Virus record (IMG/VR): IMGVR_UViG_3300046737_000227 | Location: 1 to 64,000 of that record | Length of the DNA stretch: 64,000 nucleotides | Origin: a virus | Strand: one strand, 5' to 3' | Shown here: positions 1-64,000 of the stretch, piece after piece | Numbering within the stretch: position 1 is the stretch's first letter | Layout of the letters: each line of letters begins with the position of its first letter | Notes under the pieces: model-generated | Seen by the model: only the letters and a program-made list of their open reading frames with translations | What the model was told of the DNA's origin: nothing | Database searches by the model: none | Made by a program: the position numbers and the translations under genes

Positions 1-9
1 GTGCCGATG

Positions 10-219
10 TCAAAGCAATTCGCGGTGCGCCGCGGCCTTGGCAAAGACCTCGATGTGTCCCAGTCGGGATTCAAAGGTCACCTGTATGTCGCCGTCCACA
101 AAATACACCCGGTGACGCCGGGACATGGCGGACCAGACCGGAAACGTATAGCGGGGGTCGGCCACGCCGTTAAAAACCAAGTGGCGGTCAGCGTTGCAAT
201 CAACAGAGTTTATTTTCAT
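10..219 (-). CDS. small hypothetical early protein (69 aa)
   Basis: Complete ORF. ATG at 219 lies 5 nt downstream of a TTGACA-N17-GATATT promoter. Balanced amino-acid composition. Confidence 0.6.
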   Translation of the reverse strand: MKINSVDCNADRHLVFNGVADPRYTFPVWSAMSRRHRVYFVDGDIQVTFESRLGHIEVFAKAAAHRELL

Positions 220-224
220 GGCTC

Positions 225-253
225 AATATCGCGCAGGTCGCGCGCCTTGTCAA
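225..253 (-). promoter_or_regulatory. class A promoter (TTGACA-N17-GATATT, 5 nt, ATG)
   Basis: Minus-sense TTGACA AGGCGCGCGACCTGCGC GATATT GAGCC ATG. The spacer contains a GC dyad around GACCT. Confidence 0.55.
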
Positions 254-362
254 ATTTAAAAAGTTGAGCGGGGTGGGGTTGTGAACCCACTGGCACCCAG
301 TAGCTACCCGGGCGTCCTTACAGAATTTGCTGACCGTCGTCGGCCTCTCCGCTCGTAAAATT

Positions 363-390
363 TGGTGACGGCCCGGGGACTCGAACCCCG
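363..390 (-). other. tRNA-like 3' module: T-arm, 3' acceptor strand, discriminator A and encoded CCA
   Basis: Minus-sense CGGGG TTCGAGT CCCCG GGCCGTC A CCA. I could not fold a D-arm or anticodon arm upstream. Confidence 0.5.
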
Positions 391-593
391 GCGCGTGCAG
401 CAGGCGTATCAAGAGTGTTGACGCTCTCTCCAATCCTGGTCAACCTGCACACGGAAACCAACGCCATCAGCTGAGGCGGGTCACCCTCCACCGGGGGTTC
501 CGCGGGTCGCGTTTGCAACCGCCTGCCGCTTCCACCCCAATAATCGGACTTTCCGATGGCTCTCGCCCGTCCGGGGTGACGCGCCTCAACCGA
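363..593 (-). ncRNA. candidate structured RNA ending in the tRNA-like module
   Basis: No credible ORF. Many nested or long-range complementarities, e.g. GTCACCCC with GGGTGAC, AGGCGG with CCGCCT, GTGCAGG with CCTGCTGCAC. Confidence 0.25.
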
Positions 594-655
594 CAAAAAT
601 CACTGTCGGTGGCGTGCGCTCCCGCACATTGTTTGGGCACCCCCAAACCACCGAC
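594..655 (-). ncRNA. candidate small RNA (three-way-junction fold plus U-run)
   Basis: The predicted TSS of the promoter at 661-689 falls on closing helix GTCGGTGG/CCACCGAC, which encloses hairpins TTTGGG-GGTG-CCCAAA and GTGCG-GGAG-CGCAC. AGTGATTTTTG follows. Confidence 0.35.
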
Positions 656-660
656 ATAGT

Positions 661-689
661 AAAGTGCCACACGTCCATCAAACCGTCAA
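661..689 (-). promoter_or_regulatory. promoter TTGACG-N17-CACTTT (repeat copy A)
   Basis: Minus-sense TTGACG GTTTGATGGACGTGTGG CACTTT. Identical to the element at 833-861. Confidence 0.5.
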
Positions 690-724
690 GCGGGTTTCGC
701 AACGTATTTTTTTCTGTCCAGCGT
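661..724. repeat. dispersed repeat, copy A
   Basis: Shares 48 bp with 833-880 and 40 bp with 1453-1492 (read by eye). Confidence 0.8.
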
Positions 725-736
725 CCTCAACTGACA

Positions 737-825
737 TCGACTGAAGAAGGCGAACCGACCGTCGTCCGCGACCACTGCCGCGGGGGCGAACCCTTTCCTA
801 CGACCGTTTCGCCTGCTTCAATCGA
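737..825 (-). ncRNA. candidate structured small RNA (long closing stem plus two hairpins)
   Basis: An 18-bp closing stem (808-825 with 737-754; one mismatch, one GU) encloses GGG-TTCG-CCC and CCGCG-GCAGTGGT-CGCGG hairpins. It starts 1-2 nt after the predicted TSS of the promoter at 833-861. Confidence 0.35.
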
Positions 826-832
826 CACCCAT

Positions 833-861
833 AAAGTGCCACACGTCCATCAAACCGTCAA
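833..861 (-). promoter_or_regulatory. promoter TTGACG-N17-CACTTT (repeat copy B)
   Basis: Same 29-nt element as 661-689. Overlaps the stop codon of the CDS at 858-1451. Confidence 0.5.
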
Positions 862-880
862 GCGGGTTTCGCAACGTATT
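833..880. repeat. dispersed repeat, copy B
   Basis: 48-bp identity with 661-708. Confidence 0.8.
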
Positions 881-1451
881 GTTTTACGGGATATAACACC
901 AGCTTAAACCGAAACTTAGATATCCGTGGAACCCGAACCAACTCGGCCCCTGCCGGGACATTTCCCCGCCGCCCATATTTTTTGCCCGTGCGTGCGTCGG
1001 CATAGTCGTGCCGCGGAGTTTTGCGCCCCTCATCGGTGCGGCCATCGGCCACCCAGTTCGCAGCGCGATAGATGGTCCCGGCGTGCCCGGCGCTGGGGTC
1101 CGCGTAGGATACAAGGAACTGCACTTCGGGATGGTTGCGGCGAATGTATTTCACGCTGCCGGAAATGGCCCATGTTTCGGCATTGGCGGGCACCTCGTCA
1201 AGCAGGTAAAGTCTGGCTAGCTCCCAAGTTTTTCCCCCATACCGCACATCCGACTGTTTGGGCGGTGCCGAGTATAGCACCATCCCAACCAGCTTACCAA
1301 AAGAAAAAATGCCGAGGGATAGCAGGACAATGGCGGGGCGTTTTTTGAGATAATGGACAGCGACGAATGGAGCGACCGCGCGCAGAGATACCGGCCGCAA
1401 TTCCGAATTTTTACGCCATTCGGAGTCAAAGACAGGTCCAAAGGGTTTCAT
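858..1451 (-). CDS. GNAT-fold protein, possibly Mom-like DNA-modification family (197 aa)
   Basis: The C-terminal part of ORF 858..1970, from MKPFGPVF, is protein-like. The block LVSYADPSAGHAGTIYRAANWVADGRT resembles what I recall of the Mom-type acyltransferase family. The N-terminal 173 aa of the long ORF is Arg/Pro-rich frame noise. Confidence 0.5.
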   Translation of the reverse strand: MKPFGPVFDSEWRKNSELRPVSLRAVAPFVAVHYLKKRPAIVLLSLGIFSFGKLVGMVLYSAPPKQSDVRYGGKTWELARLYLLDEVPANAETWAISGSVKYIRRNHPEVQFLVSYADPSAGHAGTIYRAANWVADGRTDEGRKTPRHDYADARTGKKYGRRGNVPAGAELVRVPRISKFRFKLVLYPVKQYVAKPA

Positions 1452-1452
1452 G

Positions 1453-1492
1453 GTCAAGCGGGTTTCGCAACGTATTTTTTTCTGTCCAGCGT
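1453..1492. repeat. dispersed repeat, copy C
   Basis: 40-bp identity with 685-724. Spans the 3' end of CDS 1454-1819 and abuts the ATG of CDS 858-1451. Confidence 0.8.
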
Positions 1493-1819
1493 GCGGTGGT
1501 TGTCGTCCGCCCGATTCAGCCAGACCGTTTTCACCCGGCAGTCCGGGAGGGACACCGCCAAGACAAGGTCCCAGCCCGGGCGGGAGGGCAGCGCCTGCCT
1601 CACCAGAACCCCGCTGGCGCGTCGGAACCACGTCTCGACGTGGACGATGGTCCAGGCGTCCAGGGCCAGGGAAACGGGCAGCTCGTGCGAGCGCAGCCCG
1701 TCCTGGAAGGCGGCTTCTGCCGCGTGCCGGGTGTAAACCAGCCGGGAAAAATTCACGGCTCGGACTTCTGCCACCAAAGGGGCGGGCAGGTAGATGTCGC
1801 GGTGGAAGTCTAGTCGCAC
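1454..1819 (-). CDS. hypothetical protein (121 aa, GTG start proposed)
   Basis: Protein-like composition from VRLDFHRDIY. GTG at 1819 overlaps the upstream stop. Ends YVAKPA, like the next gene, because of the repeat. Confidence 0.4.
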   Translation of the reverse strand: MRLDFHRDIYLPAPLVAEVRAVNFSRLVYTRHAAEAAFQDGLRSHELPVSLALDAWTIVHVETWFRRASGVLVRQALPSRPGWDLVLAVSLPDCRVKTVWLNRADDNHRTLDRKKYVAKPA

Positions 1820-2040
1820 GGCAGGTCCTTCCACACCCAGAGCGGGTGTCCGCCGTTCTCGTCCGGCAGCGCGATGTTGATGCGCTCCTGGATTTTCGCG
1901 GTAACGTTGTTGCACTCGATTGCCGCCGAACAATATTCGTCGAGGTCGTCGGACTGAAACCGCAATGCACGGCGCGCGGCTTCCTCAGAGGCGTGCTGCG
2001 AGGCGACGACGGTGAAAACGATTCGGAATTGCTTTTTCAT
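1810..2040 (-). CDS. hypothetical protein (76 aa)
   Basis: ORF MKKQFRIVFTVV... in a tight co-oriented array. Confidence 0.6.
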   Translation of the reverse strand: MKKQFRIVFTVVASQHASEEAARRALRFQSDDLDEYCSAAIECNNVTAKIQERINIALPDENGGHPLWVWKDLPCD

Positions 2041-2044
2041 GGGA

Positions 2045-2281
2045 TTACGTTCCGTAAGTGCCCCAGTCCGGCATGGCCGGCGAGATGCTAGCTATCGTGG
2101 CATCAAGCACATGCGCGTCGATGGGCGTGTGCTCGTAGGCGCGCACCACATACGCGTCGGGCTCCTCGCGATAGAATTTTTCCAAGGCCGCCCGCAGGCT
2201 GTCCGCGCTCAGGTCGCGGCGGTTTACCACCACGCCGTCTTTGCGGAATTTCCAAACAATCGAGTAGCTCATGGGAGTCAA
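2045..2281 (-). CDS. hypothetical protein (78 aa)
   Basis: ORF that overlaps the upstream stop by 4 nt. Confidence 0.6.
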   Translation of the reverse strand: MTPMSYSIVWKFRKDGVVVNRRDLSADSLRAALEKFYREEPDAYVVRAYEHTPIDAHVLDATIASISPAMPDWGTYGT

Positions 2282-2472
2282 ATTTTGTTCACTTCCACAC
2301 TGATGCGGCCCACTTGGTGGGGCGCCAGCGAACGACCGGAAGACGATATCAGCAGCGCATACTTGCGCGCGGACACCTTCACGAAGGGGCCGAGGTCGTC
2401 CATGAACGGCATCCCGTCATGGTTGAATTTGAACTTGTCGCCTACGGCGAGGTTTTTGAAGGTCGTTTTCAT
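2278..2472 (-). CDS. hypothetical protein (64 aa)
   Basis: ATG lies 5 nt after the class A promoter hexamer. Confidence 0.7.
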   Translation of the reverse strand: MKTTFKNLAVGDKFKFNHDGMPFMDDLGPFVKVSARKYALLISSSGRSLAPHQVGRISVEVNKI

Positions 2473-2477
2473 GGCAC

Positions 2478-2506
2478 AATGTCGCCCAGGTCGGGCGGGT
2501 TGTCAA
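2478..2506 (-). promoter_or_regulatory. class A promoter
   Basis: TTGACA ACCCGCCCGACCTGGGC GACATT GTGCC ATG. Confidence 0.6.
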
Positions 2507-2507
2507 A

Positions 2508-2810
2508 TTAAAGTTTGTCCACCGCCGCTGAAAGGGGGCGGTCCTCGCCGATGTGAGCAGCAATTTTTGCGATTAGCGCCTGTTCCAGCGTGACATCGTA
2601 GTAAGTGAACCCGGCGGGGGTTGATACGCAAAAGGTTACGATTGCCTTGTTGTTGCCGATACGATTGGCGCCGACGTGCACCGGATTGACCGAAATGTGT
2701 CGATGTTTTTTCATGGGTGTTGGATTCGCAACCGGCCCGGTGGAGCATTCGCAGGAGCGATAAGAACAGCCGCACTGGCGGCAAACGGGGTGGCCTAATG
2801 GATAGCTCAT
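2508..2810 (-). CDS. Cys-rich hypothetical protein (100 aa)
   Basis: ORF with CRQCGCSYRSCEC. TAATTATG junction with the upstream gene. Confidence 0.55.
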   Translation of the reverse strand: MSYPLGHPVCRQCGCSYRSCECSTGPVANPTPMKKHRHISVNPVHVGANRIGNNKAIVTFCVSTPAGFTYYDVTLEQALIAKIAAHIGEDRPLSAAVDKL

Positions 2811-2812
2811 AA

Positions 2813-3070
2813 TTATTCGTCGCGTTGGGGGTTCAAGCGGTTAAACTCCGCGGCCTCGGCCAGGGCGGCCTCGTAGTCCCAGGAGATGGTAACCACGCCC
2901 GTGCTGCCCATTCGCACCAGCGCCCAGCCCGGGCGCTGTTCGATGACCTCGGCCAATGGACTGATGGCGCCCTCGGTCAGCTCGGACAGCAGGAAAAACA
3001 GGTCCCGCGCTTCGTGGGTGAAAGCCTGTTGCTCGCGGCCTCCGGCGATGTGGGTGACGTGAAAGGTCAT
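2813..3070 (-). CDS. hypothetical protein (85 aa)
   Basis: ATG lies 5 nt after the class A hexamer. Confidence 0.7.
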   Translation of the reverse strand: MTFHVTHIAGGREQQAFTHEARDLFFLLSELTEGAISPLAEVIEQRPGWALVRMGSTGVVTISWDYEAALAEAAEFNRLNPQRDE

Positions 3071-3075
3071 AACTG

Positions 3076-3104
3076 AATGTCGCTCAGGTCGGTGCGATTG
3101 TCAA
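3076..3104 (-). promoter_or_regulatory. class A promoter
   Basis: TTGACA ATCGCACCGACCTGAGC GACATT CAGTT ATG. Confidence 0.6.
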
Positions 3105-3331
3105 ACGACGGTCGCAAAATTTTTGTCCTCGCGGAAGTGGCACAAGTAGCTGTCGCTGTTCCAGCTACGGAAGGTGTAAAAACGGCCCTCGAACGACAGC
3201 ACCTTTTTGTGGATTTTTTTCACGTCGTCCCAGCCGTCCGGGATGCGAATTTGCAGCCAGTGGGAGCCGTCCGCCTGCGTGATGGGCGTGACCGGGATGA
3301 ACGCTTCGACTTTGGCAAGGTTCTTGCTCAT
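3101..3331 (-). CDS. hypothetical protein (76 aa)
   Basis: ORF MSKNLAKVEAF..., co-oriented array. Confidence 0.65.
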   Translation of the reverse strand: MSKNLAKVEAFIPVTPITQADGSHWLQIRIPDGWDDVKKIHKKVLSFEGRFYTFRSWNSDSYLCHFREDKNFATVV

Positions 3332-3335
3332 GGGA

Positions 3336-3572
3336 TTAGGCTAAGGTCATGTCGATGGACATCGGGACAAACACGAAGCTATACAGCGCGCGCTTGAACC
3401 AGTTGACGCGCACATCGTAGCGCGCATCAAGGAAGTGGGCCAATTTGTCCCAGGCGGTGAATTCGCCGGCAAACTTGCCATCGACCATCAGGAAGGACGT
3501 TTCGCGGAGGCCGCAAGGCGCGCTCAGGACAATCCGGGGGTGTTTCACGGGGGTTTTGAAGTTCATTCTCAT
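3336..3572 (-). CDS. hypothetical protein (78 aa)
   Basis: ATG lies 5 nt after the class A hexamer. Confidence 0.7.
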   Translation of the reverse strand: MRMNFKTPVKHPRIVLSAPCGLRETSFLMVDGKFAGEFTAWDKLAHFLDARYDVRVNWFKRALYSFVFVPMSIDMTLA

Positions 3573-3577
3573 GTGAT

Positions 3578-3606
3578 AAGGTCGCCCAGGTCGGGCAGGT
3601 TGTCAA
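3578..3606 (-). promoter_or_regulatory. class A promoter
   Basis: TTGACA ACCTGCCCGACCTGGGC GACCTT ATCAC ATG. Confidence 0.6.
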
Positions 3607-3902
3607 GCGGTGCGCGGGAGATTTTTCAGGTATTCGTATTGGCTCGGGGGGATGTCTTTGAAGTCGACCACCTCGAGGAGGGTCCAATGGGCCGAACCGT
3701 AGACTTTACCATGGCGCCGAGCGCGCGGGGACGCTGCGAAAAGCTCCACGCGCAGAGGCCAGCAGCACGCAAAGCCGGGCTCCCGCTGGGTCAGCTGGCG
3801 GATGGCCCGCGCGCGCAGCGCAGGCAGGGTTTTCCCGGACAGCGTGATGATGACGGCGCCCCGGAAGATAACCCGGGCGCGATAGGTGATTTGGTCGGTC
3901 AT
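3603..3902 (-). CDS. hypothetical protein (99 aa, internal ATG of ORF 3603..4094)
   Basis: Protein-like from MTDQITYRARV. The upstream part of the ORF overlaps CDS 3907-4098 in another frame. Confidence 0.5.
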   Translation of the reverse strand: MTDQITYRARVIFRGAVIITLSGKTLPALRARAIRQLTQREPGFACCWPLRVELFAASPRARRHGKVYGSAHWTLLEVVDFKDIPPSQYEYLKNLPRTA

Positions 3903-3906
3903 AAAA

Positions 3907-4098
3907 TTAGGAAAGGCGAATCCAGGTGCCGCGAGCAAAAATGTGGTCCGCAAATTCTTGGTCGGTGAGCAGGCCGTCCGGGCAGGGACACGACCAGGAC
4001 CACCGAGCGCCGGCATCTTCGTAGCGCACCGCGGCCAGCGCCTCCGCGCGCGTCGGGAGGCTGGGGAGGTTTTCCGTAAAAATCGTTGTATCATTCAT
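3907..4098 (-). CDS. hypothetical protein (63 aa)
   Basis: ATG lies 6 nt after the class C hexamer TACCTT. Confidence 0.6.
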   Translation of the reverse strand: MNDTTIFTENLPSLPTRAEALAAVRYEDAGARWSWSCPCPDGLLTDQEFADHIFARGTWIRLS

Positions 4099-4104
4099 GT
4101 GGGT

Positions 4105-4133
4105 AAGGTATCACGGGCGCGCCGCTGCGCAAG
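4105..4133 (-). promoter_or_regulatory. class C promoter (CTTGCG-N17-TACCTT)
   Basis: CTTGCG CAGCGGCGCGCCCGTGA TACCTT ACCCAC ATG. Near-identical to 5052-5080. Confidence 0.5.
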
Positions 4134-4142
4134 TCCGTAGTT

Positions 4143-4307
4143 CTACGGTTTGATTGCCCAGCGTTTCGCGTATTGCTCGAGCAGTCGCTGCGCGTGCCGG
4201 CGGGACAGCTTCACCGAGGGGGTGGAAACCAGCCGGGCCAGCCGGTGCATACTCACGCCGTAGGTGTAGCCGTGCCGCAGCATTTTCAGGATGTGCCGGG
4301 CGGTCAC
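4143..4307 (-). CDS. small basic, possibly HTH-like protein (54 aa, GTG start)
   Basis: GTGA overlap with the stop of CDS 4304-4582. Sequence VTARHILKMLRHGYTYGVSMHRLARLV. Confidence 0.35.
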   Translation of the reverse strand: MTARHILKMLRHGYTYGVSMHRLARLVSTPSVKLSRRHAQRLLEQYAKRWAIKP

Positions 4308-4582
4308 ATCGGCCCCCCGTCCAGGAAAGCCACCGGCGACTGATGTGGCAGGGGGTATGTGCAGGGGCAAAAGTGAACGTCGCCCCAGGCGTCCGCCAGC
4401 TCCAGCCCCTCATTCATCTGGTCCGCGTAGATGTCCCGCACAACGGCCTCCTGGCTGATGTATTCGCCCGTGGAATTTTGCTCGCGCGCCAGCCGGGCGC
4501 AGTGTGCGCAGCCGGTCGCGTGCACAACGAATTGACCTTTGGACTGGTCGCGGAGGTTCGCTCCAAAAATGGTGAGTTTCAT
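4304..4582 (-). CDS. hypothetical protein (92 aa)
   Basis: ORF MKLTIFGANLRDQSKGQFVVHATGCAHC... Confidence 0.55.
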   Translation of the reverse strand: MKLTIFGANLRDQSKGQFVVHATGCAHCARLAREQNSTGEYISQEAVVRDIYADQMNEGLELADAWGDVHFCPCTYPLPHQSPVAFLDGGPM

Positions 4583-4588
4583 GGCAGC

Positions 4589-4765
4589 TCAGAGTAGACC
4601 GGCGTTCATCAGGTCCGCGTAGGCGCGCTGGTAGCAGCCCTGGAGGCTCCACAGCGTGCCGGTGGCGTGAAGGTGGCGGAACAGCTCAACCGTCTGGTCC
4701 AGGTCGAGCTCGCCCGATTCCCAGGCGATGATGCCGCAGACGATGTCGTAAGGTGGGTTTTTCAT
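4589..4765 (-). CDS. hypothetical protein (58 aa, below the ORF-track cutoff)
   Basis: Hand translation gives MKNPPYDIVCGIIAWESGELDLDQTVELFRHLHATGTLWSLQGCYQRAYADLMNAGLL. It fills an otherwise empty gap in the array. Confidence 0.5.
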   Translation of the reverse strand: MKNPPYDIVCGIIAWESGELDLDQTVELFRHLHATGTLWSLQGCYQRAYADLMNAGLL

Positions 4766-4782
4766 GGTCGTGGTGAATGAGG

Positions 4783-5046
4783 TTACAGCGCCGCCGGCAC
4801 GAAAAAGCTCGAGCCGGACACCATGCGGGTGAGGTGGCTGCCCCAGTCCGCGCGCATCACGGTCGTGATGACCGGCAGCGGGATGGTCTGCCCGTTCCGG
4901 TTGAGCGGAGGCAGGGGGAAGTATTGGAGCTTCACCTTATCGGGGGTGACCTCGGTGATGGTGGCGCTGAAGGTGGCGCCGTCGCAGAACCGGCGATAAA
5001 TCACCGCGGCTCCAATGTCTTTTTGGCTGAATGAGTTTTTCATCAT
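4783..5046 (-). CDS. hypothetical protein (87 aa)
   Basis: The internal ATG ATG of ORF 4783..5226 lies 5 nt after the class C hexamer. Confidence 0.6.
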   Translation of the reverse strand: MMKNSFSQKDIGAAVIYRRFCDGATFSATITEVTPDKVKLQYFPLPPLNRNGQTIPLPVITTVMRADWGSHLTRMVSGSSFFVPAAL

Positions 5047-5051
5047 GGTGT

Positions 5052-5080
5052 AAGGTATCACGGGCCTGCCGGATTGCAAG
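5052..5080 (-). promoter_or_regulatory. class C promoter (CTTGCA-N17-TACCTT)
   Basis: CTTGCA ATCCGGCAGGCCCGTGA TACCTT ACACC ATG. Confidence 0.5.
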
Positions 5081-5095
5081 CCCGAGGAACTACGG

Positions 5096-5428
5096 TTAGG
5101 CATACCAGGAGCAATACGCCTTTTCGCCCGGGGCCACCCAGACGCAGACGCCGTAAGTCGCGGACAGGGCCGGGCGGGTGCCGCAGACGCTGATGCGCCG
5201 ACGAGTTTCCGGACCGGTGAAGGCATCGCTCACCGGCTGCACGTAGCAGCACATACCGCCCCTGTCGCTGCCCGGAACGGGCTGGCTCGAGATGGGCCGC
5301 ACGATGGCGTATTTCGCGGTGACGCGGACCACCTGATAGTAGTCCACGTTCGTCTGGTCGTAGCCCCAGGAGTTTCGGAAAATGTCGCCCACCTTTGGGA
5401 GGGACACAGCTTTGTCGAGGTCGTTCAT
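5096..5428 (-). CDS. hypothetical protein (110 aa)
   Basis: ORF MNDLDKAVSLPKVGDIF... Confidence 0.65.
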   Translation of the reverse strand: MNDLDKAVSLPKVGDIFRNSWGYDQTNVDYYQVVRVTAKYAIVRPISSQPVPGSDRGGMCCYVQPVSDAFTGPETRRRISVCGTRPALSATYGVCVWVAPGEKAYCSWYA

Positions 5429-5432
5429 AAAG

Positions 5433-5780
5433 TTAGAAATTAGGCCAATCGGGGGTGAGGTTTTGCACGGGCTGCTGGTCCGCGTAGAGCGCTTGCAGGC
5501 GGTCTTTGGCCGCGGTTAGCTCGGCGCTCAGCCGCTCGATTTCCTTGCGCATGGGGGTGGCAACCAGCTCCACCTCGGGGTTCTTGAGCGCGTAATTGCC
5601 GTGCGCGGTGGGCGCTTCTTTGCGCCAGACGGTCCAGCGGGCTAATTTGCGCGGGCAAACACACCCATCGGGCTCGCCGCTCGGCTTCAATTCACGCTCC
5701 GTCCAAAAAGTGAAGCCGCGCACCAGCGCCGACTTGCAAATCGCGGCCCCGGTCCAGATGTCGATTATGATTTTGCTCAT
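5433..5780 (-). CDS. hypothetical protein (115 aa)
   Basis: ATG lies 5 nt after the class A hexamer. Confidence 0.7.
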   Translation of the reverse strand: MSKIIIDIWTGAAICKSALVRGFTFWTERELKPSGEPDGCVCPRKLARWTVWRKEAPTAHGNYALKNPEVELVATPMRKEIERLSAELTAAKDRLQALYADQQPVQNLTPDWPNF

Positions 5781-5785
5781 GGGAT

Positions 5786-5814
5786 AAGGTCGGCCATCCG
5801 TGGCCGGTTGTCAA
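5786..5814 (-). promoter_or_regulatory. class A promoter (variant dyad)
   Basis: TTGACA ACCGGCCACGGATGGCC GACCTT ATCCC ATG. Confidence 0.55.
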
Positions 5815-5826
5815 GTGGTTAATTTT

Positions 5827-6048
5827 CTAGCTGAGGTTGGACCAAAACTGAGATGAATACATGGTGATGCCGCACGCTTTCAGGAAGGCCGAGTCTTTGA
5901 AGCGGGGGTTTTCGTTAGCGCAGACGCGGGCGATGCTGCCAGCCGTCCTGGCAATCGCCGCGGCGGCGTCGTGGTTGCCGGCGTCCTTGGCCAGCTGATA
6001 GTTCTCCGCAATCGCGGCGGCTAGTGCTTCAATATGTTTTATGCTCAT
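5827..6048 (-). CDS. hypothetical protein (73 aa)
   Basis: ORF MSIKHIEALAAAIAENYQ... Confidence 0.6.
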   Translation of the reverse strand: MSIKHIEALAAAIAENYQLAKDAGNHDAAAAIARTAGSIARVCANENPRFKDSAFLKACGITMYSSQFWSNLS

Positions 6049-6202
6049 GTGGTTGTGGATGTTGAGGTTACTGAGGCAAAGTTTTTGGAGAATCCATATT
6101 CTCTAGTCAATATCGTTCCTCGATATCCCCTTAGCCGAAGCCATGAGGCACATTCTCCGTATGTCCACCGTTCAGGAAAGTAGATTGTGGCAAGCATAGG
6201 TA

Positions 6203-6397
6203 TCAGCCCCCGCCGTAAACGTGGAACCCGACCGCGGTGGAGTGCACGTCCGGTTCCCGGTCAAATTCGTAGTCGCGACCAGAATAATTGACCGACGCCT
6301 TGACCAAGCGGCGCGCGGTTTCCACATCGGGCGCCAGCGCGAACGCGATGCCGTCGGTGTAGTCGGACAGGACATTGTGCCAAACGTAAAGATTCAT
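6203..6397 (-). CDS. hypothetical protein (64 aa)
   Basis: The internal ATG (MNLYVWHNVL...) lies 6 nt after the class C hexamer TATCTT. Confidence 0.6.
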   Translation of the reverse strand: MNLYVWHNVLSDYTDGIAFALAPDVETARRLVKASVNYSGRDYEFDREPDVHSTAVGFHVYGGG

Positions 6398-6403
6398 GGG
6401 TGA

Positions 6404-6432
6404 AAGATACCACGGCGCGCGGTATTCGCAAG
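6404..6432 (-). promoter_or_regulatory. class C promoter (CTTGCG-N17-TATCTT)
   Basis: CTTGCG AATACCGCGCGCCGTGG TATCTT TCACCC ATG. Confidence 0.5.
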
Positions 6433-6464
6433 TGAAGACCGATACGACCGAGAAGACCGGGGAA

Positions 6465-6815
6465 CTACCTACGACGAAGGGCGAACCATTCCGGACCGCG
6501 TCGCACGAAACTGCGCTCGATGGGGTCCCATTGAAAACAATTCGCTTCGCCCTCGGCGCGCGCGTAGAACGGTTGCAACAGCTCGGACGTTTTGCCGTCC
6601 AGGTAACCGCAGGGACCCAGGACGAAAAGCACCATGCCGCAGAACGAAGCGGGCTCCACAACGTCGTCGGTGTGGAAAAAACTGGCACCCGCTTGGGACA
6701 CCCAGCGCGCTAGTGCTTCATCGCTCAGCCCGGGGCACACGAAAACATCAAGCCGCTGCTCGCTTGGTATCGGCAGCATTTTGACGTAGCCCAGGTCGCC
6801 CGCGATGTCAGCCAT
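6465..6815 (-). CDS. hypothetical protein (116 aa)
   Basis: ORF MADIAGDLGYVKML... Its ATG overlaps the upstream stop. Confidence 0.55.
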   Translation of the reverse strand: MADIAGDLGYVKMLPIPSEQRLDVFVCPGLSDEALARWVSQAGASFFHTDDVVEPASFCGMVLFVLGPCGYLDGKTSELLQPFYARAEGEANCFQWDPIERSFVRRGPEWFALRRR

Positions 6816-6936
6816 TTGACGTCCAGATGGCGCCCCAACATTTCAGGCGGTAGTTGCGTATGTAATACACGCCCAGGCCGAAGCCGGTCACGATGACGTC
6901 GGACTTGTGCGCGGCATATTGCAGACACGTCACCAT
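6808..6936 (-). CDS. tiny hydrophobic peptide (42 aa)
   Basis: MVTCLQYAAHKSDVIVTGFGLGVYYIRNYRL... Linked by ATGGTGA and ATGGCTGA overlaps to its neighbours. Confidence 0.3.
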   Translation of the reverse strand: MVTCLQYAAHKSDVIVTGFGLGVYYIRNYRLKCWGAIWTSNG

Positions 6937-7009
6937 AACCAGTGCAGCAACAGCGCGCCGAGCAAGATGACGACGATGATTTCTTTCACGTCGTCGGACG
7001 TCCAGCGTT

Positions 7010-7222
7010 TCACTTGGGCACCCCGTTAATACGCTCCGGCTTGACCGGGAAATTGGTGTCCAGTAAAAACGTGCGACGCCACAGCGTGAGATAGAAAGTG
7101 CGCGTGACGTAACGCTCGTAGCCATCTCCCCACTCGAAGGGACCCACTTTGGTGAAGCGGAAACCGCGGAAGCTGGTGCGATGCGTGCCGAACTTAAACA
7201 GCGGTGGATATTTGTGGGCCAT
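7010..7222 (-). CDS. hypothetical protein (70 aa)
   Basis: Internal ATG (MAHKYPPLFKFG...) of ORF 7010..7270. Confidence 0.45.
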   Translation of the reverse strand: MAHKYPPLFKFGTHRTSFRGFRFTKVGPFEWGDGYERYVTRTFYLTLWRRTFLLDTNFPVKPERINGVPK

Positions 7223-7415
7223 AGATTTTTTTGTAGCCGCGCTTCGTTTTGAAAAACGTCGGGTCCGCACTCAGTGCGACGCGCGGGAACGCCACGCCCT
7301 CGAGGTTCTCGTTGTATGCGGTCTTGTCGCTCGTGCGGTCCGCGTCGCCCTTGCCGGCGCCCTTCAGACCGAAGTTGCGGTTGCCGCCGCCACCGTGTTT
7401 GATGTTAGGATTCAT
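7194..7415 (-). CDS. hypothetical Gly/Lys-rich protein (73 aa)
   Basis: ORF MNPNIKHGGGGNRNFGLKGAGKGD... Confidence 0.5.
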   Translation of the reverse strand: MNPNIKHGGGGNRNFGLKGAGKGDADRTSDKTAYNENLEGVAFPRVALSADPTFFKTKRGYKKIYGPQISTAV

Positions 7416-7585
7416 GTGAGGTCATCCCGGTATTGCCGGCGCTTCTCATGCGCGCGGGCGTCGTCCTGGATGCGTCGAACCAGCTCGGGCGTGAGCCGCT
7501 TCGGCAGGTCGTCGTATTCGCCGTGACCACAACACACGCTCTTGTCGTAGCCGTTGACTTCCATCCACTGCTCGGGTGTCATCAT
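7412..7585 (-). CDS. hypothetical protein (57 aa)
   Basis: Internal MMTPEQWMEVNGYDKSVCCGHGEY... ATGATGA overlap with the upstream stop. Confidence 0.5.
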   Translation of the reverse strand: MMTPEQWMEVNGYDKSVCCGHGEYDDLPKRLTPELVRRIQDDARAHEKRRQYRDDLT

Positions 7586-7833
7586 AGGCGAAAAAGGCGA
7601 GCGATGAAAGCGAAGATGGCCACGCCGATGAACACCGCCAGCGCGATGACGCCGGCCAGCAGCACGGTTCCGAACGTCAGCGTGAGCAGCACGGCGAGCC
7701 CGCCCCACAACGGAGCGGTGACCCACCACCAGGACCAGCCGATGACACCGGTGAGTTTCAAGACGAGGAACGCCAGGAAAAGTCCCCAGGTCCACGGCAG
7801 GCCGCCCGCGGGCGTTGAAGTTTTTTCACTCAT
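7582..7833 (-). CDS. small integral membrane protein (83 aa, about 3 TM), holin-like candidate
   Basis: MSEKTSTPAGGLPWTWGLFLAFLVLKLTGVIGWSWWWVTAPLWGGLAVLLTLTFGTVLLAGVIALAVFIGVAIFAFI. Confidence 0.6.
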   Translation of the reverse strand: MSEKTSTPAGGLPWTWGLFLAFLVLKLTGVIGWSWWWVTAPLWGGLAVLLTLTFGTVLLAGVIALAVFIGVAIFAFIARLFRL

Positions 7834-8353
7834 GTCGCAAGCGGGGTTCCGAGCAGCATGTCTGCGCGTTCGGGTTGCAGATTGCCGGCAGCTCGGACAT
7901 CTTGCCCAGGCTGTTCGGATAATAGTCCGCACTGAAGGGCGTGGTGAAACACCGAGCATCCCACAGCACGGTGACCAGCTGATATTTTGCCACGTGACCG
8001 ATGACCTTGCCCGTTAGTTCCGGATTGTGCAACGCATACACGTATTCGCCCACGGGAAAACGAGTGAGAGCGGATTGGCAGCCCTTCGCGCGGTCCAGGC
8101 ATTCGATAAAAGCCAGCGCGACCGCGGCGACCTGCACCAGTTCGGCGCGCAGCTTTTCCTCGCCGCTATCCTCGAGGATTTCCTTGGCGACCTCGCCTTG
8201 CTCCTCGCTGAGGATAGCCAGCCACTTGAGATGCGAATGATTTTGCTCGCCCCACTTAACGTCCTGGCGGTCGCGCTCCCAGAGCACATCGCAGATAGCG
8301 CGCGCTTGGGTTGCATTTTTCGCGAACGCACCGACTTGATTCAGCTCGCTCAT
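7826..8353 (-). CDS. MazG-like nucleoside triphosphate pyrophosphohydrolase domain protein (175 aa)
   Basis: RDRQDVKWGEQNH...LSEEQGEVAKEI...ELVQVAAVALAFIE matches the all-alpha NTP-PPase pattern as I recall it. It carries an extra C-terminal domain of about 80 aa. Confidence 0.6.
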   Translation of the reverse strand: MSELNQVGAFAKNATQARAICDVLWERDRQDVKWGEQNHSHLKWLAILSEEQGEVAKEILEDSGEEKLRAELVQVAAVALAFIECLDRAKGCQSALTRFPVGEYVYALHNPELTGKVIGHVAKYQLVTVLWDARCFTTPFSADYYPNSLGKMSELPAICNPNAQTCCSEPRLRHE

Positions 8354-9156
8354 AGGCTCGGGAGGTTTTCGATTTCACTCGGCTCGCCCACCGCGCTGAG
8401 CGGTGCGCCTGTGACCGCGTCGACTTCTTCGGCGAGCGGCGCGCCTTCAGTTACCGTCGGGTCCGCAAGAGGCTGTTCAAAAACATCGGCATCGTTCACC
8501 GCGGCAGCTTCGGCCTTGGCGCGTGCTTCCATCTCCGCTTGGCGTTGCATCAGCGCGTGGAAATACACGTTGAGCGCGTCCGAGAGCAGCTTGGCGATGT
8601 GGCCATCTTTGACGATGGCAAAGACTTCGTTGTTGTGGGTGGCGAGGACCTTTTGCGTCCACGGCTGGTTGAGCGGATGATTGCTCGGGCGAGGACGCTC
8701 CGCGATTTTGCAAAACGTGTTATCGGGTGCGGGTGAAAAGGTGAGCTTGGGCGCTGGCTCGGTTGGGCGCTCGTCGGGCACGGGTGCACCTTGCGCGTTG
8801 ACGGGGACAATTAGATTCTTACTCATGGTCGGTTGTGGTGTTGGTTTGGTCTTCGGTAAAAATTGGGCGCCAATCGGCGTGTTGTTCATCGCCGCGTTTT
8901 TGGTAGGCGAGGGGCCGCTTCGCACGGCGCGTTGTTTCGGCTGCGGGGCGCGCTTCGACGCTCCCGGGAGTTTCCCGTTCTGCGCTCCGAACGCGGCGGC
9001 TGCGCTCTGCACGTTTTCCTGCTCCTCCGGGCTGGTCAGCGGAGCTAGCTTGGCTCGCAGCCATCGGCGCTCCCTTTCGATTTGGGTGAGGCTATCATTG
9101 AAGATGGGTTGAATGGGTCCCGGCGGCGGGGCTTTGATGTCTTCCTGGCGGCTCAT
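8350..9156 (-). CDS. hypothetical protein (268 aa)
   Basis: Long ORF in the array. Pro/Ala-rich middle region. Confidence 0.65.
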   Translation of the reverse strand: MSRQEDIKAPPPGPIQPIFNDSLTQIERERRWLRAKLAPLTSPEEQENVQSAAAAFGAQNGKLPGASKRAPQPKQRAVRSGPSPTKNAAMNNTPIGAQFLPKTKPTPQPTMSKNLIVPVNAQGAPVPDERPTEPAPKLTFSPAPDNTFCKIAERPRPSNHPLNQPWTQKVLATHNNEVFAIVKDGHIAKLLSDALNVYFHALMQRQAEMEARAKAEAAAVNDADVFEQPLADPTVTEGAPLAEEVDAVTGAPLSAVGEPSEIENLPSL

Positions 9157-9377
9157 AAAGCAGGGGATTCACAAAGATGTTGAGCAAGCTGTTTGAATGC
9201 CGCGTTCTGCTTGCGCGTGCCGAGCGCCGCCCAGGTCAGCTGAAACCCGGGCAGCTTGTAAAAAAAGTCGAGCACATCGAGCGCCATGTGCTGGCCGGGC
9301 GTGAGCAACAGGCGAGCGCAAACGCCGGGCTCGTCAGCTTGCATCGCGCGAATTTCGGAATAACTCGGATATTTCAT
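9153..9377 (-). CDS. hypothetical protein (74 aa)
   Basis: ORF with a 4-nt overlap to each neighbour. Confidence 0.6.
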   Translation of the reverse strand: MKYPSYSEIRAMQADEPGVCARLLLTPGQHMALDVLDFFYKLPGFQLTWAALGTRKQNAAFKQLAQHLCESPAL

Positions 9378-9604
9378 GTGTTCACCACGCGAACTGTCCC
9401 GACGTGCTGGTATTCATGCGGCCCCGTCGGATTGGTTTTTTTGTTGTAAGTGGAACGAAACAGATGCCACACATTCGTGTGCGTGCCATCGGGCTTTATC
9501 GTTTGGTATCGACCACGCGCGTCAGCCCGCGACGCCTGCACGATGGTGCGGTAGCGTTGCGGCGCGTCATCATTGTCCCACGATACTTCAAAAGCAACTT
9601 TCAT
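9374..9604 (-). CDS. hypothetical protein (76 aa)
   Basis: ATG lies 12 nt after the class B hexamer CACTGG. Confidence 0.65.
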   Translation of the reverse strand: MKVAFEVSWDNDDAPQRYRTIVQASRADARGRYQTIKPDGTHTNVWHLFRSTYNKKTNPTGPHEYQHVGTVRVVNT

Positions 9605-9616
9605 CTTCCACTCTTA

Positions 9617-9644
9617 CCAGTGTGACCTTTTAGAAAAATGTCAA
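9617..9644 (-). promoter_or_regulatory. class B promoter (TTGACA-N16-CACTGG)
   Basis: TTGACA TTTTTCTAAAAGGTCA CACTGG TAAGAGTGGAAG ATG. Confidence 0.5.
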
Positions 9645-9649
9645 TAGGC

Positions 9650-10543
9650 TTAGTCCACGCTCGTCATCTTTTTCCAGTGGCTGTTGAAGTCCATGCGGTA
9701 GTCTTCGCGGCGCAGGTGTTGCCAGCCCTTGGCGTCCCATTCCGGTTTTTGGCGTTCGATGTCATCGGTCACGAACATCCAATTGAGCAGGTGCGCGTGA
9801 ATAGGGTCATCTGGATTTAAGTCGGGCACGCCGCCCAGGTCCGTCAGCACCTTCATGCTCTCGGCGTCGTTGTATCGCGCGCGGCCCTGCTGTGACAGGT
9901 CCCGCTCGGTTGTCTTGCGCGCCTTGCGGCAGCCCATATACCCGCCGGCCAGCAGGTGGTAGCGAAAAAGGTCAGAGAGCTCGGCCAGCTCCTTCATCGT
10001 GATATCATCCGGAATTTGGGTGTTGAGATAGGTGCCGTATTTGGTGCCCAGCCGCAGCGCCCAGCCGCCGGACGCGATGCCCAGGTGCACTTGCTTGCGC
10101 TTCCACCAAACGACGCCGGTAACGCGGGTAGGCGTTTGGTCGTCGTTGCGCCCCGTCCATGTCGGCACGCGGGCCTCTGCCATTTGAATTTCGCGGACGG
10201 TCCGCACGCGCTTGGGTTTGGGTGCGGGCTCCGGCTGTGGCAATGCGGCGTTGTCGATGGCGGCAAGGTATGAGGCACGCTGTGACGCCACGGTGCGCTC
10301 ACGTGCATCCCGGCGCATTTCCTCGGCCAGCGATTCCGCTTCCAGCCGGACCGCGCGCGTGGTCGGTAGCCCCTCGTTAGGGTCACCTAAAAGCCAGCGG
10401 CGATGCTCGGCCCACTTCATTCGGAGCGTGCCCAGGTTGATTTGTTTGGCGTGGCTGCGCACGCCGGCCCGGCTCGGACGCCGTCGGTGTTTGCGCGTGT
10501 CACGTCTAACGGGCTTTCGGTTTGGTTCGCTCATGCTACCCAT
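9650..10543 (-). CDS. first leftward early protein (297 aa; alternative ATG at 10534)
   Basis: Long ORF directly downstream of the class B promoter. The ATG at 10534 fits the promoter-to-start spacing better. Confidence 0.7.
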   Translation of the reverse strand: MGSMSEPNRKPVRRDTRKHRRRPSRAGVRSHAKQINLGTLRMKWAEHRRWLLGDPNEGLPTTRAVRLEAESLAEEMRRDARERTVASQRASYLAAIDNAALPQPEPAPKPKRVRTVREIQMAEARVPTWTGRNDDQTPTRVTGVVWWKRKQVHLGIASGGWALRLGTKYGTYLNTQIPDDITMKELAELSDLFRYHLLAGGYMGCRKARKTTERDLSQQGRARYNDAESMKVLTDLGGVPDLNPDDPIHAHLLNWMFVTDDIERQKPEWDAKGWQHLRREDYRMDFNSHWKKMTSVD

Positions 10544-10544
10544 A

Positions 10545-10572
10545 CCAGTGTGAAGAAATGCCGATTTGTCAA
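10545..10572 (-). promoter_or_regulatory. class B promoter, leftward arm
   Basis: TTGACA AATCGGCATTTCTTCA CACTGG. Lies 9 nt from the left arm of the 43-bp inverted repeat. Confidence 0.5.
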
Positions 10573-10581
10573 GGGCATGCG

Positions 10582-10742
10582 CTTACACGTCACAGTCAAC
10601 CTACCCTCCACCCACACAGGTTTTCTGGCTTTACTTTATCTGTTTTTGATTGAATCTATCTAATAAATATATATAAGTAGAAGAAGGATAGATAGTTATA
10701 AAACCTGTGTGGGTGGAGGGTAGGTTGACTGTGACGTGTAAG
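10582..10742. repeat. perfect 43-bp inverted repeat (10582-10624 / 10700-10742) flanking a 75-bp AT-rich core
   Basis: Arms checked base by base: cttacacgtcacagtcaacctaccctccacccacacaggtttt and its exact reverse complement. The core has 18 G/C in 75 nt. Confidence 0.95.
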
Positions 10743-10815
10743 GAAACAGCGAGGTGCTCGGTCGGACGTCACTCGGACCCCCTCGCATGGCTACTTTTGA
10801 CCGAGAGCAGAAAAT

Positions 10816-10830
10816 CGTGCATTTTGCACG
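10816..10830. promoter_or_regulatory. 15-bp palindrome CGTGCATTTTGCACG (operator candidate)
   Basis: Perfect dyad ending 2 nt upstream of the -35 of the rightward promoter. Related to the palindrome at 11734-11752. Confidence 0.45.
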
Positions 10831-10832
10831 CC

Positions 10833-10860
10833 TTGACATTTGGCCCTTTTTGCGCACTTA
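10833..10860 (+). promoter_or_regulatory. class B promoter, rightward arm (TTGACA-N16-CACTTA)
   Basis: TTGACA TTTGGCCCTTTTTGCG CACTTA. Unlike the others it is followed by a leader of about 40 nt with GGAGG at 10895-10899. Confidence 0.5.
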
Positions 10861-10906
10861 GGATAGGAATGACAATTTCAACCTTAAGGGAAACGGAGGT
10901 TTTTGT

Positions 10907-11062
10907 GTGAGCGACCCCAAAGACGTCGAAAAGAAACTCTTCGCTGGCGCACCTCATGCTGCGCAGAAGCTAAACTCAGCCGCTAAGAAACTGATACGCA
11001 AGCAGAAGCGTGAGCAGTGGTGGACCGCGAACCAGGATACCAAACGCAAGGGAATCTCGTAA
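10907..11062 (+). CDS. small basic protein (51 aa, GTG start)
   Basis: GGAGG lies 7 nt upstream. Open frame VSDPKDVEKKLFAG...KRKGIS found by hand translation. Confidence 0.45.
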   Translation: MSDPKDVEKKLFAGAPHAAQKLNSAAKKLIRKQKREQWWTANQDTKRKGIS

Positions 11063-11065
11063 CCC

Positions 11066-11707
11066 ATGTTGTTGAACAAGAACAAGTTAGACGTGGCGCA
11101 AATCCTGCTTACGTTCGTTGCGCTTTGCGGTGATGTGCAGAAGACTGCCGAAGCGTTAAACCTTGAGCCGAAGGTAGTTCAAGCGCTTGCGGATGCCGAG
11201 GGCTGGGACCTGAAGATTCAGCGCGTTACGCTCCTGGCCAAGTCTGGCAAGCCGGGCGACTTCGAGCGCGCCCAGAATCGCGCCCTCGCTTTTGTCCAGG
11301 GCCACCGCATTAGGTCCTTACTAGACAGCGTGATACGCCGCTTCGAGGGCCTGACGCCGGAAGAGATGTGTGATGCCGTGTCCAGCGTAAGCAAGAACGG
11401 GACCAGAATCCTATCGGCCCGCTATTTTACCGACCTCGCCTCCGCAGCCGAGAAGGCCAGCGCCATGTGCTATTCCGCCCTCGGCGATACCGCCGGCGAG
11501 CGCGTGCAGCGTGATGACGAGCCCGACCAGATGAACGTGAGCGCGTTGCATGCTGCTGTCATTGCGTCACTTAACTCGGCAGGCAGCCACACCAAGCCGG
11601 CGGACCAGATTGTCCGTGAGCTTGCCGAGGCGATTGAGGCGGTCGCGACGACTGAGCGAACCCAAGTCGAGACGCCGCCCGAACCCCCGACCCCAGGAGT
11701 TGGGTGA
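11066..11707 (+). CDS. HTH-like protein (213 aa), regulator or small-terminase candidate
   Basis: The N-terminal segment GDVQKTAEALNLEPKVVQALADAEGW looks like a helix-turn-helix. Acidic C-terminus. Confidence 0.55.
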   Translation: MLLNKNKLDVAQILLTFVALCGDVQKTAEALNLEPKVVQALADAEGWDLKIQRVTLLAKSGKPGDFERAQNRALAFVQGHRIRSLLDSVIRRFEGLTPEEMCDAVSSVSKNGTRILSARYFTDLASAAEKASAMCYSALGDTAGERVQRDDEPDQMNVSALHAAVIASLNSAGSHTKPADQIVRELAEAIEAVATTERTQVETPPEPPTPGVG

Positions 11708-11733
11708 ATACACCCAACGCGAGGCGACCCGAA

Positions 11734-11752
11734 GTGTGCCATTTTGGCACAC
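11734..11752. promoter_or_regulatory. 19-bp palindrome GTGTGCCATTTTGGCACAC (operator candidate)
   Basis: Perfect 8-bp arms around TTT. The half-site is related to the 10816-10830 palindrome. Confidence 0.4.
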
Positions 11753-12031
11753 CTTGCATCCCTCGGCAGCTCAACACCTTGCAACCTGACAAAGTGCCTA
11801 GACTCGCAACGCGACCGCTCGGCAGACCTTGCCACTTTGGACCTCGGTCCTCGTGCCTCGTGCCTAGGTTCGAGACACCGAGGTCAAGACACGTGATGAC
11901 AAGTAGTTACGCCGAATCGTTGGACACTCGCCGCCCAAGCAGGAATCGTGCCGAGGCCAGCCGGGGGGTTCCGGGGGCGGGAGCCTCGCTTGCTGAAGTC
12001 CGAGCTAAATTAAAAAAACCTTCGCGCGACC

Positions 12032-12059
12032 TTGACATCTTAGCGATTTTTCGCACTTA
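12032..12059 (+). promoter_or_regulatory. class B promoter
   Basis: TTGACA TCTTAGCGATTTTTCG CACTTA TTAGGG GTG(12066). Confidence 0.5.
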
Positions 12060-12065
12060 TTAGGG

Positions 12066-12524
12066 GTGACAGAGAACCAAGTTCATTGGGCGAGGTATAA
12101 GCATACCGCCAACGCAGCGCGCCGTCGGGTGTATTTTCTTAAGAACCGGGAACAGATGGCGGCGCGCGCGGCAGCGCGTGAAAAGGCCCAGGAAACGGAG
12201 GCCCTGGGGCGCATAGTCCGGGCATCCCGGAAACCGACCCAGCCTGAGCGACGTGGGGAGGTGAAGGAAATGGTGGCCGCGGCTAAAAGAACCCCCTGCC
12301 GGGACTGCGGCGGTATGTTCCACCCCGATGCGATGGACTTCGACCACCGGGACGCCGACCTAAAAGCTTTCAACATCAGCCGGTCGCATGAATATTCCCA
12401 GAGCCGGGTGATGGAAGAAATCGCGAAATGCGACCTCGTCTGCGCAAATTGCCATCGCGTCCGAACGGCTCGCCGCCGGCTCGGGTTGCCCACCACCCCA
12501 CCCCCGCCCGACTACGAAATATGA
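12066..12524 (+). CDS. HNH endonuclease (152 aa)
   Basis: CRDCGG...DFDHRD...CDLVCANCHRVRT. Paralog of 39815-40192. Confidence 0.8.
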   Translation: MTENQVHWARYKHTANAARRRVYFLKNREQMAARAAAREKAQETEALGRIVRASRKPTQPERRGEVKEMVAAAKRTPCRDCGGMFHPDAMDFDHRDADLKAFNISRSHEYSQSRVMEEIAKCDLVCANCHRVRTARRRLGLPTTPPPPDYEI

Positions 12525-12856
12525 CCCCACCCGTTCCCCCATACGCCGTCGTCCATCTCATTGACCCCGTCACCGGTCACGAGCACACCGTGACCCAGGC
12601 GTTCCTGGACGGTCGAGCACGCACCTTTGTCCGGGCAATACAGGACCACCTGCGGGAGGACCAAACTCCGCGGGTCTGCATCGCCGGCAGCATGGACTAC
12701 CTTTTTCTGCACGCCTACGCGGTGAACTACCTGAACCCGGCGGCGGCGTATATGGAGGTGACCCCGACTCTGCCCGAGGGCTTCCCGGGCCACTTCACCT
12801 ACCGCGGGGTGTTGGTCATCCGCGGGCTGGACGAACGCGGTTTTACTTTCGCATGA
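12521..12856 (+). CDS. hypothetical protein (111 aa)
   Basis: ATGA overlap with the HNH stop. Internal start of ORF 12428..12856. Confidence 0.55.
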   Translation: MTPPVPPYAVVHLIDPVTGHEHTVTQAFLDGRARTFVRAIQDHLREDQTPRVCIAGSMDYLFLHAYAVNYLNPAAAYMEVTPTLPEGFPGHFTYRGVLVIRGLDERGFTFA

Positions 12857-13044
12857 GCCTCAAACACCGACTCTCTGACCCCGAACTGGCGCAACTCCAA
12901 GAGGTGATGCTCGGCGAGCCGCTCCTGCCATCCGAGGTGACCGACCCCGCCGCGCTGGTTTCCCTTTTGGGTCGCGGGCTGGTCCGCCAGGACTGCGGCC
13001 ACTATTGGCCGGACTGGGACCTCATTGCGAAAAACTCGGTTTGA
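12853..13044 (+). CDS. hypothetical protein (63 aa)
   Basis: ORF with ATGA overlap. Confidence 0.5.
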   Translation: MSLKHRLSDPELAQLQEVMLGEPLLPSEVTDPAALVSLLGRGLVRQDCGHYWPDWDLIAKNSV

Positions 13045-13069
13045 CATGCCGGGGTCCCCGTGCGATATT
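13041..13069 (+). promoter_or_regulatory. class A promoter on the plus strand
   Basis: TTGACA TGCCGGGGTCCCCGTGC GATATT GCGGG GTG(13075). Spacer dyad CGGGGTCCCCG. Confidence 0.55.
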
Positions 13070-13074
13070 GCGGG

Positions 13075-13242
13075 GTGAAAGAAACCACCGAACAGTTCGT
13101 GGCTCGCATCAAAGCGCGGACCGCCGAGCTGGAGAAGCTGCCGAAGGGCCGGGCGCGCCAGCAGGCTCGCTATGCTTTTGTCGTCGTCCTAGGCACCCCA
13201 TCGAATCCCTACCCCAATGACCACCAAACTCCATCCCATTAA
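13075..13242 (+). CDS. hypothetical protein (55 aa, GTG start)
   Basis: GTG lies 5 nt after the hexamer. In frame with ORF 13060..13242. Confidence 0.5.
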   Translation: MKETTEQFVARIKARTAELEKLPKGRARQQARYAFVVVLGTPSNPYPNDHQTPSH

Positions 13243-13699
13243 ACACGACCTGCCGGGCACCCTCTGGTGCGGGCCGGCGGCGCTGTCCATCACGACCGGT
13301 GCGGCCACCAGCGTCATCCACCGTCACATCATCGCGAAGACCGGCAAGCGCCGGGTCAAGGGCGTGACGAACCTCGTGCTCGGGCACGTGGCCAACGAGC
13401 TCGGGTTCAAGCTCGAGCTAATCTACAACTGGACGGAAGACCACCGCTACGAAACGCAATGGGGAATACCCCGGCGTATTCAGAACCCGGTTCCGACCCT
13501 CGCCCGCTTTTTGCGCGAACAACGCAAGAACCTGTCCAGCGCGCCGGTCATCGTCAACGTGACGCGTCATTATGTGGTGGTCCAGGGCCGCACGTTCATC
13601 GACAACCAAGTCGGGAAACCCATCCCGGCGAAAAAAGCCCCCGGTCGCCGCCGCCGAGTTTTTCGGGCGTGGCGCGTGGTGCCAATGGAGAAAATATGA
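13217..13699 (+). CDS. papain/C39-like cysteine peptidase candidate (160 aa)
   Basis: The LWCGPAALS motif and a later HYVVV block resemble a C39-type Cys/His pair. Confidence 0.45.
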   Translation: MTTKLHPIKHDLPGTLWCGPAALSITTGAATSVIHRHIIAKTGKRRVKGVTNLVLGHVANELGFKLELIYNWTEDHRYETQWGIPRRIQNPVPTLARFLREQRKNLSSAPVIVNVTRHYVVVQGRTFIDNQVGKPIPAKKAPGRRRRVFRAWRVVPMEKI

Positions 13700-13929
13700 A
13701 GACGTTGTGCGACTGTCATTGCGGCAGCGTCTGTCCGTTTGGAAAGCTCGGCTCGGAGCCCCGGTGTGAGATGGACCTGATGCCGGAGCCCCTGGTGTGG
13801 GGCCAGACTTACGACCAAGTGATGTTCATCGGCGGCCACCGCATCGCCTGCAAAACGGTTACGGCATTTTTTGTTGAGGGAAAACTGACGTGGCTCTTGA
13901 CGAATCAAAATTCTGTGGCACTGGTATAG
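13696..13929 (+). CDS. Cys-rich hypothetical protein (77 aa)
   Basis: MKTLCDCHCGSVCPFG... ATGA overlap. Confidence 0.5.
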   Translation: MKTLCDCHCGSVCPFGKLGSEPRCEMDLMPEPLVWGQTYDQVMFIGGHRIACKTVTAFFVEGKLTWLLTNQNSVALV

Positions 13930-13931
13930 GT

Positions 13932-14165
13932 ATGAAGTATGTATTCCAGGTGCAGGTCCAACGCAGCTCCGGGCTGTGGGGCGGTAGCGACTACGTGCGA
14001 GGCAGTTTTCCTTCACTCGCTGCGGCCAAGCGCGCGGTCCAGACGAAGGGGTCCCCGCATGCGTCGTGCTATCGCATCATCAAGGTCCCGACGGAGTTTG
14101 TTGTGGCGTGGAAAGGCCGGACCCGTTTTGAACTCCCGAAAAATACCGTGTTGACGGAGAGCTAG
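13932..14165 (+). CDS. hypothetical protein (77 aa)
   Basis: Internal ATG of ORF 13890..14165, immediately after the upstream stop. Confidence 0.5.
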   Translation: MKYVFQVQVQRSSGLWGGSDYVRGSFPSLAAAKRAVQTKGSPHASCYRIIKVPTEFVVAWKGRTRFELPKNTVLTES

Positions 14166-14184
14166 ACCCGCGCTATCTTACCAC

Positions 14185-14490
14185 ATGAAAAAATCACTTA
14201 TCATTTCCGCAATCATCAGCTTCGCGTGCTCCGCGTCGTGGTTCTTTATCCCCGGGCCGGCGGAACGCGCACAGCGTGCCGCACAAGCGGCGCCCTACGA
14301 GCCGGTCGTTGTGGGGAAGCCCCTCGTATTTGAGCCCGGCGACCACGTCACCATATCCGCCAACTACGAGCGCCGTGCCGACGGGGTCGTCCTCGAGGTG
14401 TTCGGGTCTGACGCGCGCGTGCTGTTCGTCTCGTGTTACGGCGAAGTGACGGACATCCTTTTGCCAACAACCCTTTTGAAAAAACAATGA
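14185..14490 (+). CDS. hypothetical protein with N-terminal signal/TM segment (101 aa)
   Basis: MKKSLIISAIISFACSASWFFIPG. Confidence 0.6.
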   Translation: MKKSLIISAIISFACSASWFFIPGPAERAQRAAQAAPYEPVVVGKPLVFEPGDHVTISANYERRADGVVLEVFGSDARVLFVSCYGEVTDILLPTTLLKKQ

Positions 14491-14747
14491 AAACATTACA
14501 ACACGCACAGTGTATCCACGACGAGACGTTGACGGCGCGGAAAAACCTTTTGGCGGCTTTCAAGTGCGACGTGGCGCACGACATCGACCTCGCCAAGTTG
14601 AACGGGCGTTTTTTGACGAGGTTTACGGTGCACCTGAATTATTCGATGCACGTCGACGCCATGGTGACCCAACTGAAGCACTTGGGTTACGCCGTCACGG
14701 TGTCCGGGGATACCTTGATGATATCCTGGCGCGAACCCCGATACTAA
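14487..14747 (+). CDS. hypothetical protein (86 aa)
   Basis: ATGA overlap. Sequence MKTLQHAQCIHDETL... Confidence 0.55.
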   Translation: MKTLQHAQCIHDETLTARKNLLAAFKCDVAHDIDLAKLNGRFLTRFTVHLNYSMHVDAMVTQLKHLGYAVTVSGDTLMISWREPRY

Positions 14748-14756
14748 TCCCAATCT

Positions 14757-14924
14757 ATGTTCGACCTCCACACCATCAAATCCATCAACACGTGGGCCGC
14801 GGACTGTATTCAAAAGAAAAAGCGCGATGCCCTTGCCACCAAACGCGCCGCGGCCCGAGCGGCGAAGAAACGCGCGGCCAAGGCCGCCGCGGTGACCGCG
14901 TATCTCAACGACAACAAACAATGA
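14757..14924 (+). CDS. small basic protein (55 aa, below the ORF-track cutoff)
   Basis: Hand translation gives MFDLHTIKSINTWAADCIQKKKRDALATKRAAARAAKKRAAKAAAVTAYLNDNKQ. Confidence 0.4.
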   Translation: MFDLHTIKSINTWAADCIQKKKRDALATKRAAARAAKKRAAKAAAVTAYLNDNKQ

Positions 14925-15157
14925 GCGTGGACGACTTAATCATCGAGCTGCAGGAGTGGCAGCTCGCCGGCAAAGGGAGCCTGCCGGTCGTCCTGCCGGT
15001 CGTCACTTCAGACGGGACAGACAACATCGTAGTTCGTCACGTCGAGCTCCAGCGGTCGTATTTCAAACACTTCCGGGACGGAAGCTACGAGGACCGCGGT
15101 CCTTGTCTGGTGCTCGCCCCGGGGTATTTACCTCCCTTAACCAGAACCAAGCAATGA
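14921..15157 (+). CDS. hypothetical protein (78 aa)
   Basis: ATGA overlap. Sequence MSVDDLIIELQEWQLAGKG... Confidence 0.5.
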   Translation: MSVDDLIIELQEWQLAGKGSLPVVLPVVTSDGTDNIVVRHVELQRSYFKHFRDGSYEDRGPCLVLAPGYLPPLTRTKQ

Positions 15158-15531
15158 AGACCAAGAAAAACCGAAAGAAAGTAACGAAGCAGACCGAGGT
15201 GCCGCCCACCTACGACCAGGACCCCGAAACGCCGGGATACTTGACGCACTGGAAGACCCGCGAGGGCGAGGTGCTGGCCATCCGCGAAATGCAGTTCGAC
15301 CACCTGCTCAACGCGCGCGCGTTGTTGCGCCGCAAAATCGCGAAGTTCTCCGAAATCGAGGAAGCGCTGTCGCGCGAAGTGCACCGCCGGTCCAAGGGCG
15401 AGTATCGCAAGTTCGTCGGCAAAGTCCCGCCGGAGTTTTTCACCCTGCTCGGCAAGGCGCTCGTTGATAAAGCGGAGGGGGCCGGCGACCAGTGGGACGA
15501 CTGGGATAACTACGGGAGCAACAGCCAATGA
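15154..15531 (+). CDS. hypothetical protein (125 aa)
   Basis: ATGA overlap. Sequence MKTKKNRKKVTKQTEV... Confidence 0.6.
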   Translation: MKTKKNRKKVTKQTEVPPTYDQDPETPGYLTHWKTREGEVLAIREMQFDHLLNARALLRRKIAKFSEIEEALSREVHRRSKGEYRKFVGKVPPEFFTLLGKALVDKAEGAGDQWDDWDNYGSNSQ

Positions 15532-15791
15532 CAACTATTGACCAATACGACCTCGGGCATGCCCTGATGACCAAGCGACGCCGGCAGCGGCATCATGTGG
15601 ACTCGCGAAAAATCGTGAACATCCTCCGGGCGGAATCGGGGGTGATAATCTCCCAGGCGGATGCGGAGGAAATCTGGCAGTGGCATTCGGACCGGGCATG
15701 CGCTCAGTGGATGTCCCTGGGTCACCTGACGAACATGGAGATACTCGAGGTGGTCGGGGACTTCATCCGGCATTACTCCAACGACCAATGA
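15528..15791 (+). CDS. hypothetical protein (87 aa)
   Basis: ORF with ATGA overlaps on both sides. Confidence 0.6.
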   Translation: MTTIDQYDLGHALMTKRRRQRHHVDSRKIVNILRAESGVIISQADAEEIWQWHSDRACAQWMSLGHLTNMEILEVVGDFIRHYSNDQ

Positions 15792-16057
15792 GTCTGCCTC
15801 CCGAAAAATCCAGCGCGCTGATGTTCTGGGGCGGCGACTACCACTATGCGTCGAACGACCTGCGGGAATCGCTCCGTCTGTTCACCGACAAAATGACCGG
15901 GCACGTCCAGCGGGAGTTTCGCTATCGCGCGTTCGCCGCCCACGTTCTCAAACAGCTCGAGGGGCTGAAGAACGTGGTGCCACCGCCGACGGGCGAGCTG
16001 CTTGACAAAGCGGTCGAAGCGTGGAAGGTTGAGCTAGAAGAAATCGGAAAACTATGA
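15788..16057 (+). CDS. hypothetical protein (89 aa)
   Basis: Internal ATG MSLPPEKSSALMFWGGDYHY... Confidence 0.6.
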   Translation: MSLPPEKSSALMFWGGDYHYASNDLRESLRLFTDKMTGHVQREFRYRAFAAHVLKQLEGLKNVVPPPTGELLDKAVEAWKVELEEIGKL

Positions 16058-16251
16058 AGGTTATCGAACTAATCAAGTTGTTGGAAGAGGCGCGGGTCGA
16101 AAGCGGTGACGACCTTATCGTGTTGGTCCCGCGGAATGACCTCGCCCGGCCCGGATGGGAGCCCGCATCAGGCGTGTCAGTTTGCACGCGGTATTTTTTC
16201 CATGAGGACGACGGCGGGAGCTATCCCGACAAATCAGTTACTTTGTTATGA
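16054..16251 (+). CDS. hypothetical protein (65 aa)
   Basis: ORF with ATGA overlap. Confidence 0.55.
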   Translation: MKVIELIKLLEEARVESGDDLIVLVPRNDLARPGWEPASGVSVCTRYFFHEDDGGSYPDKSVTLL

Positions 16252-16430
16252 TGAAGACACTGAACCTCGACGAATTAATCGAGCGACTCGTGGCGATGCA
16301 AAAGCTCGGCGCCGGAAAACAGGAGGTCATCGTCTGGCACGACGGGTCGGTGGGCTGTGACGGCATTCGTCACGTGGAATCGTCGTTGGTGGGCGTTGAA
16401 GACGCGGCGCCATCTATCATCCTCACATGA
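16248..16430 (+). CDS. hypothetical protein (60 aa)
   Basis: ORF with ATGA overlap. Confidence 0.55.
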   Translation: MMKTLNLDELIERLVAMQKLGAGKQEVIVWHDGSVGCDGIRHVESSLVGVEDAAPSIILT

Positions 16431-17146
16431 GAGTTTTCGCTTACCTCCGGGTGTCCACGCAAGAGCAGGTGGACAAGAACGGGCTCGAGCGCCAGTGGGA
16501 CGCGATACAGTCGCTGCTCGCGTCGAAGCTGGACTGGACCATCGCACGGAAGTTTTCCGAGCACCAGTCCGGCGGCGTGACCTTCGAGAACCGCGGCATG
16601 CTGCTGGAGATGCTCGAGCTCGCGCAGACATACGACGTCGAGGCGATAGTCGTCGAGCGCGCGGACCGCATCGCGCGTGACCTGATGGCGCAGGAAATCT
16701 TTTTCGTGAAGTGCGGTGAACGGAACATCAAGGTGTTCGCCGCGGATACGGGCCAGGAGCTCACGTGCAAAGACGGCGACCCCACGCGCGTGCTGTTGCG
16801 GCAACTGCTCGGCGCGCTCGCGCAGTGGGAAAAAGCTGTCATTGTTAAGAAGCTGCAAGACGGTCGGCGGCGCACCGCGGCAAAGACTGGGATGCCCTGC
16901 GGCGGGCCGAAGGGTTACGGCACCCGCGGAGACGCCTCGGAGCAGGCGGACGAGCGGCGGGTCCTCAACTACATCCGGGAGCGCCGGCGGGGGGCGAACT
17001 GGACTTACAAGGAAATCGCGGACGAATTGAACCGGCGGCGGGAGCGGGCGCCGGGCGGCAAATTTTACTGGCATACCAGCACCGTTATGCACCTTGACAA
17101 AAAGCAAATTCCGGACACTTCTTCGGGGACATGGCGACCACATTAA
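16427..17146 (+). CDS. serine recombinase (resolvase/invertase-type catalytic domain, 239 aa)
   Basis: MRVFAYLRVSTQEQ places the catalytic Ser in the typical YxRVST context. VVERADRIARD follows, then a short C-terminal DNA-binding-like region. Confidence 0.85.
   Translation: MRVFAYLRVSTQEQVDKNGLERQWDAIQSLLASKLDWTIARKFSEHQSGGVTFENRGMLLEMLELAQTYDVEAIVVERADRIARDLMAQEIFFVKCGERNIKVFAADTGQELTCKDGDPTRVLLRQLLGALAQWEKAVIVKKLQDGRRRTAAKTGMPCGGPKGYGTRGDASEQADERRVLNYIRERRRGANWTYKEIADELNRRRERAPGGKFYWHTSTVMHLDKKQIPDTSSGTWRPH
17094..17121 (+). promoter_or_regulatory. class B promoter
   Basis: TTGACA AAAAGCAAATTCCGGA CACTTC TTCGGGGAC ATG(17131). Embedded in the recombinase 3' end. Confidence 0.5.
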
Positions 17147-17406
17147 AGTTGGAATGGCCCGCGAATCCCGCGGGGGAACAGGTTACGAACTACAAGGTCT
17201 ACGAAAGCGTTAACGGGGGTCCGTTCAATTTCAAGGCCAACACGTCCGTGCCCGAACTGACAATTCTCAACCCGCCTCCAGCGGTTCACAGCTGGAAGGT
17301 GCGAGCGGAGAACTTTGTCGGCCTGGGTCCGGAAAGTCCGGTCATTCTGGGGCCTACGCTCCCGACTGAGCCGGCGCAGGGAACCGTCACCGTCACGGTG
17401 ACTTAA
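17131..17406 (+). CDS. fibronectin type III-like small protein (91 aa)
   Basis: LEWPANPAGEQVTNYKVYESVNGGPF...HSWKVRAENFVGLGPES has a typical FN3 strand pattern. Confidence 0.55.
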   Translation: MATTLKLEWPANPAGEQVTNYKVYESVNGGPFNFKANTSVPELTILNPPPAVHSWKVRAENFVGLGPESPVILGPTLPTEPAQGTVTVTVT

Positions 17407-17784
17407 ACACATGAATAATGTCGGAAACGCAGTTACCCTACCTGCACGCGATGGCGTTATCGCCCGCGTTCGTCTAGTCCCAGGACACCGACTCAATTTC
17501 GACAGCACAGAACGTTTTGGCCGAGCACCCACGGGTCCGGCAAGGGGCGTTTCCAGTTTCTGGACTGTCGGCGGGACAATGGTGACACGGCGGTCCGCAA
17601 GGCACCCGCATCCCGTCACCCGTATAGTCGGCGAGAACGGCTTACCAAAACGCGCCCCTTACTTTTATGGGAGAGTGGCGGAATAATACGCACCGGGTAG
17701 CCCCCGGTCCACGAGTGTGTGCGCGCGCAAATTCTCGTGCTAGCTGTGTCCGGATGAAAGAGCCGGGCCTCATCCCACCAATTT

Positions 17785-19716
17785 ATGGCCCTAGCCGAAT
17801 CTCACCCCGTTAAGGGGCTGCTCCGGGAAACCGCAAAACTTATACATGCGGGTGAGATTTTCGACGCGGCGCGGCTTGTGCGCGCTTGGGTGGCACAGTC
17901 CACGCCGTCGGTCGCCAAGCAATCCGTCGATACCAAGTCCAAAGCGTATGAGCTGCTCAACATTCTTCTGCACTGGGCTCTTAACAATGGCGCTATGGAG
18001 GAAGCCGCGCAGCTCCTCTGGACCAGCAACCAGTTCGACCCGCGCCCCCGGCACACCAAGGCTGTATGGTCGTCTGTTGACGAGCACGACTTTGGGTTAC
18101 TCATGGGAGCCGGAAAGCAATCAAAATCTTTTAGCATGGCCATTCGGTTTTTTCTGGAATGGCTCCGCGACCCCGAATATACTTCGGTGCGCGTTCTTGG
18201 CCCGTCCGAGGACCATCTCGAGGCCAACCTTTTTTCACACCTCGTTACCTTGCATCGGGAGGCTGCAATACCTTTGCCAGGAGAGGTAGCAAAATTATTC
18301 ATCGGGCTGGACATGCGCAAAAAGCGCGGCTCGATTTCTGGCGTGGTGATTCCGCAGGGCAAGAAAGCCGCGGGCCGATTGCAGGGTGTCGCGCGTTTCC
18401 GACGAAAGGTTCCGCATCCGGAATTCGGCGAGACGTCCCGGCTGTTCGTTTTCGTCGACGAAATTTCAAACCTCCCAAAGGGATTATGGCACGACATCGA
18501 CAACCTGCTCTCAAACGCCAGCAAACGCGGCGGGCTCAAGGTTTACGGGGCGTTCAACCCCGACGACCGGAACAACGACGTGGGCGTCCGCACCGAGCCG
18601 CCCTTTGGATGGGCGAGCTTCGACCCGGATGTGCACTACGAATGGATGTCGACCCGCGGCTGGTGGATTACGCGGCTGGACGCCATGCGGTCGGAAAACA
18701 TTGTTGAGAAGCGGGAGATATTCCCGGGCATGCAGACCTACGAGGGCATGCAGCAAATTATCGCCAATGCCGGCGGCCTGGACTCGCCCGGCTACTGGAC
18801 GATGGTGCGCGCGTGCTTCCCGCCCATCGGCGTGGCGCTGGCGGTCATCCCGCAGGGTCTGACGGTCAACCTGAAGTGCGATGTGATTTGGTATGATACC
18901 CCAGAGCCCTGCGCCGGCGCAGACTTGGCCCTGGAAGGCGGCGACGCCTGCCGCTTCTGTGTGGGTAAGTTCGGACGCGCGAGCGGCGTAAAGCTCGGCC
19001 CAAGCCTCACGCACCCCGAGGGCGAAACGATTTGGTTCACGGACCGCAACGGGCACAAGGCCCCCAAGCAGCTTTTGCTCGGCGAGAAAATTTTCCCCAT
19101 GGCCAACGGCGACACGTTCGCGGTCGGCGACGAAATCGTTCGGCTCTGTCGCGCGCTGAAAATCAAGCCGGAGCACCTCGCGCTGGACCGGACCGGCAAC
19201 GGCCAGGGTGTGTATGATTACCTGCGCTCGCGTTGGTCCCCCGGCATCATCGGGGTGAACTTTTACGAGGGCGCGTCCGAGCAGCGGGTGTTTCTCGAGG
19301 ACGAAGACTCGGCCAAGGAGCTTTACGACCGCGTCAACTCCGAGTTGTGGTTCGCGCTGCGCCGCTGGCTGGAATTCAAATACATGTTTCTCGCGTTCAG
19401 CATGGACACCAGCGAGCTTTTTCCCGAGCTCACCGACCGGCTGTTCCGGATGATTGGAAAAAAGTCCCACGTTGAGTCGAAGAAGGAATACAAGTCGCGC
19501 CACGGCGGCAAGTCGCCGGACTCCGCGGACGCGTTCACGCTTTTGCTGCACGCCGCTCGCCGTGGGTTCGGGTTCACCCCGAGCATGGCCGGCGACACGA
19601 ACGTGGAACCCATCGAAACGCAGTCCGAGTGGGACCCGCACGAAAAATACATCGGCTGCGACCGGATGAACCGGTTTGAGGACCTGGACACCGCCTCGGA
19701 TGATTTGGAACTATGA
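17785..19716 (+). CDS. terL: terminase large subunit (643 aa)
   Basis: Walker A-like GAGKQSKS, Walker B-like LFVFVDE and a C-terminal nuclease-like DSADAF. Size and position upstream of a portal-sized ORF fit. Confidence 0.8.
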   Translation: MALAESHPVKGLLRETAKLIHAGEIFDAARLVRAWVAQSTPSVAKQSVDTKSKAYELLNILLHWALNNGAMEEAAQLLWTSNQFDPRPRHTKAVWSSVDEHDFGLLMGAGKQSKSFSMAIRFFLEWLRDPEYTSVRVLGPSEDHLEANLFSHLVTLHREAAIPLPGEVAKLFIGLDMRKKRGSISGVVIPQGKKAAGRLQGVARFRRKVPHPEFGETSRLFVFVDEISNLPKGLWHDIDNLLSNASKRGGLKVYGAFNPDDRNNDVGVRTEPPFGWASFDPDVHYEWMSTRGWWITRLDAMRSENIVEKREIFPGMQTYEGMQQIIANAGGLDSPGYWTMVRACFPPIGVALAVIPQGLTVNLKCDVIWYDTPEPCAGADLALEGGDACRFCVGKFGRASGVKLGPSLTHPEGETIWFTDRNGHKAPKQLLLGEKIFPMANGDTFAVGDEIVRLCRALKIKPEHLALDRTGNGQGVYDYLRSRWSPGIIGVNFYEGASEQRVFLEDEDSAKELYDRVNSELWFALRRWLEFKYMFLAFSMDTSELFPELTDRLFRMIGKKSHVESKKEYKSRHGGKSPDSADAFTLLLHAARRGFGFTPSMAGDTNVEPIETQSEWDPHEKYIGCDRMNRFEDLDTASDDLEL

Positions 19717-19997
19717 AATTTAACAGCGCACTGTATCCCCCCTCGGGTTGGCAATTCATTGATACTCAAGGGGTTACGCATATAGGCAAATCCCTGGCTC
19801 AACTCATCTCGAGAGTGGTCAACTACCGGGTCATCAACGGGTTAGCGGTCGGGGACCCAGCGGTGGAAGTCAACGCGCAGCTCTGTAAGAACTACCCGGG
19901 ATACTGTAAAAGCGCATATAACCCCCTGCGCCCGAAACGGTTACCGCCTCAAAACAAAGGCTGCACCTCATGCGGAAAGAAGCGAAAACGGCGCTGA
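19713..19997 (+). CDS. hypothetical protein (94 aa)
   Basis: ATGA overlap with terL. Basic Cys-containing tail. Confidence 0.55.
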   Translation: MKFNSALYPPSGWQFIDTQGVTHIGKSLAQLISRVVNYRVINGLAVGDPAVEVNAQLCKNYPGYCKSAYNPLRPKRLPPQNKGCTSCGKKRKRR

Positions 19998-20212
19998 AAG
20001 CCCTTAAGCGCGTGGTGGTTGCGGCGGCTACCGGTTCCACCGTGTTCATAGGCGAAAAACTAACGGCCCAGCGGATTAGTATTTGCCACGGCTGCCCGTC
20101 CTACCTGCCGATGACCAAGCAGTGCGGGGAGTGCTGGTGTTTCATTCATGCCAAGGCGCGCCTTGCGACCGAGAAATGCCCGCTGCAGAAATGGCCATTG
20201 ACAAACGTCTGA
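19970..20212 (+). CDS. small Cys-rich (zinc-binding-like) protein (80 aa)
   Basis: CHGCPSY...CGECWCFIH...EKCP. Confidence 0.55.
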   Translation: MRKEAKTALKALKRVVVAAATGSTVFIGEKLTAQRISICHGCPSYLPMTKQCGECWCFIHAKARLATEKCPLQKWPLTNV

Positions 20213-20225
20213 AAATCTGCACTTA
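20198..20225 (+). promoter_or_regulatory. class B promoter
   Basis: TTGACA AACGTCTGAAAATCTG CACTTA AAAGAAG ATG(20233). Confidence 0.5.
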
Positions 20226-20232
20226 AAAGAAG

Positions 20233-22410
20233 ATGCCACTATCGCCATCACAGCCGGAGCCCAGTTACGCCGGGGCGCCTCCAGGAGATTTCAAGGGCGC
20301 CGTCTCGCCGCCCGACCTGAGCAAGAGCCTGAAGCCGCGCAACCGGGCTATCCGCGACGCGATTCAAGCGCGCAACATTGTGATGACGCTGCTTGCCGCC
20401 TCGCGCGAGCGCAACATCAAGAACGCGCGCATCCAGGCGAAGGTAAATTCGGAGAAGCCTCACCGCACGGACGCGCTGGAGAACGAAGGGCTCGGCTGGA
20501 AAGCAAATTTCAGCACCAAGGTGCTCGCGATGCTCGTCGAAAAAGTCGCGCCGCGCTTCGTCCAGGCGGTCGAGGGAGTGAAATACATCACGAATTCCGC
20601 GTTGCCCGAAGATATCGAAGGCGCCGCGGCGAAAACCGAAGCGTTCCGTCGCGAAATCACGTCCCTTGCGCGCAACCGCGCCGGTTGGCGAGATTTTCTC
20701 GGTGATTTGGCGCAGGAGAACGCACTTTTTGGCTTCGCGGCGGTCGCGTGGCTCGACGAATTCAGCTGGTTCCCAAAATTTTTCCGTCAAGACTTCATGT
20801 GTGCCCCGACGGGCACGAAACCCATCCCCGGAAAAGCGCAGGTGGTCGGCCTCAAGGAAGTTTTTCTGCTCCACGAGCTGTTCGACCTCATCAGCGACAA
20901 GGAATCCGCGAAAACCCGCGGCTGGAATCTCGAAAATACGGTCAACACCATCAACGCCTCGATGCCGCAGGACCGACGCTCGCAGTATTCCGCGTGGGAA
21001 CGTGTCTACGAGGACCTAATTCGCGAATCGAACCTCGGGCTGAGCCACGAATCCGGCGCGCGCGTCGTTGTCGTCTGGCATTTGCTCGCGACCGAGATTG
21101 ACGGCAAGGTGTCGCACTACATTTTCGAGGAAAAGACCTTCACGGAGCTGTTCACGAGCGAAGACCAATACGAAAGTATGGCCGACGCCGTTGCGTTCTT
21201 CACTTTCCAGCAGGGCAACGGAACTTTGCACGGCTCGAAGGGAATCGGACGCGAACTTTACTCCATCGCCGGCATTATCGACCGCTCTCGCAACGAAGTG
21301 GTGGACCGGCTGAACCTCTCGGGCAAAATTATCATCCAGGCGGACGAAAAAGTGCTCAAGCGCTTCCGAATGTCCGTCGTTGGCAACGCAATCCTCATCG
21401 CACAGGGCTATAGCGTGCTCGAGCGCAAGCTTGACGCCGCGGTGGAGCCCTTCGTGCAGCTCGACCAGTTCCTGACGAACCTTTTGGACCAAATGGCCGG
21501 AGCCACGACTCCGAAAGCGCTCGAGGGCGAGCGGGTCACCAAAGCCGCCGTCGATTTTCTCGCCTCGCGCGAGGAGGAGACGAAAGACAACATCATTTCG
21601 CGGTTCCTCACACAATTTTCCTCCGCGGTCACCGCCATGCAGAAACGCATGTGCGACCCGAACACTTCCGAGGACGACGCGAAGGCGATGCAGGAGCGTC
21701 TCCTGAAAATTATGTCGCGGGAGGAGCTGGACCAGCTCGCAAAAACGCCCTCGGCTGAAACGGTGCAGGATTACACCGAGATGGAGCGCCAGCAGATTGT
21801 CATCATCGCTCAGGAGGCTCGCGGCAACCCACTTTACAACGCCAAGGAAATCGAACGTCGAAAACTCTCCGCGCTCATCAGCGAGGAATTCGCCGACGCG
21901 GTTCTTTTGCCCGACCCGGACCCGAACGAAGGCGCGGAGCAGTCCCGCCAGCAAATGCTGGAGCTTGCGTCCATCATCATCCCGCAAGGTGCGGACGTCC
22001 CCGTCTCCGCGCGTGACAATCACATCATCCACTTGGATGTTTTGATGCCGGCGCTGGAATCCACCGCGCAGCACTTGGTGGAAGACCCGCACGCTATCGC
22101 GACGCTTCAGGCGGTCCTCAAACATGCGAAGATGCACGAGCAAGCCGGCCTGCAGGTCGGCGTGTCCAAAGACGAGATGGCGCCTTACTCCGACATCATC
22201 GCCAAGCTCACCGCGCAAATGCCGAAGCTCGCCGAACTGGCCGAGCAGCACGCCGCGGCCACACAACGTCATGCCGAACTCCAAGCGGGCGCACCTCCGG
22301 GTCCGCTCGACGAGCAAGGCAACCCTATCCCCGGGGCGGAACCAGCCCTGGCACCCGAAGCGCCGCCCGAACAACTACCGCCCGAAGCCGCCCCCGCACC
22401 CATCGCCTAA
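20233..22410 (+). CDS. portal protein candidate (725 aa)
   Basis: Called from size, position after terL and before a coiled-coil scaffold-like gene, and an Ala/Pro-rich C-terminus. I recognised no diagnostic motif. Confidence 0.55.
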   Translation: MPLSPSQPEPSYAGAPPGDFKGAVSPPDLSKSLKPRNRAIRDAIQARNIVMTLLAASRERNIKNARIQAKVNSEKPHRTDALENEGLGWKANFSTKVLAMLVEKVAPRFVQAVEGVKYITNSALPEDIEGAAAKTEAFRREITSLARNRAGWRDFLGDLAQENALFGFAAVAWLDEFSWFPKFFRQDFMCAPTGTKPIPGKAQVVGLKEVFLLHELFDLISDKESAKTRGWNLENTVNTINASMPQDRRSQYSAWERVYEDLIRESNLGLSHESGARVVVVWHLLATEIDGKVSHYIFEEKTFTELFTSEDQYESMADAVAFFTFQQGNGTLHGSKGIGRELYSIAGIIDRSRNEVVDRLNLSGKIIIQADEKVLKRFRMSVVGNAILIAQGYSVLERKLDAAVEPFVQLDQFLTNLLDQMAGATTPKALEGERVTKAAVDFLASREEETKDNIISRFLTQFSSAVTAMQKRMCDPNTSEDDAKAMQERLLKIMSREELDQLAKTPSAETVQDYTEMERQQIVIIAQEARGNPLYNAKEIERRKLSALISEEFADAVLLPDPDPNEGAEQSRQQMLELASIIIPQGADVPVSARDNHIIHLDVLMPALESTAQHLVEDPHAIATLQAVLKHAKMHEQAGLQVGVSKDEMAPYSDIIAKLTAQMPKLAELAEQHAAATQRHAELQAGAPPGPLDEQGNPIPGAEPALAPEAPPEQLPPEAAPAPIA

Positions 22411-22428
22411 AAAAGGTCCCTACAGACC

Positions 22429-22749
22429 ATGAACACAAACGAACCCGTTGTTTGGGATTCCCTAAACGCGAAGCTACTCAAAGACTTCATCGCCACGCCC
22501 ACCGGCGCGTCGGCACTCGCCGCCACGCTTTACCAGCTGCCGCCGTTCAACGACGCGACGCCGCACACGCTGATGGTGTCCACGCTTTTGCGCGAGGGCT
22601 ATCAGCGCGCCGTCCAGGCGTTGCTCGACCTCCAAACTTTTCAGCCTCCGCAACCGGAACCCGAGGAACGCTATCAGGACCTCGACAAAAACGAGCTGTG
22701 GCCGGCGGAACTACAATTACCTCCCGACGAGGACAAACCTACAACCTAA
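22429..22749 (+). CDS. hypothetical protein (106 aa)
   Basis: ORF between the portal and scaffold candidates. Confidence 0.55.
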   Translation: MNTNEPVVWDSLNAKLLKDFIATPTGASALAATLYQLPPFNDATPHTLMVSTLLREGYQRAVQALLDLQTFQPPQPEPEERYQDLDKNELWPAELQLPPDEDKPTT

Positions 22750-22752
22750 CCT

Positions 22753-24012
22753 ATGCCCAATCCGAACCCCAACGCTCCTGGCGCAGACCAGAGCGCAAAC
22801 ATGCCATCCATTTCCGCGGAGACGTCCAGCGCGCTTGACGACTTGCTGAAACAACAGCAGGACGAAAACGAGCCGGCGCCACCGAAGGGACCCGAGCGCG
22901 GCGTGGACGGAAAATTTTTGCCTGCGTCTGGTGCGACGGGCGCTCCTGCCGCCCCGGCTACGACCGACGAGCCTGTGGTTTCTGGCGCGACCGGCGCGAC
23001 CGGTGCCCCGGCGGCGCCCGACCCCTTCGACGCCCCCGCTCCGGCGAAACTTTCGCCCAAAGCGTCCGAGGCGTTCGAGAACGTCAAGCGGCTCGCCAAG
23101 GAAAAGTTGGCCGCGCTGCAGACCGAGCGCGACGAGCTGGACAAAAAATACAAGGAGCTGTCGGAGAAATCCGGACGGCTCGACCCGAAGGTCGAGGAGG
23201 AGTTGAAAGAGCTCCGCGAGTTTCGGCGCAAGCTGGACGTGGAAGCCGACCCGGAGTTTCAGAAGTATGACGTGGAATCCACCGCGCAGGCCGATTCCAT
23301 CTACGGAAAACTTTTGGGCGTGGGCGTGGCCCAGGCGACCGTCGACAAAATCAAGGCGATGGGCGGCATCTTCAAGGTGCAGTGGGACCCCATCCTGGAA
23401 AAAATTCCGTCCCAGGCCCGGCGCTTCATCGAGGTCAAGCTCACGCAGCTCGAGGACCTGAAGGAAAAGAAAGCAGCTGCCATCACGGCGGCCAAGAAAA
23501 ACTCGGAAGAGTTTTTGCAGAAGCGGGCGCAGTCCACGGAAATCTCCAAGAAAGAATTCCGCGACCACGCCTCGAAGACTTTGGACACCATGATTCCCAA
23601 GCTGGATTGGTTCGTGGAAAAGAAACCCACGGACAAATCCACCGATGCCGAGAAGGCGTCCATCGTGGAGCACAACAAGCTGCTCACCGATACCAAGGAA
23701 GCGGTGAAGGAAGCGATGGAAGACGACAGCCCGGAGATGCGGGCGTTCCTCGCGGTCGGGCTGGCGCAGCTGATGAAGCTGCGGGTGGACTACTCGTCCT
23801 CGCTCGCCTCGCACAAGTCCGAAGTGGAAAAGCTGACCGCCGAGCTGGCCGCCGCCAAGGGGCTGCTCGAGAAGGTGAAGAGGGGCTCGACCAATCGGCT
23901 GCGCGACACGACCGCCACGACCAACGCGCCGAACGCCGTGGGCCAGACCATCAACGAGAAACCCGCGGATGCGCTCGACCGCCTGCGCGCTGAAGTGGAA
24001 GCCAAGCAATGA
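22753..24012 (+). CDS. scaffolding protein candidate (419 aa)
   Basis: Highly charged, with predicted coiled-coil stretches (KEKLAALQTERDELDKKYKELSEKS...). Lies between the portal and capsid genes. Confidence 0.5.
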   Translation: MPNPNPNAPGADQSANMPSISAETSSALDDLLKQQQDENEPAPPKGPERGVDGKFLPASGATGAPAAPATTDEPVVSGATGATGAPAAPDPFDAPAPAKLSPKASEAFENVKRLAKEKLAALQTERDELDKKYKELSEKSGRLDPKVEEELKELREFRRKLDVEADPEFQKYDVESTAQADSIYGKLLGVGVAQATVDKIKAMGGIFKVQWDPILEKIPSQARRFIEVKLTQLEDLKEKKAAAITAAKKNSEEFLQKRAQSTEISKKEFRDHASKTLDTMIPKLDWFVEKKPTDKSTDAEKASIVEHNKLLTDTKEAVKEAMEDDSPEMRAFLAVGLAQLMKLRVDYSSSLASHKSEVEKLTAELAAAKGLLEKVKRGSTNRLRDTTATTNAPNAVGQTINEKPADALDRLRAEVEAKQ

Positions 24013-24797
24013 GCCGGCAGGTCTGCATTTGTTTACCGAGTTACAAAACGATGGAGCCACGGATGGCTTTTTCGGTGATGTCCCTCATCGACCGGACCAA
24101 GACGGCGGCGATGCTGGACTTCGGCGACGCATTCATCGTTCACTCGCGCAACAAACTCGCGGATGGCTTTCTTCGCACGAAGATGGAATGGATGTTAACA
24201 ATCGACGACGACATGGTCGTCCCCTTCGGCAATGCCCCACTTTTTAATTCGTTCACTAGTTTCAATTTGCCTGAGTCTTATGCCGGACTCAATGTTATTG
24301 ACCGGCTTTTATCACATGGCAAAACTTTGGTTGGCGCACTATACTTCGGTCGTTGGAAGCATGGCAAAGGCGTGTATGGCGAAGGTTCGGACCCGCAGGA
24401 ATTGAAATACGCGAAGTCCGGTCCGCACAACGTGTGCAAGCCGACGCGCTGGGTCGGGACCGGCTGCATGCTGATTCATCGCTCGGTCTTCGAGGACATC
24501 GAGAAGAAATTCCCGCACCTCTCGCGCGGGGCCGACGGTAAAGGCGGCCAGTGGTTCACCAGCTCCGAGCACGACCTTCGCATCGCCGCGGAAAAAGCGG
24601 TGACGCAGGACCCCGTCGTCGGGATGGCGACCATCAAGGCCGCGCTCGCGATGTCAAAACGACACTCGAGTTTGGGGATGGGCGAGGACGTTCAATTTTG
24701 TGTGCGCGCGACCCAGGCCGGGCATCAGCCGCACGTCGACATGGGATGTTGGGCCGGCCACATCGGAAGCTATTGTTATGGAGAACCCACCAAGTAA
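24009..24797 (+). CDS. GT-A-fold glycosyltransferase candidate (262 aa)
   Basis: N-terminal ICLPSYKT and a TIDDDMV DxD-type motif. ATGA overlap with the scaffold gene. Confidence 0.55.
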   Translation: MSRQVCICLPSYKTMEPRMAFSVMSLIDRTKTAAMLDFGDAFIVHSRNKLADGFLRTKMEWMLTIDDDMVVPFGNAPLFNSFTSFNLPESYAGLNVIDRLLSHGKTLVGALYFGRWKHGKGVYGEGSDPQELKYAKSGPHNVCKPTRWVGTGCMLIHRSVFEDIEKKFPHLSRGADGKGGQWFTSSEHDLRIAAEKAVTQDPVVGMATIKAALAMSKRHSSLGMGEDVQFCVRATQAGHQPHVDMGCWAGHIGSYCYGEPTK

Positions 24798-25527
24798 AAT
24801 TCTGCTGGCATTCCTTTTCTGGGAGCGCGACAAGGCGCAGATGTGCCAGCTCGCCCGCCTCATCGCGGACCTCGAGCCGGGCATGTGCGAATCTGCCGAC
24901 GTGCTTTTTTCCGCGCGCTTCGACTGCACGCACGACCTCGAAACGATTCAATATGTCTCTCGAAAATTCAAAGTCCACACGAACATTTGTCGCGGACGGC
25001 GCGGCGTGGGTTGGCCTGCCGGCTGCAACGATATCGTCTTCGGGACCCTCGACTACGTTCACGATTACGGTGCAGCCAAAAGAATCCCTCCTTACAAGGC
25101 TGTGGCGCTCCTGGAAGCGGACGGAGCTCCTCTTCGCAAAGGTTGGATAGAGGAACTCTCGCGCGCGTGGGACGAGGCGAACGCGAAGAAACCGGTGCGC
25201 GTCTTCGGTCCGCTGCTCGACACGGGGGTCAAGGACGCCGGCTTCAAGCACATCAACGGGAACTGCTTGGTGTCCGGGGACAAAGTTTTTCTGCATTGGT
25301 TCACTCGCAAGCTCGGCGGCTGCACCCCTAGGGCGGGATGGGACTGGTGTTTGGCCCCGCAGTTCAAGCGCCTGGGCTGGGCCGACTGCAAGCAAATGAA
25401 GTCGTGGTGGCGCTGCCCGGGCGTGTCCGAGGAGCAATACAACCAGCTGCTCGATGCCGGCGTGTGCTATCTCCACGGCTGCAAAAATGAGGACGTGTGG
25501 AACCTCGTCCGGAAAAAATACCTGTGA
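24778..25527 (+). CDS. hypothetical protein of the sugar-modification cassette (249 aa)
   Basis: Internal ATG (MENPPSKILLAF...) of ORF 24700..25527. Contains GWPAGCNDIVFG. Confidence 0.5.
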   Translation: MENPPSKILLAFLFWERDKAQMCQLARLIADLEPGMCESADVLFSARFDCTHDLETIQYVSRKFKVHTNICRGRRGVGWPAGCNDIVFGTLDYVHDYGAAKRIPPYKAVALLEADGAPLRKGWIEELSRAWDEANAKKPVRVFGPLLDTGVKDAGFKHINGNCLVSGDKVFLHWFTRKLGGCTPRAGWDWCLAPQFKRLGWADCKQMKSWWRCPGVSEEQYNQLLDAGVCYLHGCKNEDVWNLVRKKYL

Positions 25528-26075
25528 GCGATATCCCCGAGACAATGCTTCCGACCGAGTGCTTGTGTTATCCGCGCAGCGGGCACCACGCGCTCACGAA
25601 CGTGCTCGCCCATTACTTCGGCAAAAATTTTCACTACTGCGAGATGTATCGCGAGAATCCCAAGCTGATGGGTCCGGGCTCTCCGACTACGTGGCAGAAG
25701 AACCACGACTTCGAGCTGTTGACCCCGATTATCCCGGAGCGCCGGTATATCGTGCAGGTCCGCAATCCGCTGGAGTCAATCGAATCCTGGCAGATGCTGG
25801 ACCATCGGCTCATCGGTCACCCGAACGAGACGCAGGAGAAGCGATTGGATTTTTGGACCGCGTTCGTGAAAAAGTGGGTGTTTGGTCCCGTGCCGAATCG
25901 GCTGGTGGTCTGGTATGAGGACTTGGTCGAACGGCCCGTGCCGACGGTCACCAGCGTGATTCAATTTGTAACCCGAACCCAGAACGTGGATGCCGTGAAA
26001 CTGCAAGCCGCGCTCGAAAAATTCCCGCTCGCGCGGAGGACTCAAACATGCCCGACGCTATACACCAAGGCGTGA
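25524..26075 (+). CDS. sulfotransferase-like protein (183 aa, GTG start proposed)
   Basis: CYPRSGHH (5'-PSB-like), VRNPLESIES (3'-PB-like) and VVWYEDLVERP...VIQFV (typical C-terminal block). GTGA overlap with the upstream stop. Confidence 0.6.
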   Translation: MSDIPETMLPTECLCYPRSGHHALTNVLAHYFGKNFHYCEMYRENPKLMGPGSPTTWQKNHDFELLTPIIPERRYIVQVRNPLESIESWQMLDHRLIGHPNETQEKRLDFWTAFVKKWVFGPVPNRLVVWYEDLVERPVPTVTSVIQFVTRTQNVDAVKLQAALEKFPLARRTQTCPTLYTKA

Positions 26076-26791
26076 AGACAATCGTGTCCGTTCATGGTTA
26101 TAAGGGAGACGAGCACCAGATTCGCGCGCTCTTGCCGTGCTACGAGCACCACAAACTGCCCATTGTCATCCTTACGCCGACGGACAGCCGCATCCCGGAG
26201 ATGGGTCCGCACATCTGCCGTTTCGGTGGGCTGCGTGAATACGTGGGGGCGAAAAGTCTGGCGCGCCAGCTGGAGCATTGGAAAATCCTGTTGGAATACG
26301 ACGCGACGCACTACCTCTGCAACGATTCGGACAGCTTCTGCGTGTCCGCACAGCTCCCGCAATACATCTACGACGAGGACGTGCTGTGGAGTAACGAGGT
26401 GTCCGACATGTTCCACGTCCGCCCGGCCACCTACACGCTTCCGCGGCTCGCGTTCCAGCCCCCCTACTTTTTCTCGCGTGGAATCCTGGAACGGCTCATT
26501 GCCGCTGCACCGCTCGTCGTGTTTGAACCCCAGACCCCGTTCATCGACTGGTATTTCATGGCGGTCGCGCACGCCGGCGGGATTCCGCACAAAAACTTTC
26601 GAGACGGCATCAGCTGCGGAACCGCTGACTCTAGCATTCACCCAACTGCCAAGGACGGAGGGCTGGGGCTACGGGCCATGACCAACGCGGTTCAGAACCA
26701 CGGAGCAATTTTTCTCCATGCGGTCAAGAGCGCGCAGGTCCGCCGACAGATGGAATTTGTGCGCAAGCTTTACGTCCGGAACCACCCATGA
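26048..26791 (+). CDS. hypothetical protein, possible glycosyltransferase (247 aa)
   Basis: The acidic motif YLCNDSDSF could be DxD-like. Cassette context. Confidence 0.45.
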   Translation: MPDAIHQGVKTIVSVHGYKGDEHQIRALLPCYEHHKLPIVILTPTDSRIPEMGPHICRFGGLREYVGAKSLARQLEHWKILLEYDATHYLCNDSDSFCVSAQLPQYIYDEDVLWSNEVSDMFHVRPATYTLPRLAFQPPYFFSRGILERLIAAAPLVVFEPQTPFIDWYFMAVAHAGGIPHKNFRDGISCGTADSSIHPTAKDGGLGLRAMTNAVQNHGAIFLHAVKSAQVRRQMEFVRKLYVRNHP

Positions 26792-27726
26792 ACAAGAACT
26801 CCAGAATTTACGTCGCGGGTCACCGCGGGCTCGTCGGGGATGCCGTCCTGCGGCACCTGCGCGCGAACGGCTACACCAACATTCTCACCAAGACGCACAC
26901 CGAGCTGGACCTGACGGACCCGGTCGTGGTGCGCTGGTTCTTTTCCTCGCACGAGCCGGAATACGTTTTTCTGTGTGCCGCGCACGTCGGGGGCATCCTG
27001 GCGAACGACCAGAACCGCGTGGAATTCCTGACGAAGAACCTCGCCATCCAGAACAACGTCATCTTGAGCGCCGCCGCGTATGGCGTGAAAAAGCTGTTGT
27101 TCCTGGGGTCGTCCTGCATCTACCCGAAAAACGCCGAGCAGCCCATCAAGCCGAACGCGCTGCTCACCGGTGCTTTTGAACCGACGACCGAGGCATACGG
27201 CATCGCCAAGGTGGCCGGCATCCGCCTGTGCCAATACCTGCGTGACGAGCAAGGCTGTAACTTCATCGCCGCACAGCCGTGCAACCTCTACGGGCCGAAC
27301 GACCGGTTTGACTCCGTTCGGTCGCACGTCGTGCCGGGGCTCATTACTCGCCTGCACCGCGCAAAATCCCTGGGGATGTCCGAGCTGGACGTCTGGGGCG
27401 ACGGGTCCGCGCAGCGGGAACTGCTCTATGCCGACGACCTCGCCAGCGCGTTGCTGCTGCTCATGCACGCATACGACGGGCGCGAGGTGGTGAACGCCGG
27501 CAGCAGCGACGAATGGACCATCAAGGAAATCGCCGACGAAGTCCGCCGGGTGGTCGGTTACCGAGGCGTGCTTTTCTTCGATGACTCGAAACCGACCGGT
27601 GTTTCCCGCAAGGTTTTGGACAATTCTTTCATCAGGAGCCTGGGCTGGACCCCGCAAGTATCTTTCCCCGAAGGACTTGAGAAGACCTACACGGGATTCC
27701 TGCAGCGGACCACATTGGGCTCTTGA
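26788..27726 (+). CDS. fcl: GDP-L-fucose synthase (GDP-4-keto-6-deoxy-D-mannose 3,5-epimerase/4-reductase)
   Basis: Collinear with E. coli Fcl as I recall it: IYVAGHRGLVG, AAHVGGILAN, KLLFLGSSCIYPK, EPTTEAYGIAKVAGI, NLYGPND, and a DDSKPTGVSRKVLD tail. Confidence 0.92.
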   Translation: MNKNSRIYVAGHRGLVGDAVLRHLRANGYTNILTKTHTELDLTDPVVVRWFFSSHEPEYVFLCAAHVGGILANDQNRVEFLTKNLAIQNNVILSAAAYGVKKLLFLGSSCIYPKNAEQPIKPNALLTGAFEPTTEAYGIAKVAGIRLCQYLRDEQGCNFIAAQPCNLYGPNDRFDSVRSHVVPGLITRLHRAKSLGMSELDVWGDGSAQRELLYADDLASALLLLMHAYDGREVVNAGSSDEWTIKEIADEVRRVVGYRGVLFFDDSKPTGVSRKVLDNSFIRSLGWTPQVSFPEGLEKTYTGFLQRTTLGS

Positions 27727-27750
27727 CAATTCGTCGAAAACGCGCACTTC
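27723..27750 (+). promoter_or_regulatory. class B promoter for the capsid gene
   Basis: TTGACA ATTCGTCGAAAACGCG CACTTC. A leader of about 135 nt follows. Confidence 0.5.
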
Positions 27751-27856
27751 TTCCCTGACCTTACGGCTCATTGGTCAAGAGCAATCGGCCTAACTGTCTG
27801 GCGGCTGGCCGGCGCTGACAGGGTAACTTCGCAGCCCCATTGCGAGGAAAAAACCA

Positions 27857-27872
27857 GAGACATTCGTGTCTC
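27857..27872 (+). promoter_or_regulatory. 5'-UTR hairpin GAGACA-UUCG-UGUCUC
   Basis: Perfect 6-bp stem with a UUCG tetraloop, 18 nt upstream of the capsid ATG. Confidence 0.5.
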
Positions 27873-27890
27873 ATTTAGGAAAGGCTCACA

Positions 27891-29171
27891 ATGAGCGCTC
27901 AGTGTAACGATGCCGACCAGATTTCGGAAATCGCACAAAAAGACGTGTCCCGTCTCGTAGGGACCGTGGCCAAAACGTTGGCCGCGAATTCAGTGTTCAT
28001 CAATGTCATCGGTGGTGGAGTGTTCCCCTCCGGCGTCAGCGATGAAATCCGTTTCCCCGTCCAGATGCAGGCCGCCCCCGGCGACTCGCTCGCTCTCCCC
28101 ACTTTTCAGTGCGACACTGAAGTCTGCGGAACGAACGGCATCCAGGATTTGACCGACGCCATCGACTTCACGGCCCGGTTGGAAACCAAACGTGGTCGCG
28201 GTCCTCGCGTGTGTGTCAAAAAAGGCTACAGCGCGTTCAAAAGCTCGTATCTCTCCGCGGAGGATTCCCTCCGGAAGCTCATCACCCAGTATGTCAACTC
28301 CGACATCCGTGCTCAGTTATACCTGCGCTCAGCCTCGAAATTTAATGCCGTCGCCGGCTACGATTTTGACTCGCTGTTCACTGGTGGAACCGAAACGGAC
28401 CTCGGTGTTCAGTTCGCTCCGCTGTTGCCCACCGGCCCGCTGAGCTTCAAGGCGCTTCATTACGTCGTGCGTTTCGTCAAGGAGGCGTTGTTCGCTTCCA
28501 TGTTCGACAGCGAAGGCAAAGGGATGCCCCACGCTCGCTTCATCGGCAGCTCCGACATCATCGAGAGTTTCCGCAATGAAATCGGCGTCAAGGAAATCCT
28601 CATCGGCCTCACCACGGGCGGATACAAACTGGGCGAGCAATCGGTCAGCGCGTATCAGTTCGAGGAAGCCCCCGCGTATCGCGGTCTGGCTTTCGGTGTG
28701 GACCAACGTCCGCTTCGCGCCACTGGTTTCGACGGCGACGGCAACCTGATTCTGGTTGACCCCGTCGTGAACGTCGCGAACGTCTCGAAGAACACGGCTT
28801 TCGCCAAAATCAACCCCGCGTGGTTGGCTGCGGATTACGAAGTCGGGTTCCTCATGTTCGACAATACCTTCAACCGGCTGGTGCCCGAGAAGTATGTCGG
28901 CGAAGGCACGTTCAAGCACGCTCCGCAGCTTCACATGGGTGAGCTCGAGTGGCATTACATCGTGGACAACGACTGTAACCAGTTCGGCGACTTCGGTTGG
29001 CACAAGTATCAGATTACTCGCGCCTACCAGCCGATTCGGCCGCAGCACGTCATCCCCATCCTCTACCGTCGTTGCACGGCTGACCTCGGTCTGCCCGACT
29101 GCGCGGTTCCGGACAGCTCCAGTTTTTCTGGAAGCGACTCGTTTGCCTCGCTCGGTGTCTGCGACACCTAA
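27891..29171 (+). CDS. major capsid protein candidate (426 aa)
   Basis: It has its own promoter with a long structured leader and an AGGAAAGG purine tract before the ATG. A strong hairpin follows the stop. Size and position are typical. Confidence 0.6.
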   Translation: MSAQCNDADQISEIAQKDVSRLVGTVAKTLAANSVFINVIGGGVFPSGVSDEIRFPVQMQAAPGDSLALPTFQCDTEVCGTNGIQDLTDAIDFTARLETKRGRGPRVCVKKGYSAFKSSYLSAEDSLRKLITQYVNSDIRAQLYLRSASKFNAVAGYDFDSLFTGGTETDLGVQFAPLLPTGPLSFKALHYVVRFVKEALFASMFDSEGKGMPHARFIGSSDIIESFRNEIGVKEILIGLTTGGYKLGEQSVSAYQFEEAPAYRGLAFGVDQRPLRATGFDGDGNLILVDPVVNVANVSKNTAFAKINPAWLAADYEVGFLMFDNTFNRLVPEKYVGEGTFKHAPQLHMGELEWHYIVDNDCNQFGDFGWHKYQITRAYQPIRPQHVIPILYRRCTADLGLPDCAVPDSSSFSGSDSFASLGVCDT

Positions 29172-29185
29172 GCTTGGTCTGTAGG

Positions 29186-29217
29186 CTGGTGCAGCGGGGG
29201 AAACTCCGCTGCACCAG
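29186..29217 (+). terminator. 12-bp perfect hairpin after the capsid gene (no U-tract)
   Basis: CTGGTGCAGCGG GGGAAACT CCGCTGCACCAG. Confidence 0.45.
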
Positions 29218-29250
29218 AGCAGAACTAAACAATCAACCCATCCATCTCAC

Positions 29251-29448
29251 ATGACATACGTTGAAGCTCAAACCGCCCTCACCGCACTGGCCCACGACCT
29301 GAATCTTTCAGGTGTCGAAGGCCGGTCCGTGTCGGCTCTGTTGCAATCCATCGTCGTTGACGGGGCCGTTATTACGGACCACAGCGTCGGCTCCGACTGG
29401 GATAACCAGTTGGTGACTGCTCTCGGCATCGACACGCCCATCACCTGA
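29251..29448 (+). CDS. hypothetical protein (65 aa)
   Basis: ORF MTYVEAQTALTALAHDLN... Confidence 0.5.
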   Translation: MTYVEAQTALTALAHDLNLSGVEGRSVSALLQSIVVDGAVITDHSVGSDWDNQLVTALGIDTPIT

Positions 29449-29464
29449 TTCAAATTCGGGGGCG

Positions 29465-29704
29465 GTGCGACCTGCGTGCCGCCCCCGAACTCTTTTTACC
29501 GTGCTCGACAATCTCAAAGTTTACGGGGCGTCTGCTGTCGGATTCGGTTCTCCCATCGCAAACGTTTTCATTGACACCTCGACGTCCGTGCTGGGCGTGC
29601 TGGTGTTGGTCGGTCAAGTCGCCGTCGCCGTCGTGACCACGCTCTATATTTTTCGCAAGGCCCAAGCTTTGCGCAGCGACAAAAAGAACAAGAAAGATTC
29701 CTGA
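29465..29704 (+). CDS. small single-pass membrane protein with basic tail (79 aa or shorter)
   Basis: VLGVLVLVGQVAVAVVTTLYIFRKAQALRSDKKNKKDS. Confidence 0.45.
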   Translation: MRPACRPRTLFTVLDNLKVYGASAVGFGSPIANVFIDTSTSVLGVLVLVGQVAVAVVTTLYIFRKAQALRSDKKNKKDS

Positions 29705-29707
29705 CTC

Positions 29708-29914
29708 ATGTCCAACGCATACAACGACCCCGTCCAGCGGCTCGGTGAAAAACTCGCCAGTTCTCTCGGCATCGTAGCCAACCCCTACGACGCAGAAATC
29801 GACCTGTGGGTTCGCGCGGCTTTTGCCGTCGGAGCCAGCGTGAGCACGTCCACCCCGCTCGACGAAGCCCGCGTTCGGGTGTTGCAGAATTGCAACATCA
29901 CCCCGCTGATTTAA
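29708..29914 (+). CDS. hypothetical protein (68 aa)
   Basis: ORF in the array. Confidence 0.5.
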   Translation: MSNAYNDPVQRLGEKLASSLGIVANPYDAEIDLWVRAAFAVGASVSTSTPLDEARVRVLQNCNITPLI

Positions 29915-30060
29915 TGTATCCCGACCCGTCGCCAAAATGGGGAGATTCTGAGAACACGCTGCTAGGGAAGTGGCTGGAAATTCTCGGAGGGGAAGCCAAG
30001 CCGGGGGACTCGGACCACCAGCTGCTTTACCGCATCGCCCTGCTGCTCTCAACTTTTTGA
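29914..30060 (+). CDS. small protein sharing the fibre N-terminal motif (48 aa)
   Basis: TAATG overlap. MYPDPSPKWGDSENTLLGKWLEILGG parallels the N-terminus of the next gene. Confidence 0.4.
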   Translation: MYPDPSPKWGDSENTLLGKWLEILGGEAKPGDSDHQLLYRIALLLSTF

Positions 30061-30063
30061 CCT

Positions 30064-31278
30064 ATGGATACGACCCCCCGAATTAACGATACGGACAACA
30101 CGCTACTGAAGAAGATTTGTCTTCTGCTCGACGGCGCGATTCCGTCCGGCGTGATTTCTTTCAACGCGCGGACCGGCGCCATCACGCTTTTAAGCGCGGA
30201 CGTCACCGGCGCCCTCGGGTATACGCCTGTGAACAAGGCAGGCGACACGATGACCGGCACGCTGGTCCTGCCCACGGGCATCCGACTCAAGCTTGGCGGC
30301 ACCACGGCATCTTTTCCTGCGCTCAAGGACGCCAGCGGCGTTCTCCAGGTGCGAAAAGCGGACGACTCGAACTGGGCATCGCTCTCCGCGGGCTTGGTTA
30401 CCGCATCGACCGGCGGGCTCACGGTCGTGACCGACGATTCCGCATCAGTTTTTGCCTACCCGGTTCTGTATAAGAAACGCGGAACGACCGGCGACGCGAC
30501 TGCCGCGGTTACCACGGGCAGTGAGCTCGGGCATATCTCCTGGCAAGCCTGGAACGGCACGGCCTACGTGACCGGCGCGCAGATTGTGGCCAAGACCACG
30601 CAGAACCAGTCGGTCGGCAACGCGGGCTCTCAGCTCGACTTTCGCACCTGCGGTGTCGGTGCGGCGGCGACGGGCATCGCGGCTTTTATCACGTCGGCGA
30701 AAAATTTTGTCCTCAGCAACGTCACCACGACCGAACCCGCATCCCTTGCCAGCGGCGTGGTCTTCAAAGACGGCACGGCGGCCTCGGCAGACCCGACGAC
30801 CGGTTCGGCTATCTGGTCCGTTGCCGGCGCGTTGCAATATCGCACCAGCGGGGCCAGTGACGGCTCTGGGGTAACGAACCATTTACACAACCGTTCGGCA
30901 CAGCAGGCCGGTGTGGGCACGGACTACACCTTGACGAACACGCTCGCGCAGGTCGCCTTCGGGACGACCAACGCGGCGGTGACGTTGCCGACGGCGGGGA
31001 CTTACCTCATACTGGCGAACGTCAGCGTGATTGACGGCGCCAACTCGGGCGACGTTTATAGCGCGAAGCTGCGGAACACGACCGATAGCACGGACGTGGG
31101 CGTGGCGAAGAAAAATTCTGGCAGCCCGGCTACGGGCCGGTTGCTACTTTTTCTGGCCGAGCTGGTCACCACCACGGCGGCCAACAAAGTCGTTAGCATT
31201 TTTGCCGCGAACGAAACGGCGGCGCGCGGTTCCGTCGAGTCGACGTCGACCGATATCCGATACGTCCGACTGGCATGA
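30064..31278 (+). CDS. tail fibre-like protein (404 aa)
   Basis: FNARTGAITLLSADVTGALGYTPVNKAGDTMTGTL is a block I recognise from many phage tail-fibre proteins. Confidence 0.6.
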   Translation: MDTTPRINDTDNTLLKKICLLLDGAIPSGVISFNARTGAITLLSADVTGALGYTPVNKAGDTMTGTLVLPTGIRLKLGGTTASFPALKDASGVLQVRKADDSNWASLSAGLVTASTGGLTVVTDDSASVFAYPVLYKKRGTTGDATAAVTTGSELGHISWQAWNGTAYVTGAQIVAKTTQNQSVGNAGSQLDFRTCGVGAAATGIAAFITSAKNFVLSNVTTTEPASLASGVVFKDGTAASADPTTGSAIWSVAGALQYRTSGASDGSGVTNHLHNRSAQQAGVGTDYTLTNTLAQVAFGTTNAAVTLPTAGTYLILANVSVIDGANSGDVYSAKLRNTTDSTDVGVAKKNSGSPATGRLLLFLAELVTTTAANKVVSIFAANETAARGSVESTSTDIRYVRLA

Positions 31279-31805
31279 AAAATCTCCTGGCCATCCTCTC
31301 ACTCCTCCTGCTGGTCGGCTGCACGCTCCCGCTTAAACCGGGCGCGTCAACCCTCGTTATGCCGGACGGACAGGTGGTCAAGGTCGTTCAATCGCAGAAC
31401 CCGAAGAACGACACGGTGCAGGATTACAAACGAGTGACCGACCCGAACGGTGCCACGACCGAGGAGGTTCATACCAAAATCGGCGCAGCCCAGAAGGACG
31501 TGGCTCGCGAAGTCGCGGCCAAGCTCGGCTCGCTTCGCCCCGTGATGTGGGTGGGTATACTCGTTTTCCTTTTCGGCGCGGCCAGTGCGGTGTGGCCTCC
31601 GCTCAAGGTTCTCGTCGGCGGCAGTGTTACGACCAGCGCGGTTATCGCCGCGGCGGGGCTCGCCATGATTGTGTTGCCGGTCGTTGTCGTCGGGCACGAA
31701 GTTCTGATTCTCGCAGTCGCCGCGGGAGCGGGTGCGCTGTGGTTCTTCGCGCATCGCCACGGACATTTGCGTGGACAGGTCAATGAACTTCTTAAGGAAA
31801 AGTAA
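31275..31805 (+). CDS. lipoprotein with C-terminal TM helices (176 aa)
   Basis: Lipobox LLLLVGC after a signal peptide, then 3 hydrophobic helices. Confidence 0.6.
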   Translation: MKNLLAILSLLLLVGCTLPLKPGASTLVMPDGQVVKVVQSQNPKNDTVQDYKRVTDPNGATTEEVHTKIGAAQKDVAREVAAKLGSLRPVMWVGILVFLFGAASAVWPPLKVLVGGSVTTSAVIAAAGLAMIVLPVVVVGHEVLILAVAAGAGALWFFAHRHGHLRGQVNELLKEK

Positions 31806-31808
31806 GCT

Positions 31809-32957
31809 ATGTCTTGTGGTTCTTGCGGAAATAATAATTGCGGCGGTTGCAATGAGTGCAACAGCTTTGTCACGGGCTGTGGGGCGTCGGGCACGCCGTG
31901 CGGCTCGTGCCCGCCGAATAGCGCCGATTGCGAAACGCTTCCGAGTGCGCTCCAAAACTTTGTCGATGCCTTCTTCGGTGCTGTCACCAAAACGGAAATC
32001 GACGGGCAAGTAACGTGGATTCTCCCATGTAACCTGGACATCGGGTTGCCGGGTAACCCGCGCGCGGACGGCGAAGGGCTCGCCTGCTATTTTCTTCGGT
32101 TGTTCCGGGACGGAATTAACGGGCTCGAGGGTCCCACTGGCCCGACGGGCGCTGCCGGCGAAAACGGCGCGAACGCCTGGACGATTATCCTCACGGCATT
32201 TGTTCAGCCGGCTGCGGGCGGCACGGTAAATTTCAACATCGTCGCTTCGCCGACCATCACGGTGGGCCAGACGTTTTTCGTCCCCGGCTCCGGGTATTAC
32301 ATCGTCACGAGCCGCATCTCGAATTCGGTTTTTGCTCAGCTCATCGAAGCTGTGCCGTCGCCCAACGCGGTGACGGTCCCCGGCACCATCGCTCTCCCCT
32401 GTGGTCCGCGCGGGCTCACGATTACCGGCCCGACCGGTGCTCCCGGTTTGGCGGGTCCGACGGGTGCCCAAGGTCCCACGGGTCCAACTGGCGCAACGGG
32501 CGCAACGGGTCCGACTGGACCGACGGGCGCGGTCACGACGAACGCGAACGGTCAGGTGACCGTCACGGGTGCGACGGACTTTACGGTCACGAACGCGGAC
32601 CAAAAAATCTCGTTCGGTATCTCGGACCCCGAGGTGACGCTCCCCTCAATCGGGACGTATCTTGTGATGGCTCGATTCCGCTGCTATCAGCAAATCGGCA
32701 GCGGCGACAATCTTGGTTGGGATTTTTACATGAACAACCAGACGACCGCTACCCCCGTCCCGGGAGGCGAGCATCCGGACGTGCTGATTCTAAACACGGG
32801 CGCGCCGACGCATTCTCAGTATTACCACATTTATTCCTTGGTCACGACGACGACCATCAACAACATCATCGACGTGCACGTGCAGTCGGAGAGCGGTTCC
32901 GCGCCGCAGACGATTTATCAGGACGGCTCGACCATCCTGTTCATCCAACTGTCCTAA
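31809..32957 (+). CDS. collagen-like repeat fibre protein with Cys-rich N-terminus (382 aa)
   Basis: N-terminal CGSCGNNNCGGCNECNSFVTGCGASGTPCGSCPP. Gly-X-Y runs [14 protein letters not shown] and [35 protein letters not shown]. Confidence 0.75.
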   Translation: MSCGSCGNNNCGGCNECNSFVTGCGASGTPCGSCPPNSADCETLPSALQNFVDAFFGAVTKTEIDGQVTWILPCNLDIGLPGNPRADGEGLACYFLRLFRDGINGLEGPTGPTGAAGENGANAWTIILTAFVQPAAGGTVNFNIVASPTITVGQTFFVPGSGYYIVTSRISNSVFAQLIEAVPSPNAVTVPGTIALPCGPRGLTITGPTGAPGLAGPTGAQGPTGPTGATGATGPTGPTGAVTTNANGQVTVTGATDFTVTNADQKISFGISDPEVTLPSIGTYLVMARFRCYQQIGSGDNLGWDFYMNNQTTATPVPGGEHPDVLILNTGAPTHSQYYHIYSLVTTTTINNIIDVHVQSESGSAPQTIYQDGSTILFIQLS

Positions 32958-33172
32958 TGAAAGACTGCACACATCCACTTCATCGCGATGACGAGGGAGA
33001 TTTGTCCCGTCCGTGTTTTCCACGTGGCTCGACGAAAATCCTGCCCGGGCGCACGCTGCCCCCGCGCATCATCGTGAACCAGACGGACGACGTGCTCCAG
33101 GACGAGGCCGGTTTTCCGATTCTGGATGAAGTGACCGGTCAGACCATCATCGACGATTTGCGACGACAATGA
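32958..33172 (+). CDS. hypothetical protein (71 aa)
   Basis: ATG immediately after the upstream TAA. Internal to ORF 32717..33172. Confidence 0.4.
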
Positions 33173-34269
33173 AAGTTTCAACCTACGTAGCCGGAGAAGA
33201 GGCGAATCCCGAAGGGTGGCTGTTCATCGCCGAACGCCAGCCGGACGGTTCTTACGAGACAAAGAAAATCGCCCCCGACAAACTCGGTGAAACGGGTCCT
33301 GCGGGTCCGCAAGGACTGCCGGGCTCCCCCGGCGCGACGGGTGCGACCGGTGCGCCAGGACCAACCGGCGCAACCGGAGCCGCCGGCGCAACCGGCCCCC
33401 AGGGCGCGGACAGCTCCGACGAATGGGTGCATCCCGACGGGCTGTCGGTTGACCTTTTTGAGGAGTATCCGGCGGGCGCGATTGTCGCTCCGAATGGCGG
33501 ATTCGGCTGGGACACCGCCGGCGTCGTCTCGGGCGGAACCATCGTCCAGCGCAACGTCGCGAATGGCCGCACAGAAAAGCGACTCAGCTTGACCGCCGGT
33601 GAATTCGCTCGCAAGCTCTACGTTGGCGGTGACTGGCATCGCCTGCGAATTGCGGTCCTGCTGCGCGTTAACGGCGCGTCCACTTTTACCGGGAATGGCT
33701 TTATCGGGCTATGTAGCGGGACGGCCAATCCCTTCGGCGGGACGACGGACAACGCCGTCGGTATTTATTTTGACCCGGTGAATGTGAATTCCTGGGCGTT
33801 CACGAACGGGACGACGGCGGATTTCTTCGCGCAAAGCGTGGGCACGCGGTTCGTCACCAAGCGCGGCGCGAGTGTCACCGACCAAGGCGGTGGAGCGGGC
33901 TCGGACGGGCGTCGGTTCGCCTCGGACGAAGACCACCGCTCACTTTTCCTGCTCGAGTATCGTCGTCCGGTTTTTGCGACCGCGGCCACGTCGGTGAGTT
34001 ACGAAGTTTCGATGCGCTCGACTAACGCGGCCCAAGCCGAATTCTCGCTCAGCAAGCGCGCTCTGTTCGACGCAATTTTAGACAGCGCAAACAACAGCAC
34101 CATCTGTCAGAGTGATACGATGGTAACGCTGACCGGCTCGGGTTCGACCACGGTCGCCAACACTTTCAGTTTCGACGAGAGCACGGGCGCCTTCGACACG
34201 CTCAACCTCCGCTGGGACGGCGCGCACCCGCTGGAAATCTGCGGGCTGGCGGTTCACAAGATTTACTAA
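33169..34269 (+). CDS. collagen-like repeat fibre protein (366 aa)
   Basis: [41 protein letters not shown], then a globular domain paralogous to that of 34272-35582. Confidence 0.75.
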
Positions 34270-34271
34270 AA

Positions 34272-35582
34272 ATGAACGTCTCCCTCGAAGAAATTTTTGA
34301 GCAGTCGCCGGTCACGGTTAACGGTGACGGGCATCTGTTGATTGGCCAGCTCAACGATGGCGGCGTGATTCAGCTGAAGCGAATTCATGTTACCACGTTG
34401 AATCAAGCGGTCGGCCCCACGGGTCCCACGGGTCCCACGGGCGCGAACGGAACGAACGGCACGAACGGCGTGACGGGTCCGACCGGACCCACGGGTCCCA
34501 CGGGTCCCACCGGCCCGGTTGGTCCGACGGGTTCCAACGGTCCCACGGGTCCGACTGGGCCAGCAGGCAGCACGGGTGCAACCGGACCTACTGGTCCGAC
34601 GGGCGCGAGCGGCGCAACCGGCCCAACGGGAGCTGCCGGCGCAACGGGTCCTACGGGTCCCACGGGAGCCGCCGGCGCAACTGGCGCAACGGGTCCGACG
34701 GGTCCCACAGGCCCGACGGGAGCAAACGGCACGAGCGGAGCGGATGGCGCTTCGTTCACGGTCGATTCATTCGCGCTGGATAATTTTGATGGATACGCGA
34801 CTGGCTCCATCTCTACTTTTTCCAGTGGCTCGGGATGGAGTGGCTCGGGTGCCGCATCGGGCGCGACTATCGTCGAAGTTACGATGTCGGACGGTCGTAT
34901 TGATAGGCGCATGTCGCTTGTCGGCCCGGGGGAATTCAAGCGAAAAATGATTTGGGGCGAAAAATGGAAACGCCTTCGCATCGGTCTGTTGCTACGCATC
35001 AACGGCGGGTCGACCATCACGGGCGATTTCGCTTTCGGCGTGTGCTCGGGCATCACTAACGGGGTAGGAAGTGCGGCGTGCACTAACTTCATCGGAGCGA
35101 CGACCCGCGTGGGCAACACGAATCAGTATACTTTTGCTGCCGGCAGTGACGTCGGGGTTTTCACCGCGACCTTTGCCGGCGGCTCGTCCAAGCGTGTGAA
35201 TACCTTCACGGACTACGGCGGGGTGTCCTCGATGAAAGGTTATCCGGCGACGGGGTCTTCGGCGCTTTGCATCAACATGCTGGACATCAAACGGGGCCGA
35301 CTCGCTGCGAGTGCGACCTACAGCATGTTCGTCCAAGGCCCGACCGGGTCTGGCACCGCCGCGGGCAGCGCGGAGCAGTTCCTGGACTGGGGCACGCTGC
35401 TTCAGGCAGTTTCTGAGGTGGACACCACGAGCCCCTCCGGGTGGTGGTATGACGGGGCGGCATCCACGAACTCGGGGACCTTCGACGAATCCGCGGGGGC
35501 GCTGGATTCCATCAATGTCTGGTGGAGCCACGCCTCTACCGCCATCGAAATAGCGGGCATCGCGGTGATGAAAGCCTTTTGA
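34272..35582 (+). CDS. collagen-like repeat fibre protein (436 aa)
   Basis: About 40 Gly-X-Y triplets ([19 protein letters not shown]...), then a C-terminal domain aligning with 33169-34269: [20 protein letters not shown] vs [20 protein letters not shown]. Confidence 0.8.
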
Positions 35583-35585
35583 CCG

Positions 35586-35613
35586 TTGACAAAACTCATT
35601 AAAACGACACTTC
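35586..35613 (+). promoter_or_regulatory. class B promoter
   Basis: TTGACA AAACTCATTAAAACGA CACTTC TTACACG ATG(35621). Confidence 0.5.
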
Positions 35614-35620
35614 TTACACG

Positions 35621-35947
35621 ATGAAAGCGCCAATCGACCTGGGCTACAAGATGGACATGGGGCCGAGCTCCCCGTCCTCGATGCCCGACAAAATGTATCC
35701 GAACCTCCACCTCGAGTGGCCGTCGGACTACGACCTGCCCGAATCCGGCACCATGACCGTGAAGTTCGTCAAGACCGGCGAGAACAAGTCCAAGGGTCCG
35801 AATGGCAAGCCGCGGTTTACCGTCGACCTGGAAATCAAGTCCATTGAATCCGTGAAGAAGGGAAAAGTCGAAGCCGAGGAAAAAGAGGAAACCGGCGCCG
35901 AGGCGTTGGACCGCCACGCGGCTGAGATGGAAGAGGAATCTTACTAA
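35621..35947 (+). CDS. hypothetical acidic-tailed virion-module protein (108 aa)
   Basis: ORF 7 nt after the promoter hexamer. Confidence 0.6.
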   Translation: MKAPIDLGYKMDMGPSSPSSMPDKMYPNLHLEWPSDYDLPESGTMTVKFVKTGENKSKGPNGKPRFTVDLEIKSIESVKKGKVEAEEKEETGAEALDRHAAEMEEESY

Positions 35948-36894
35948 TGTTCCAGGCCAAGGACATTTTCGACGACGCCAAAGACATCTTCGGCATCTGT
36001 CGCGAGGAAAAACTTTTTCGCTGGATGACCGACGCGATTCGGATGTTGGCGAACAAGGGCGACATCGACCCGCTTGTGGGCGCGCTGGATATCTGCGTGC
36101 AGAATAAATGCGTCACGCTCCCGCGCGAAGTGGAAACCGTCCTCGGGGTGAACCTCGCGGGCCGCCCGGCTCTCGGGCACAATGAACTTTTTTCGTTCCA
36201 CTTGAACGGTCCCGGCGATTGCAAAAATCGCTGCGACTACTCGTGGTTCGATGAGCTGCCGGCGGTGACCTACAAGGACATCATCTGCCCGGGCCGACTC
36301 GTGGCGTTCGTGGACAAGCCCGAAGACTCCGGCGTGGAGCTGCGCGTATTCGGATTCGACAACCAGAACAAGCCGCTGCAAACTTTGGAGGACGGCGTCT
36401 GGACGGACGGGCTTCTGGTCCCCACAATTTTTGGCTACGCGGTCCCCGCGTCGACGGACCCGCTGGTGAGCCGCATCACTGACATCGTCAAAGGTCCCTC
36501 GGCTGGAATCATCCGGCTCTCGACCTACGACAACTCGTCCAGCTCCGGCACGCTGATTGGAATCTACGACCCGGACGAAACGCATCCGCGCTACCGGCGC
36601 ATCAAGATTTCCCGCGGCTGCCCGTGGGTCCGCATCGTCTATCGGAAGAAGTCTTTCGACATTACGAGCCTGAACACGCGCATTCTTTTGCACAGCCGGT
36701 TCGCGTTAGTGATGGCGATGAAAGCCGTGAAGTTTTATTTGGACAGCGACGTGGCCAACGGCATGCAGTTCGAGGCCCACGCGTCGCGGATTCTCACCGA
36801 ACAAGAGGGGGCGCTCGTCAGCCCGAACGCAATGCCGATGCAGGTCGAAGACCGCAACAGCATCATGCAAAAAGACGATTGGAACGTAGACTGA
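35947..36894 (+). CDS. structural protein (315 aa), adaptor or tail-tube A candidate
   Basis: Called only from position before a 656-aa structural ORF in a podovirus-like order. Confidence 0.35.
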   Translation: MFQAKDIFDDAKDIFGICREEKLFRWMTDAIRMLANKGDIDPLVGALDICVQNKCVTLPREVETVLGVNLAGRPALGHNELFSFHLNGPGDCKNRCDYSWFDELPAVTYKDIICPGRLVAFVDKPEDSGVELRVFGFDNQNKPLQTLEDGVWTDGLLVPTIFGYAVPASTDPLVSRITDIVKGPSAGIIRLSTYDNSSSSGTLIGIYDPDETHPRYRRIKISRGCPWVRIVYRKKSFDITSLNTRILLHSRFALVMAMKAVKFYLDSDVANGMQFEAHASRILTEQEGALVSPNAMPMQVEDRNSIMQKDDWNVD

Positions 36895-36896
36895 TT

Positions 36897-37094
36897 ATGA
36901 AGAACGTGAAGCAAGACATGGGCAAAGCTCCGTCGAGTGGCGCGGTTGAAAACGCCAAGACGAACGCGAACATGCCCGCCCCGCAGGACATCTTCGATTA
37001 CTCGGATGCGAACTGCGAAGACAAGGACCGCGTCGACCGTTTGAAAAACGGGCACGACAAAGGCAACTACAGCCAATACAACGGGAGCCTGTAA
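36897..37094 (+). CDS. hypothetical protein (65 aa)
   Basis: Internal ATG of ORF 36624..37094, right after the upstream stop. Confidence 0.45.
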   Translation: MKNVKQDMGKAPSSGAVENAKTNANMPAPQDIFDYSDANCEDKDRVDRLKNGHDKGNYSQYNGSL

Positions 37095-37097
37095 TAA

Positions 37098-39068
37098 GTG
37101 ACGCCGCGCGTAGAGGATGGGGAGATTACCTTTATTGGGGGCATGGATTCCATGTCCGACCCCCAACAGGCGACTCCCGGCTTTTATGCTCGCAGCATGA
37201 ACACGGTGAACCGCGGCGGCATTATCCAGTGTCGCCCCGGCTATCGCTGCAAGTTTGTGATGCCGCCCGGCAACCTGCAAGGTGGGATTGTCTTTCGTCC
37301 GAAAGTCGGACTGGAATCCATTGTCTTTGCGGTGGACGGCCTCGTGTATTTGTCCGAGTTTCCGTATCGCACCTACCGACAGCTCGATATTCAGTTTTCG
37401 CCGACCGCGCGCCAGCTGTTTTTCGTCCAGGCCGAGCAAGCCGTGACGCGAAACGACGACGGTAGCCTGCGAATCGTCCCCGCGGTTAACCTCATCATCA
37501 TCCAGGACGGCGGACTCACCGCCCCGGCGGTGTTCGACGGCTACAACGCCGCGCACGACGCCAACATCAAGCTCGGCGGTCCGATGGCTTGGTCCGGGGA
37601 CCGGCTTTGGGTCGGCCAGGGCGCAAAACTTTTCGCCAGCGATTTATACGACCCCCGACATTTTCTCGAGCCGCAATACTTCGCCACCATCGAGGCGTTT
37701 ACCCTCCCCGGCGAAATCACCGCACTGGCCGAGCCAGTGGCGAATGCGGAGCTGGCCTCGCTGTGTGTTTTCACGGACTCGACCACCACGCTCATCCAGT
37801 CGGGAATCCGCAATCGTTCGACGTGGATTAACACCCCCAACTTTCAGTTCCTGCAGTTCCCGGCCATCGGCTGTGTATCCGCGAAAGCAACTACGTCTTA
37901 TCACGGGCTGCTGTGGTGGTTCACCGGTGACGGGCTCACCAACATCAACGCTGCGGAGATGACGCGCCGCACGTCCATCATGGAAGACCAAGACTCTGAG
38001 ATGCTGGACAGCAAAGGCCGCCTGGGCGCGGACTTGAGCGGCATCGCGATGGGTTCGTTCGAGCATTATCTGCTTGTGTCGGTGCCCTTCTGCGACCGCT
38101 ACAACTCGCACACGTGGTGCATGGACGGCGCCACGCTGATGAAAAAAGGCCAGGACCCCTTCACCTGGAATTCCTACTGGACGGGCACCCGTCCGACGGA
38201 CTGGTTCACCGGCCTTTTTGCTGGCTCGAACCGAGCGTTTTTCGCAAGCAAAGATTACGACGGCCAGAATCGGCTCTGGGAGGCGTTTACTCCCGACCGA
38301 CTGGACGACGGTTGTCCGATTACGTGGTTCGTGGAAACGCGCGCGTATGACGGGAATCTTCCCCTCAAGGACAAAACGGTTCGGTATGCAGACATCTATT
38401 TGTCTGAGCTGGCCGGCACGGTGGACGTCGGCGTCTTCTGGGCTGGCCCGTATCGTGGACGGTATAAACGCATCCTGACGAAACGAATTGAGGCGCCACG
38501 TGGCTCCATTCGTCAGGGGCATAACATCACCAGCGAACAGAAATTGTTTGCGTTCAAGAAACAGACCCGCCCGCTCCGCACCCAGGACGCGAAAGAGCTG
38601 GCATCGGCTGAGGACTTGTCCTCTTGCGACATTGAACATTTTCGGCTGGAATTTCTCGATGAATCTTTTCAGCTTCTCATTGTTGGCTCTGGTCCTGGTG
38701 CTGTTCGTGGACTTCGTCTTTACTTGGAACCCGCTCCCGGCACTCCGGGCGCGGTTGGCCCAAACAAAGAACTGTCGGGCCGCTGCGAGGAAAACGAAAC
38801 GCCGGACCAAAATTTCGTCCGATTCGACGGAGCCGCCTCTGACTCCGTTGCGTCGCTGAACGAAAACATTCCGCTGTTCACGAGCAACCAGACGGTCAGC
38901 GTAACCGAGCAGGGCTTCACCGAAGTCGGCACGGGATACGCGGAGTCGGTCATCAGCCAGGACGACGCGGATAAAATCGCGCGCATCATCGCACGGCGAA
39001 AAGCTTGCCACGAGCTGGAGCTCGTGCTTCCGCTCATCGCCTCAACCGGGACGGGACTCCCGCTATGA
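37098..39068 (+). CDS. large structural protein (656 aa), tail-tube B/nozzle candidate
   Basis: Long ORF with a GTG start. Function inferred from order and size only. Confidence 0.4.
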   Translation: MTPRVEDGEITFIGGMDSMSDPQQATPGFYARSMNTVNRGGIIQCRPGYRCKFVMPPGNLQGGIVFRPKVGLESIVFAVDGLVYLSEFPYRTYRQLDIQFSPTARQLFFVQAEQAVTRNDDGSLRIVPAVNLIIIQDGGLTAPAVFDGYNAAHDANIKLGGPMAWSGDRLWVGQGAKLFASDLYDPRHFLEPQYFATIEAFTLPGEITALAEPVANAELASLCVFTDSTTTLIQSGIRNRSTWINTPNFQFLQFPAIGCVSAKATTSYHGLLWWFTGDGLTNINAAEMTRRTSIMEDQDSEMLDSKGRLGADLSGIAMGSFEHYLLVSVPFCDRYNSHTWCMDGATLMKKGQDPFTWNSYWTGTRPTDWFTGLFAGSNRAFFASKDYDGQNRLWEAFTPDRLDDGCPITWFVETRAYDGNLPLKDKTVRYADIYLSELAGTVDVGVFWAGPYRGRYKRILTKRIEAPRGSIRQGHNITSEQKLFAFKKQTRPLRTQDAKELASAEDLSSCDIEHFRLEFLDESFQLLIVGSGPGAVRGLRLYLEPAPGTPGAVGPNKELSGRCEENETPDQNFVRFDGAASDSVASLNENIPLFTSNQTVSVTEQGFTEVGTGYAESVISQDDADKIARIIARRKACHELELVLPLIASTGTGLPL

Positions 39069-39484
39069 ACCAGTTTGAATCGTTCAAGCCAATCACCCGC
39101 CGGGAGCTGCGTATCAATTACCGGTCGCCGTTGATTTGTCAGCTCAGCCCCGCCGAAAGCGGCAGCGGCTCGGGTAACTCGATTCCCGCGTTCATCGCCA
39201 TTGTCGCGATTGACGGGCCGACCGGACTTTCTGCTGCCGTGAGCGCTTGCCCGCGCGTGGTGACGCTGACCTGGGACGTGATTGAAGACGCGGACGGCTA
39301 CAATGTGTATGCGTCCGAGGCGGCGGAAGGCCCGTTCTTTTATTTCACCTCGGTGACGAACCCGACGTATTCGCTGCCAGCAGCCGCGGGCACGGGATAT
39401 TTTCAAGTGTCGGCATTCGGTTCCTTCGGGCTCTCGAATCCGTCCGCAACCCTGGCGGTCGTCGTGCCGCCATGCGAAGAATAA
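39065..39484 (+). CDS. FN3-like domain protein (139 aa)
   Basis: ATGA overlap. VVTLTWDVIEDADGYNVYASEAAEGPFFYFTSVTNPTYSL has an FN3-type pattern. Confidence 0.5.
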   Translation: MNQFESFKPITRRELRINYRSPLICQLSPAESGSGSGNSIPAFIAIVAIDGPTGLSAAVSACPRVVTLTWDVIEDADGYNVYASEAAEGPFFYFTSVTNPTYSLPAAAGTGYFQVSAFGSFGLSNPSATLAVVVPPCEE

Positions 39485-39488
39485 TTTT

Positions 39489-39818
39489 ATGCCGAACCCT
39501 AACTCAAACGGAAACGGAAATGGAAACGGTGGCGGCAACGCGCCTCAGAACCCCGGGCACGGAAACGGCCACGCTAATTCCGCGGACGCGAAAAAGGCGC
39601 TCGATACGCTCGTCGTGGCGTTCGGCAAAGACTTTCACCGAAAAGACGGGACCATCTTCCGCGTCTCGACGAACGCGATTGCGGACTTCGAGGCACTGGT
39701 GACCGCCGACGACGGCGACGCCCTGGCGAAGTATTTGGAGAAGCCCATCCAGCTTTTGCTGGCGCAAATTTTTGCTTTACAAGAGCGCGTCGCTGCTCTA
39801 GAACATGGGCAACCGTGA
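39489..39818 (+). CDS. hypothetical protein with Asn/Gly-rich N-terminus (109 aa)
   Basis: MPNPNSNGNGNGNGGGNAPQNPGHGNGH... Confidence 0.55.
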   Translation: MPNPNSNGNGNGNGGGNAPQNPGHGNGHANSADAKKALDTLVVAFGKDFHRKDGTIFRVSTNAIADFEALVTADDGDALAKYLEKPIQLLLAQIFALQERVAALEHGQP

Positions 39819-40192
39819 TGGACACGTATTACGCAACGCTAACGCCGGAACAGAAGGCCGCAAAGGTCGAGAAGAATCGCGCTCGGCTTACCCCGGAGAA
39901 GCGCGCGGAGTATTATCAAACCGCGCTCGAGAAACAGCGGAAGCGAACGGCCCTGGTCAAGCTCTTAAAGGCCGAACGCGGCTGCTACGACTGTGGGGCC
40001 ATGTTACCGCCCGAGTGTTTGGACTGGGACCATCGTCCTGGAACTGAGAAATGTTTTACGCCGTCGAAAGCGCTGGGAACTGTTCCCATCGACCGACTGG
40101 TTGATGAATTGAATAAGTGCGACGTGGTGTGCTCTAATTGCCATCGCATCCGCACGGAACAACGAAAGAAATATGCCGCTCCAACGAACTAA
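39815..40192 (+). CDS. HNH endonuclease (125 aa; ATG at 39818 also possible)
   Basis: CYDCGA...DWDHRPG...CDVVCSNCHRIRT. Paralog of 12066-12524. Confidence 0.8.
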   Translation: MMDTYYATLTPEQKAAKVEKNRARLTPEKRAEYYQTALEKQRKRTALVKLLKAERGCYDCGAMLPPECLDWDHRPGTEKCFTPSKALGTVPIDRLVDELNKCDVVCSNCHRIRTEQRKKYAAPTN

Positions 40193-41252
40193 TTTGGTCA
40201 TCGTTGCAAGTCAGTTGCCGCCAGACCTGGAAGGGACGCCCCAGGAATTCTTCGCGGCCATGCTCGAACGCATGGACATCCAGTCCCCGGTCGGAACGAA
40301 CTTTTTCGTCATCGGTGACGTGGAGCCCGCGAGCAACAGCGGCCCGTGGTTCAAAAACGGGACCAAGCTCTACGTCTTCGACATCAACGAGGGGCATTAC
40401 GTCCCGCTCGACATCTCGGACTCGCTCAGCGCGTTCGCGTTCATCGGACCGAACGACCCCGGCATCCCGGGTGAGAACGACCCGCTGATTTGGTTTCGCA
40501 CCGTCGGCAGCCGGCCCATCGGCTGGTATGGTTGGGACGGCAACTCGTGGGAAGCCGCCGGCACGGTTCCGAACAGCGGCAACACCGCGAACCGCCCGAC
40601 GAACCCGCTGGACCTCGAGCAGTATTGGGACACGGACATCAACTGCTTGATTCACTGGGAGCGCAACCAGTGGCGCACTCTCTCCGGCACGCCCGGCGAC
40701 GTGAAAGCGGTTACGGACACCGTTTTGACCGCGGCGCTGGCCAAAAATCCCGGCTGGTCGCTCCTCTATGACAACGACGAATCCCGTCGCGGTCGTGTCA
40801 TCGGCCAAGCGTCCAAGGACGTCGGGCTGACGCCTGAGAGCGCGGTATCTGTTCCGACCGGCATCACGCAGCGCGCCACACAGGACACCTTCGGTGCGGA
40901 AACGCACGTGCTGACGTCCCTGGAAATCGAACAGCATTCCCACTTAATCGGGCACGCGACCCTTTTGGCCAGCAATCAGGCCAACGTCGTGTTTTTCCGG
41001 GTGGAGGACGGGGACACGGAAATCCAGAACGCGGGCATCCCGCTGCCGGCGCCGCCGAACAGCCAGACCGCCCGGACGACTCACTCAAACCCGAACGGCA
41101 GCCAGGGCGGCGCCACGCTCGGGTCCACGGGCACACAGCTGATGACCAGCCGACAATTCACGCTCGAGGACGCCCCCAGCTACACGGGCGGGGCGGTTGG
41201 ACACAATAACATCCAGCCTACCGTTTATTTGTGGCACTTGACAAAAGACTAA
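40173..41252 (+). CDS. tail fibre protein with phage tail-collar-like C-terminal domain (359 aa)
   Basis: FGAETHVLTSLEIEQHSHLIG and GHNNIQPTVYLWHL match the tail-collar signature (GxE..LT...P.H.H and HNN.QP). Confidence 0.65.
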   Translation: MPLQRTNLVIVASQLPPDLEGTPQEFFAAMLERMDIQSPVGTNFFVIGDVEPASNSGPWFKNGTKLYVFDINEGHYVPLDISDSLSAFAFIGPNDPGIPGENDPLIWFRTVGSRPIGWYGWDGNSWEAAGTVPNSGNTANRPTNPLDLEQYWDTDINCLIHWERNQWRTLSGTPGDVKAVTDTVLTAALAKNPGWSLLYDNDESRRGRVIGQASKDVGLTPESAVSVPTGITQRATQDTFGAETHVLTSLEIEQHSHLIGHATLLASNQANVVFFRVEDGDTEIQNAGIPLPAPPNSQTARTTHSNPNGSQGGATLGSTGTQLMTSRQFTLEDAPSYTGGAVGHNNIQPTVYLWHLTKD

Positions 41253-41265
41253 TCGGCCACACTTC
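41238..41265 (+). promoter_or_regulatory. class B promoter
   Basis: TTGACA AAAGACTAATCGGCCA CACTTC ATAGTG ATG(41272). Confidence 0.5.
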
Positions 41266-41271
41266 ATAGTG

Positions 41272-41733
41272 ATGCAAGAGCATGCCACAGCGTTAGCCCA
41301 GGTCCTTCCGAGCGGGATTCCCGCTTTGCGGCCCCTGTTCCAGCGTTACTTTGAGGACGTCCGGTATCCCGGGCGGCTGGACATGCGCGCAGTGGAAGAA
41401 ATCTGGGGGCCGCTCATCGCCCGGGGCAACGGCAGCATTTTGGCCGAGTGGCCGACGGCGGGCGCTCGCGGCATCGTGGGGACCACCTACATGCGCGACA
41501 CGTTCAACGGCGAGCTGACCGCCATGATGGTTTTTCTCTACGTCATGCCGGAGTGTCGGGGCCAGGGCATCGGGCGCACCTTGCTGGACCAAGCTGAGAC
41601 AGACGCCCGGCTGCGTGGCTGCACGAGCATTGTCCACGGGCACACGTTCACCATCAACGAGGATGGCGGACGAGCAATTTTTGAGAAGCGCGGTTACGAA
41701 GTAATCGAGCTCGGTTTTCGGAAACGACTTTAA
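41272..41733 (+). CDS. GNAT-family N-acetyltransferase (153 aa)
   Basis: MPECRGQGIGRTLLDQAE is the acetyl-CoA-binding motif A (R/Q-x-x-G-x-G/A). Confidence 0.75.
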   Translation: MQEHATALAQVLPSGIPALRPLFQRYFEDVRYPGRLDMRAVEEIWGPLIARGNGSILAEWPTAGARGIVGTTYMRDTFNGELTAMMVFLYVMPECRGQGIGRTLLDQAETDARLRGCTSIVHGHTFTINEDGGRAIFEKRGYEVIELGFRKRL

Positions 41734-41737
41734 TTTT

Positions 41738-43000
41738 ATGGGTTACGCAATTGGTTCCGCGGCGTCAATCGCCGAACGATTCACCGATGAGAAGGCGATG
41801 CGCGAGGCATACGCTTTCATGCGCGATGGGCTGCGCGAGCAACGCAAGGCCCTGAAGGAGGATTACGATTTGGAACGTATCTCCGGGCTCGTCCAGCAAT
41901 ACGACAAGGGATACCTCGACCGCCGAGTGTCGCTGATGAAGGAATACGAGCCCGACTTGTATGCCGCCGGCCAAGTCGCCCGCAAGGACATCCTTGCGCA
42001 GGCGCAGACGCCCGTTTCCGCGCTGGAATCCACGCGGACGGCCAAGCAACTTTTCAAGGAAAACATCGACCAGAACCCCGAGCTCGCCAAGCTCAAGGAA
42101 AACGTCATCGCCCGGGCGAACGACGTCCTCGCGTTGGGCGGGAACTTGCCGGCTGAGTATCAGGCCGAGCTCGTCCGCGCCGGCGTCGGCGGGGCCGCGC
42201 AGGCGGGTATTAAGCCCCAGGCGGGCACGGTCGGCGGCGTCGTCTCCAAGGTCCTCGGCAGCGAGGGCGAACGTTTGCGCCAAGCGCGCACGATGGAAGC
42301 GTCGAAACTCGCGGACACCGCGCAGCAGATGACCGAATCGCGCGCCAAGATTCTCGGCTCGATTTTTCCGACGATTCAATCCGCGGAACGCGAAGGGCTG
42401 GCTCGCTCCGCGTCCATTTTTGGGCTGACTGAAGCCGCCACGCCAGCTAGCAGCACGGGACTCACGGGCCGCGAGGTGTTAAACCTCGACCTGGGTGGCC
42501 GAACCGCACAGCGCGACGTCAATTCGCAGCTGGCAAATTTGAAGGCATGGAAGTCGCTGGAGTTTGCGCGCATCCGTGATACCGCGTTGAACCAAGTCGC
42601 CGGCAACTTTGGCGGCACGGCGAGCGGCGCATACGGCGGCGCGGGCGGCTCCGGCGGCGGTGGCGGGGGTTCGTCGATGGGTTCCATGGGTTCCATGATG
42701 GGCATGGCTGGCATGATGTCCGACCGCAACGTCAAGGAAAACATCAAGGAGCTCGACGAGGCGAAAATTTTGGAGAAGGTATCCAAGCTGCCCGTGTCCA
42801 ACTGGGAATATAAGAAAGACGTTGAGAACGTGCCGCAAGGTCAGCATACTGGCCCGATGGCACAAGACTGGGACGTGCTTTTTGGGAGCGGCACCGGTGA
42901 CGCGAAAACGATTCCAATCGTGGACGCCATCGGCGTGGCCCTGGCCAGCGTGAAAGCGCTGGTCAAGGAAATCAAACAGATGAAGACGGCCAAAGCTTAA
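41738..43000 (+). CDS. virion protein with C-terminal S74-type intramolecular chaperone domain (420 aa)
   Basis: A Gly/Met-rich linker is followed by SDRNVKENIKEL...VSNWEYKKD...GPMAQDW, the auto-cleaving chaperone signature of endosialidase/tail-spike proteins. Confidence 0.65.
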   Translation: MGYAIGSAASIAERFTDEKAMREAYAFMRDGLREQRKALKEDYDLERISGLVQQYDKGYLDRRVSLMKEYEPDLYAAGQVARKDILAQAQTPVSALESTRTAKQLFKENIDQNPELAKLKENVIARANDVLALGGNLPAEYQAELVRAGVGGAAQAGIKPQAGTVGGVVSKVLGSEGERLRQARTMEASKLADTAQQMTESRAKILGSIFPTIQSAEREGLARSASIFGLTEAATPASSTGLTGREVLNLDLGGRTAQRDVNSQLANLKAWKSLEFARIRDTALNQVAGNFGGTASGAYGGAGGSGGGGGGSSMGSMGSMMGMAGMMSDRNVKENIKELDEAKILEKVSKLPVSNWEYKKDVENVPQGQHTGPMAQDWDVLFGSGTGDAKTIPIVDAIGVALASVKALVKEIKQMKTAKA

Positions 43001-43004
43001 TTTT

Positions 43005-43487
43005 ATGGCGGCGATGAACATCCCATTGGTGCCGGTTAACTCCGAGGCCAAGACTTTTGCTGCGAGCGCGCTCGTTCAGGCGATTAACAACATGCACCTT
43101 GCGCAGAACGCAAGCGGCGGGGGCGCCGGCCATTCGGCGGCCACGGCTCAGCAGACGAAGGAGCAGAAGGAAATAGACGCGGCGGCGCAAAAGGCTGCGT
43201 TGTTGAAGCATTCCCGGGGAAAAATTGAGGGACAAGTATTGGGCGAAGAGGGCGGCATGGAACCGACCACGATGCCTGCGCCGGCTATTTCAGTTACGCC
43301 GCCCGCGCCCGTCGCGCCCGCGGCACCCTCGCCAACTATCGCGGCGCCATCCAGCGGAGTTTCTTTTGGTGCCATGACCGACATCAATCCGACCCCGGCG
43401 AGTGATGCGGGTCCGGCAACCCAGGGCGGCGGATTTAACTCGGACAGCATGTTCGACTGGGGTTCGATGTTTGGGGGAGGACTTTAA
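43005..43487 (+). CDS. hypothetical Ala/Pro-rich virion-module protein (160 aa)
   Basis: ORF with a TAATTTTATG junction. Confidence 0.5.
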   Translation: MAAMNIPLVPVNSEAKTFAASALVQAINNMHLAQNASGGGAGHSAATAQQTKEQKEIDAAAQKAALLKHSRGKIEGQVLGEEGGMEPTTMPAPAISVTPPAPVAPAAPSPTIAAPSSGVSFGAMTDINPTPASDAGPATQGGGFNSDSMFDWGSMFGGGL

Positions 43488-43489
43488 TT

Positions 43490-44743
43490 ATGCCCGTAGA
43501 TAAAAATGACCCGCGCTACAAAGCGGCTTTTGCGAAGTGGGACTCGAAATACTCGAAGATGCCCACACGGGACCTGCTCAACGAGTGGGACTCCGAGGAC
43601 CTGATTCATTATCTCCAGGCGAACAAAATGCTGGATGAATCCAAGCTGAATCCTGCGCTGCAACGGAACGCCTCCCTCAAGGCGAACCAGGAATACCAGA
43701 ACCTGCGCAAGGGCGGCTCGCTTCAGGAAATCGCCCAGGCGCATGCGAAGTGGGCAGCCCCCGAGGGACTGGAGCTGCCGGTGAACCCGGACGGCGTCAT
43801 CAACAGCGAGGCGGCCTTGAAAAATATTTTTGAGGCGAAGCAAGCGATTGAACAGCGAGAGCACGACCGCGCGCTCACGCTCGGCGCGACCGAGCAGATG
43901 ACCACGACCGTCAACCCGCAAGGTCAGAAGACCATCACGGGTCAGATGATGACGAAGACCGGACAGCCGACTAGCCCGGTCCGAACGGTGACGAGCGAAG
44001 CGCCCCAGACCGAGCCGCTCCGAAAAGAATACTCGGCACAGCCGCCCGTGCACGATTTTAACAAGGTGCACGCCGGCTACAACAAGCTTTTGCGTTCCGT
44101 TAATACCAAAGAGCCGAATGCGTTGAAAGACCAGAACACGATTTTTCAATGGATGAAAATCCTGGACCCAGGCTCGACCGTGCGCGAAGGTGAATACGCG
44201 ACCGTGGAAAAAGCTCGCGGCGTGCCCGACCGGATTCGTAATGTGTGGAATCAAATCTACACCGGTCAAATCTTGACGCCGGAACAGCGAAAAGAAATTC
44301 TCGACGCTTCGCAGGATATCGTTGATGGACAAATCGCCAACGTGGCCCCCATCATCAAACAATTTCAGGCCCAAGAAAAAACCGGCGGACACGCCCCCGG
44401 CTCCGTCGTTCCGATTGAACACCAGGAGATGGTCCAAGAATTTGAGGAGCGCGAAGCCGCGCGCGCCAAAGCCGCGGCTCCGGCTGCCGCTCCTGCCGCT
44501 GGTGCGGCTCCCGCCGCTGCCGGCGCTGCTCCCGCGGCCCCGGTTCAGCAAAAGCCGATTCCTACGGTGCGGACGCCGACGGAAGCTCCCGCGGATGCGG
44601 AGTTTTTCTACTCCCCCAAGGGCAAGCTGTATCGTAACCCCAACTATCGTCCTGCCGCGGCGGCACCCGCCCCCGCGACCCCGCCGCCTACCGCCGAAGT
44701 CACGCCACCCGCTACCGAGGAGCCGCCAGTTTTACCAGCTTAA
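43490..44743 (+). CDS. internal virion protein candidate (417 aa)
   Basis: Called from position between the S74 protein and the giant ORF. Ala/Pro-rich tail. Confidence 0.45.
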   Translation: MPVDKNDPRYKAAFAKWDSKYSKMPTRDLLNEWDSEDLIHYLQANKMLDESKLNPALQRNASLKANQEYQNLRKGGSLQEIAQAHAKWAAPEGLELPVNPDGVINSEAALKNIFEAKQAIEQREHDRALTLGATEQMTTTVNPQGQKTITGQMMTKTGQPTSPVRTVTSEAPQTEPLRKEYSAQPPVHDFNKVHAGYNKLLRSVNTKEPNALKDQNTIFQWMKILDPGSTVREGEYATVEKARGVPDRIRNVWNQIYTGQILTPEQRKEILDASQDIVDGQIANVAPIIKQFQAQEKTGGHAPGSVVPIEHQEMVQEFEEREAARAKAAAPAAAPAAGAAPAAAGAAPAAPVQQKPIPTVRTPTEAPADAEFFYSPKGKLYRNPNYRPAAAAPAPATPPPTAEVTPPATEEPPVLPA

Positions 44744-44745
44744 TT

Positions 44746-47700
44746 ATGCCGAGCGTCATTGAGGATTTAGGGGCAGGGGAATCTTTCACGGACACGCCCG
44801 TCCCGGTTGTGCCAGCTGAGGTGCCCGTCTACGGCGGCACGGCTCGGGGACTGAAATCCTCGAAGCCCATCACGCCGGAAGTTCAGGCGCAGCTCGACCA
44901 GTCCAGCAAAGGGATGCGGGCCGCACTCGCGGAAAAGGGAATCGAAGCCCCGCCGATGCTGCCCGAGGAGGCCGCGAAAGCCGCCGCTGAAAAAGAAAAG
45001 GAAGATAAAGCGTTCGCCGGACTGCAGGAGGTGGACCCTTTTAGCGTGTTGCAAGAAGTCGACCCCCGCTCTGTTGGGGAGGAGCCCGAATTCCGCGGCG
45101 TCCCGTTGGCCGACCGACTCGATACTGAGAAGCCCGATGTTCTCGCCAAGGACCCGAAGTTCAATGTGCTCGAGCACATCGCGACGAACCGCGACAATAT
45201 TTTTCAGGACCCCAATCGCTACAAAAAAGCGCTCGACACTTATCGCGCGCAAAAAGTCGTGGGCACCACGGCGAACAAGGTCTGGGAATCCGCCAAGAAA
45301 GAAACGGGTCCCCTGCTTTTGGAAATTCTCAAATCTTTGCCGAAGCGGCTCGAGAATGTTTCTGATATCGCCATTGGTCCGGTGATTAACGACATCACGG
45401 CAAAGTTTCGTCACGAGAGTGCCGACCCCGCGCTTCGCGCGCAGTGGGATAAAATGACAGACGACAACCGCGAGGCCGCCATCGCCGAGGCCATCGGCGG
45501 AACGCAGCTCGCCGTGGGCTCGCTTCAGGACATGGTGCGCCAGGGCGCGCGCAAGCTGACGGGTCCCGGATTCAATTTGAAACAGCTCAAGGTGACCCCT
45601 TCGGGTGTCTCGATGGAGCGCAAAGACTGGAGCAAAATTTCTGATGAAGAAGTCAAAAGCGAGTTATTCAAAGACCTCGGCTGGCACGACACCGTCCAAG
45701 GTATCTCGTCCGGCCAAACCGTCAAAGACCTCGTCAGCGAAGGCGTCCAGCTCAACCCGGAAAACATCAAGCTACTGAGCTTGACGGACCCGGTCACGCT
45801 CGTCGCCACTGCCGGCGGACTCAAGGCCGTGGGCGTCGGTGGCAAAGTTCTTTTTACCGCGGCCAACGAAGTTGGCGCGGGCAAAGCGCTGAACTACCTC
45901 GGACAGCTTTCCCAAACCGCCGCGGCGAAAACCACGCAGCTCGTCGGCACGGGCATCGAAAAAACCGGTAAGGTCATCGCCTCTGCGCTTCCCATCTCGG
46001 GCCAGGGCATTAGCGTCGGCGCCGGACTGAGTCTTTTAGGCGTCCCACACAAGGCCATCCTGGCGGCGCGTATCGCGGCCCCCGTTTTACAGAAGACGGG
46101 ACAGGTCGTTCGGGAAATCGGCGAAGCCGCCGGGGCCGCCCCTAAAGGGCAGCTGTCCCTGGGTCTGGAAACCACGACGGGCGCCAAGCTCGTCAACGCG
46201 GCGAAGACCGTTTCAAAATTTGTTCAACCGCCCGTGGCCGGCGCCGTCAAGGGCGCCGTGGGAACTGCGCCGCTGGCACTCGCGACCGACGAACCGCAAG
46301 GCGGGCTGCTCGGCGTGGGTGCCGTCGGCGGGGCCGTGCACTCTGCCCTCGGAGCCGTCAAAGGCGCGGTCGCCGAAGCCGGCGCGAAAAAATATTTCGA
46401 CCCGGGCCAAATCAACTGGGAAGCGACCCCGTCTCCTGGCTACGATAACTTCACCGAGCTGAACAAAGTTCACGAGCAGGTCGCCGCGTCCACGCCGTCT
46501 AACGCGCGGAACATGGTGGATAGCTTGCGCGAAACGCTGCGCCCGTTCGGCAAGAAACTTTTCCTCGTCGACGACGCGGCTTTTTCCAAGGCCATCGCTG
46601 ACGATACGGTCCGTGCGAACGGTGGCAAATCGCTCACGCCGGAACAACAGGCGGCGGTCACCCAGGAATCCAAAGCGCGCGGCGTTTCAAAAATCTGGAT
46701 GGCAGATGACGCGGGCAAGGGCGAGATGGTTACGCTCGTCAAAGGCTCCGCGAACGCTCCACACGAGTTTGCCCACGTCCTGGAATCCGTAATGGAGCCC
46801 GCGGGACGCGAAGCACTGCACGACGCGGTCCGCAAGGCATACACGCCCGGAGAACTGGAAGCCTTGCGGCAGCATTACGAAAAATCTTTGGGCAGCCGTT
46901 TTGCCGCGGACGTGCCGGGCGTGATGCAAGAAGTCCGCAGCGAATTCATCGCCGACAATTGGGCGAACCTGCTTTACAACACGTCGCTCGAGTCACTCGG
47001 GCTGCCGAAACCGAAATCCTCGTTCCGCGCAAAAATGCTGGACGCGGCGTTGACCTTGGGTGACGCGCTGGGTATCGACATGACGGCAGGCCGCGGCACC
47101 CCGGGGTTGAACCTGAAGCCGAGCTATAGCCTGCGCAAGGCGCTCGAGAACGCGAGCGGTGAAATTTTAGCGGAGCGTGACCAGCGCGCCGCGCAGCAAG
47201 CGACTGCTCCCGAGGTGAAGCCGGTGGCTGAAGCGCCGGCGGCTCCGGTCGAAGTTCCCGTCGAATCCGTGCAGCCGGAGCTGGATTTTACCACGCCCCC
47301 GCCCAAAGAAATTCCCGCTCAAGGCGAGCTCAATTTTGAGACGCCGTCGGCACAACCGAAAGTGGCCCCGGCAGCGACCCCTCCCGCGCCGGCACCCACC
47401 GAAGTCCCGCCGACGGTGTCTCCCTCCCGTGGGGTTTCCACCCCCGAGGCCACCGCCGCCCGTGCCGAGGTCACCAATACCGGGGTCGGTGCGGCCTGGG
47501 CCAAAGGCAAGGACAACGAGCAAGCGGTGACGGAAGTGAACAAGGCACTCGATGAAAGCGTCGGGCTGACCGTCGAACACGCCGGCGCTCCCAAAGCGTC
47601 TTTTAAGCCGACGGAGCCCGAACGCGCCGCCGAGGTGGAAGAAGGCCGCGGGTTGCCGCCAGAACAGCGCGAGCTGCATGCCGGGAAAAAATATCCCACG

Positions 47701-50700
47701 CGATGGGAGCAGACGAAAAGCGGGGAACCGCAGCTCGTCGCCCGTAGCGTGGACAAGGTTCTCTCCAACGTGGACCGCGCGGTGCAGTGGGGGAAATCCG
47801 CGGGCGAAGAAATCCCGTGGGAGACGGACGCGAACGGTGCGCTCACCGAAGCCGGCACCAACGAACTTTTGTCGGACCTGAACGCCTACTGGGATAACCA
47901 GGACCGAGGTTTTCGTGGCGGGGGCAAGCAGCTGGTTCGTCCCGGCGACGAGCTCGGTGCGGCAATCCCGCGTGAGCAAGGCGAGGGAAAAGTTTTAGGC
48001 GACGCCAAGGAACAATGGCTTAATCTGCTTCAAGGTAAAGACGTCGGCCCGCCCGAGACGGCGCGCGCCCAAAAAGGCAAGTTACCTGCCAACATTAAGG
48101 CGCAGGAAATCCGCGCTGCCCAGGGCGACGTGTCCGAACGCATCGCGCCGGGGACCGACATTCCGATTTATCCCGAGAAGGTGACCGGGGGCCGCGGACC
48201 CGTAGAAATCAAGGAGACGAACCCGCTGCGCAATCGTCTGCGCGCCGCCGGCATGCCGGTGGGGGACCTGCACACGGTCGTCGAGCGACTCAACGCTGCG
48301 GACATCGTCAAAGCCGAACGCGCCCCCGAATTAACGGGACGCGGCGGACAGACGGACACCGCCCGCGCGGGATACCTGACGGACCAGCCTGTGGACAAAA
48401 CTATCGCAGACGTGCTCGCGGATTCCCCGGACGACTGGATGAAACGGTTCGGTCCGAAGAATACGTTGACGGGGTCGGCGTATGAGCTGGGGCTGAACCT
48501 CACGTCGAAGGACGAGTTGAACGCGTTGCGCGAGGCGCAGTCCAAGGCGTCCGCTGCCCAAGTCTCTGCCCTCGCAGAAGCCCGGGCGGGGAACCTCGAC
48601 AAGCTGGACGAGGCTTACGCGCTCGCGACCAAGGCCCAATTTTTCCGTGAGGCGATTGAAGCCGCCACGGACACCGCTTCTGCCGCCGGTCCATCCGGCT
48701 GGCGCCGCGCGTTCCCGGACCGCACTGCTCCGTTCGCGGAAGTCAGTGCCGCAGCCGCGGAACGCGCTGGCTTCCTTTCTGAAAAAGAACTGAAGTCCAT
48801 TCGCAATGGCGAAAAAGATGGTGAAACTTTCAACGGGGACGGAACCGTTTTTGTCCCGCCCGAGGACGCCTCGCTGGACGTCGTCACGCTCGCTAGCGTG
48901 AACCTGCCGGCGGCAGAGCTGAACGCGAAGAACGTCGCGGCGGCGTTGAAGCCCTACAAGGGCCTTCTGGGGAATGAGAACATCAAAGCGGGAATCTTCC
49001 GGCTGTCGGAGCCCGATGCCGAAGGCCGGCCCCAGGTCAGCGTGGATGTGAACGCCATCGTGGACCAGAAGCACCGCAAGTCGTCTTTGGCTTTTGCCCG
49101 TGCGAATAACCAGGAAGCCATTTTCGACATGGCCCGCGGCAAAACGGTTGATGCCGGCGGCACGGGTAACACGGTCCTCCGGGACCCGAAAGAAATCGCC
49201 CAGGCCGCGGATGCGTTGCAGGCCGGGGAAAATTACCTGGAGACGAAAGCGCGTTTCAAAGCGGCGGAAGCGAGGCGCAAGGGTCCGGTTCGTCAGGCGA
49301 TTGAAGACATCAAGGGGGACCTCGATATCACCGTCAAAGCGATTACCCGAGAATCCGAAGCCGCCGCGCGGAAACGCGTCGCGGAGACGGACTACTCGAA
49401 ATACAACGTGCCCGAGGAACAAAAGCCGAAGGGCAAGGGACCGACTGGTTGGGCACTTCCCGACGGGCAGTTCATCCGACTCGACACGGACTATCATCAG
49501 ACGTGGCTCGGGGAACACTCCGAGCAGTTGAACAAACAATACGGAACCGAATTCTCCAAGGACGCCACGGTCGAGGACCGACAAGCCGCGCTCAACAAGG
49601 GATTCATCCGCGTTCGCGAATACGGCGGCAAGCTGGCCATCGAAGCGAACCAGAAATTTTTCCGTGGCAAGGGCAAGCGCGCGATTGAAGTGCTGCTCGA
49701 CGACCACGCCAAAGACATCGACTCCGCGCGAATCACGCTCCTGGATAACGAGGGCAAGGTGACGGACACGATGGCGGACAACAAGCTTTTTGAGAGTGAA
49801 AATCCGGCACAGGATTTAATGGACCTAGTGGATGCGGTTGACCCGAACAAGGTCGCTCCGAAGCGGGGTCCCTCGGCCATTCAAATCGCGCGCAGCCGCG
49901 AGGGTTACCTCACGCCGGAAATTCCGACGGACGAGGCCATCACCGACGCGCTGAGCGAGGAAAAGAAACCTTTTGTCGGAGCCGCGCGCGACCTGGATGA
50001 AGGCACCCCGGTCGGCCTGCGGATTGACATCCCGGCTTATAACCGCACGGGCAAATACGTCATCACCGTCCACGAAAAAGCCGAAGGCGGGCGCGTGGGC
50101 AAGCGGATTGGTTACGACTCCATCGCGACCGTGGACAACCCGACCTTTTTCTCCAACACCAAGGGCGCGGCAAAAATCGCTGAGGGCGCGGCGAAGTTTC
50201 CCATCGCGACCGTCGAGGGCGAATGGAATCCCTCGCGTGAACTGCCGGCGGACCTCTCCGAGTGGACCGAGGTTGGTTTCAATCCCACCAAGCACGACTA
50301 TTTCTACGAGAAGGGAACCGACGAACCGGTGACCGGCGGAACCCAGGCCGTGAGCGTGGGCAACTCGGTTTTCGTCAAGGACGCCACGTTCGGCAGCAAA
50401 GCGGACGTCGCGGCACGCGGCGGGTATCTCCCTGGCGAAAAGCTGACGCCCGAGACGGCAGAAGCCGCGGCGGACAAGCACAACGAGGAATACACCAAGT
50501 CGTATCCCGAGGCATACCCCACGCGGTTCATCCGCGACTCCAAAGGCAAGCTCAAGCTGCAAGGCGGCAAGCTCGTCCCCGGTGACGAGGAAGCCGTTCT
50601 CGACAAAACGCCGCTCGCGCTTGACGCGGTGCGGGAGAACCCGGACGCGCCGGCGCACGAAGTTATTTCGGACGCGCTCGCGGACAAAATCGTGGCCGAA

Positions 50701-51660
50701 GCTCACGAGGCGCTCAAGGACGAATCCATGAAGGCCGGCCTGACGTGGTATGCCGACGCGGTGAAGCTCATCAACAAATTTTTCGGCAAGGACGCTTCGC
50801 TGTTCGCGCAGCTGTTGGCGGCGACGTCGCCGCAGAACGGCGTGCAACCGAACTTCGCCTACGCGGTGGACGCCTGGAACGCCGTGAAGCGTGGCGAGTA
50901 TGAGCCGTTCGTGAAAAAATATCTCGAGGGACGCGAGCAGTGGAAGACCGGTGGCACGCCTGAAATCGCCGAGTGGGAAGCCGAGAAGGGCAAGAAGTGG
51001 AAAGCCGGCACGGGTGCCGCGGCCCAAGGTCTGCGCAACAACTTTTTGACGTGGTGGGTGGACAAGCACGAGATTTTGCCCAAGCGCGAAGGCGGCAAGC
51101 TTTACGGCATGCATTCGTTCCCTGTGCTCGATGTCATCTCCGGCACGTGGCTCGAGGACGTGGGCGGCCCGAAGGTGCGGAACTTTTTGGCGAACCTCAC
51201 AGGCGAAGGACACGACGCCACCATCGACATTTGGGCCACACGATTCCTGATGCGTATCGCGCAGTCCGAGGACACCCTCAAAGGTCGCTGGCGCGTCGCA
51301 CCGCCGGCGGGATGGCAAATTTCCGCGGAGAACTTTAACCTTGCGCAATCCGCGTTCCGAAAAGCCGCTGAAAAGTTTGGCACCACGCCGGACTCGCTGC
51401 AAGCGTTGGTCTGGTTCTCGGAAAAACATCTCTGGGAACAGAAAGACTGGACCGGGTATGTCGGCGCGGCGAAATCGGACTACGCATATTGGCTGAAGTC
51501 GCTGGAGCCCGGCGAACACCCCGAGACTTACAACATCCCGGTCAGGGCCAAGGAAGAAGCCACTCGCCAAGGCCGCGAGGAACGCGCCCGCGCGGCGGCG
51601 AAGCGGAAAAATGCCGCTCAGGGCGAACTTGACATTCCGGTCAACCCGGTGGAAGATTGA
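44746..51660 (+). CDS. giant multidomain virion protein (2304 aa) with HEXXH motif
   Basis: Uninterrupted 6.9-kb ORF. HEFAH at 46762-46776. Several Ala/Pro-rich linkers. Position matches ejected internal core proteins. Confidence 0.75.
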   Translation: MPSVIEDLGAGESFTDTPVPVVPAEVPVYGGTARGLKSSKPITPEVQAQLDQSSKGMRAALAEKGIEAPPMLPEEAAKAAAEKEKEDKAFAGLQEVDPFSVLQEVDPRSVGEEPEFRGVPLADRLDTEKPDVLAKDPKFNVLEHIATNRDNIFQDPNRYKKALDTYRAQKVVGTTANKVWESAKKETGPLLLEILKSLPKRLENVSDIAIGPVINDITAKFRHESADPALRAQWDKMTDDNREAAIAEAIGGTQLAVGSLQDMVRQGARKLTGPGFNLKQLKVTPSGVSMERKDWSKISDEEVKSELFKDLGWHDTVQGISSGQTVKDLVSEGVQLNPENIKLLSLTDPVTLVATAGGLKAVGVGGKVLFTAANEVGAGKALNYLGQLSQTAAAKTTQLVGTGIEKTGKVIASALPISGQGISVGAGLSLLGVPHKAILAARIAAPVLQKTGQVVREIGEAAGAAPKGQLSLGLETTTGAKLVNAAKTVSKFVQPPVAGAVKGAVGTAPLALATDEPQGGLLGVGAVGGAVHSALGAVKGAVAEAGAKKYFDPGQINWEATPSPGYDNFTELNKVHEQVAASTPSNARNMVDSLRETLRPFGKKLFLVDDAAFSKAIADDTVRANGGKSLTPEQQAAVTQESKARGVSKIWMADDAGKGEMVTLVKGSANAPHEFAHVLESVMEPAGREALHDAVRKAYTPGELEALRQHYEKSLGSRFAADVPGVMQEVRSEFIADNWANLLYNTSLESLGLPKPKSSFRAKMLDAALTLGDALGIDMTAGRGTPGLNLKPSYSLRKALENASGEILAERDQRAAQQATAPEVKPVAEAPAAPVEVPVESVQPELDFTTPPPKEIPAQGELNFETPSAQPKVAPAATPPAPAPTEVPPTVSPSRGVSTPEATAARAEVTNTGVGAAWAKGKDNEQAVTEVNKALDESVGLTVEHAGAPKASFKPTEPERAAEVEEGRGLPPEQRELHAGKKYPTRWEQTKSGEPQLVARSVDKVLSNVDRAVQWGKSAGEEIPWETDANGALTEAGTNELLSDLNAYWDNQDRGFRGGGKQLVRPGDELGAAIPREQGEGKVLGDAKEQWLNLLQGKDVGPPETARAQKGKLPANIKAQEIRAAQGDVSERIAPGTDIPIYPEKVTGGRGPVEIKETNPLRNRLRAAGMPVGDLHTVVERLNAADIVKAERAPELTGRGGQTDTARAGYLTDQPVDKTIADVLADSPDDWMKRFGPKNTLTGSAYELGLNLTSKDELNALREAQSKASAAQVSALAEARAGNLDKLDEAYALATKAQFFREAIEAATDTASAAGPSGWRRAFPDRTAPFAEVSAAAAERAGFLSEKELKSIRNGEKDGETFNGDGTVFVPPEDASLDVVTLASVNLPAAELNAKNVAAALKPYKGLLGNENIKAGIFRLSEPDAEGRPQVSVDVNAIVDQKHRKSSLAFARANNQEAIFDMARGKTVDAGGTGNTVLRDPKEIAQAADALQAGENYLETKARFKAAEARRKGPVRQAIEDIKGDLDITVKAITRESEAAARKRVAETDYSKYNVPEEQKPKGKGPTGWALPDGQFIRLDTDYHQTWLGEHSEQLNKQYGTEFSKDATVEDRQAALNKGFIRVREYGGKLAIEANQKFFRGKGKRAIEVLLDDHAKDIDSARITLLDNEGKVTDTMADNKLFESENPAQDLMDLVDAVDPNKVAPKRGPSAIQIARSREGYLTPEIPTDEAITDALSEEKKPFVGAARDLDEGTPVGLRIDIPAYNRTGKYVITVHEKAEGGRVGKRIGYDSIATVDNPTFFSNTKGAAKIAEGAAKFPIATVEGEWNPSRELPADLSEWTEVGFNPTKHDYFYEKGTDEPVTGGTQAVSVGNSVFVKDATFGSKADVAARGGYLPGEKLTPETAEAAADKHNEEYTKSYPEAYPTRFIRDSKGKLKLQGGKLVPGDEEAVLDKTPLALDAVRENPDAPAHEVISDALADKIVAEAHEALKDESMKAGLTWYADAVKLINKFFGKDASLFAQLLAATSPQNGVQPNFAYAVDAWNAVKRGEYEPFVKKYLEGREQWKTGGTPEIAEWEAEKGKKWKAGTGAAAQGLRNNFLTWWVDKHEILPKREGGKLYGMHSFPVLDVISGTWLEDVGGPKVRNFLANLTGEGHDATIDIWATRFLMRIAQSEDTLKGRWRVAPPAGWQISAENFNLAQSAFRKAAEKFGTTPDSLQALVWFSEKHLWEQKDWTGYVGAAKSDYAYWLKSLEPGEHPETYNIPVRAKEEATRQGREERARAAAKRKNAAQGELDIPVNPVED

Positions 51661-51665
51661 CGTTG

Positions 51666-51833
51666 ATGAAAACTGAACACAAAGACGTGTCGGCGGAAGA
51701 ATTGATGAAGGCGCTCGGCCCGGAGCTGATGCAGTTCATCGTCGAAAGCCTGCACACCTCGGCCCACGAGGACGCCAATTCGACGGACCGAAAGCCCGTT
51801 GACAAAGCGGATAAACCATCCACTTCTAAGTAG
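51666..51833 (+). CDS. small acidic protein (55 aa, below the ORF-track cutoff)
   Basis: Hand translation gives MKTEHKDVSAEELMKALGPELMQFIVESLHTSAHEDANSTDRKPVDKADKPSTSK. Confidence 0.35.
   Translation: MKTEHKDVSAEELMKALGPELMQFIVESLHTSAHEDANSTDRKPVDKADKPSTSK
51799..51826 (+). promoter_or_regulatory. class B promoter
   Basis: TTGACA AAGCGGATAAACCATC CACTTC TAAGTAGCT ATG(51836). Confidence 0.5.
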
Positions 51834-51835
51834 CT

Positions 51836-52468
51836 ATGCCCGTGATGCCCGAAGACATTCAGCCCGTTGCCGCCGCCCCCGCTGCGGCTGACGAGGTCAC
51901 CCCCGCCGAGGAACCCGAAGCCAAGGCCCCCGTTATGCCGCCCGAGCTGGCGAAGATTCCCGCCCTCGCCGCCCTGGCGAACGGGTCCCCGCCGGCTACC
52001 TACGGGCCGCTCAAGTCGGAAGACCCTCAGCTCAAGGTCATTGGGAAGAAAGAGAACGCCGAGGCCCTGAAAAAGATGGGTTTCGCCGCGTTTGAATCCG
52101 AATCCCAGCCGGGGAACTTCGTGCTTTTTAACGGGCTACTTGTTAAGCCCCAGGAAGTTATGGACGCCGACAAGGCGGGCCAGCTCGATTCCATCGCCGT
52201 GCCCTTTCAGCAGCTGGCGGCCTCATTTGAATCCGCCCGGTTGGATGGCGGCAGTTCCGAAGTTCCCGCAGAGGGGGCGCCCGCTGCGCCAGCGCCCGCT
52301 GGTGAAGCCGCAGCCGCTCCGATGCCCTCCGCTCCCCCCGCTCCTGCCGGTGCCCAGAAACGCCTCCTGGCGGCTCGGGTGACGAATTTGCAGCCCGGCA
52401 GTCCGACATCGGGTCCGGCGCCCGGTCGCGGTCGCGTGCTCAACGCGATTTCAAAACCAGTCGTATGA
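51836..52468 (+). CDS. hypothetical Ala/Pro-rich protein (210 aa), last rightward gene
   Basis: ORF. Its 3' end overlaps the convergent gene by 18 nt. Confidence 0.55.
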   Translation: MPVMPEDIQPVAAAPAAADEVTPAEEPEAKAPVMPPELAKIPALAALANGSPPATYGPLKSEDPQLKVIGKKENAEALKKMGFAAFESESQPGNFVLFNGLLVKPQEVMDADKAGQLDSIAVPFQQLAASFESARLDGGSSEVPAEGAPAAPAPAGEAAAAPMPSAPPAPAGAQKRLLAARVTNLQPGSPTSGPAPGRGRVLNAISKPVV

Positions 52469-53545
52469 CCAAGCGTGGGGGGCCTCGGGGGTGTTCCACC
52501 CCTTCCCCCAGAGCAGGCTCAGCCGCTCGAAATAACGCTGATAGTCGTGCTTGAGGGTATACATCGAATATTTTTGGATTGCCCGCGCGCGAATGGCTTT
52601 CCGGTCCAGGGTGTTCACCTGCCGGCAGGCGTCCGCAAACTCCCCCAGGTAGTGACATCGGAACCCGGACATGCCGTGCACCACCGTCTCCGTAAACCCA
52701 GCCCAGTCCGTTGAAATGACCGGCGTGCCGCAAAGCTGCGCCTCCACGGCCACGCAGCCGAACGGCTCGGGGTAGAGTGACGGGCAAAACACCGCCTGCG
52801 CCCGGGCCATCATCTCGTTGCGGGTCTTCCAGTCCGGGGCACCACAATACTCGTGACCCCCGGTGATGTTCCGCAGGCTGCCGCCGTGACCGATGAGCTT
52901 CAATTTCACGCCGGCAGCGGTCGCGGCGTCACACGCTACGCGGACCCCCTTTTCGTGAGTCAGTCGACCGACGTAAAGAAAATAGTCGTCCGGTGTGGCG
53001 AGGTGAAATTGGTCGGGGTCAAAAAAGACGGGGATGACCGTATCGAAGAAACGCGCGTTAGAGATGCGTTGCGCCCCATAACAGAAGTGCATCCACGCAT
53101 AGCTCTCGAACACCCGGAACGGCGCCCAGTTGCCCTCATACCCGATGGAATACTCCACGCCCAGGAGGTCCTTGTGCGCGTCAAAAACTGGCTTCTGCGA
53201 GTGGCCCCCGATGGAGAGCAGGAAGTCCCGCGATTGCTTGCGCTTGGCGATTTCGGCAATCATCCAGGGGTTCGACTGTTGGTAGAGCGGGGTTTTTCCG
53301 TCCACGGGCGCGTGCTGGTATTCCGTCTGCCCCAGGTAGCGCTTGCGGTCGCCCTCGGGCATCACGTTGATGAACTCGGTGCACGGGGCGGTGGAGCCCT
53401 CGGCCCCGTAAAGGTAGACCGTGTGGCCCAGGGAGCGCATCATGCGGCAGAACCGGTGGCCGGCGGCGGCGAACCCGTCGAGTGAAAAGTCTTCGCTGAC
53501 GGGGCAATTCGGCAAGCCGAGCAGATGTATCCGAAGCGGGGTCAT
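52451..53545 (-). CDS. GT4/GT1-type (GT-B fold) glycosyltransferase (364 aa)
   Basis: YVGRLTHEKGV...LIGHG...PSLYPEPFGCVAVEAQLCGTPVISTDWAGFTETV matches the E-x7-E / EPFG...EA..G.PV signature. Confidence 0.85.
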   Translation of the reverse strand: MTPLRIHLLGLPNCPVSEDFSLDGFAAAGHRFCRMMRSLGHTVYLYGAEGSTAPCTEFINVMPEGDRKRYLGQTEYQHAPVDGKTPLYQQSNPWMIAEIAKRKQSRDFLLSIGGHSQKPVFDAHKDLLGVEYSIGYEGNWAPFRVFESYAWMHFCYGAQRISNARFFDTVIPVFFDPDQFHLATPDDYFLYVGRLTHEKGVRVACDAATAAGVKLKLIGHGGSLRNITGGHEYCGAPDWKTRNEMMARAQAVFCPSLYPEPFGCVAVEAQLCGTPVISTDWAGFTETVVHGMSGFRCHYLGEFADACRQVNTLDRKAIRARAIQKYSMYTLKHDYQRYFERLSLLWGKGWNTPEAPHAWSYDWF

Positions 53546-54012
53546 GGAAAATTGGGTTTCGCGAACTCGCCAAAATATGCGCGGGCACCTGCATCATACG
53601 ACCGCGCGGCGTCTTCCTCCCTATGAAATTTTCCCAGGTATATCCGTCTTCCGGCGACCTGTAGATTCGCGCGCCACTTCCGAGCGTCAGGGCACCAATA
53701 GACGCCCTTGAACTTCGAGGTCGCCGCCGCGCGTTTGACACGGTTGCGCATGTTTTGGGCATGGGTGGCCGGACGGAGATTGGCCCGTTGATTGTTTAAC
53801 CCATCTCCGTCTCGGTGGTCAACGCCTTTGGTGTTCAACAGTTCACAATGCAACCAAACGTGCCCCCAGCCCTCCTTTCGCAGTGCGTAGAATGTGTTCG
53901 ACCGGGGATTCCACAAGGCGTGCCATTTGCGGCGCCCAAATTCTTCCATGTCGGCGAAGTCGATAACCGCGACCTGTCCCTGCGTTAACGGAAGAAAAAC
54001 AATGGCGCTCAC
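53542..54012 (-). CDS. HNH (HNH_3-type) endonuclease fused to an AP2 DNA-binding domain (156 aa, GTG start)
   Basis: VDHRDGDGLNNQRANLRPATHAQN plus SKFKGVYWCPDARKWRANLQVAGRRIYLGKFHREEDAARSYDAGARAYFGEFAKPNF. GTGA overlap with the upstream stop. Confidence 0.8.
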   Translation of the reverse strand: MSAIVFLPLTQGQVAVIDFADMEEFGRRKWHALWNPRSNTFYALRKEGWGHVWLHCELLNTKGVDHRDGDGLNNQRANLRPATHAQNMRNRVKRAAATSKFKGVYWCPDARKWRANLQVAGRRIYLGKFHREEDAARSYDAGARAYFGEFAKPNFP

Positions 54013-54614
54013 TTGGTGTTCTCCTGTAATTGTTTCATCCACGCGGGGGCCGGCGCAAAAAGGTCCGCCATCTTCCGCGGCGCGACCCGCCGGCCCTGTC
54101 GGTCCACCATCCAGCACTGTGTGTAAAAGTCCATCGCAATGTGGTTCACGCAGCCCAGGTCCGTCTTGCCGGCGACCGGGCGCGCGCCCATGCGCTGGTT
54201 GTCCATGAAATAGAACTTACCCTCGAACTGGAACAACACCGCGGCGTGGAAACCCTGCTGGCCCCCGTATTGTGACCACTTGAAAAGGATTTGGCGTGCC
54301 GGGATACCGCGGGCCTGCAGCATGCGGACCGCGTCACAGCTGAAGGGGTCACACTGACGGAGGACCATATAACCGGGCAGGTGTTTGAACGTCGGCAGCG
54401 GGGCGGCGTTGGCGGACGACGAGATACACGCCGCCAGGGCCAAACCGAAAAAATATTTTCTGAGCCCGATAGTGACCAGGGCGAGCATCGCCAGAGCAAG
54501 AGCACAAAAAAGCGGACCCGGGTATTCGACCGCCAGGAAGTTGAACAACACAAAGCCGATGATGAAGCCGAATACGACGCCGAGCGCCTTGATGTATGGG
54601 AGGATGTTTTTCAT
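54009..54614 (-). CDS. membrane-anchored transglutaminase-like cysteine peptidase candidate (201 aa)
   Basis: Two or three N-terminal TM helices, then QCDPFSCDAVRMLQARGIP...GFHAAVLF...FMDNQ, a Cys/His/Asp spacing like BTLCP-type peptidases. Confidence 0.45.
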   Translation of the reverse strand: MKNILPYIKALGVVFGFIIGFVLFNFLAVEYPGPLFCALALAMLALVTIGLRKYFFGLALAACISSSANAAPLPTFKHLPGYMVLRQCDPFSCDAVRMLQARGIPARQILFKWSQYGGQQGFHAAVLFQFEGKFYFMDNQRMGARPVAGKTDLGCVNHIAMDFYTQCWMVDRQGRRVAPRKMADLFAPAPAWMKQLQENTK

Positions 54615-54624
54615 TTTCAAATCA

Positions 54625-54640
54625 GGGCCATCCGTGGCCC
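54625..54640 (-). promoter_or_regulatory. hairpin GGGCCA-CGGA-TGGCCC followed by TGATTTG (terminator or degenerate class A promoter)
   Basis: Shares the 14-mer GGCCACGGATGGCC with the promoter at 5786-5814. Lies between two co-oriented genes. Confidence 0.4.
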
Positions 54641-54679
54641 GACGTTTCCCAGATGCCCGCTGGTGCGGGGATGGGGAAG

Positions 54680-55036
54680 TTACTCCGGCAGACCCTTGGT
54701 GGCGATTTCATTCGCCTCGGTCAGCGCCCACGCCGCGTTGGCGATGTGGTTGTGGATTTCGCGGAGCTTGGCCTCGAGCGCGACCGCATCCACTTCCGCG
54801 GGGAACCCCGCGAAGCAAACGGGGGCGGTGAGGTGACCCGCGGCCCGACGCAGGGCGATGCCAAGGATTTGGCTGTCCTGCAGGAGGTCATTCAGGAACG
54901 CCTCACGGACATTTGCCCGGTCTTCGACGGTGTGCGATTTCGCGCACTCGAGGATAGCGGCCTTGTCCTCGTCGGACAGCGGCGCTTCGTTAATGACGTG
55001 GTATTTCGACGCCAGGATGGGTGTGGTCGCGTCCAT
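54680..55036 (-). CDS. hypothetical protein (118 aa)
   Basis: ORF MDATTPILASKYHVINEAPL... Confidence 0.55.
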   Translation of the reverse strand: MDATTPILASKYHVINEAPLSDEDKAAILECAKSHTVEDRANVREAFLNDLLQDSQILGIALRRAAGHLTAPVCFAGFPAEVDAVALEAKLREIHNHIANAAWALTEANEIATKGLPE

Positions 55037-55040
55037 GGTT

Positions 55041-55454
55041 TTAGTTGTTGTGGTGATTGTGGCTACCGCCGTTATTCACCGTGGTGCCGCCCGGGTTCAC
55101 CGTGGTGTTTACAACGGGGTTGCCGCTGTTCACCGTGGTGCTCGGGGACGCCGTGGTGTTGACCGACGTCTTGCTTCGCGAGGGACGCAACAGCGCCGCG
55201 CCGCCCGCGATGCCGCCGGCCTGGGCGACGCTCGGAACGATGCCGCCGCTCGCGCCATGCGCCAGGACGGACACCTCACCGGGGTGCTTCGGGTCCGCAG
55301 CCACCAGCGTGGTCAGGGACGGGCAAAACAGCCCGCAGTTTTTGATACGGTAGATGTCCACGCCGTTGATGGTGGAGATTTTCTTGGTGCCAGCCGTGGC
55401 AGGGGTAACCGCTGCAAGTCCGAGCAGCGCCGCGATTGCGATGATGTATTTCAT
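55041..55454 (-). CDS. secreted protein (137 aa)
   Basis: Signal peptide MKYIIAIAALLGLAAVTPATA. Thr/Asn/Val-rich C-terminus. Confidence 0.6.
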   Translation of the reverse strand: MKYIIAIAALLGLAAVTPATAGTKKISTINGVDIYRIKNCGLFCPSLTTLVAADPKHPGEVSVLAHGASGGIVPSVAQAGGIAGGAALLRPSRSKTSVNTTASPSTTVNSGNPVVNTTVNPGGTTVNNGGSHNHHNN

Positions 55455-55460
55455 GTCTGT

Positions 55461-55489
55461 AGGTTACGACAGGGGGTTTGTCCTGTCAA
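55461..55489 (-). promoter_or_regulatory. class D promoter (TTGACAGGA...-TAACCT)
   Basis: TTGACA GGACAAACCCCCTGTCG TAACCT ACAGAC ATG. Confidence 0.5.
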
Positions 55490-56070
55490 ATTTTCTCGGG
55501 CAAAAACTTGGACCCGGGGGTTCCCATCGAGATAAGAATTTGCACCACTTTCTCCGCGAAGTCCGCGAGGACGCCATCGTAGGCCAGCGTGCCGCCCCGC
55601 GACTTGTATGAGATGGCAAACGCTGCGCGCCGAACGGCAGTGCAGGCATTGACGGCGGCGGTCACGGCGCTACCCAGGAAGGGGTCGAAACGAACGGCGG
55701 ATTCGGCATAGTCTACGGCGCTCGCGGAGTCGCTCTCGCGAGCGAGTGCGAGGGCTTCGACCGCCACCCGCTGGACAAACGTTATCATGTCAAAGTTCTC
55801 GCGCGTTCCGAGCTGAGCGATAGCCAGCCGGCGCAGGCCCTTCGCGCGGGCGGCGTTGGAGGACCAGCTGCTGTCATTCAGCATGATTTTTAATTCCCGG
55901 ACGGCGCTGGCCACGCACAACGGGTCATCCCCGTGGGGAAGGTTCAGGCCATAACAGACGGCGGCTTCCACGCACATTTGCCCCGGGATGGGCACGCCCA
56001 TGCCGCAGACCAGACCGGCGTCGACGGTTTCAAGAATTCTTTGGACGGACAATTCGTTTATTTCGTTCAT
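55486..56070 (-). CDS. hypothetical protein (194 aa)
   Basis: ATG lies 6 nt after the class D hexamer. Confidence 0.6.
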   Translation of the reverse strand: MNEINELSVQRILETVDAGLVCGMGVPIPGQMCVEAAVCYGLNLPHGDDPLCVASAVRELKIMLNDSSWSSNAARAKGLRRLAIAQLGTRENFDMITFVQRVAVEALALARESDSASAVDYAESAVRFDPFLGSAVTAAVNACTAVRRAAFAISYKSRGGTLAYDGVLADFAEKVVQILISMGTPGSKFLPEKI

Positions 56071-56076
56071 ACGGCG

Positions 56077-56105
56077 AGTTTACTCCAGGTTGTTTATCCT
56101 GTCAA
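56077..56105 (-). promoter_or_regulatory. class D promoter
   Basis: TTGACA GGATAAACAACCTGGAG TAAACT CGCCGT ATG. Confidence 0.5.
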
Positions 56106-57349
56106 ATTTTCGGCAGCACATACGGCGGCGTGGAGCCTACCTCCGCGAACTTCAGGGAAATGCTGTAGCTCGCGGTTTGCCCGTATTTGGGGTGCATCAA
56201 GAAGAAAGTTTGCGTGGGGTCGACCGGCGAAAAGTTTTCCGCCAGCGCGTAGCCGTCGATGCCGGGGAAGCCGCCGTTGACAATAAAGCGACCCTTCGCG
56301 TGTGGAAGCACAATGTCCCGGTGCAGATGCCCGCACAGGTAGTAGTCGGGCGAGCGCTGCCCGTATTTGGCGAACAGCTGCGAGCGGCCCGAGACGTGCC
56401 GAGCTACAGAATGGTTCGGGATGCCGAGCGCGCGGTCGCCGCCACGGAGTGTGTCCCCGTGGAGCAGCTCGAAGCGGAACCCCTGCACGTCGAACAGCGC
56501 GGTGGGTTGCTTGTCGAGCGTCCAATGCACGTTGGCCAGCTCGCGGGTCAGCGCTTCGGTATACGAGAGGCAGAACATATCGAGATTGCTGAAACGGTTT
56601 TCTGTCGGCATGCGTTTCTGGTTCGCGAACCGGGGATGGTTGCCCACGGTCCCCACAACGCGGACCAAGGGAAAACGTGGCGCGAGGTTGCGCAAGAACT
56701 GCGCGAAGGCGTGGCCGGCGGCATACGTTTGGTCGAACAGCGTCATTTTTTGCGCGGCCTCGGCTCCGTGGTTCAACGCACCGTGGATAAGGTCACCGCC
56801 GAAACAGACGACGAGCTCGTCGACCTGGGTGGTGGTGTGCCGCGTGACGATGGACGTGATGGACGACTCCACGGTCTTCAGGCGCGCGAGAAAAAGGTCC
56901 AGATTGTAGCCGCCAAACCCGAGGGTCTGGTCGGGCGTGATTTCCTGGCCCACATGCGTGTCACTCAGAATGAGGACGGCGGACTGCGATTTGTCCTCGC
57001 CGGCCTTGTAGGGCACCGCCGCGGGGAACGGGTTGTAACTCACGGGCGCGACTTCGCGCGCCAGCTCCACGAGCTGCTCGGCGATGGACGCATGCGCGAC
57101 CGCCTGCTTGTATTTCTTCTCGAGATTTTGGTATTCGCCCTTCCAAAATTCATTGGACTTCGCCGTCTTGTCCTGCTCGAACGTGGTGGGCGCCCCCTTG
57201 GAGGCTACGGGCGTCGCCTCCGCTTCGGCGGCGAGGCGTTGCCGCTTGCCGCGGATGGCGGGTTCCGAGCGCCCGGTTCGGGCGGCCACTTCTTTGTTGC
57301 TCAGCCCGGAGGCGAGCAAAGCGATTTCATTCTGTGTCCAGTCGTTCAT
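56102..57349 (-). CDS. Myb/SANT-like HTH fused to a calcineurin-like metallophosphoesterase (Mre11/SbcD-like, 415 aa)
   Basis: N-terminal WTQNEIALLASGLSNKEVAARTGRSEPAIRGKRQRL. Phosphoesterase motifs LSDTHVG, GGDLIHG, GNHPR, GHLHRD. Confidence 0.75.
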   Translation of the reverse strand: MNDWTQNEIALLASGLSNKEVAARTGRSEPAIRGKRQRLAAEAEATPVASKGAPTTFEQDKTAKSNEFWKGEYQNLEKKYKQAVAHASIAEQLVELAREVAPVSYNPFPAAVPYKAGEDKSQSAVLILSDTHVGQEITPDQTLGFGGYNLDLFLARLKTVESSITSIVTRHTTTQVDELVVCFGGDLIHGALNHGAEAAQKMTLFDQTYAAGHAFAQFLRNLAPRFPLVRVVGTVGNHPRFANQKRMPTENRFSNLDMFCLSYTEALTRELANVHWTLDKQPTALFDVQGFRFELLHGDTLRGGDRALGIPNHSVARHVSGRSQLFAKYGQRSPDYYLCGHLHRDIVLPHAKGRFIVNGGFPGIDGYALAENFSPVDPTQTFFLMHPKYGQTASYSISLKFAEVGSTPPYVLPKI

Positions 57350-57912
57350 TTCTTGTTTTTAGGTTTGGGATTGTCGTCCGGCGGGTCGATTTCAATGTGA
57401 TATTGGTCGTCCGCCAGCCGCTTAAAGGCAAGGTCAAAGTCGTAGAGCGCGGCCTCGGGGGTATGCCCGCGGCCCACGATGTGGCCGGCAGCGACGCCGG
57501 GGTCGCCGTAGATGGCGAGGAAAATTCCATCGTGCTGAAAAATTTGCGGCTTGAACTGCAGGTGCGGCAGCAGCGCGGCTTCGAGGGTTTTTTTCTGCGC
57601 CGCCAGGACCGCTTGCTGCGCTTCCTGGGTCTTGACGATGGAGCTGTAGAGGTCCCCCGACTTGTCCATCCCCCAGCGCGATTGGTCCGAGAGCATGGTG
57701 TTCAGCTGCTCGCACGCCTTGCAAAACGTTACCGTGGCCGCCGCCAGCGCGCCGCCGTCCAGCTCCGGGTGTGCCTCGGATGCGTCGAACCCCCGGTGCG
57801 GGGAGAGGAGATAAGCTTGCAGCGCGTTGGTGACTTGCAGGATGGCGACAATTTGAGCGGAATTCACCGTCTCGCGATTGGGCACCATCATCGGGTAATT
57901 GTCGTTGCTCAT
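57346..57912 (-). CDS. hypothetical protein (188 aa)
   Basis: The internal ATG (MSNDNYPMMVPN...) lies 7 nt after the class B-like hexamer. Confidence 0.55.
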   Translation of the reverse strand: MSNDNYPMMVPNRETVNSAQIVAILQVTNALQAYLLSPHRGFDASEAHPELDGGALAAATVTFCKACEQLNTMLSDQSRWGMDKSGDLYSSIVKTQEAQQAVLAAQKKTLEAALLPHLQFKPQIFQHDGIFLAIYGDPGVAAGHIVGRGHTPEAALYDFDLAFKRLADDQYHIEIDPPDDNPKPKNKK

Positions 57913-57917
57913 CCCAT

Positions 57918-58436
57918 TTAAGGTGTGGACTTTTTCGGAGTTGTCAAGGGCGAAGCCAGGGTCGCTTCTGCCCAGTGCAGGAGGTGCCACGCGTCGATGG
58001 CGTCGTCGCCCATGAAGTCCAGCGCCAGCGGAGGCTGGCCGGTCTTTTCCAGGTAGGCCAGCGCCATCGCATCCTTGTCCGCCGCCCCGCTGCCGGTCGC
58101 AAACTTTTTCAAAGTCTGAACCGGGCAACAGATGGTCGGGATTTTGTGGTCATGTGCAAAAAGCCAAACGACCGTCCGGAACGCGGACCAAAGGTGGGCC
58201 TGCGCCTGGGAGCGCACGAACTTCACGTCCTCGTAGGCGATACAATGGATGGGTCGCACTGCCCAACGCGCTCTGAGATATTCCCGCAGCTGCGGGAGCC
58301 GCGGGTCGATGACGCAGCAGTCCGCCCCCTTCTTTTTGGTTGTAAGTTCCCAAGTGCCGGCGCATATCGGCCCTTCCGGGACAAGCCGCGCGGCCCAGCC
58401 GGTCTTGGTGCCCAGGTCCAGCGCCAGGATGTTCAC
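57918..58436 (-). CDS. RuvC-like Holliday junction resolvase (172 aa, GTG start)
   Basis: VNILALDLGTKTGWA is the N-terminal catalytic Asp motif. MGDDAIDAWHLL lies near the C-terminus. GTGA overlap. Confidence 0.65.
   Translation of the reverse strand: MNILALDLGTKTGWAARLVPEGPICAGTWELTTKKKGADCCVIDPRLPQLREYLRARWAVRPIHCIAYEDVKFVRSQAQAHLWSAFRTVVWLFAHDHKIPTICCPVQTLKKFATGSGAADKDAMALAYLEKTGQPPLALDFMGDDAIDAWHLLHWAEATLASPLTTPKKSTP
57920..57947 (-). promoter_or_regulatory. class B-like promoter (TTGACA-N16-CACCTT)
   Basis: TTGACA ACTCCGAAAAAGTCCA CACCTT AAATGGG ATG. Lies inside the 3' end of the RuvC-like gene. Confidence 0.45.
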
Positions 58437-58630
58437 TTCCTCACCTCCCGGTCGCACCACATGAAGTGGTCCTTGGCGTCATCCCCCACGGCCCCGCAGT
58501 GGCTGCACACCGGCAGCTCACCGCACGTTGCGCAGACATAGCCCCAGATGTGCCGCTGCACCCCGACGCCGATGTCCACTTCCTCGGCGCATTCCTCGGT
58601 GTCGACGCGCCCGCAGATTGGACACTTCAC
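58433..58630 (-). CDS. zinc-ribbon protein (65 aa)
   Basis: CPICG...CATCG...CSHCG. Confidence 0.55.
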   Translation of the reverse strand: MKCPICGRVDTEECAEEVDIGVGVQRHIWGYVCATCGELPVCSHCGAVGDDAKDHFMWCDREVRK

Positions 58631-59418
58631 ACTTCCCCCTGCGCGTCGACGCCGGCCTTGGCGAATGCCTTGGCGAGCTTGCCGATGGCGACGTCGTGGA
58701 TTTGGCGAACCCGTTCGCGCGTGATGTCGAGCGTGTCCCCGATTTCGCGGAGGTTCAGGTCCTCGTAATAAAACATACGGAGGATTTTCAGCTCCTTAGC
58801 CGTGAGCGCACTGGACTGCGCCTTTGCCAAGCATGCCAGCACCAGCTCGCGGCTGTCGTTCTCAACGTCAGGCTGCACGATGCCGGCATCGTTGTCCAGG
58901 AGCCCGAGGTTTTCCCCGTCGGTGTCCGGGAAGTTCCCGTGATAGTCGACGATATCCTTGGACCGCCAGAGCGTGGCGATTTCGGACCGGATGTAAGGCT
59001 TCGCGTAGCTCGAGAAGCGCTTCCCGCGCGTGTGGTCGAACGCCTCGAACGCCTTCATCAAGCCGAAGTTCGCCGCACTGACGACCTCGTTGTCCGGCAG
59101 TTTGCCCTTCACGATTTTTCGCGCGTAGGTGGCCGCAAAAAGAAGGTGGTTGGTGATGATGTATTCGCGCGCCTGCTGCACCTCCGTCGCCGTGGCCTTG
59201 ACGCCGCGGGCGGTGGTGAACAGCCGCGTCTCGTCCTCGGCGGACAAGAGGGTGAACTTGAGGTCGGTCCCGGGAGCGTAGTAACTTTGGTTGTCGGTCA
59301 TAGAAAAGTAGTGGGGGCACAGGGGCATCCACGGTCCGAAGCGAGAGAGGTATTCCTCCGCTCGATTCGAGCCCGTCGGGTTGGGCCGGTCTGAATATCC
59401 CACGATTAGGTTCTTCAT
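58627..59418 (-). CDS. sigma-70-family RNA polymerase sigma factor (263 aa)
   Basis: Region 2-like NFGLMKAFEAFDHTRGKRFSSYAKPYIRSEI. Region 4 LTAKELKILRMFYYEDLNLREIGDTLDITRERVRQIHDVAIGKL. Confidence 0.85.
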   Translation of the reverse strand: MKNLIVGYSDRPNPTGSNRAEEYLSRFGPWMPLCPHYFSMTDNQSYYAPGTDLKFTLLSAEDETRLFTTARGVKATATEVQQAREYIITNHLLFAATYARKIVKGKLPDNEVVSAANFGLMKAFEAFDHTRGKRFSSYAKPYIRSEIATLWRSKDIVDYHGNFPDTDGENLGLLDNDAGIVQPDVENDSRELVLACLAKAQSSALTAKELKILRMFYYEDLNLREIGDTLDITRERVRQIHDVAIGKLAKAFAKAGVDAQGEV

Positions 59419-61646
59419 TTCTGGTATGGGTTGTTTGGGGTCTGTGAGATTGCTTTGGCTATCGGCCCTTGCGGGTAGCGGTTGCCGCGGCAAATTGTGA
59501 ACGTGCGGCGATGTTCGTCGCCACGGATTTTAATGTCGAAACCTTTTTGCGCGAGCACGGGCAGCATCTTGCCCAGGGACTCCGCGGTCGTGCGGCCCAT
59601 GGCCTCGGACATGTGACAGTCAATGGCCATCGACATGTAAAGCTGGTAGGCGGTCCCTTCCCAGCAAGTTTTCTCCGGATGCCGCTCGACGAAGTAAAGG
59701 CGCATCCACTCGTCGACCTGCTCACCGATGGCGGCAGCGGACGACGACTGATTAGCTTCCTGAATGAGCGATGCATCATGGTAATGAACTGGTCCGTATC
59801 GCTTTTCTTTTCCCAGCCGGCGGGCCGGGATTTCGTAGTCGAGCAGATACCGCCCGAAGTATGGCAGCTCCCGAACGAGAATGCGATTTAATTCGTCGCG
59901 GTCCGGAAAAAGAAAGCCGTCCGTGCGGTTGGCTACGCAGCGAAAAAGATTCAGCTTGTCGAGGTTCGACATGCCTGTCTCGGGTAGCCCGCGCAAGCTG
60001 TCCGGGTCATCGTTGAGCGAGCCGAGGATACGCCCGGACCAGTCGATAAGGCCGGCTTTGCGGAATTTTTCGTTCGAGCGGAACGCCTGATTCGCGCAAG
60101 CGCGCTTCAGCATCTCGGTGAAGATGCGGTGCGAGCGTGGGTCGAGCCCCATCATGTTGTCGTCGATTGCCCAGATGAACACCTCGAACAGTTCGCTGTT
60201 GAACTGGTCGCGGCCCATTATCCAGTCTTGGCACTCCGCGTAGCCGCTGAACAGCACGCCGACGATGTAGCGCGTGTTGAGCGTCTTGCCGCAGGCCGGG
60301 GGACCGACGAAGAAGGTGACCTGTCCCGGCTTCGGGTTGCGCATGAACGCGGAGGTGTAAGCGTAGGCGAGATAGGCGATGTATGCCTCGAGCGCCTCGC
60401 CGCTGGTCAGCCAGCCGTCGTAGAACTTCGCGAGGAACGGGAAGTTGTCGCCCCACTTCTGCGTCCCGGACGCCGGCTGGAGCACGTCGCGATTGTGAAC
60501 ATTGAGAAACCTTTTTCCGTGCATCGGCATGATACCTTTTTGATAGAAGGAGAAGCTACCGGCGGATTCTATCAGTCCGTTGTTTTGGATGTGCGTGATT
60601 GCGTCATCCACCGACGAAGAGTTTTTTCCTTTGGGCCGGCGGTCGGACAGCCCGCGCTCACAGCGGAGGTGTCGCCCCAGGTCGTCCGCGCCGCCGAAGA
60701 TGTAGTGACCGGTGCCCTGCTTGCGGATGAACTGTTTGCCGTCGTAAAAGATTCCCTCGACCGCGTTGCCCATCAGCTTCAGCTGATATTCAGCGACGAA
60801 CTGCGCGCCGAAAAAGTCGGACCACAACATGAACGGCTTGTGCTGCGCACTTTTGGAGAACGAATAAATGCCCTCCTCGTTCACGATGGCGGACCGGGGG
60901 CTCTCCGATTCGGGTTCCCAGAACGTCGGACCCTGCGCGTCCTTCTTAAACTCCGCGGGACCGCCGGGCCACGCGGTGACGAAGTTCGGATACTTTTCCG
61001 CCATCTTCGCGGCGACGATGTCGAGTGGGATTTTTACCGCGTCCTTGACGCCGCCCCAGTTGAATTCCTTGACCTTGGTGAGGAGCCAGCCGAGGACCAA
61101 GTCTTTAGCCAGCGGCACGTCGTGGATTTTTTCCCAGCGGCAGCCGTTCGTGTAATAGCGCGTGACGGACTCCACCGCCGGCTCGTCCACGCCGGGGCAC
61201 TGGCGATACGGCAGCAGCTCGTGGATTCGCTGCAGGATGAACTTGGCATAGTCCGCGTCGCCCAGGAAAGCGATGGGCACCTCGAGCAGCCACACCAGCC
61301 GATACTGGCCGGAAAAAGTCGTCTCGATGTAGTTCGGTTTGCGGTCCCCCATGCGCTCGAGCGCGCCATCCAGCTCGGGTCGCGTCAGCTTGCAGTCCAC
61401 GTCGATGGGAACCGCCCGACCGTCGAACGGCGGATTCTCTTTGCTGATGCGTAGGTTCGGGTTGACGCCTTGGTAGCACGAATACATCTGATGCGTCGTG
61501 CTCGGACGGTTGGCCCAGGCATCGCGCGCCTTTTTATCCGAGAAACAGTCCGGCGGGACCTTGGCGAGATTTTCCGGTGGAAACTCCCAGGGCACACAAG
61601 GGGTGACTTCGTGCGAGCTGAGGTTGCGCAGAGAGAAAAGGTTCAT
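59415..61646 (-). CDS. primase-polymerase / SF3-type helicase fusion (743 aa)
   Basis: Walker A GPPACGKT and Walker B-like IWAIDDN. The N-terminal region has PIDVD and TTFSGQYRLVWLL. ATGA overlaps at both ends. Confidence 0.75.
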   Translation of the reverse strand: MNLFSLRNLSSHEVTPCVPWEFPPENLAKVPPDCFSDKKARDAWANRPSTTHQMYSCYQGVNPNLRISKENPPFDGRAVPIDVDCKLTRPELDGALERMGDRKPNYIETTFSGQYRLVWLLEVPIAFLGDADYAKFILQRIHELLPYRQCPGVDEPAVESVTRYYTNGCRWEKIHDVPLAKDLVLGWLLTKVKEFNWGGVKDAVKIPLDIVAAKMAEKYPNFVTAWPGGPAEFKKDAQGPTFWEPESESPRSAIVNEEGIYSFSKSAQHKPFMLWSDFFGAQFVAEYQLKLMGNAVEGIFYDGKQFIRKQGTGHYIFGGADDLGRHLRCERGLSDRRPKGKNSSSVDDAITHIQNNGLIESAGSFSFYQKGIMPMHGKRFLNVHNRDVLQPASGTQKWGDNFPFLAKFYDGWLTSGEALEAYIAYLAYAYTSAFMRNPKPGQVTFFVGPPACGKTLNTRYIVGVLFSGYAECQDWIMGRDQFNSELFEVFIWAIDDNMMGLDPRSHRIFTEMLKRACANQAFRSNEKFRKAGLIDWSGRILGSLNDDPDSLRGLPETGMSNLDKLNLFRCVANRTDGFLFPDRDELNRILVRELPYFGRYLLDYEIPARRLGKEKRYGPVHYHDASLIQEANQSSSAAAIGEQVDEWMRLYFVERHPEKTCWEGTAYQLYMSMAIDCHMSEAMGRTTAESLGKMLPVLAQKGFDIKIRGDEHRRTFTICRGNRYPQGPIAKAISQTPNNPYQK

Positions 61647-62521
61647 TTGCAGTAGCAGGGAACCTCGTTTGCCTCGGCAGAGATGGGACAGCCGCGGAGC
61701 CACGGGGGGCAGGTCGACATGATGTCGCTCACCATCTCGGCGGTGATATAGCTCGCGCACTCGCAGACCGCTTCATCGTGCACGGTGAACAGCACGCGGA
61801 TGCCGGGCGTGCGGGACAACAGCACGACGTGAAACGCGAACACGTCGCGCGCGGTCGCCTGCACCAAATTTTCGCAGAGCAGCCCGCCGTAAAAAACAGA
61901 GCGCATGCCGCCGACGTCCGCGGTATAAACCAGCTTGCGCTTCATCGTGCCCGTCGGCTCGCCGTCGTCATCCGTCTCGGGCACCAGCCGCCATTCCGAC
62001 CGGACGTCGCGGTAGACCATCGTGCGGCCCGAGGGCAGCTCCATCCGGAAGTCCCCGCCACACGCCGCCTTGAAGCCCTCGTCCAGCTTGCGCCAGAGCG
62101 CCACAATGCCGGGATTCGAGTCGCGGAATTCCTTGACGATGCGGCGCGAGGTGGCCCCGTAGCCGGACCGCATCTTCGGGGTGCCGTCCTCGTTCCAGCA
62201 CAGCTCGCCGTCGCGCGTTTTCTTCTGCTCGAACTTCGGGTCGTCCTTGGTGATGTCCAGGCCGGCCATCGACTTGGCCATCGTGATGAACTTCAGCCAG
62301 CCGGCGCCGTAGCCCAGGCCCAGCACGCGCACCTTGGAAAGCGCATACATGCCGGGGTTTTCTTTCTTCAGGTCGCCGCCGTCCCAGCCCATCGTGGACT
62401 TGGCGTGTGCGACATAAGGCGAGTCACCATCCGCCATCGCGCGCAGCGCAATGACGTCGTTGATTAGCCAGGAGAGAACGCGAGGTTCGATTTGGCTCAG
62501 GTCAGAAACTATCATCTTCAT
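61643..62521 (-). CDS. family A DNA polymerase, C-terminal fragment (motifs A, B, C; 292 aa)
   Basis: SDLSQIEPRVLS (motif A), RVLGLGYGAG (motif B region), FTVHDEAV (motif C). Confidence 0.85.
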   Translation of the reverse strand: MKMIVSDLSQIEPRVLSWLINDVIALRAMADGDSPYVAHAKSTMGWDGGDLKKENPGMYALSKVRVLGLGYGAGWLKFITMAKSMAGLDITKDDPKFEQKKTRDGELCWNEDGTPKMRSGYGATSRRIVKEFRDSNPGIVALWRKLDEGFKAACGGDFRMELPSGRTMVYRDVRSEWRLVPETDDDGEPTGTMKRKLVYTADVGGMRSVFYGGLLCENLVQATARDVFAFHVVLLSRTPGIRVLFTVHDEAVCECASYITAEMVSDIMSTCPPWLRGCPISAEANEVPCYCK

Positions 62522-62757
62522 GCGACCTCCGCAGGTTTATCCGCCGTCAGCTTCTGCGGCTGAAGTCGGGTTCCACTAGTCAAAATTTGGTGCCACACGC
62601 GGCCCCGAAAAAGGACGGTCAGCCGCTCTCGCCATGTGAGCTTCCAACATGCGGTTACCCGTCCCGTCGCGCACGAATAGTGCGCCGGAAACGGCAGATA
62701 GGGCGGCTGGTTTTTCGCGATGACCAGCGTCTGTTCACGGAATTCGATTGGTGTCAT
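62518..62757 (-). CDS. 79-aa ORF inserted between the two polymerase fragments
   Basis: ATGA overlaps on both sides. Protein-like sequence MTPIEFREQTLVIAKNQPPYLPFPAHYSCATGRVTACWKLTWRERLTVLFRGRVWHQ... Confidence 0.5.
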   Translation of the reverse strand: MTPIEFREQTLVIAKNQPPYLPFPAHYSCATGRVTACWKLTWRERLTVLFRGRVWHQILTSGTRLQPQKLTADKPAEVA

Positions 62758-63839
62758 GTTCGGGGAATGATTAGCCGGCGCACGTCTAACGTATGCACCG
62801 CGTCTTTTTTGTCGTCGACAAGCACGCCGCTCGCGTTAGCGTAGAGAGGCACCTTGCGAAAATTCTGGAAGTTCAGCCCGAAGTCGCCGGACCAGCGGCC
62901 CGTGTGCGCGCCAAAATATTTCAGGCCGAAGGGCATCGTGCCGTCCGGGCGCACCCGGATTTTGAAGGTCTTCAGCGTGGTCAACAGCTTGTTCGTCTGC
63001 CGCCAGTCGCCCACGGCTTTTATCCACGGGAACCGCGGCGAGTATTCCGCTTCCCAGGAGTCGAACGCATCCACGCCATCGCGCGACTTGACCGGCGGGC
63101 ACGGGATGTTGCACTTGCGACACTCCGCGGCCATTTGTTTGGGTGACGTGGGCGGGTGGCCCTGCGCGGTCCACGGTAGCGCGAACTGGCAAGTGATGAC
63201 CATCGTCTCGCAAATGCGGATGTATTCGTCGAGCAGCGGCACGTCAATTTGCACGCCGGTCATCCCTTGGTCGATGGTGATGCGGGACAACTCGCGCTCG
63301 AGCTCGGGCCACTGCGGACCAAACTTGTTCCAGAGGAGCCAGCAGTGGTAGGCGTCGCCGCGGCCATACTCCAGCATCCGGTCCCAGCCGGCGGCGTCGG
63401 CCTTGAGCTCCGCAGACGTCTTGCCATTCGCCTCCTCGCGCGTGGACTTGTCCACCCGGATGTCCAGCAGATGTTCGCACGCATCCGCCAGCGAGCGGAG
63501 GTTGCAGAGGTAAGAGCTCAAATTTGCAGTGCAGTGCCACGTAATTTTTTTCTTGGGTGCCCAGCCGCGGCGGACCGTCTCGTTGTAGACCGTGCTGTCG
63601 AACTGAGCATTGTGGGCGACCAGCGTCACGCCATCCGTGAAGTTGCTGTCCTCGAGGGTGTCCCAGTTGAAGTCATTCGGTGAGCCGGCCCAGGAATTGG
63701 ACCCGTCGCTCACCGATAAAAGATAGGGGTCGAACCGGTCGTCCCGGCAGTAGCCCTCGGCACCCAGGTGCTTGATATCGTATTTGAGCTTCGTGTCAAA
63801 AAACGTTTCGTAGTCGAAGCCGAGATGGGATATCTTCAT
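62754..63839 (-). CDS. family A DNA polymerase, N-terminal fragment (3'-5' exonuclease plus start of the polymerase domain; 361 aa)
   Basis: Exo I FDYET, Exo II HNAQFD, Exo III YGRGDAY, then GAHTGRWS and QNF. Ends VRRLIIPRT just before where motif A is expected. Confidence 0.85.
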   Translation of the reverse strand: MKISHLGFDYETFFDTKLKYDIKHLGAEGYCRDDRFDPYLLSVSDGSNSWAGSPNDFNWDTLEDSNFTDGVTLVAHNAQFDSTVYNETVRRGWAPKKKITWHCTANLSSYLCNLRSLADACEHLLDIRVDKSTREEANGKTSAELKADAAGWDRMLEYGRGDAYHCWLLWNKFGPQWPELERELSRITIDQGMTGVQIDVPLLDEYIRICETMVITCQFALPWTAQGHPPTSPKQMAAECRKCNIPCPPVKSRDGVDAFDSWEAEYSPRFPWIKAVGDWRQTNKLLTTLKTFKIRVRPDGTMPFGLKYFGAHTGRWSGDFGLNFQNFRKVPLYANASGVLVDDKKDAVHTLDVRRLIIPRT

Positions 63840-63849
63840 TACAATCTAA

Positions 63850-63877
63850 CCAGTGCGGACTTTTCGGAAAATGTCAA
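63850..63877 (-). promoter_or_regulatory. class B promoter for the polymerase operon
   Basis: TTGACA TTTTCCGAAAAGTCCG CACTGG TTAGATTGTA ATG. Confidence 0.5.
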
Positions 63878-63893
63878 GCCCCTCCGTGGGCTT
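63876..63893 (-). terminator. hairpin AAGCCC-ACGGAG-GGGCTT merging into the -35 and an ATTTT run
   Basis: Lies 22 nt after the stop of the upstream partial gene. The stem overlaps TTGACA. Confidence 0.45.
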
Positions 63894-63915
63894 GGCACCA
63901 GAGGAGAGTTTAAGG

Positions 63916-64000
63916 CTATTCAACGTCGTCACTGACAGGAGAAAATTCATCCAGGAATTTTTCTATTCCCCAAAGAATTTGCTCGCGCGTGAAATGGGAA
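63916..64000 (-). CDS. 3' end of a gene continuing beyond the window
   Basis: Open frame ...HFTREQILWGIEKFLDEFSPVSDDVE, with a stop at 63916-63918. Confidence 0.35.
   Translation of the reverse strand, partial: SHFTREQILWGIEKFLDEFSPVSDDVE

Follow-up and report, generated by a model that had tools for sequence, protein, structure and literature searches.

A candidate protein-glycosylation island within the putative head-gene module of a lineage of soil and rhizosphere phages

Glycans are borne by the C-termini of the capsid and tail-tube proteins of mycobacteriophages (PMC12619734, citing Freeman 2023; PMC11256854). The chloroviruses encode GMD, GMER and glycosyltransferases for their capsid glycans, and Pbi chloroviruses that lack gmd and gmer still carry fucose (PMC5408694). 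For phage glycosyltransferases of the GT-A type that glycosylate DNA, an R...DDD...ED motif triad has been described (Pyle et al., bioRxiv 10.1101/2023.12.21.572611). The locus examined here lies in a window of 64,000 nucleotides (IMG/VR record IMGVR_UViG_3300046737_000227), where five genes separate a putative scaffold gene from a putative major capsid gene (Table 1). A further ~10 kb of the genome was recovered beyond the window, and the genome (~75 kb) closed as a circle. Computational analysis of the island points to a sugar coat, variable and possibly sulfated, that the phage probably builds on its own virions.

The preliminary description reported five co-oriented, overlapping ORFs on the forward strand, and their coordinates, the overlap at every junction and all of the motifs quoted for them were found in the sequence. 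The scaffold/GT1 and orf4/fcl junctions are formed by ATGA and the orf2/sulfotransferase junction by GTGA, and the overlaps between GT1 and orf2 and between the sulfotransferase gene and orf4 are 20 and 28 nt, respectively. GC3 in the five genes is 0.71-0.82 and GC2 is 0.40-0.44. As this codon-position pattern is that of the structural genes, the five ORFs are real genes of a composition native to the genome; alternative frames overlapping them do not show the pattern.

Table 1. Location of the island genes and associated features in the window.
Feature	Position	Strand	Basis or remark
Putative scaffolding protein, 419 aa	22753..24012	+	Left island border; name inferred from position
GT1, core glycosyltransferase-like, 262 aa, probably GT-A/GT2-like	24009..24797	+	Weak consistent matches
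orf2, core GT-A fold glycosyltransferase, 249 aa	24778..25527	+	Predicted structure
Mini sulfotransferase, 183 aa from GTG (192 aa from 25497)	25524..26075	+	Profile, motif, fold
orf4, accessory GT-A-like transferase candidate, 247 aa	26048..26791	+	orf2 profile alignment, GT2 fusions
fcl, GDP-L-fucose synthase, 312 aa	26788..27726	+	NCBIfam and PDB matches
Hairpin GAGACAttcgTGTCTC in 164-nt gap before 426-aa gene	27857..27872	+	Read from sequence
Putative major capsid protein, 426 aa; right island border	27891..29171	+	Position and conservation
Ser-rich C-terminal motif SSSFSGSD of putative capsid protein; candidate O-glycosylation site	29115..29138	+	
Intrinsic-terminator-like hairpin, strong, ends unit	29455..29489	+	15-bp stem, 11 G-C pairs, T run
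GT4-family (GT-B) glycosyltransferase outside island	52451..53545	-	Precomputed Pfam PF00534, PF13692

The product of the last island gene, named previously as a GDP-L-fucose synthase, matched NCBIfam GDPFucSynFcl over its full length (E=5e-112; 374 bits, under the 500-bit equivalog cut-off) and GDP-L-fucose synthases in the PDB (7ll6, E=7e-90; E. coli 1bsv, E=7e-79), in support of that name. The conserved motifs GSSCIYP, YGIAK and SHVVP are present. The reported lack of gmd in the window extends to the ~10 kb outside it and thus to the whole ~75-kb genome, which is consistent with the proposed reliance on host GDP-4-keto-6-deoxymannose. In 16 of 52 relatives, gmd adjoins fcl in the same slot.

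Three lines of evidence, from profile, motif and fold, agree on the sulfotransferase. The match to Pfam Sulfotransfer_3 (E=9e-4) is under the cut-off, three distant homologs carry PF13469/PF00685, and all 36 matches of the family profile in the PDB are sulfotransferases (best 2.8e-4). When the predicted model (pLDDT 88) was compared with the PDB using Foldseek, the top 50 matches were all PAPS sulfotransferases, including Teg12 (1.4e-5, TM about 0.6). Invariant residues are P17-R18-x-G20-H21 in the 5'-PSB loop, K59-N60-H61, and R80...S88 with the spacing of the 3'-PB motif. The protein therefore shares with PAPS-dependent sulfotransferases (Teg12/StaL, cytosolic SULTs, heparan sulfate 3-OST, TPST) the fold, the 5'-phosphosulfate loop, the K-x-H catalytic pair and the R-x7-S 3'-phosphate motif. 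However, its 183 residues are about 100 fewer than the 250-300 of characterised enzymes, the substrate lids are missing, and its loop has the sequence PRSGHH where canonical enzymes have PKSGTT/PRSGTT (GHH for GTT). No description of a sulfotransferase inside a phage head module was found in the literature; annotations of sulfotransferase-fold proteins already exist in other phages and in giant viruses.

Assignment of the first gene, GT1, as a glycosyltransferase is upheld by matches that agree with one another, although all are weak. No match was found in Pfam, NCBIfam or PDB sequences. All 25 members of the GT1 family match phrog_1574 (unknown function), and the sole annotated PHROGs matched are glycosyltransferases (phrog_34859, best 8.9e-6; 12406, 2456, 842 and 1579). 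Searches with tblastn found a GenBank 'putative glycosyltransferase' (E=2e-4, 97% coverage) and gp05 of pelagiphage HTVC027P (E=9e-5), both with sub-threshold Pfam matches to Anp1/Glycos_transf_2. Invariant residues in GT1 are R47, D66 and D68 (TIDDDM), E226-D227 (GEDVxF), H239 and H251.

The 249-aa and 247-aa products had been listed as unknowns; the ORFs stand, and both proteins can now be assigned to glycosyltransferase types. As judged by its AlphaFold2 model (pLDDT 97, pTM 0.93), Orf2 is a GT-A glycosyltransferase. No match was obtained in sequence-profile searches, but the top 50 Foldseek matches in the PDB all were GT-A glycosyltransferases, with 235 matches at E<1e-3 that include B3GalT5 (1e-7), XXYLT1, the fucosyltransferase WrtF, XylT1 and glycogenin. 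D115 in the DXD-like E113-A-D115, H158-x-N160-G161 and H233-G-x-K236 are invariant. Orf4 has no direct Pfam, PHROG or PDB match and is a candidate GT-A-like transferase distantly related to Orf2: hhalign aligned it to the Orf2 family over 129 columns (probability 75%, E=2.5e-5), pairing D93-S-D95 with E113-A-D115, and its homologs are fused to Pfam Glycos_transf_2 in P0221, P0238, P0242 and P0254. Thus, profile and structure searches, the checks proposed for these enzymes, did not refute the sulfotransferase and glycosyltransferase calls.

The same pair of core genes recurs in related phages. In all 52 distinct loci from relatives, and also in two outgroups, GT1 and orf2 lie between the scaffold and putative capsid genes, while portal identity among the loci drops to 43%. 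In the outgroups the capsid-gene homologs are just 32-35% identical and the order is portal-scaffold-GT1-[sugar genes]-orf2-capsid gene. The remainder of the slot is hypervariable, and includes gmd and fcl pairs, other SDRs, Polysacc_synt_2, methyltransferases, GT32, GT2, UDP-glucose dehydrogenase and several ORFs with no identification. Phages with capsid genes at least 94% identical show three slot states, namely the mini sulfotransferase with orf4 and fcl, a canonical Sulfotransfer_3 protein with fcl, or orf4 with fcl. The canonical protein (E=2e-28), present in a sister phage, is unrelated to the mini sulfotransferase, and the occurrence of two unrelated sulfotransferases in one slot argues that sulfation itself is selected. 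The mini sulfotransferase, SDR and orf4 genes move as a block, and accessory genes that do not precede the capsid gene are found directly before terL, co-oriented and in the same late cluster. Co-occurrence of orf4 with a sugar-nucleotide SDR gene was significant (32/5/1/14, Fisher p=9e-8, not phylogeny-corrected). However, fcl occurs in one sister phage that lacks both orf4 and the alternative k5 transferase, and hence orf4 is not proven to encode a fucosyltransferase.

Among the head genes, the large terminase gene alone is backed by homology, with matches to annotated terminases at E=5e-8 and 4e-3. The portal, scaffold and major capsid candidates have no match in Pfam, PHROG, NCBIfam, PDB sequences or GenBank phages, and their putative names follow gene order, size, coiled-coil character, the highest conservation in the locus and the terminator after the 426-aa gene. 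The scaffold candidate, which gave weak Pfam matches of coiled-coil type only, directly precedes the GT1 homolog in every relative and both outgroups. The 426-aa protein is the most conserved of the locus (68-96% identity over 127 IMG/VR contigs), and this, with its position, suggests that it is the capsid protein. An SS[FY][ST]G tail is kept in all listed members of its family. The tail is absent from the capsid-gene homologs of the two outgroups, which retain GT1 and orf2, and therefore cannot be a universal acceptor.

Promoters proposed at 20198 and 27723 proved to be mere TTGACA hexamers with no acceptable -10 element; a sigma-70 scan found no site at either position, and its total of five sites matches that expected by chance (4.3). 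The placement of the island in a late structural unit is not supported by the proposed promoters, but is supported by the shared orientation of the genes, by their translational overlaps and by the lack of any strong terminator before the end of the 426-aa gene. The hairpin after this gene is the sole strong forward-strand terminator from terL to that point. Late co-transcription of the island with the structural genes would be expected from this layout. The 426-aa gene is preceded by a strong RBS, and in 38 of 61 distinct relatives the 80 nt upstream of it contain a perfect hairpin of 6 bp or more, as compared with 9.5 +/- 2.9 in shuffles.

With moderate confidence, we propose that the island encodes a late-expressed system that glycosylates a virion protein, probably that of the capsid, in the cytoplasm. 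It would be an integral part of the head-morphogenesis operon in a large lineage of phages from soil and rhizosphere with genomes of ~70-75 kb. GT1 and Orf2, soluble and encoded by fixed genes of the module, would attach a core glycan to a virion protein during head assembly, most likely on the adjoining putative capsid protein and possibly on its Ser-rich tail. Products of the hypervariable accessory genes would then elaborate this core. Fcl would convert GDP-4-keto-6-deoxymannose, which is expected to be host-made as the phage has no gmd, to GDP-L-fucose, Orf4 would probably add the 6-deoxyhexose, and the minimal, PAPS-dependent sulfotransferase would draw on PAPS from the host to sulfate the glycan. 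In this scheme the protein that accepts the glycan, the sequence of the steps, the donors used by GT1 and Orf2, and the glycan as the site of sulfation are inferred. The GT4-family enzyme encoded outside the island possibly belongs to the same pathway. The preliminary description had considered virion proteins, either the capsid or collagen-like fibres, or the host envelope as targets. Comparison among relatives strengthens this proposal and favours a universal virion protein. The collagen-like genes downstream are real (faint Pfam Collagen matches, G-x-y runs), but a collagen run within 10 kb downstream is absent in 15 of 56 relatives while the glycosyltransferase pair is universal, which disfavours these fibres as the common target.

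It is unlikely, though the likeliest among the alternatives, that the island acts late in infection to remodel a glycan of the host envelope (LPS O-antigen, capsule, EPS or S-layer glycan). Lipid-linked intermediates would be modified at the inner membrane face and the product exported by host machinery, which could block adsorption of progeny or competitors to infected cells and debris. Soluble GT-A enzymes commonly act on undecaprenyl-linked acceptors, WrtF and other polysaccharide glycosyltransferases are among the fold matches of Orf2, the phage relies on the host GDP-mannose pathway, and the gene content (GT-A enzymes, gmd/fcl, SDRs, methyltransferases, sulfotransferases) resembles that of equally hypervariable bacterial O-antigen and capsule loci. 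However, no transmembrane segment, flippase, polymerase or Gtr-type protein is encoded in the island, the genes lie outside lysogeny and early modules, and late expression leaves little time for a change of the cell surface. Furthermore, the place of GT1 and orf2 is fixed over very deep divergence, whereas host-specific conversion should track serotype.

It is also quite improbable that the sulfotransferase, orf4 and fcl genes are cargo at an insertion-tolerant, highly expressed spot by the capsid gene, functionally unconnected with the virion and with GT1 and orf2. The slot does gather homing endonucleases (HNH-like, GIY-YIG and Zn-finger ORFs), its content varies among near-identical strains, and the accessory block sometimes lies before terL instead. 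Against this, the identified non-endonuclease genes are carbohydrate-related and always beside the two universal glycosyltransferase genes, orf4 tracks SDR genes, two unrelated sulfotransferases substitute for each other, and codon composition is that of the phage. Sugar hypermodification of phage DNA, with donors supplied by the sugar-nucleotide genes, is very improbable: GT1 has the R47...D66-D67-D68...E226-D227 triad of DNA-modifying phage enzymes (Pyle et al., bioRxiv 10.1101/2023.12.21.572611), its homolog in HTVC027P lies between primase and helicase, and Mom-like and MazZ-like genes are present, but genome-wide there is no Pfam match to a thymidylate-synthase-type hydroxymethylase, TET/JBP dioxygenase or C5-methyltransferase and hence no obvious hydroxymethyl acceptor, hypermodification genes usually cluster with replication genes while the island overlaps a scaffold gene in the head module, and neither a sulfotransferase nor a three-transferase chain has a known precedent on DNA.

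Glycosylation of a virion protein is the favoured role, and the nearest parallels share some features with the island and differ in others. GT1 differs from the enzymes of DNA hypermodification in that it adjoins no 5-hydroxymethyl-pyrimidine pathway and lies in a head rather than a replication module. Bacterial O-antigen and capsule loci have the same kind of repertoire and a conserved frame around a hypervariable middle exchanged among close relatives. Unlike them, the island has no Wzx/Wzy/Wzz, ABC exporter, initiating phosphoglycosyl transferase or membrane protein, and its frame consists of phage head genes. In chlorovirus PBCV-1 (Vp54), virus-coded GDP-L-fucose enzymes and transferases likewise provide cytoplasmic, fucose-bearing capsid glycans, gene content differs by lineage, and the loss of gmd in Pbi viruses parallels the gmd-less phage (PMC5408694). 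However, chloroviruses are giant viruses of eukaryotes whose double-jelly-roll capsid bears atypical N-linked glycans, their genes are scattered in the genome rather than placed between scaffold and capsid genes, and sulfation is not mentioned in that review, where 'sulfat' occurs solely in 'sodium dodecyl sulfate' (PMC5408694). Mycobacteriophages (Che8, Rita and relatives), as described in the accounts cited, are tailed phages that use their own glycosyltransferases in the cytoplasm with no secretory pathway (PMC12619734; PMC11256854). These descriptions report no sugar-nucleotide synthesis gene or sulfotransferase, and the island sits inside the head module, whereas the glycosyltransferase genes of cluster F1 phages are near the 3' end of the genome (PMC11256854). 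Glycosylation is experimentally shown in mycobacteriophages, while the island is known from its genes.

The five plus-strand ORFs of the island at 24009-27726, which lies between the scaffold candidate and the gene for a putative major capsid protein of 426 aa, were recovered with exactly the coordinates of the preliminary description, and all of the motifs quoted there were found in them. At the junction of the scaffold candidate and GT1, the stop codon lies over the start codon (ATGA), and common GTGA and ATGA sequences join orf2 to the sulfotransferase gene and orf4 to fcl, respectively. The overlap is 20 nt between GT1 and orf2, and 28 nt between the sulfotransferase gene and orf4. The codon-position GC content of the five genes (GC3 0.71-0.82, GC2 0.40-0.44) equals that of the terminase, portal and capsid candidates, and the same pattern is absent from the overlapping alternative frames of the island. 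None of the five proteins includes a hydrophobic stretch of membrane-helix length.

Table. Location of the island, its flanking elements and further features in the window and in retrieved contigs (L numbers).
Feature	Location	Strand	Remarks
Mom-like protein gene	858-1451	-	PF25680
Serine recombinase gene	16427-17146	+	PF00239 (Resolvase); ~640 nt 5' of the terminase gene
Scaffold candidate	22753-24012	+	Pro/Ala/Thr/Gly-rich, mucin-like stretch at residues ~60-100
GT1	24009-24797	+	Putative glycosyltransferase
orf2	24778-25527	+	GT-A fold glycosyltransferase by structure model
183-aa sulfotransferase gene	25524-26075	+	Predicted PAPS-dependent enzyme
orf4	26048-26791	+	Putative GT-A-like transferase
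fcl	26788-27726	+	GDP-L-fucose synthase
Leader hairpin	27857-27872		GAGACAttcgTGTCTC; ~20 nt 5' of the 426-aa gene start
426-aa protein gene	27891-29171	+	Putative major capsid protein
Terminator-like hairpin	29455-29489	+	3' of the 426-aa gene and a 65-codon ORF
GNAT acetyltransferase gene	41272-41733	+	Within the tail-fibre region
Fibre/spike gene	41738-43000	+	Peptidase_S74 (self-cleaving chaperone domain)
Glycosyltransferase gene, GT4 family	52451-53545	-	GT-B fold (PF00534, PF13692)
HNH/AP2-type gene	~53542-54012	-	Precedes the GT4 gene
Sigma-70-family factor gene	58627-59418	-	PF04542, PF04545
GIY-YIG gene in a relative's island	L039:5529-6137
166-aa Cys-rich ORF in two relatives	L084:11582-12082; L085:12983-13483		Between fcl and the 426-aa gene
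GT1 homolog locus, unrelated uncultured phage	L093 (MW202496.1) 1-3011		Annotated 'putative glycosyltransferase'
Stretch of ~8 kb outside the window, on its 5' side	L097:12041-20231		SNF2 helicase; DUF2800; one protein with DUF4406 and a dATP/dGTP diphosphohydrolase N-domain

The fcl product gave a full-length NCBIfam match (E=5e-112), the 374 bits of which are below the equivalog cut-off of 500. Searches of the PDB returned 7ll6 (E=7e-90 over residues 5-309) and the E. coli GFS structure 1bsv (E=7e-79), and the blocks GSSCIYP (107-113), YGIAK (137-141) and SHVVP (179-183) are kept relative to 7ll6. These blocks account for the SDR Ser-Tyr-Lys triad of Fcl/GMER (S107, Y136 and K140 in E. coli numbering) and for C109 and H179, which serve epimerisation. 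The matches to solved enzymes and the conserved blocks uphold the GDP-L-fucose synthase assignment, at a score below the equivalog cut-off. As proposed, gmd is absent from the window, as judged by tblastn with the gmd proteins of two relatives. The remaining genome sequence came from a contig of 75,274 bp, which matches the window at 100% identity; its two flanks share an overlap of 2,543 bp, the genome is therefore closed, and the absence of gmd extends to these flanks. Hence, the phage must use GDP-4-keto-6-deoxymannose of the host, or fcl acts on something else.

The 183-aa protein, which is unusually short for a sulfotransferase, reached 20 bits (E=9e-4) with Pfam Sulfotransfer_3, below the gathering threshold of 27, and sulfotransferase domains were precomputed for three distant members among 31 clusters of its homologs. 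Searches of PHROG with this protein and of GenBank phages by tblastn gave nothing useful. The family profile matched 36 PDB sequences, sulfotransferases without exception, and the top 50 Foldseek PDB matches of an AlphaFold2 model (pLDDT 88.3) consist solely of PAPS sulfotransferases (best E=1.4e-5; query-normalised TM-score about 0.5-0.65). The 5'-phosphosulfate-binding loop, YPRSGHH at residues 16-22, aligns with YPKSGTT of SULT1C3, GHH standing in place of the canonical GTT, and P17, R18, G20 and H21 do not vary among 29 homologs. The 3'-phosphate-binding motif R-x7-S, R80-NPLESIE-S88, aligns with ARNPKDCLVS of SULT1C3 and has invariant R and S. K59-N60-H61, the candidate for the catalytic His and a nearby Lys, is likewise invariant in sequence and resembles the K-x-H of cytosolic SULTs. 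The invariant residues are those that define the PAPS-dependent sulfotransferase family, and such an activity is predicted. The sulfotransferase call stands on the agreement of motifs, family profile and fold, with the Pfam threshold not reached.

The product of orf2, previously listed as a 249-aa unknown, gave no useful match in Pfam, NCBIfam, PDB sequence or PHROG searches, either as a single sequence or as a family profile. Its model (pLDDT 97) has a GT-A Rossmann-like fold, and the top 50 PDB matches of the model are all GT-A enzymes, with 235 matches at E<1e-3. In the sequence alignment of the candidate DXD-type motif E113-A-D115, D115 never varies, and E113 is conserved at 90% or more. 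By its modelled structure, orf2 is a GT-A fold glycosyltransferase. The second unknown, the 247-aa product of orf4, has no Pfam, NCBIfam, PDB or PHROG match of its own, searches with the family profile included. Aligned by hhalign with the orf2 family, it gave a probability of 75% (E=2.5e-5) and paired D93-S-D95 with E113-A-D115 of orf2; this comparison was weak with shallow alignments and informative only after deepening. In four multidomain proteins, the orf4 domain is also joined to Glycos_transf_2 domains of Pfam, and orf4 is probably a GT-A-like transferase. Searches of GenBank phages by tblastn with orf2 and orf4 gave nothing useful.

GT1 is a probable glycosyltransferase and has the least secure identity of the five. 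No match was found in Pfam, NCBIfam or PDB sequences, including with the family profile, and its two GenBank homologs show only sub-threshold Pfam Anp1/GT2 matches. The annotated PHROG matches of the GT1 family are all glycosyltransferases (best 8.9e-6, among relatives). GT1 has the triad R...DDD...ED (R47, D66-D67-D68, E226-D227), of which R47, D66, D68, E226 and D227 are invariant in 25 sequences. GT1 did not align with orf2 or orf4 in hhalign, nor did any of the three with a small alignment of Pfam-positive GT2 domains. The uncultured phage MW202496.1, which is unrelated, has a GT1 homolog two genes after its scaffold and major capsid protein genes, and hence a GT1-family glycosyltransferase beside a capsid gene is not unique to the lineage of the window. 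The window further encodes a GT4-family glycosyltransferase as the last gene of a leftward operon convergent with the end of the structural operon, which could be a further enzyme of the island's glycan pathway.

The names given to the portal, scaffold and capsid genes around the island are putative. The terminase gene, terL, is the one flanking head gene backed by homology (E=5e-8 and 4e-3 with annotated terminases). The portal, scaffold and 426-aa proteins gave no homology match to known head proteins. No useful result was obtained from tblastn of the capsid candidate and portal against GenBank phages, and the capsid identity gained no support from the 426-aa family profile against the PDB, from outgroup sequences against GenBank phages or from hhalign of the 426-aa family with an annotated capsid protein. 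A search of genome collections for the host matched only two contigs of metagenome-assembled genomes, assigned to the unrelated phyla Peribacteraceae and Nitrospirota; these are probably mis-binned phage DNA, and no host is therefore called.

In IMG/VR, 127 relatives of the 426-aa protein were found, the longest of their contigs reaching ~75 kb. Per-family HMMs were run against stop-to-stop frames of those loci that have both the scaffold and the 426-aa gene, the DNA of the relatives being GC-rich, and 52 distinct scaffold-to-426-aa intervals of 1.8 to 6.0 kb were obtained. GT1 and orf2 were found in every one of the 52, SDR sugar-nucleotide genes in 37, orf4 in 33 (at times in two copies) and gmd adjoining fcl in 16. 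Other genes in this slot encode the transferase-like families k5, k9, k14 and k16, a Polysacc_synt_2 dehydratase and homing-endonuclease-like ORFs. orf4 co-occurs with SDR genes (counts 32/5/1/14; p=9e-8 by Fisher's test, with no correction for relatedness). In one sub-lineage, a block of mini-sulfotransferase, SDR gene and orf4 lies directly 5' of the terminase gene, still co-oriented with the late genes. Two outgroup phages, the capsid-gene homologs of which are just 32-35% identical (hhalign E=1e-43 and 4e-65), also have GT1 directly after the scaffold gene and orf2 near the capsid gene; methyltransferases, GT32, GT2 and UDP-glucose dehydrogenase are encoded between the two.

Among phages with 426-aa proteins at least 94% identical to that of the window, the slot exists in three states: mini-sulfotransferase, orf4 and fcl, as in the window; orf4 and fcl; or a 316-aa canonical Sulfotransfer_3 protein (E=2e-28) and fcl. 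That sister genomes fill one slot with two unrelated sulfotransferases gives the strongest hint of selection for sulfation at this locus. Two strains that are 93-97% identical to the window across the region carry a Cys-rich ORF where the window has a gap of 164 nt, and small Zn-finger ORFs and a GIY-YIG gene were seen in the islands of other relatives; these ORFs look like homing endonucleases using the slot.

The terminator-like hairpin downstream of the 426-aa gene is the sole strong one on the plus strand from the terminase gene to that point. The two promoters earlier placed around the island did not hold up, being bare TTGACA hexamers without a credible -10 element, at which a sigma-70 scan gave no site; the total count of that scan was at chance level. 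A TTGACA-centred motif was also considered as a promoter and rejected, as 22 matches against 10 expected formed no clear pattern. The phage encodes a sigma-70-family factor of its own, and its late promoters may therefore differ from the sigma-70/host consensus, which limits promoter calls for the island. Perfect hairpins of at least 6 bp lie within 80 nt upstream of the 426-aa gene in 38 of 61 distinct relatives, against 9.5 +/- 2.9 in shuffled sequence. The arms vary by lineage (GAGAC/GTCTC, GGGAC/GTCCC, GAGTC/GACTC), and the leader has no primary-sequence conservation among the relatives.

Elsewhere in the genome, the GNAT gene lies directly 5' of the fibre/spike gene, and its product is possibly another virion- or glycan-modifying enzyme in the structural module. 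One small ORF separates the serine recombinase gene from the terminase gene, and the recombinase could be an integrase or invertase. The Mom-like protein and the genes beyond the 5' end of the window suggest DNA modification of a purine type, not with sugar.

On balance, the island is more likely than not to glycosylate a virion protein. This is argued by two soluble transferases that keep their position between the scaffold and 426-aa genes across very deep divergence, by the late-operon context, and by the lack of any export or membrane component in the island. At the C-terminus of the 426-aa protein is a conserved Cys-framed tail (...SSSFSGSDSFASLGVCDT) with SS[FY][ST]G in every family member, reminiscent of the glycans at the C-termini of capsid and tail-tube proteins in mycobacteriophages (PMC12619734; PMC11256854). 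The tail is absent from both outgroup capsid-gene homologs, although GT1 and orf2 are kept there; it is therefore a candidate site only, and a Ser-rich tail as the universal acceptor is weakened. The collagen-like fibres, originally named as a target, are unlikely to be a common one, since 15 of 56 loci have no collagen-like run in the 10 kb downstream. The mucin-like stretch of the scaffold candidate, encoded directly before GT1, is another conceivable O-glycosylation substrate.

The gene content of the slot resembles an O-antigen locus, as would suit remodelling of a host-envelope glycan; this is a less likely reading than a virion protein target, given that the island has no membrane protein and that GT1 and orf2 keep a fixed place in the head module. 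Glycosylation of DNA is very improbable, as domains of the hydroxymethylase, TET or C5-methyltransferase types are not recorded in any part of the phage genome, even though GT1 bears the triad of motifs reported for phage GT-A enzymes that modify DNA (Pyle et al., bioRxiv 10.1101/2023.12.21.572611) and a pelagiphage GT1 homolog lies between primase and helicase.

With a virion protein as the target, a fuller and distinctly tentative proposal is that widespread soil phages carry a strain-variable capsid O-glycan, here fucosylated and sulfated, the genes for which would be obligatory for head morphogenesis and not optional cargo. In more than 50 distinct genomes, and in two deep outgroups as well, the pair of glycosyltransferases seems to form part of the head-module core, next to a diversity hot spot at which near-identical phages swap sugar-nucleotide pathways, transferases and two unrelated sulfotransferases. 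If the proposal is true, a sulfated glycan would here be seen on a phage particle for the first time, and the island would be a virion 'serotype' locus that parallels the O-antigen diversity of bacteria, with host receptor-like defences, predators or adhesion to soil polymers as possible drivers. A glycan on the particle would also mean that capsid glycosylation is common in soil viromes and that phage surfaces, like bacterial surfaces, are under diversifying selection, and glyco-engineering could then draw on the minimal sulfotransferase of 183 aa and on two new GT-A families.

To our knowledge, glycosylation of phage virions has been shown only recently, and in a few mycobacteriophages alone. 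Sulfotransferase-fold proteins have already been annotated in other phages and giant viruses, and no case of a sulfotransferase tied to a capsid module or virion glycans was found in the literature. The known systems nearest to the island are virion glycosylation in mycobacteriophages and capsid glycosylation in chloroviruses, the latter with virus-encoded GMD and GMER (PMC5408694). A phage-encoded glycosyltransferase is common to the Che8 type of mycobacteriophage and to the window (here orf2, with GT1 and orf4 probable). The mycobacteriophage enzymes are encoded by accessory genes at the genome end (PMC11256854). Unlike both systems, the island lies inside the head module, combines a two-enzyme core universal in its lineage with a hypervariable accessory part, draws on enzyme families that are new at the sequence level, and includes sulfotransferases.

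Follow-up and report, generated by a model that had tools for sequence, protein, structure and literature searches.

A family A DNA polymerase gene of a soil phage split ahead of motif A, with a small gene between its halves

Introduction

Family A DNA polymerases, which as a rule are single-chain enzymes, are widely used tools of molecular biology. To our knowledge, the only split in this family to have been analysed in detail (in 2023) separates the exonuclease domain from the polymerase domain. Group I introns occur in phage PolA genes, those of SPO1 and LUZ24 among them, and the LUZ24 polymerase gene is interrupted around the endonuclease VII gene gp35, which we take to be the reported intron. 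LUZ24-like phages further have separate exonuclease and polymerase genes, named ‘DNA polymerase part I’ and ‘part II’ (PMC3890496), and S-SBP1-like members of the T7-like cyanophages underwent a fission between exonuclease and polymerase, with frameshifting excluded for S-SBP1 (Czernecki et al. 2023, PMC10201439). A third arrangement was reported for the OM43 phages MEP401 and MEP402, which are related to the Zobellviridae and whose family A polymerase is encoded by two ORFs on either side of a 77-aa ORF of unknown function; an intron was suspected, and insert-free split relatives were not reported (PMC10580990).

Split polymerases are also described in family B. The gp43A and gp43B proteins of Aeromonas phages 25 and 44RR are encoded separately, those of phage 25 co-purify and are active, and a seg-like homing endonuclease in the phage 25 gap is a possible invader of a gene that was already split (PMC2988022). 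Likewise, DNAP-N and DNAP-C of PhiKZ form an active 1:1 complex (PMC13648687).

In this work, we analyse a window of 64,000 nucleotides, positions 1 to 64,000 of the IMG/VR record IMGVR_UViG_3300046737_000227, in which a family A polymerase gene is parted just before motif A. Split phage PolA is an arrangement that has been reported before and little studied, and the window provides a further example, with relatives in which the same cut can be followed with and without a gene inside it.

Results

Three ORFs of 361, 79 and 292 aa follow each other on the minus strand, each in a different frame. The N-fragment gene (62754–63839) encodes the exonuclease and N-terminal polymerase and ends ...DVRRLIIPRT, the 79-aa gene (62518–62757) has 237 coding nucleotides and a stop codon, and the C-fragment gene (61643–62521) starts MKMIVSDLSQIEPRV, at motif A. 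The stop of the N gene and the start of the 79-aa ORF share an ATGA at 62754–62757, as do the stop of the 79-aa ORF and the start of the C gene at 62518–62521; both sites read ‘tcat’ on the plus strand, so the three frames and two overlapping joints described in an earlier note on this DNA are borne out. A Shine-Dalgarno-like GGAGG element (62526–62530, minus strand) precedes the ATG of the C fragment by 4 nt.

The same pattern continues downstream on the minus strand. The stop of the C gene overlaps, by an ATGA at 61643–61646, the likely true start (MNLFSL...) of the next gene in the operon, a DUF5906 primase/helicase-like gene (59415–61646), which begins at the equivalent ATGA in the gene calls of relatives; its stop overlaps in turn the ATG of a phage sigma-70-family factor gene (58627–59418; ATGA at 59418–59415). 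As such overlaps are the rule throughout the operon, the polymerase junctions are not special in having them, and they suggest that N, C and their neighbours are translationally coupled. No promoter-like or terminator-like sites were found on the coding strand of the region.

Both halves are parts of a family A DNA polymerase. They match adjoining stretches of a single PHROG 17 ‘DNA polymerase’ profile (669–1002 for N and 1007–1230 for C, E = 1e-32 to 1e-34), and thus abut on the model. The N fragment, which also matches phrog_192 and, weakly, PF01612 (E = 2e-4), carries the 3'-5' exonuclease motifs ExoI (DxE; FDYET), ExoII (NxxxFD; HNAQFD) and ExoIII (YxxxD; YGRGD), at columns that are invariant or nearly so in 61 intact homologues, as well as the thumb and, with HTGRWSGD, the first segment of the palm. 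The C fragment comprises the fingers, which include motif B (K63...YG), together with the motif A strand DLSQIEPR and motif C (HDE, 248–250). Its residues D7/E12, K63/Y71 and H248-D249-E250 are invariant across the split clade and line up with Klenow D705/E710, K758/Y766 and H881-D882-E883 in a profile alignment. Motif B has a Tyr at the equivalent of Klenow R754, a departure from the fully canonical active site. Both fragments score under the Pfam gathering thresholds, which reflects a divergent subfamily whose intact members score weakly too.

Close homologues of the N fragment are 357–366 aa long, and more distant ones are intact proteins of 580–632 aa. One of the latter, P0159 (54% identical to N), has an AF2 model with a pLDDT of 95 whose top Foldseek matches are Klenow and Bst, with TM scores of 0.65–0.72 over both halves. 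This intact model, a stand-in for the two chains of the window, has the Klenow-like fold with exonuclease, thumb, palm and fingers. A single-polypeptide catalytic core is absent from the split clade, in all of which stop and start codons part the chains before motif A.

When aligned to the Klenow profile, the N fragment ends at about E697 and the C fragment begins at about Y699, six residues ahead of the catalytic D705. The P0159 model has a strand at 349–350, coil at 351–355 (PRPGK) and a strand at 356–362 that includes D361, and the cut falls in the coil; it thus places the predicted fission site in a short turn between two palm beta-strands, with the catalytic Asp of motif A 6–8 residues further on. 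Intact relatives read through the site uninterrupted (...IIPRPGKKMIVSDLSQIEPRV), with 340–480 codons upstream of it, and the N end ...LIIPRT and the C start MKMIVSD align to them residue for residue, with about two residues missing. The N fragment runs about 180 residues beyond ExoIII and includes both the thumb and the TGRWS motif, which rules out a cut between the exonuclease and polymerase domains as in the S-SBP1-like phages and in LUZ24 part I/II. With the PHROG 17 matches and the Klenow alignment, the view of the earlier note that a family A polymerase is cleanly cut right before motif A stands.

The split is natural, as that note had held, and not a sequencing error. The arrangement is found at 99% identity on four further public contigs (L008, L009, L098, L099), which stem from different samples, 10 contigs are on record with the identical 79-aa protein, and the split recurs in relatives down to roughly 67% identity; independent assemblies do not bring back one frame. 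Both polymerase halves are under purifying selection within the split clade, with dN/dS of 0.17–0.29 for the N fragment and 0.14–0.24 for the C fragment (for L010 against L012, dN/dS of 0.14–0.17 at a dS of 0.25–0.33).

Whereas the cut is constant, the content of the slot between the halves varies. N and C abut by ATGA, with nothing between them and hence a gap of -4 nt, in L012/13, L014/16/17/18/102 and L104/105 (67–79% identity), which make up three sub-lineages of the window's clade; they also abut in L019 (59% identity) and L020 (52%), each represented by one contig, and L010/11 instead have a 30-aa tail on N. The 79-aa ORF occupies the slot in the window and L008/9/98/99, a 56-aa hydrophobic, membrane-type ORF does so in two sub-lineages (L015, L103, L106), and the independently split L177 has a decayed 73-aa remnant of an HNH/AP2 homing endonuclease there (phrog_99, E = 1.7e-13). 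No similarity among these three ORFs was found by BLASTP. The claim of the earlier note that the gene was split by the inserted 79-aa ORF did not hold, given that relatives have the same split without this ORF or with the different 56-aa one; intact homologues lack the 79-aa segment, which is therefore no ordinary in-frame polymerase insertion either. Parsimony favours an empty slot as the ancestral state, and a mobile element originally present at the split may have been lost later.

We built neighbour-joining trees from roughly 280–320 columns of the C and N alignments with 200 bootstraps. The window group is monophyletic in 200/200 bootstraps for either alignment, whereas monophyly of all split genes was recovered in 0/200. 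L019 and L020 group with the intact L110 and L113, and the trees place both as separately split lineages. The split genes not forming one clade, at least two fissions of the same loop within this subfamily are implied by the sequences; re-fusion in L110, L113 and L024, rather than a second fission, may be an alternative.

The 79-aa protein has 30 homologues at 52–74% identity, with invariant F6, W38, E44, R45, G52 and W55, and a wider family of 2,853 cluster representatives at E ≤ 1e-3; it is thus a member of a large uncharacterised phage family of small proteins. Its ORF is under purifying selection (dN/dS 0.11–0.24). Profile searches, which the earlier note had suggested, returned no significant Pfam or PHROG match, nor was there a significant PDB-fold match or any nuclease or homing-endonuclease match (Pfam, PHROG, PADLOC-type, PDB fold); its AF2 model has a pLDDT of 77. 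The nearest homologues (74%, 69% and 65% identity) lie in small-gene arrays or beside MerR-like, terminase or integrase genes, none of them beside polA, and a distant one is flanked by exonuclease and SSB genes in the replication module of Croceibacter phage P2559S. The last codons of the 79-aa ORF, with GGAGG-N4-ATGA, match the tail of the N gene in the insert-free L016 (cctgcggaggtcgc before ATGA in the window, ccggaggccgc before ATGA in L016, where the element is within the N gene), and the 3' end of the ORF thus re-uses a former N-gene tail. Taken with the relatives that have no insert or another one, and with homologues in unrelated contexts, this argues that the 79-aa ORF entered a gene that was already split, and that it is probably a passenger, neither the cause of the split nor a required part of the polymerase.

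Discussion

The closest counterpart is that of MEP401, where ORF13 ends ...EIKTLFLSRYGE and ORF15 starts MILNADAKALEW. Its cut, at about Klenow 699/700, is in the same turn as that of the window (about 697/699), one residue apart and just before the motif A Asp. Both have a small ORF between the halves (79 aa in the window, 77 aa in MEP401), but the two ORFs are unrelated, and MEP401 is an AT-rich marine podophage with a distantly related PolA lineage, unlike the 60% GC soil phage of the window. In contrast to the MEP401 report, the split is here seen to persist without an insert. The S-SBP1-like and LUZ24-like phages share with the window a PolA in separate genes and a predicted non-covalent reassembly; their cut follows the boundary between exonuclease and polymerase, whereas that of the window is inside the catalytic palm, so that two chains have to build the active-site sheet jointly.

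The splits in phage 25, 44RR and PhiKZ concern another polymerase family and other cut positions and have experimental support, whereas the window is known from sequence. As proposed for the endonuclease in the phage 25 gap, the 79-aa ORF would be a latecomer to a pre-split gene. The locus also resembles the ‘genes-in-pieces’ produced by free-standing homing endonucleases, Aeh1 nrdA with mobE and T4 gene 39/60 with mobA, in which an essential enzyme gene is parted into two ORFs by a small gene; the Aeh1 and T4 pieces yield functional enzyme, whereas activity is a prediction for the window, whose insert has no endonuclease features and whose close relatives are split without an insert. A homing endonuclease in the slot was seen only in the independent lineage L177, as a remnant.

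We consider it quite probable that a gene fission before motif A gave rise to a non-covalent, two-subunit PolA, and that the resulting slot was later used by small genes. Such a two-chain enzyme, already predicted in the earlier note, is the best reading of our data. A mobile gene could instead have made the split, be it the 79-aa ORF or a free-standing homing endonuclease that it replaced, with the insert-free relatives as secondary losses. The endonuclease remnant exactly in the slot of L177 speaks for this, as do phage genes known to be split by homing endonucleases, such as nrdA by mobE and gene 60 by mobA (PMC2988022), and the position of the cut beside a DNA stretch that is among the most conserved in the gene. 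We nevertheless find it rather unlikely, as it needs repeated loss in three sub-lineages (L012, L014, L104), the 79-aa protein has no similarity to nucleases or homing endonucleases, its homologues elsewhere are ordinary free-standing small genes and its 3' end is grafted onto a pre-existing N-gene tail. Moreover, small indels and an AAG to ATG change at the native ...GKKM... codons would be enough for the fission. It is more doubtful still that the 79-aa protein was recruited to the operon as a functional third subunit (a clamp, bridge or regulator): although its ORF is ATGA-coupled between both halves, is selected and belongs to a very large phage-associated family with a distant member between exonuclease and SSB genes, relatives at 67–79% identity have the same split without it, two sub-lineages have an unrelated membrane ORF in its place and its nearest homologues are away from polA. 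A role related to replication may nonetheless be considered. That the protein is a replication accessory factor that docks onto the paired polymerase chains, for instance at their newly exposed termini, is a similarly long shot; if true, the slot before motif A would be a plug-in place for modulators of the split polymerase.

Two other explanations have very little to commend them. The halves could be rejoined as one chain by a self-splicing intron, a split intein, programmed frameshifting or ribosomal bypass, and the introns in SPO1 and LUZ24 are precedents for the first. The MEP401 authors raised such an idea for their similar arrangement (PMC10580990). However, an Rfam search of the region at E ≤ 10 gave no intron or other family, only one chance snoRNA match; the gap of -4 nt in insert-free relatives leaves no space for an intron or bypass; and where inserts exist they are protein-coding (163–232 nt), the 79-aa gene being conserved, which is incompatible with frameshifting or bypass. 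The junctions of relatives differ in sequence and share no slippery heptamer or take-off site, and in the alignment to intact homologues the N end and the C start are directly polymerase sequence, with no intein N- or C-blocks. With no endonuclease match in addition, the insert is not an intein and not a recognisable homing endonuclease, in agreement with the earlier note. Scarcely more credible is a pseudogene in decay, or an error of assembly, in a phage that relies on another polymerase. The low Pfam scores of both halves would fit it, but these are explained by the divergent subfamily, both halves match PHROG 17 strongly, the same structure is present in several independent samples, dN/dS is about 0.14–0.25 in both halves and the catalytic residues are invariant.

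In the fission history that we favour, a replicative family A polymerase gene would have been broken in the palm turn ahead of motif A. The N chain would comprise the exonuclease, thumb and first palm strand, and the C chain the motif A strand, fingers and motif C, so that the palm sheet would be completed across two chains, which would be made separately from one mRNA and then join non-covalently. The ATGA overlaps, with the GGAGG before the C start in some genomes, would couple their translation. From selection and the family B precedent, we infer that the heterodimer assembles and is active. The gene boundary made by the fission would later have served as an insertion slot for small genes, and in the lineage of the window the 79-aa gene would have landed upstream of a pre-existing GGAGG-N4-ATGA restart signal, with ATGA coupling kept on both sides.

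This comparative evidence indicates that phages tolerate a cut inside the catalytic palm and that selection maintains it. The cut seems to have arisen at least twice in one subfamily and is also present in the distant OM43 phage lineage, which points to Klenow E697-Y699 as a split site validated by nature for the engineering of fragment-complementing polymerases. The earlier puzzle of MEP401 is clarified in that a small ORF separating the halves does not have to be an intron or to have caused the split, and a gene boundary created by fission may become a landing pad for small mobile genes.

Two polymerase genes within an overlapping operon

The DNA polymerase is encoded on the minus strand by three successive ORFs, each in a different frame: an N fragment of 361 aa (62754-63839) that ends ...DVRRLIIPRT, a 79-aa ORF (62518-62757) and a C fragment of 292 aa (61643-62521) that begins MKMIVSDLSQIEPRV. 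The plus strand reads tcat at both 62754-62757 and 62518-62521, so both junctions are ATGA stop/start overlaps. As the two fragments match the same DNA polymerase profile (phrog_17) over abutting positions (669-1002 and 1007-1230), they are neighbouring pieces of a single protein model. The ORF map and the junction DNA thus confirm what an earlier note had read from the sequence: a polymerase cut at motif A, with a 79-aa ORF between the halves, ATGA overlaps and three frames. The arrangement is not an assembly error: it recurs at 99% identity in different samples, on four more public contigs, which also counters the frameshift that the note had wished to exclude. The exact 79-aa protein is on record for 10 contigs. 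We consider the polymerase almost certainly to be genuinely split.

Downstream follow a DUF5906 primase/helicase-like gene and a sigma-70-family factor gene, overlapping at 61643-61646 (C fragment/helicase) and 59415-59418 (helicase/sigma), both on the minus strand. All five consecutive genes (59415-63839, minus strand) are therefore chained by four ATGA overlaps, which makes such overlaps an operon-wide habit and not the signature of an insertion. In a mechanical ORF list the helicase begins at a GTG (61760) and the sigma factor at a TTG (59493), and the gene calls of relatives agree better with starts at the ATGA overlaps (61646 and 59418). No promoter-like or terminator-like site was found on the coding strand.

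Matching IMG/VR and JGI contigs put the phage genome at an estimated 72-75 kb. The window also codes for collagen-like tail-fibre genes and a glycosyltransferase; its structural region holds one 2,304-aa ORF (44746-51660, plus strand), with collagen-repeat tail-fibre genes flanking at 33169-35582, and most of its large structural ORFs have no Pfam or PHROG match. Contigs of the wider PolA subfamily are mostly binned with Verrucomicrobiota (Akkermansia, Chthoniobacterales, Luteolibacter, Opitutae), so this phylum is the suggested host.

The split persists without an insert

We collected relatives of the C fragment (loci and contigs numbered L, proteins P) from IMG/VR, metagenomes and an exact-protein look-up, and read every junction. 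Among members of the window's clade (67-100% identity), the slot between the two polymerase genes was seen in five states. The 79-aa ORF occupies it in the window, L008, L009, L098 and L099. The N and C genes overlap directly by ATGA, with nothing between them, in L012/13 (N ending ...LIIARP, C starting MKLIV), in L014/16/17/18/102 (...PRPEAA, MKMIV) and in L104/105 (...PRPDAV, MKMIV), so the claim that the inserted 79-aa ORF splits the gene is not supported. L010/11 have a 30-aa tail added to the N fragment, and L015/L103 carry a 56-aa hydrophobic ORF that is unrelated to the 79-aa ORF and has an ATGA overlap on each side. A homologue of the 56-aa ORF fills the slot of L106, and close relatives L104/L105 lack it, making it a presence/absence polymorphism between near neighbours. 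This ORF (L015 3834-4004, L103, L106; 67-69% identity) is strongly hydrophobic and probably a two-helix membrane protein.

Outside the clade, L019 (59%) and L020 (52%) are split too, by a bare ATGA. More distant subfamily members cross the N/C site in one frame (...IIPRPGKKMIVSDLSQIEPRV), uninterrupted and with 340-480 codons upstream; these intact homologues, with which the note had asked for a comparison, are ordinary single-chain PolAs.

Both halves are maintained and are not rejoined

Were the split gene a pseudogene, its halves would not be expected to look as they do: pairwise dN/dS in the split clade is 0.14-0.25 for both fragments (0.14-0.17 for the unsaturated pair L010/L012, dS 0.25-0.33), the motif A Asp/Glu, motif B Lys/Tyr and motif C His-Asp-Glu are invariant in 13 split-clade C fragments, and the N fragment carries exonuclease motifs. 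Together these rule that reading out. Rejoining of the halves at the RNA, translational or protein level is likewise excluded. An Rfam search of 61400-64000 (E ≤ 10) returned a single chance snoRNA match and no intron family, the insert itself encodes a conserved protein, and in insert-free relatives the gap between the N and C genes is -4 nt, which leaves no space for an intron or a bypass. Intein blocks do not fit, since the fragment ends align residue for residue with intact homologues with roughly two residues missing, and the note's exclusion of an intein is borne out. Junction DNA varies between relatives, with no shared slippery site for a frameshift.

Motif B of the subfamily (62320-62350; C residues ~59-71) reads Y-A-L-x-K-x-R-V-L-G-L-G-Y-G, with a nearly invariant Tyr at the position of Klenow R754 (Lys minus 4) and an Arg at Lys plus 2, by sequence an unusual dNTP-binding motif among family A.

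The cut lies in a coil ahead of the catalytic strand

Aligned to Klenow through a profile of C-side homologues, the N fragment ends at ~E697 and the C fragment starts at ~Y699, six residues ahead of the catalytic D705. A phmmer search with the N fragment alone found no match among PDB sequences, whereas the C-side profile did. For P0159 (612 aa), an intact homologue, an AlphaFold2 model from a 61-sequence alignment reaches a mean pLDDT of 95 and superposes over its full length on the Klenow and Bst large fragments (TM 0.65-0.72). Near the cut it comprises a strand (349-350), a coil (351-355, P-R-P-G-K) and a strand (356-362) with the motif A D361. The window's N fragment ends at 353 and its C fragment starts at 355 in this numbering, within the coil. 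Exonuclease and thumb would accordingly lie on the N chain with one palm strand; the fingers, motif C and the catalytic strand of motif A would lie on the C chain. From the model, the palm sheet is predicted to be completed between two chains, and the polymerase probably works as a non-covalent heterodimer, as the note had presumed.

Recurrence and origin of the cut

In neighbour-joining trees (200 bootstraps) of the C region (278 columns) and the N region (320 columns), the window group is monophyletic with 100% support in both, and monophyly of all split sequences receives 0% in both. L019 and L020 cluster with the intact L110/L113, so at least two events at the site are needed, be it a second fission or a re-fusion. 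The N fragments P0165 (...DIRALFISRK), P0200 (...NFRNLIIPRP) and P0205, which belong to other lineages, stop at the same position, and in further subfamily lineages a variable insert ~35 codons upstream is where the cut falls (P0197/L178, L131/L150, P0195, P0174). That insert lies between an NxQN motif and the D-I-R strand, and the cuts there (L178/L179 3583-3586, L131, L150, P0195, P0174) are ATGA-type overlaps with no ORF between. Fission seems to be a general tendency of the region ahead of motif A. In two bacterial contigs, L054 (a Luteolibacter MAG) and L078 (Verrucomicrobiaceae bacterium E54), the PolA frame is broken at another place, with just 110 and 204 codons left ahead of motif A; they may be prophage genes in decay or additional split variants.

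Intact relatives read ...CCN GGN AAG AAA ATG ATH... at the site and split relatives ...ATG AAR ATG ATH..., after a short indel that puts the N frame into TGA; a small indel and an AAG to ATG change would suffice for fission. An endonuclease may instead have driven the split in some lineages. In L177, the genome of P0200 (Logan SRR31878174 contig), whose PolA was split independently, a 73-aa ORF at 3685-3906 between the halves aligns with the AP2-like DNA-binding portion of HNH homing endonucleases (phrog_99, E = 1.7e-13) and lacks the HNH domain, giving it the look of a degenerate homing endonuclease; GTG is the start codon of the L177 C fragment. Published work on mobE, mobA and seg43 (PMC2988022) points the same way. 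For the window's lineage, we regard such an origin as unlikely. The 3' end of the 79-aa ORF with GGAGG-N4-ATGA (cctgcggaggtcgc, then ATGA) matches the N-gene tail of the insert-free L016 (ccggaggccgc, then ATGA), which indicates that the ORF was inserted directly upstream of a pre-existing restart cassette and fused to it. The 79-aa ORF is thus probably a later passenger and not the cause of the split.

A large family around the 79-aa protein

The profile searches that the note had proposed revealed a large uncharacterised family without a Pfam entry. A 90%-clustered database contains 30 homologues of the 79-aa ORF (52-74% identity), and dN/dS against homologues is 0.11-0.24. From 1.84 billion proteins, its profile retrieves 2,853 cluster representatives with E ≤ 1e-3 (1,293 with E ≤ 1e-10). 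The domain is usually N-terminal in proteins of 80-200 aa and sometimes in tandem (two stretches in P0269). The family (P0269-P0418) would be suited to a new domain-of-unknown-function entry.

Only distant members match phrog_11885, of unknown function. The AlphaFold2 model (pLDDT 77) has no Foldseek neighbour in the PDB and matches only uncharacterised viral proteins in BFVD, and ten longer fusion proteins contain no known Pfam domain; Pfam, PHROGs, structure comparison and fusion proteins together yielded no function. The closest homologues have unrelated surroundings: they occur in small-gene arrays close to an RNA ligase gene (L182, L183), adjoining MerR-like and terminase genes (L005-L007) and close to an integrase gene (L003), and a distant one, in Croceibacter phage P2559S, is flanked by exonuclease and SSB genes.

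Relation to known split polymerases

The exo/pol gene fission of S-SBP1-like cyanophages, described as the first PolA split (Czernecki et al. 2023, PMC10201439), cuts at the domain boundary. LUZ24-like phages have exonuclease and polymerase on separate genes, and in LUZ24 the polymerase gene is additionally interrupted around an endonuclease VII gene; its 'part I/II' is therefore not a motif A split, and 'polA.2' of Streptococcus phage 315.6 is one 640-aa ORF and no split marker. The nearest published case is that of the OM43 phages MEP401/402, with PolA in two ORFs plus a small unknown ORF, for which an intron was suggested (PMC10580990). In the MEP401 genome, outside the subfamily, ORF13 ends ...LFLSRYGE and ORF15 starts MILNADAKALEW, a cut in the same turn as the window's and one residue apart, but the 77-aa ORF between the halves is unrelated to the 79-aa ORF. 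That two-cistron phage polymerases can assemble and function is evident from family B, where gp43A/B of phage 25/44RR co-purify and are active (PMC2988022) and PhiKZ DNAP-N/C form a 1:1 complex (PMC13648687).

The split PolA described here is therefore of a known but scarcely studied kind. Three points are new: the cut is kept even where nothing is inserted, more than one event, a second fission or a re-fusion, has occurred at the same site, and the slot serves as a landing pad for small genes.
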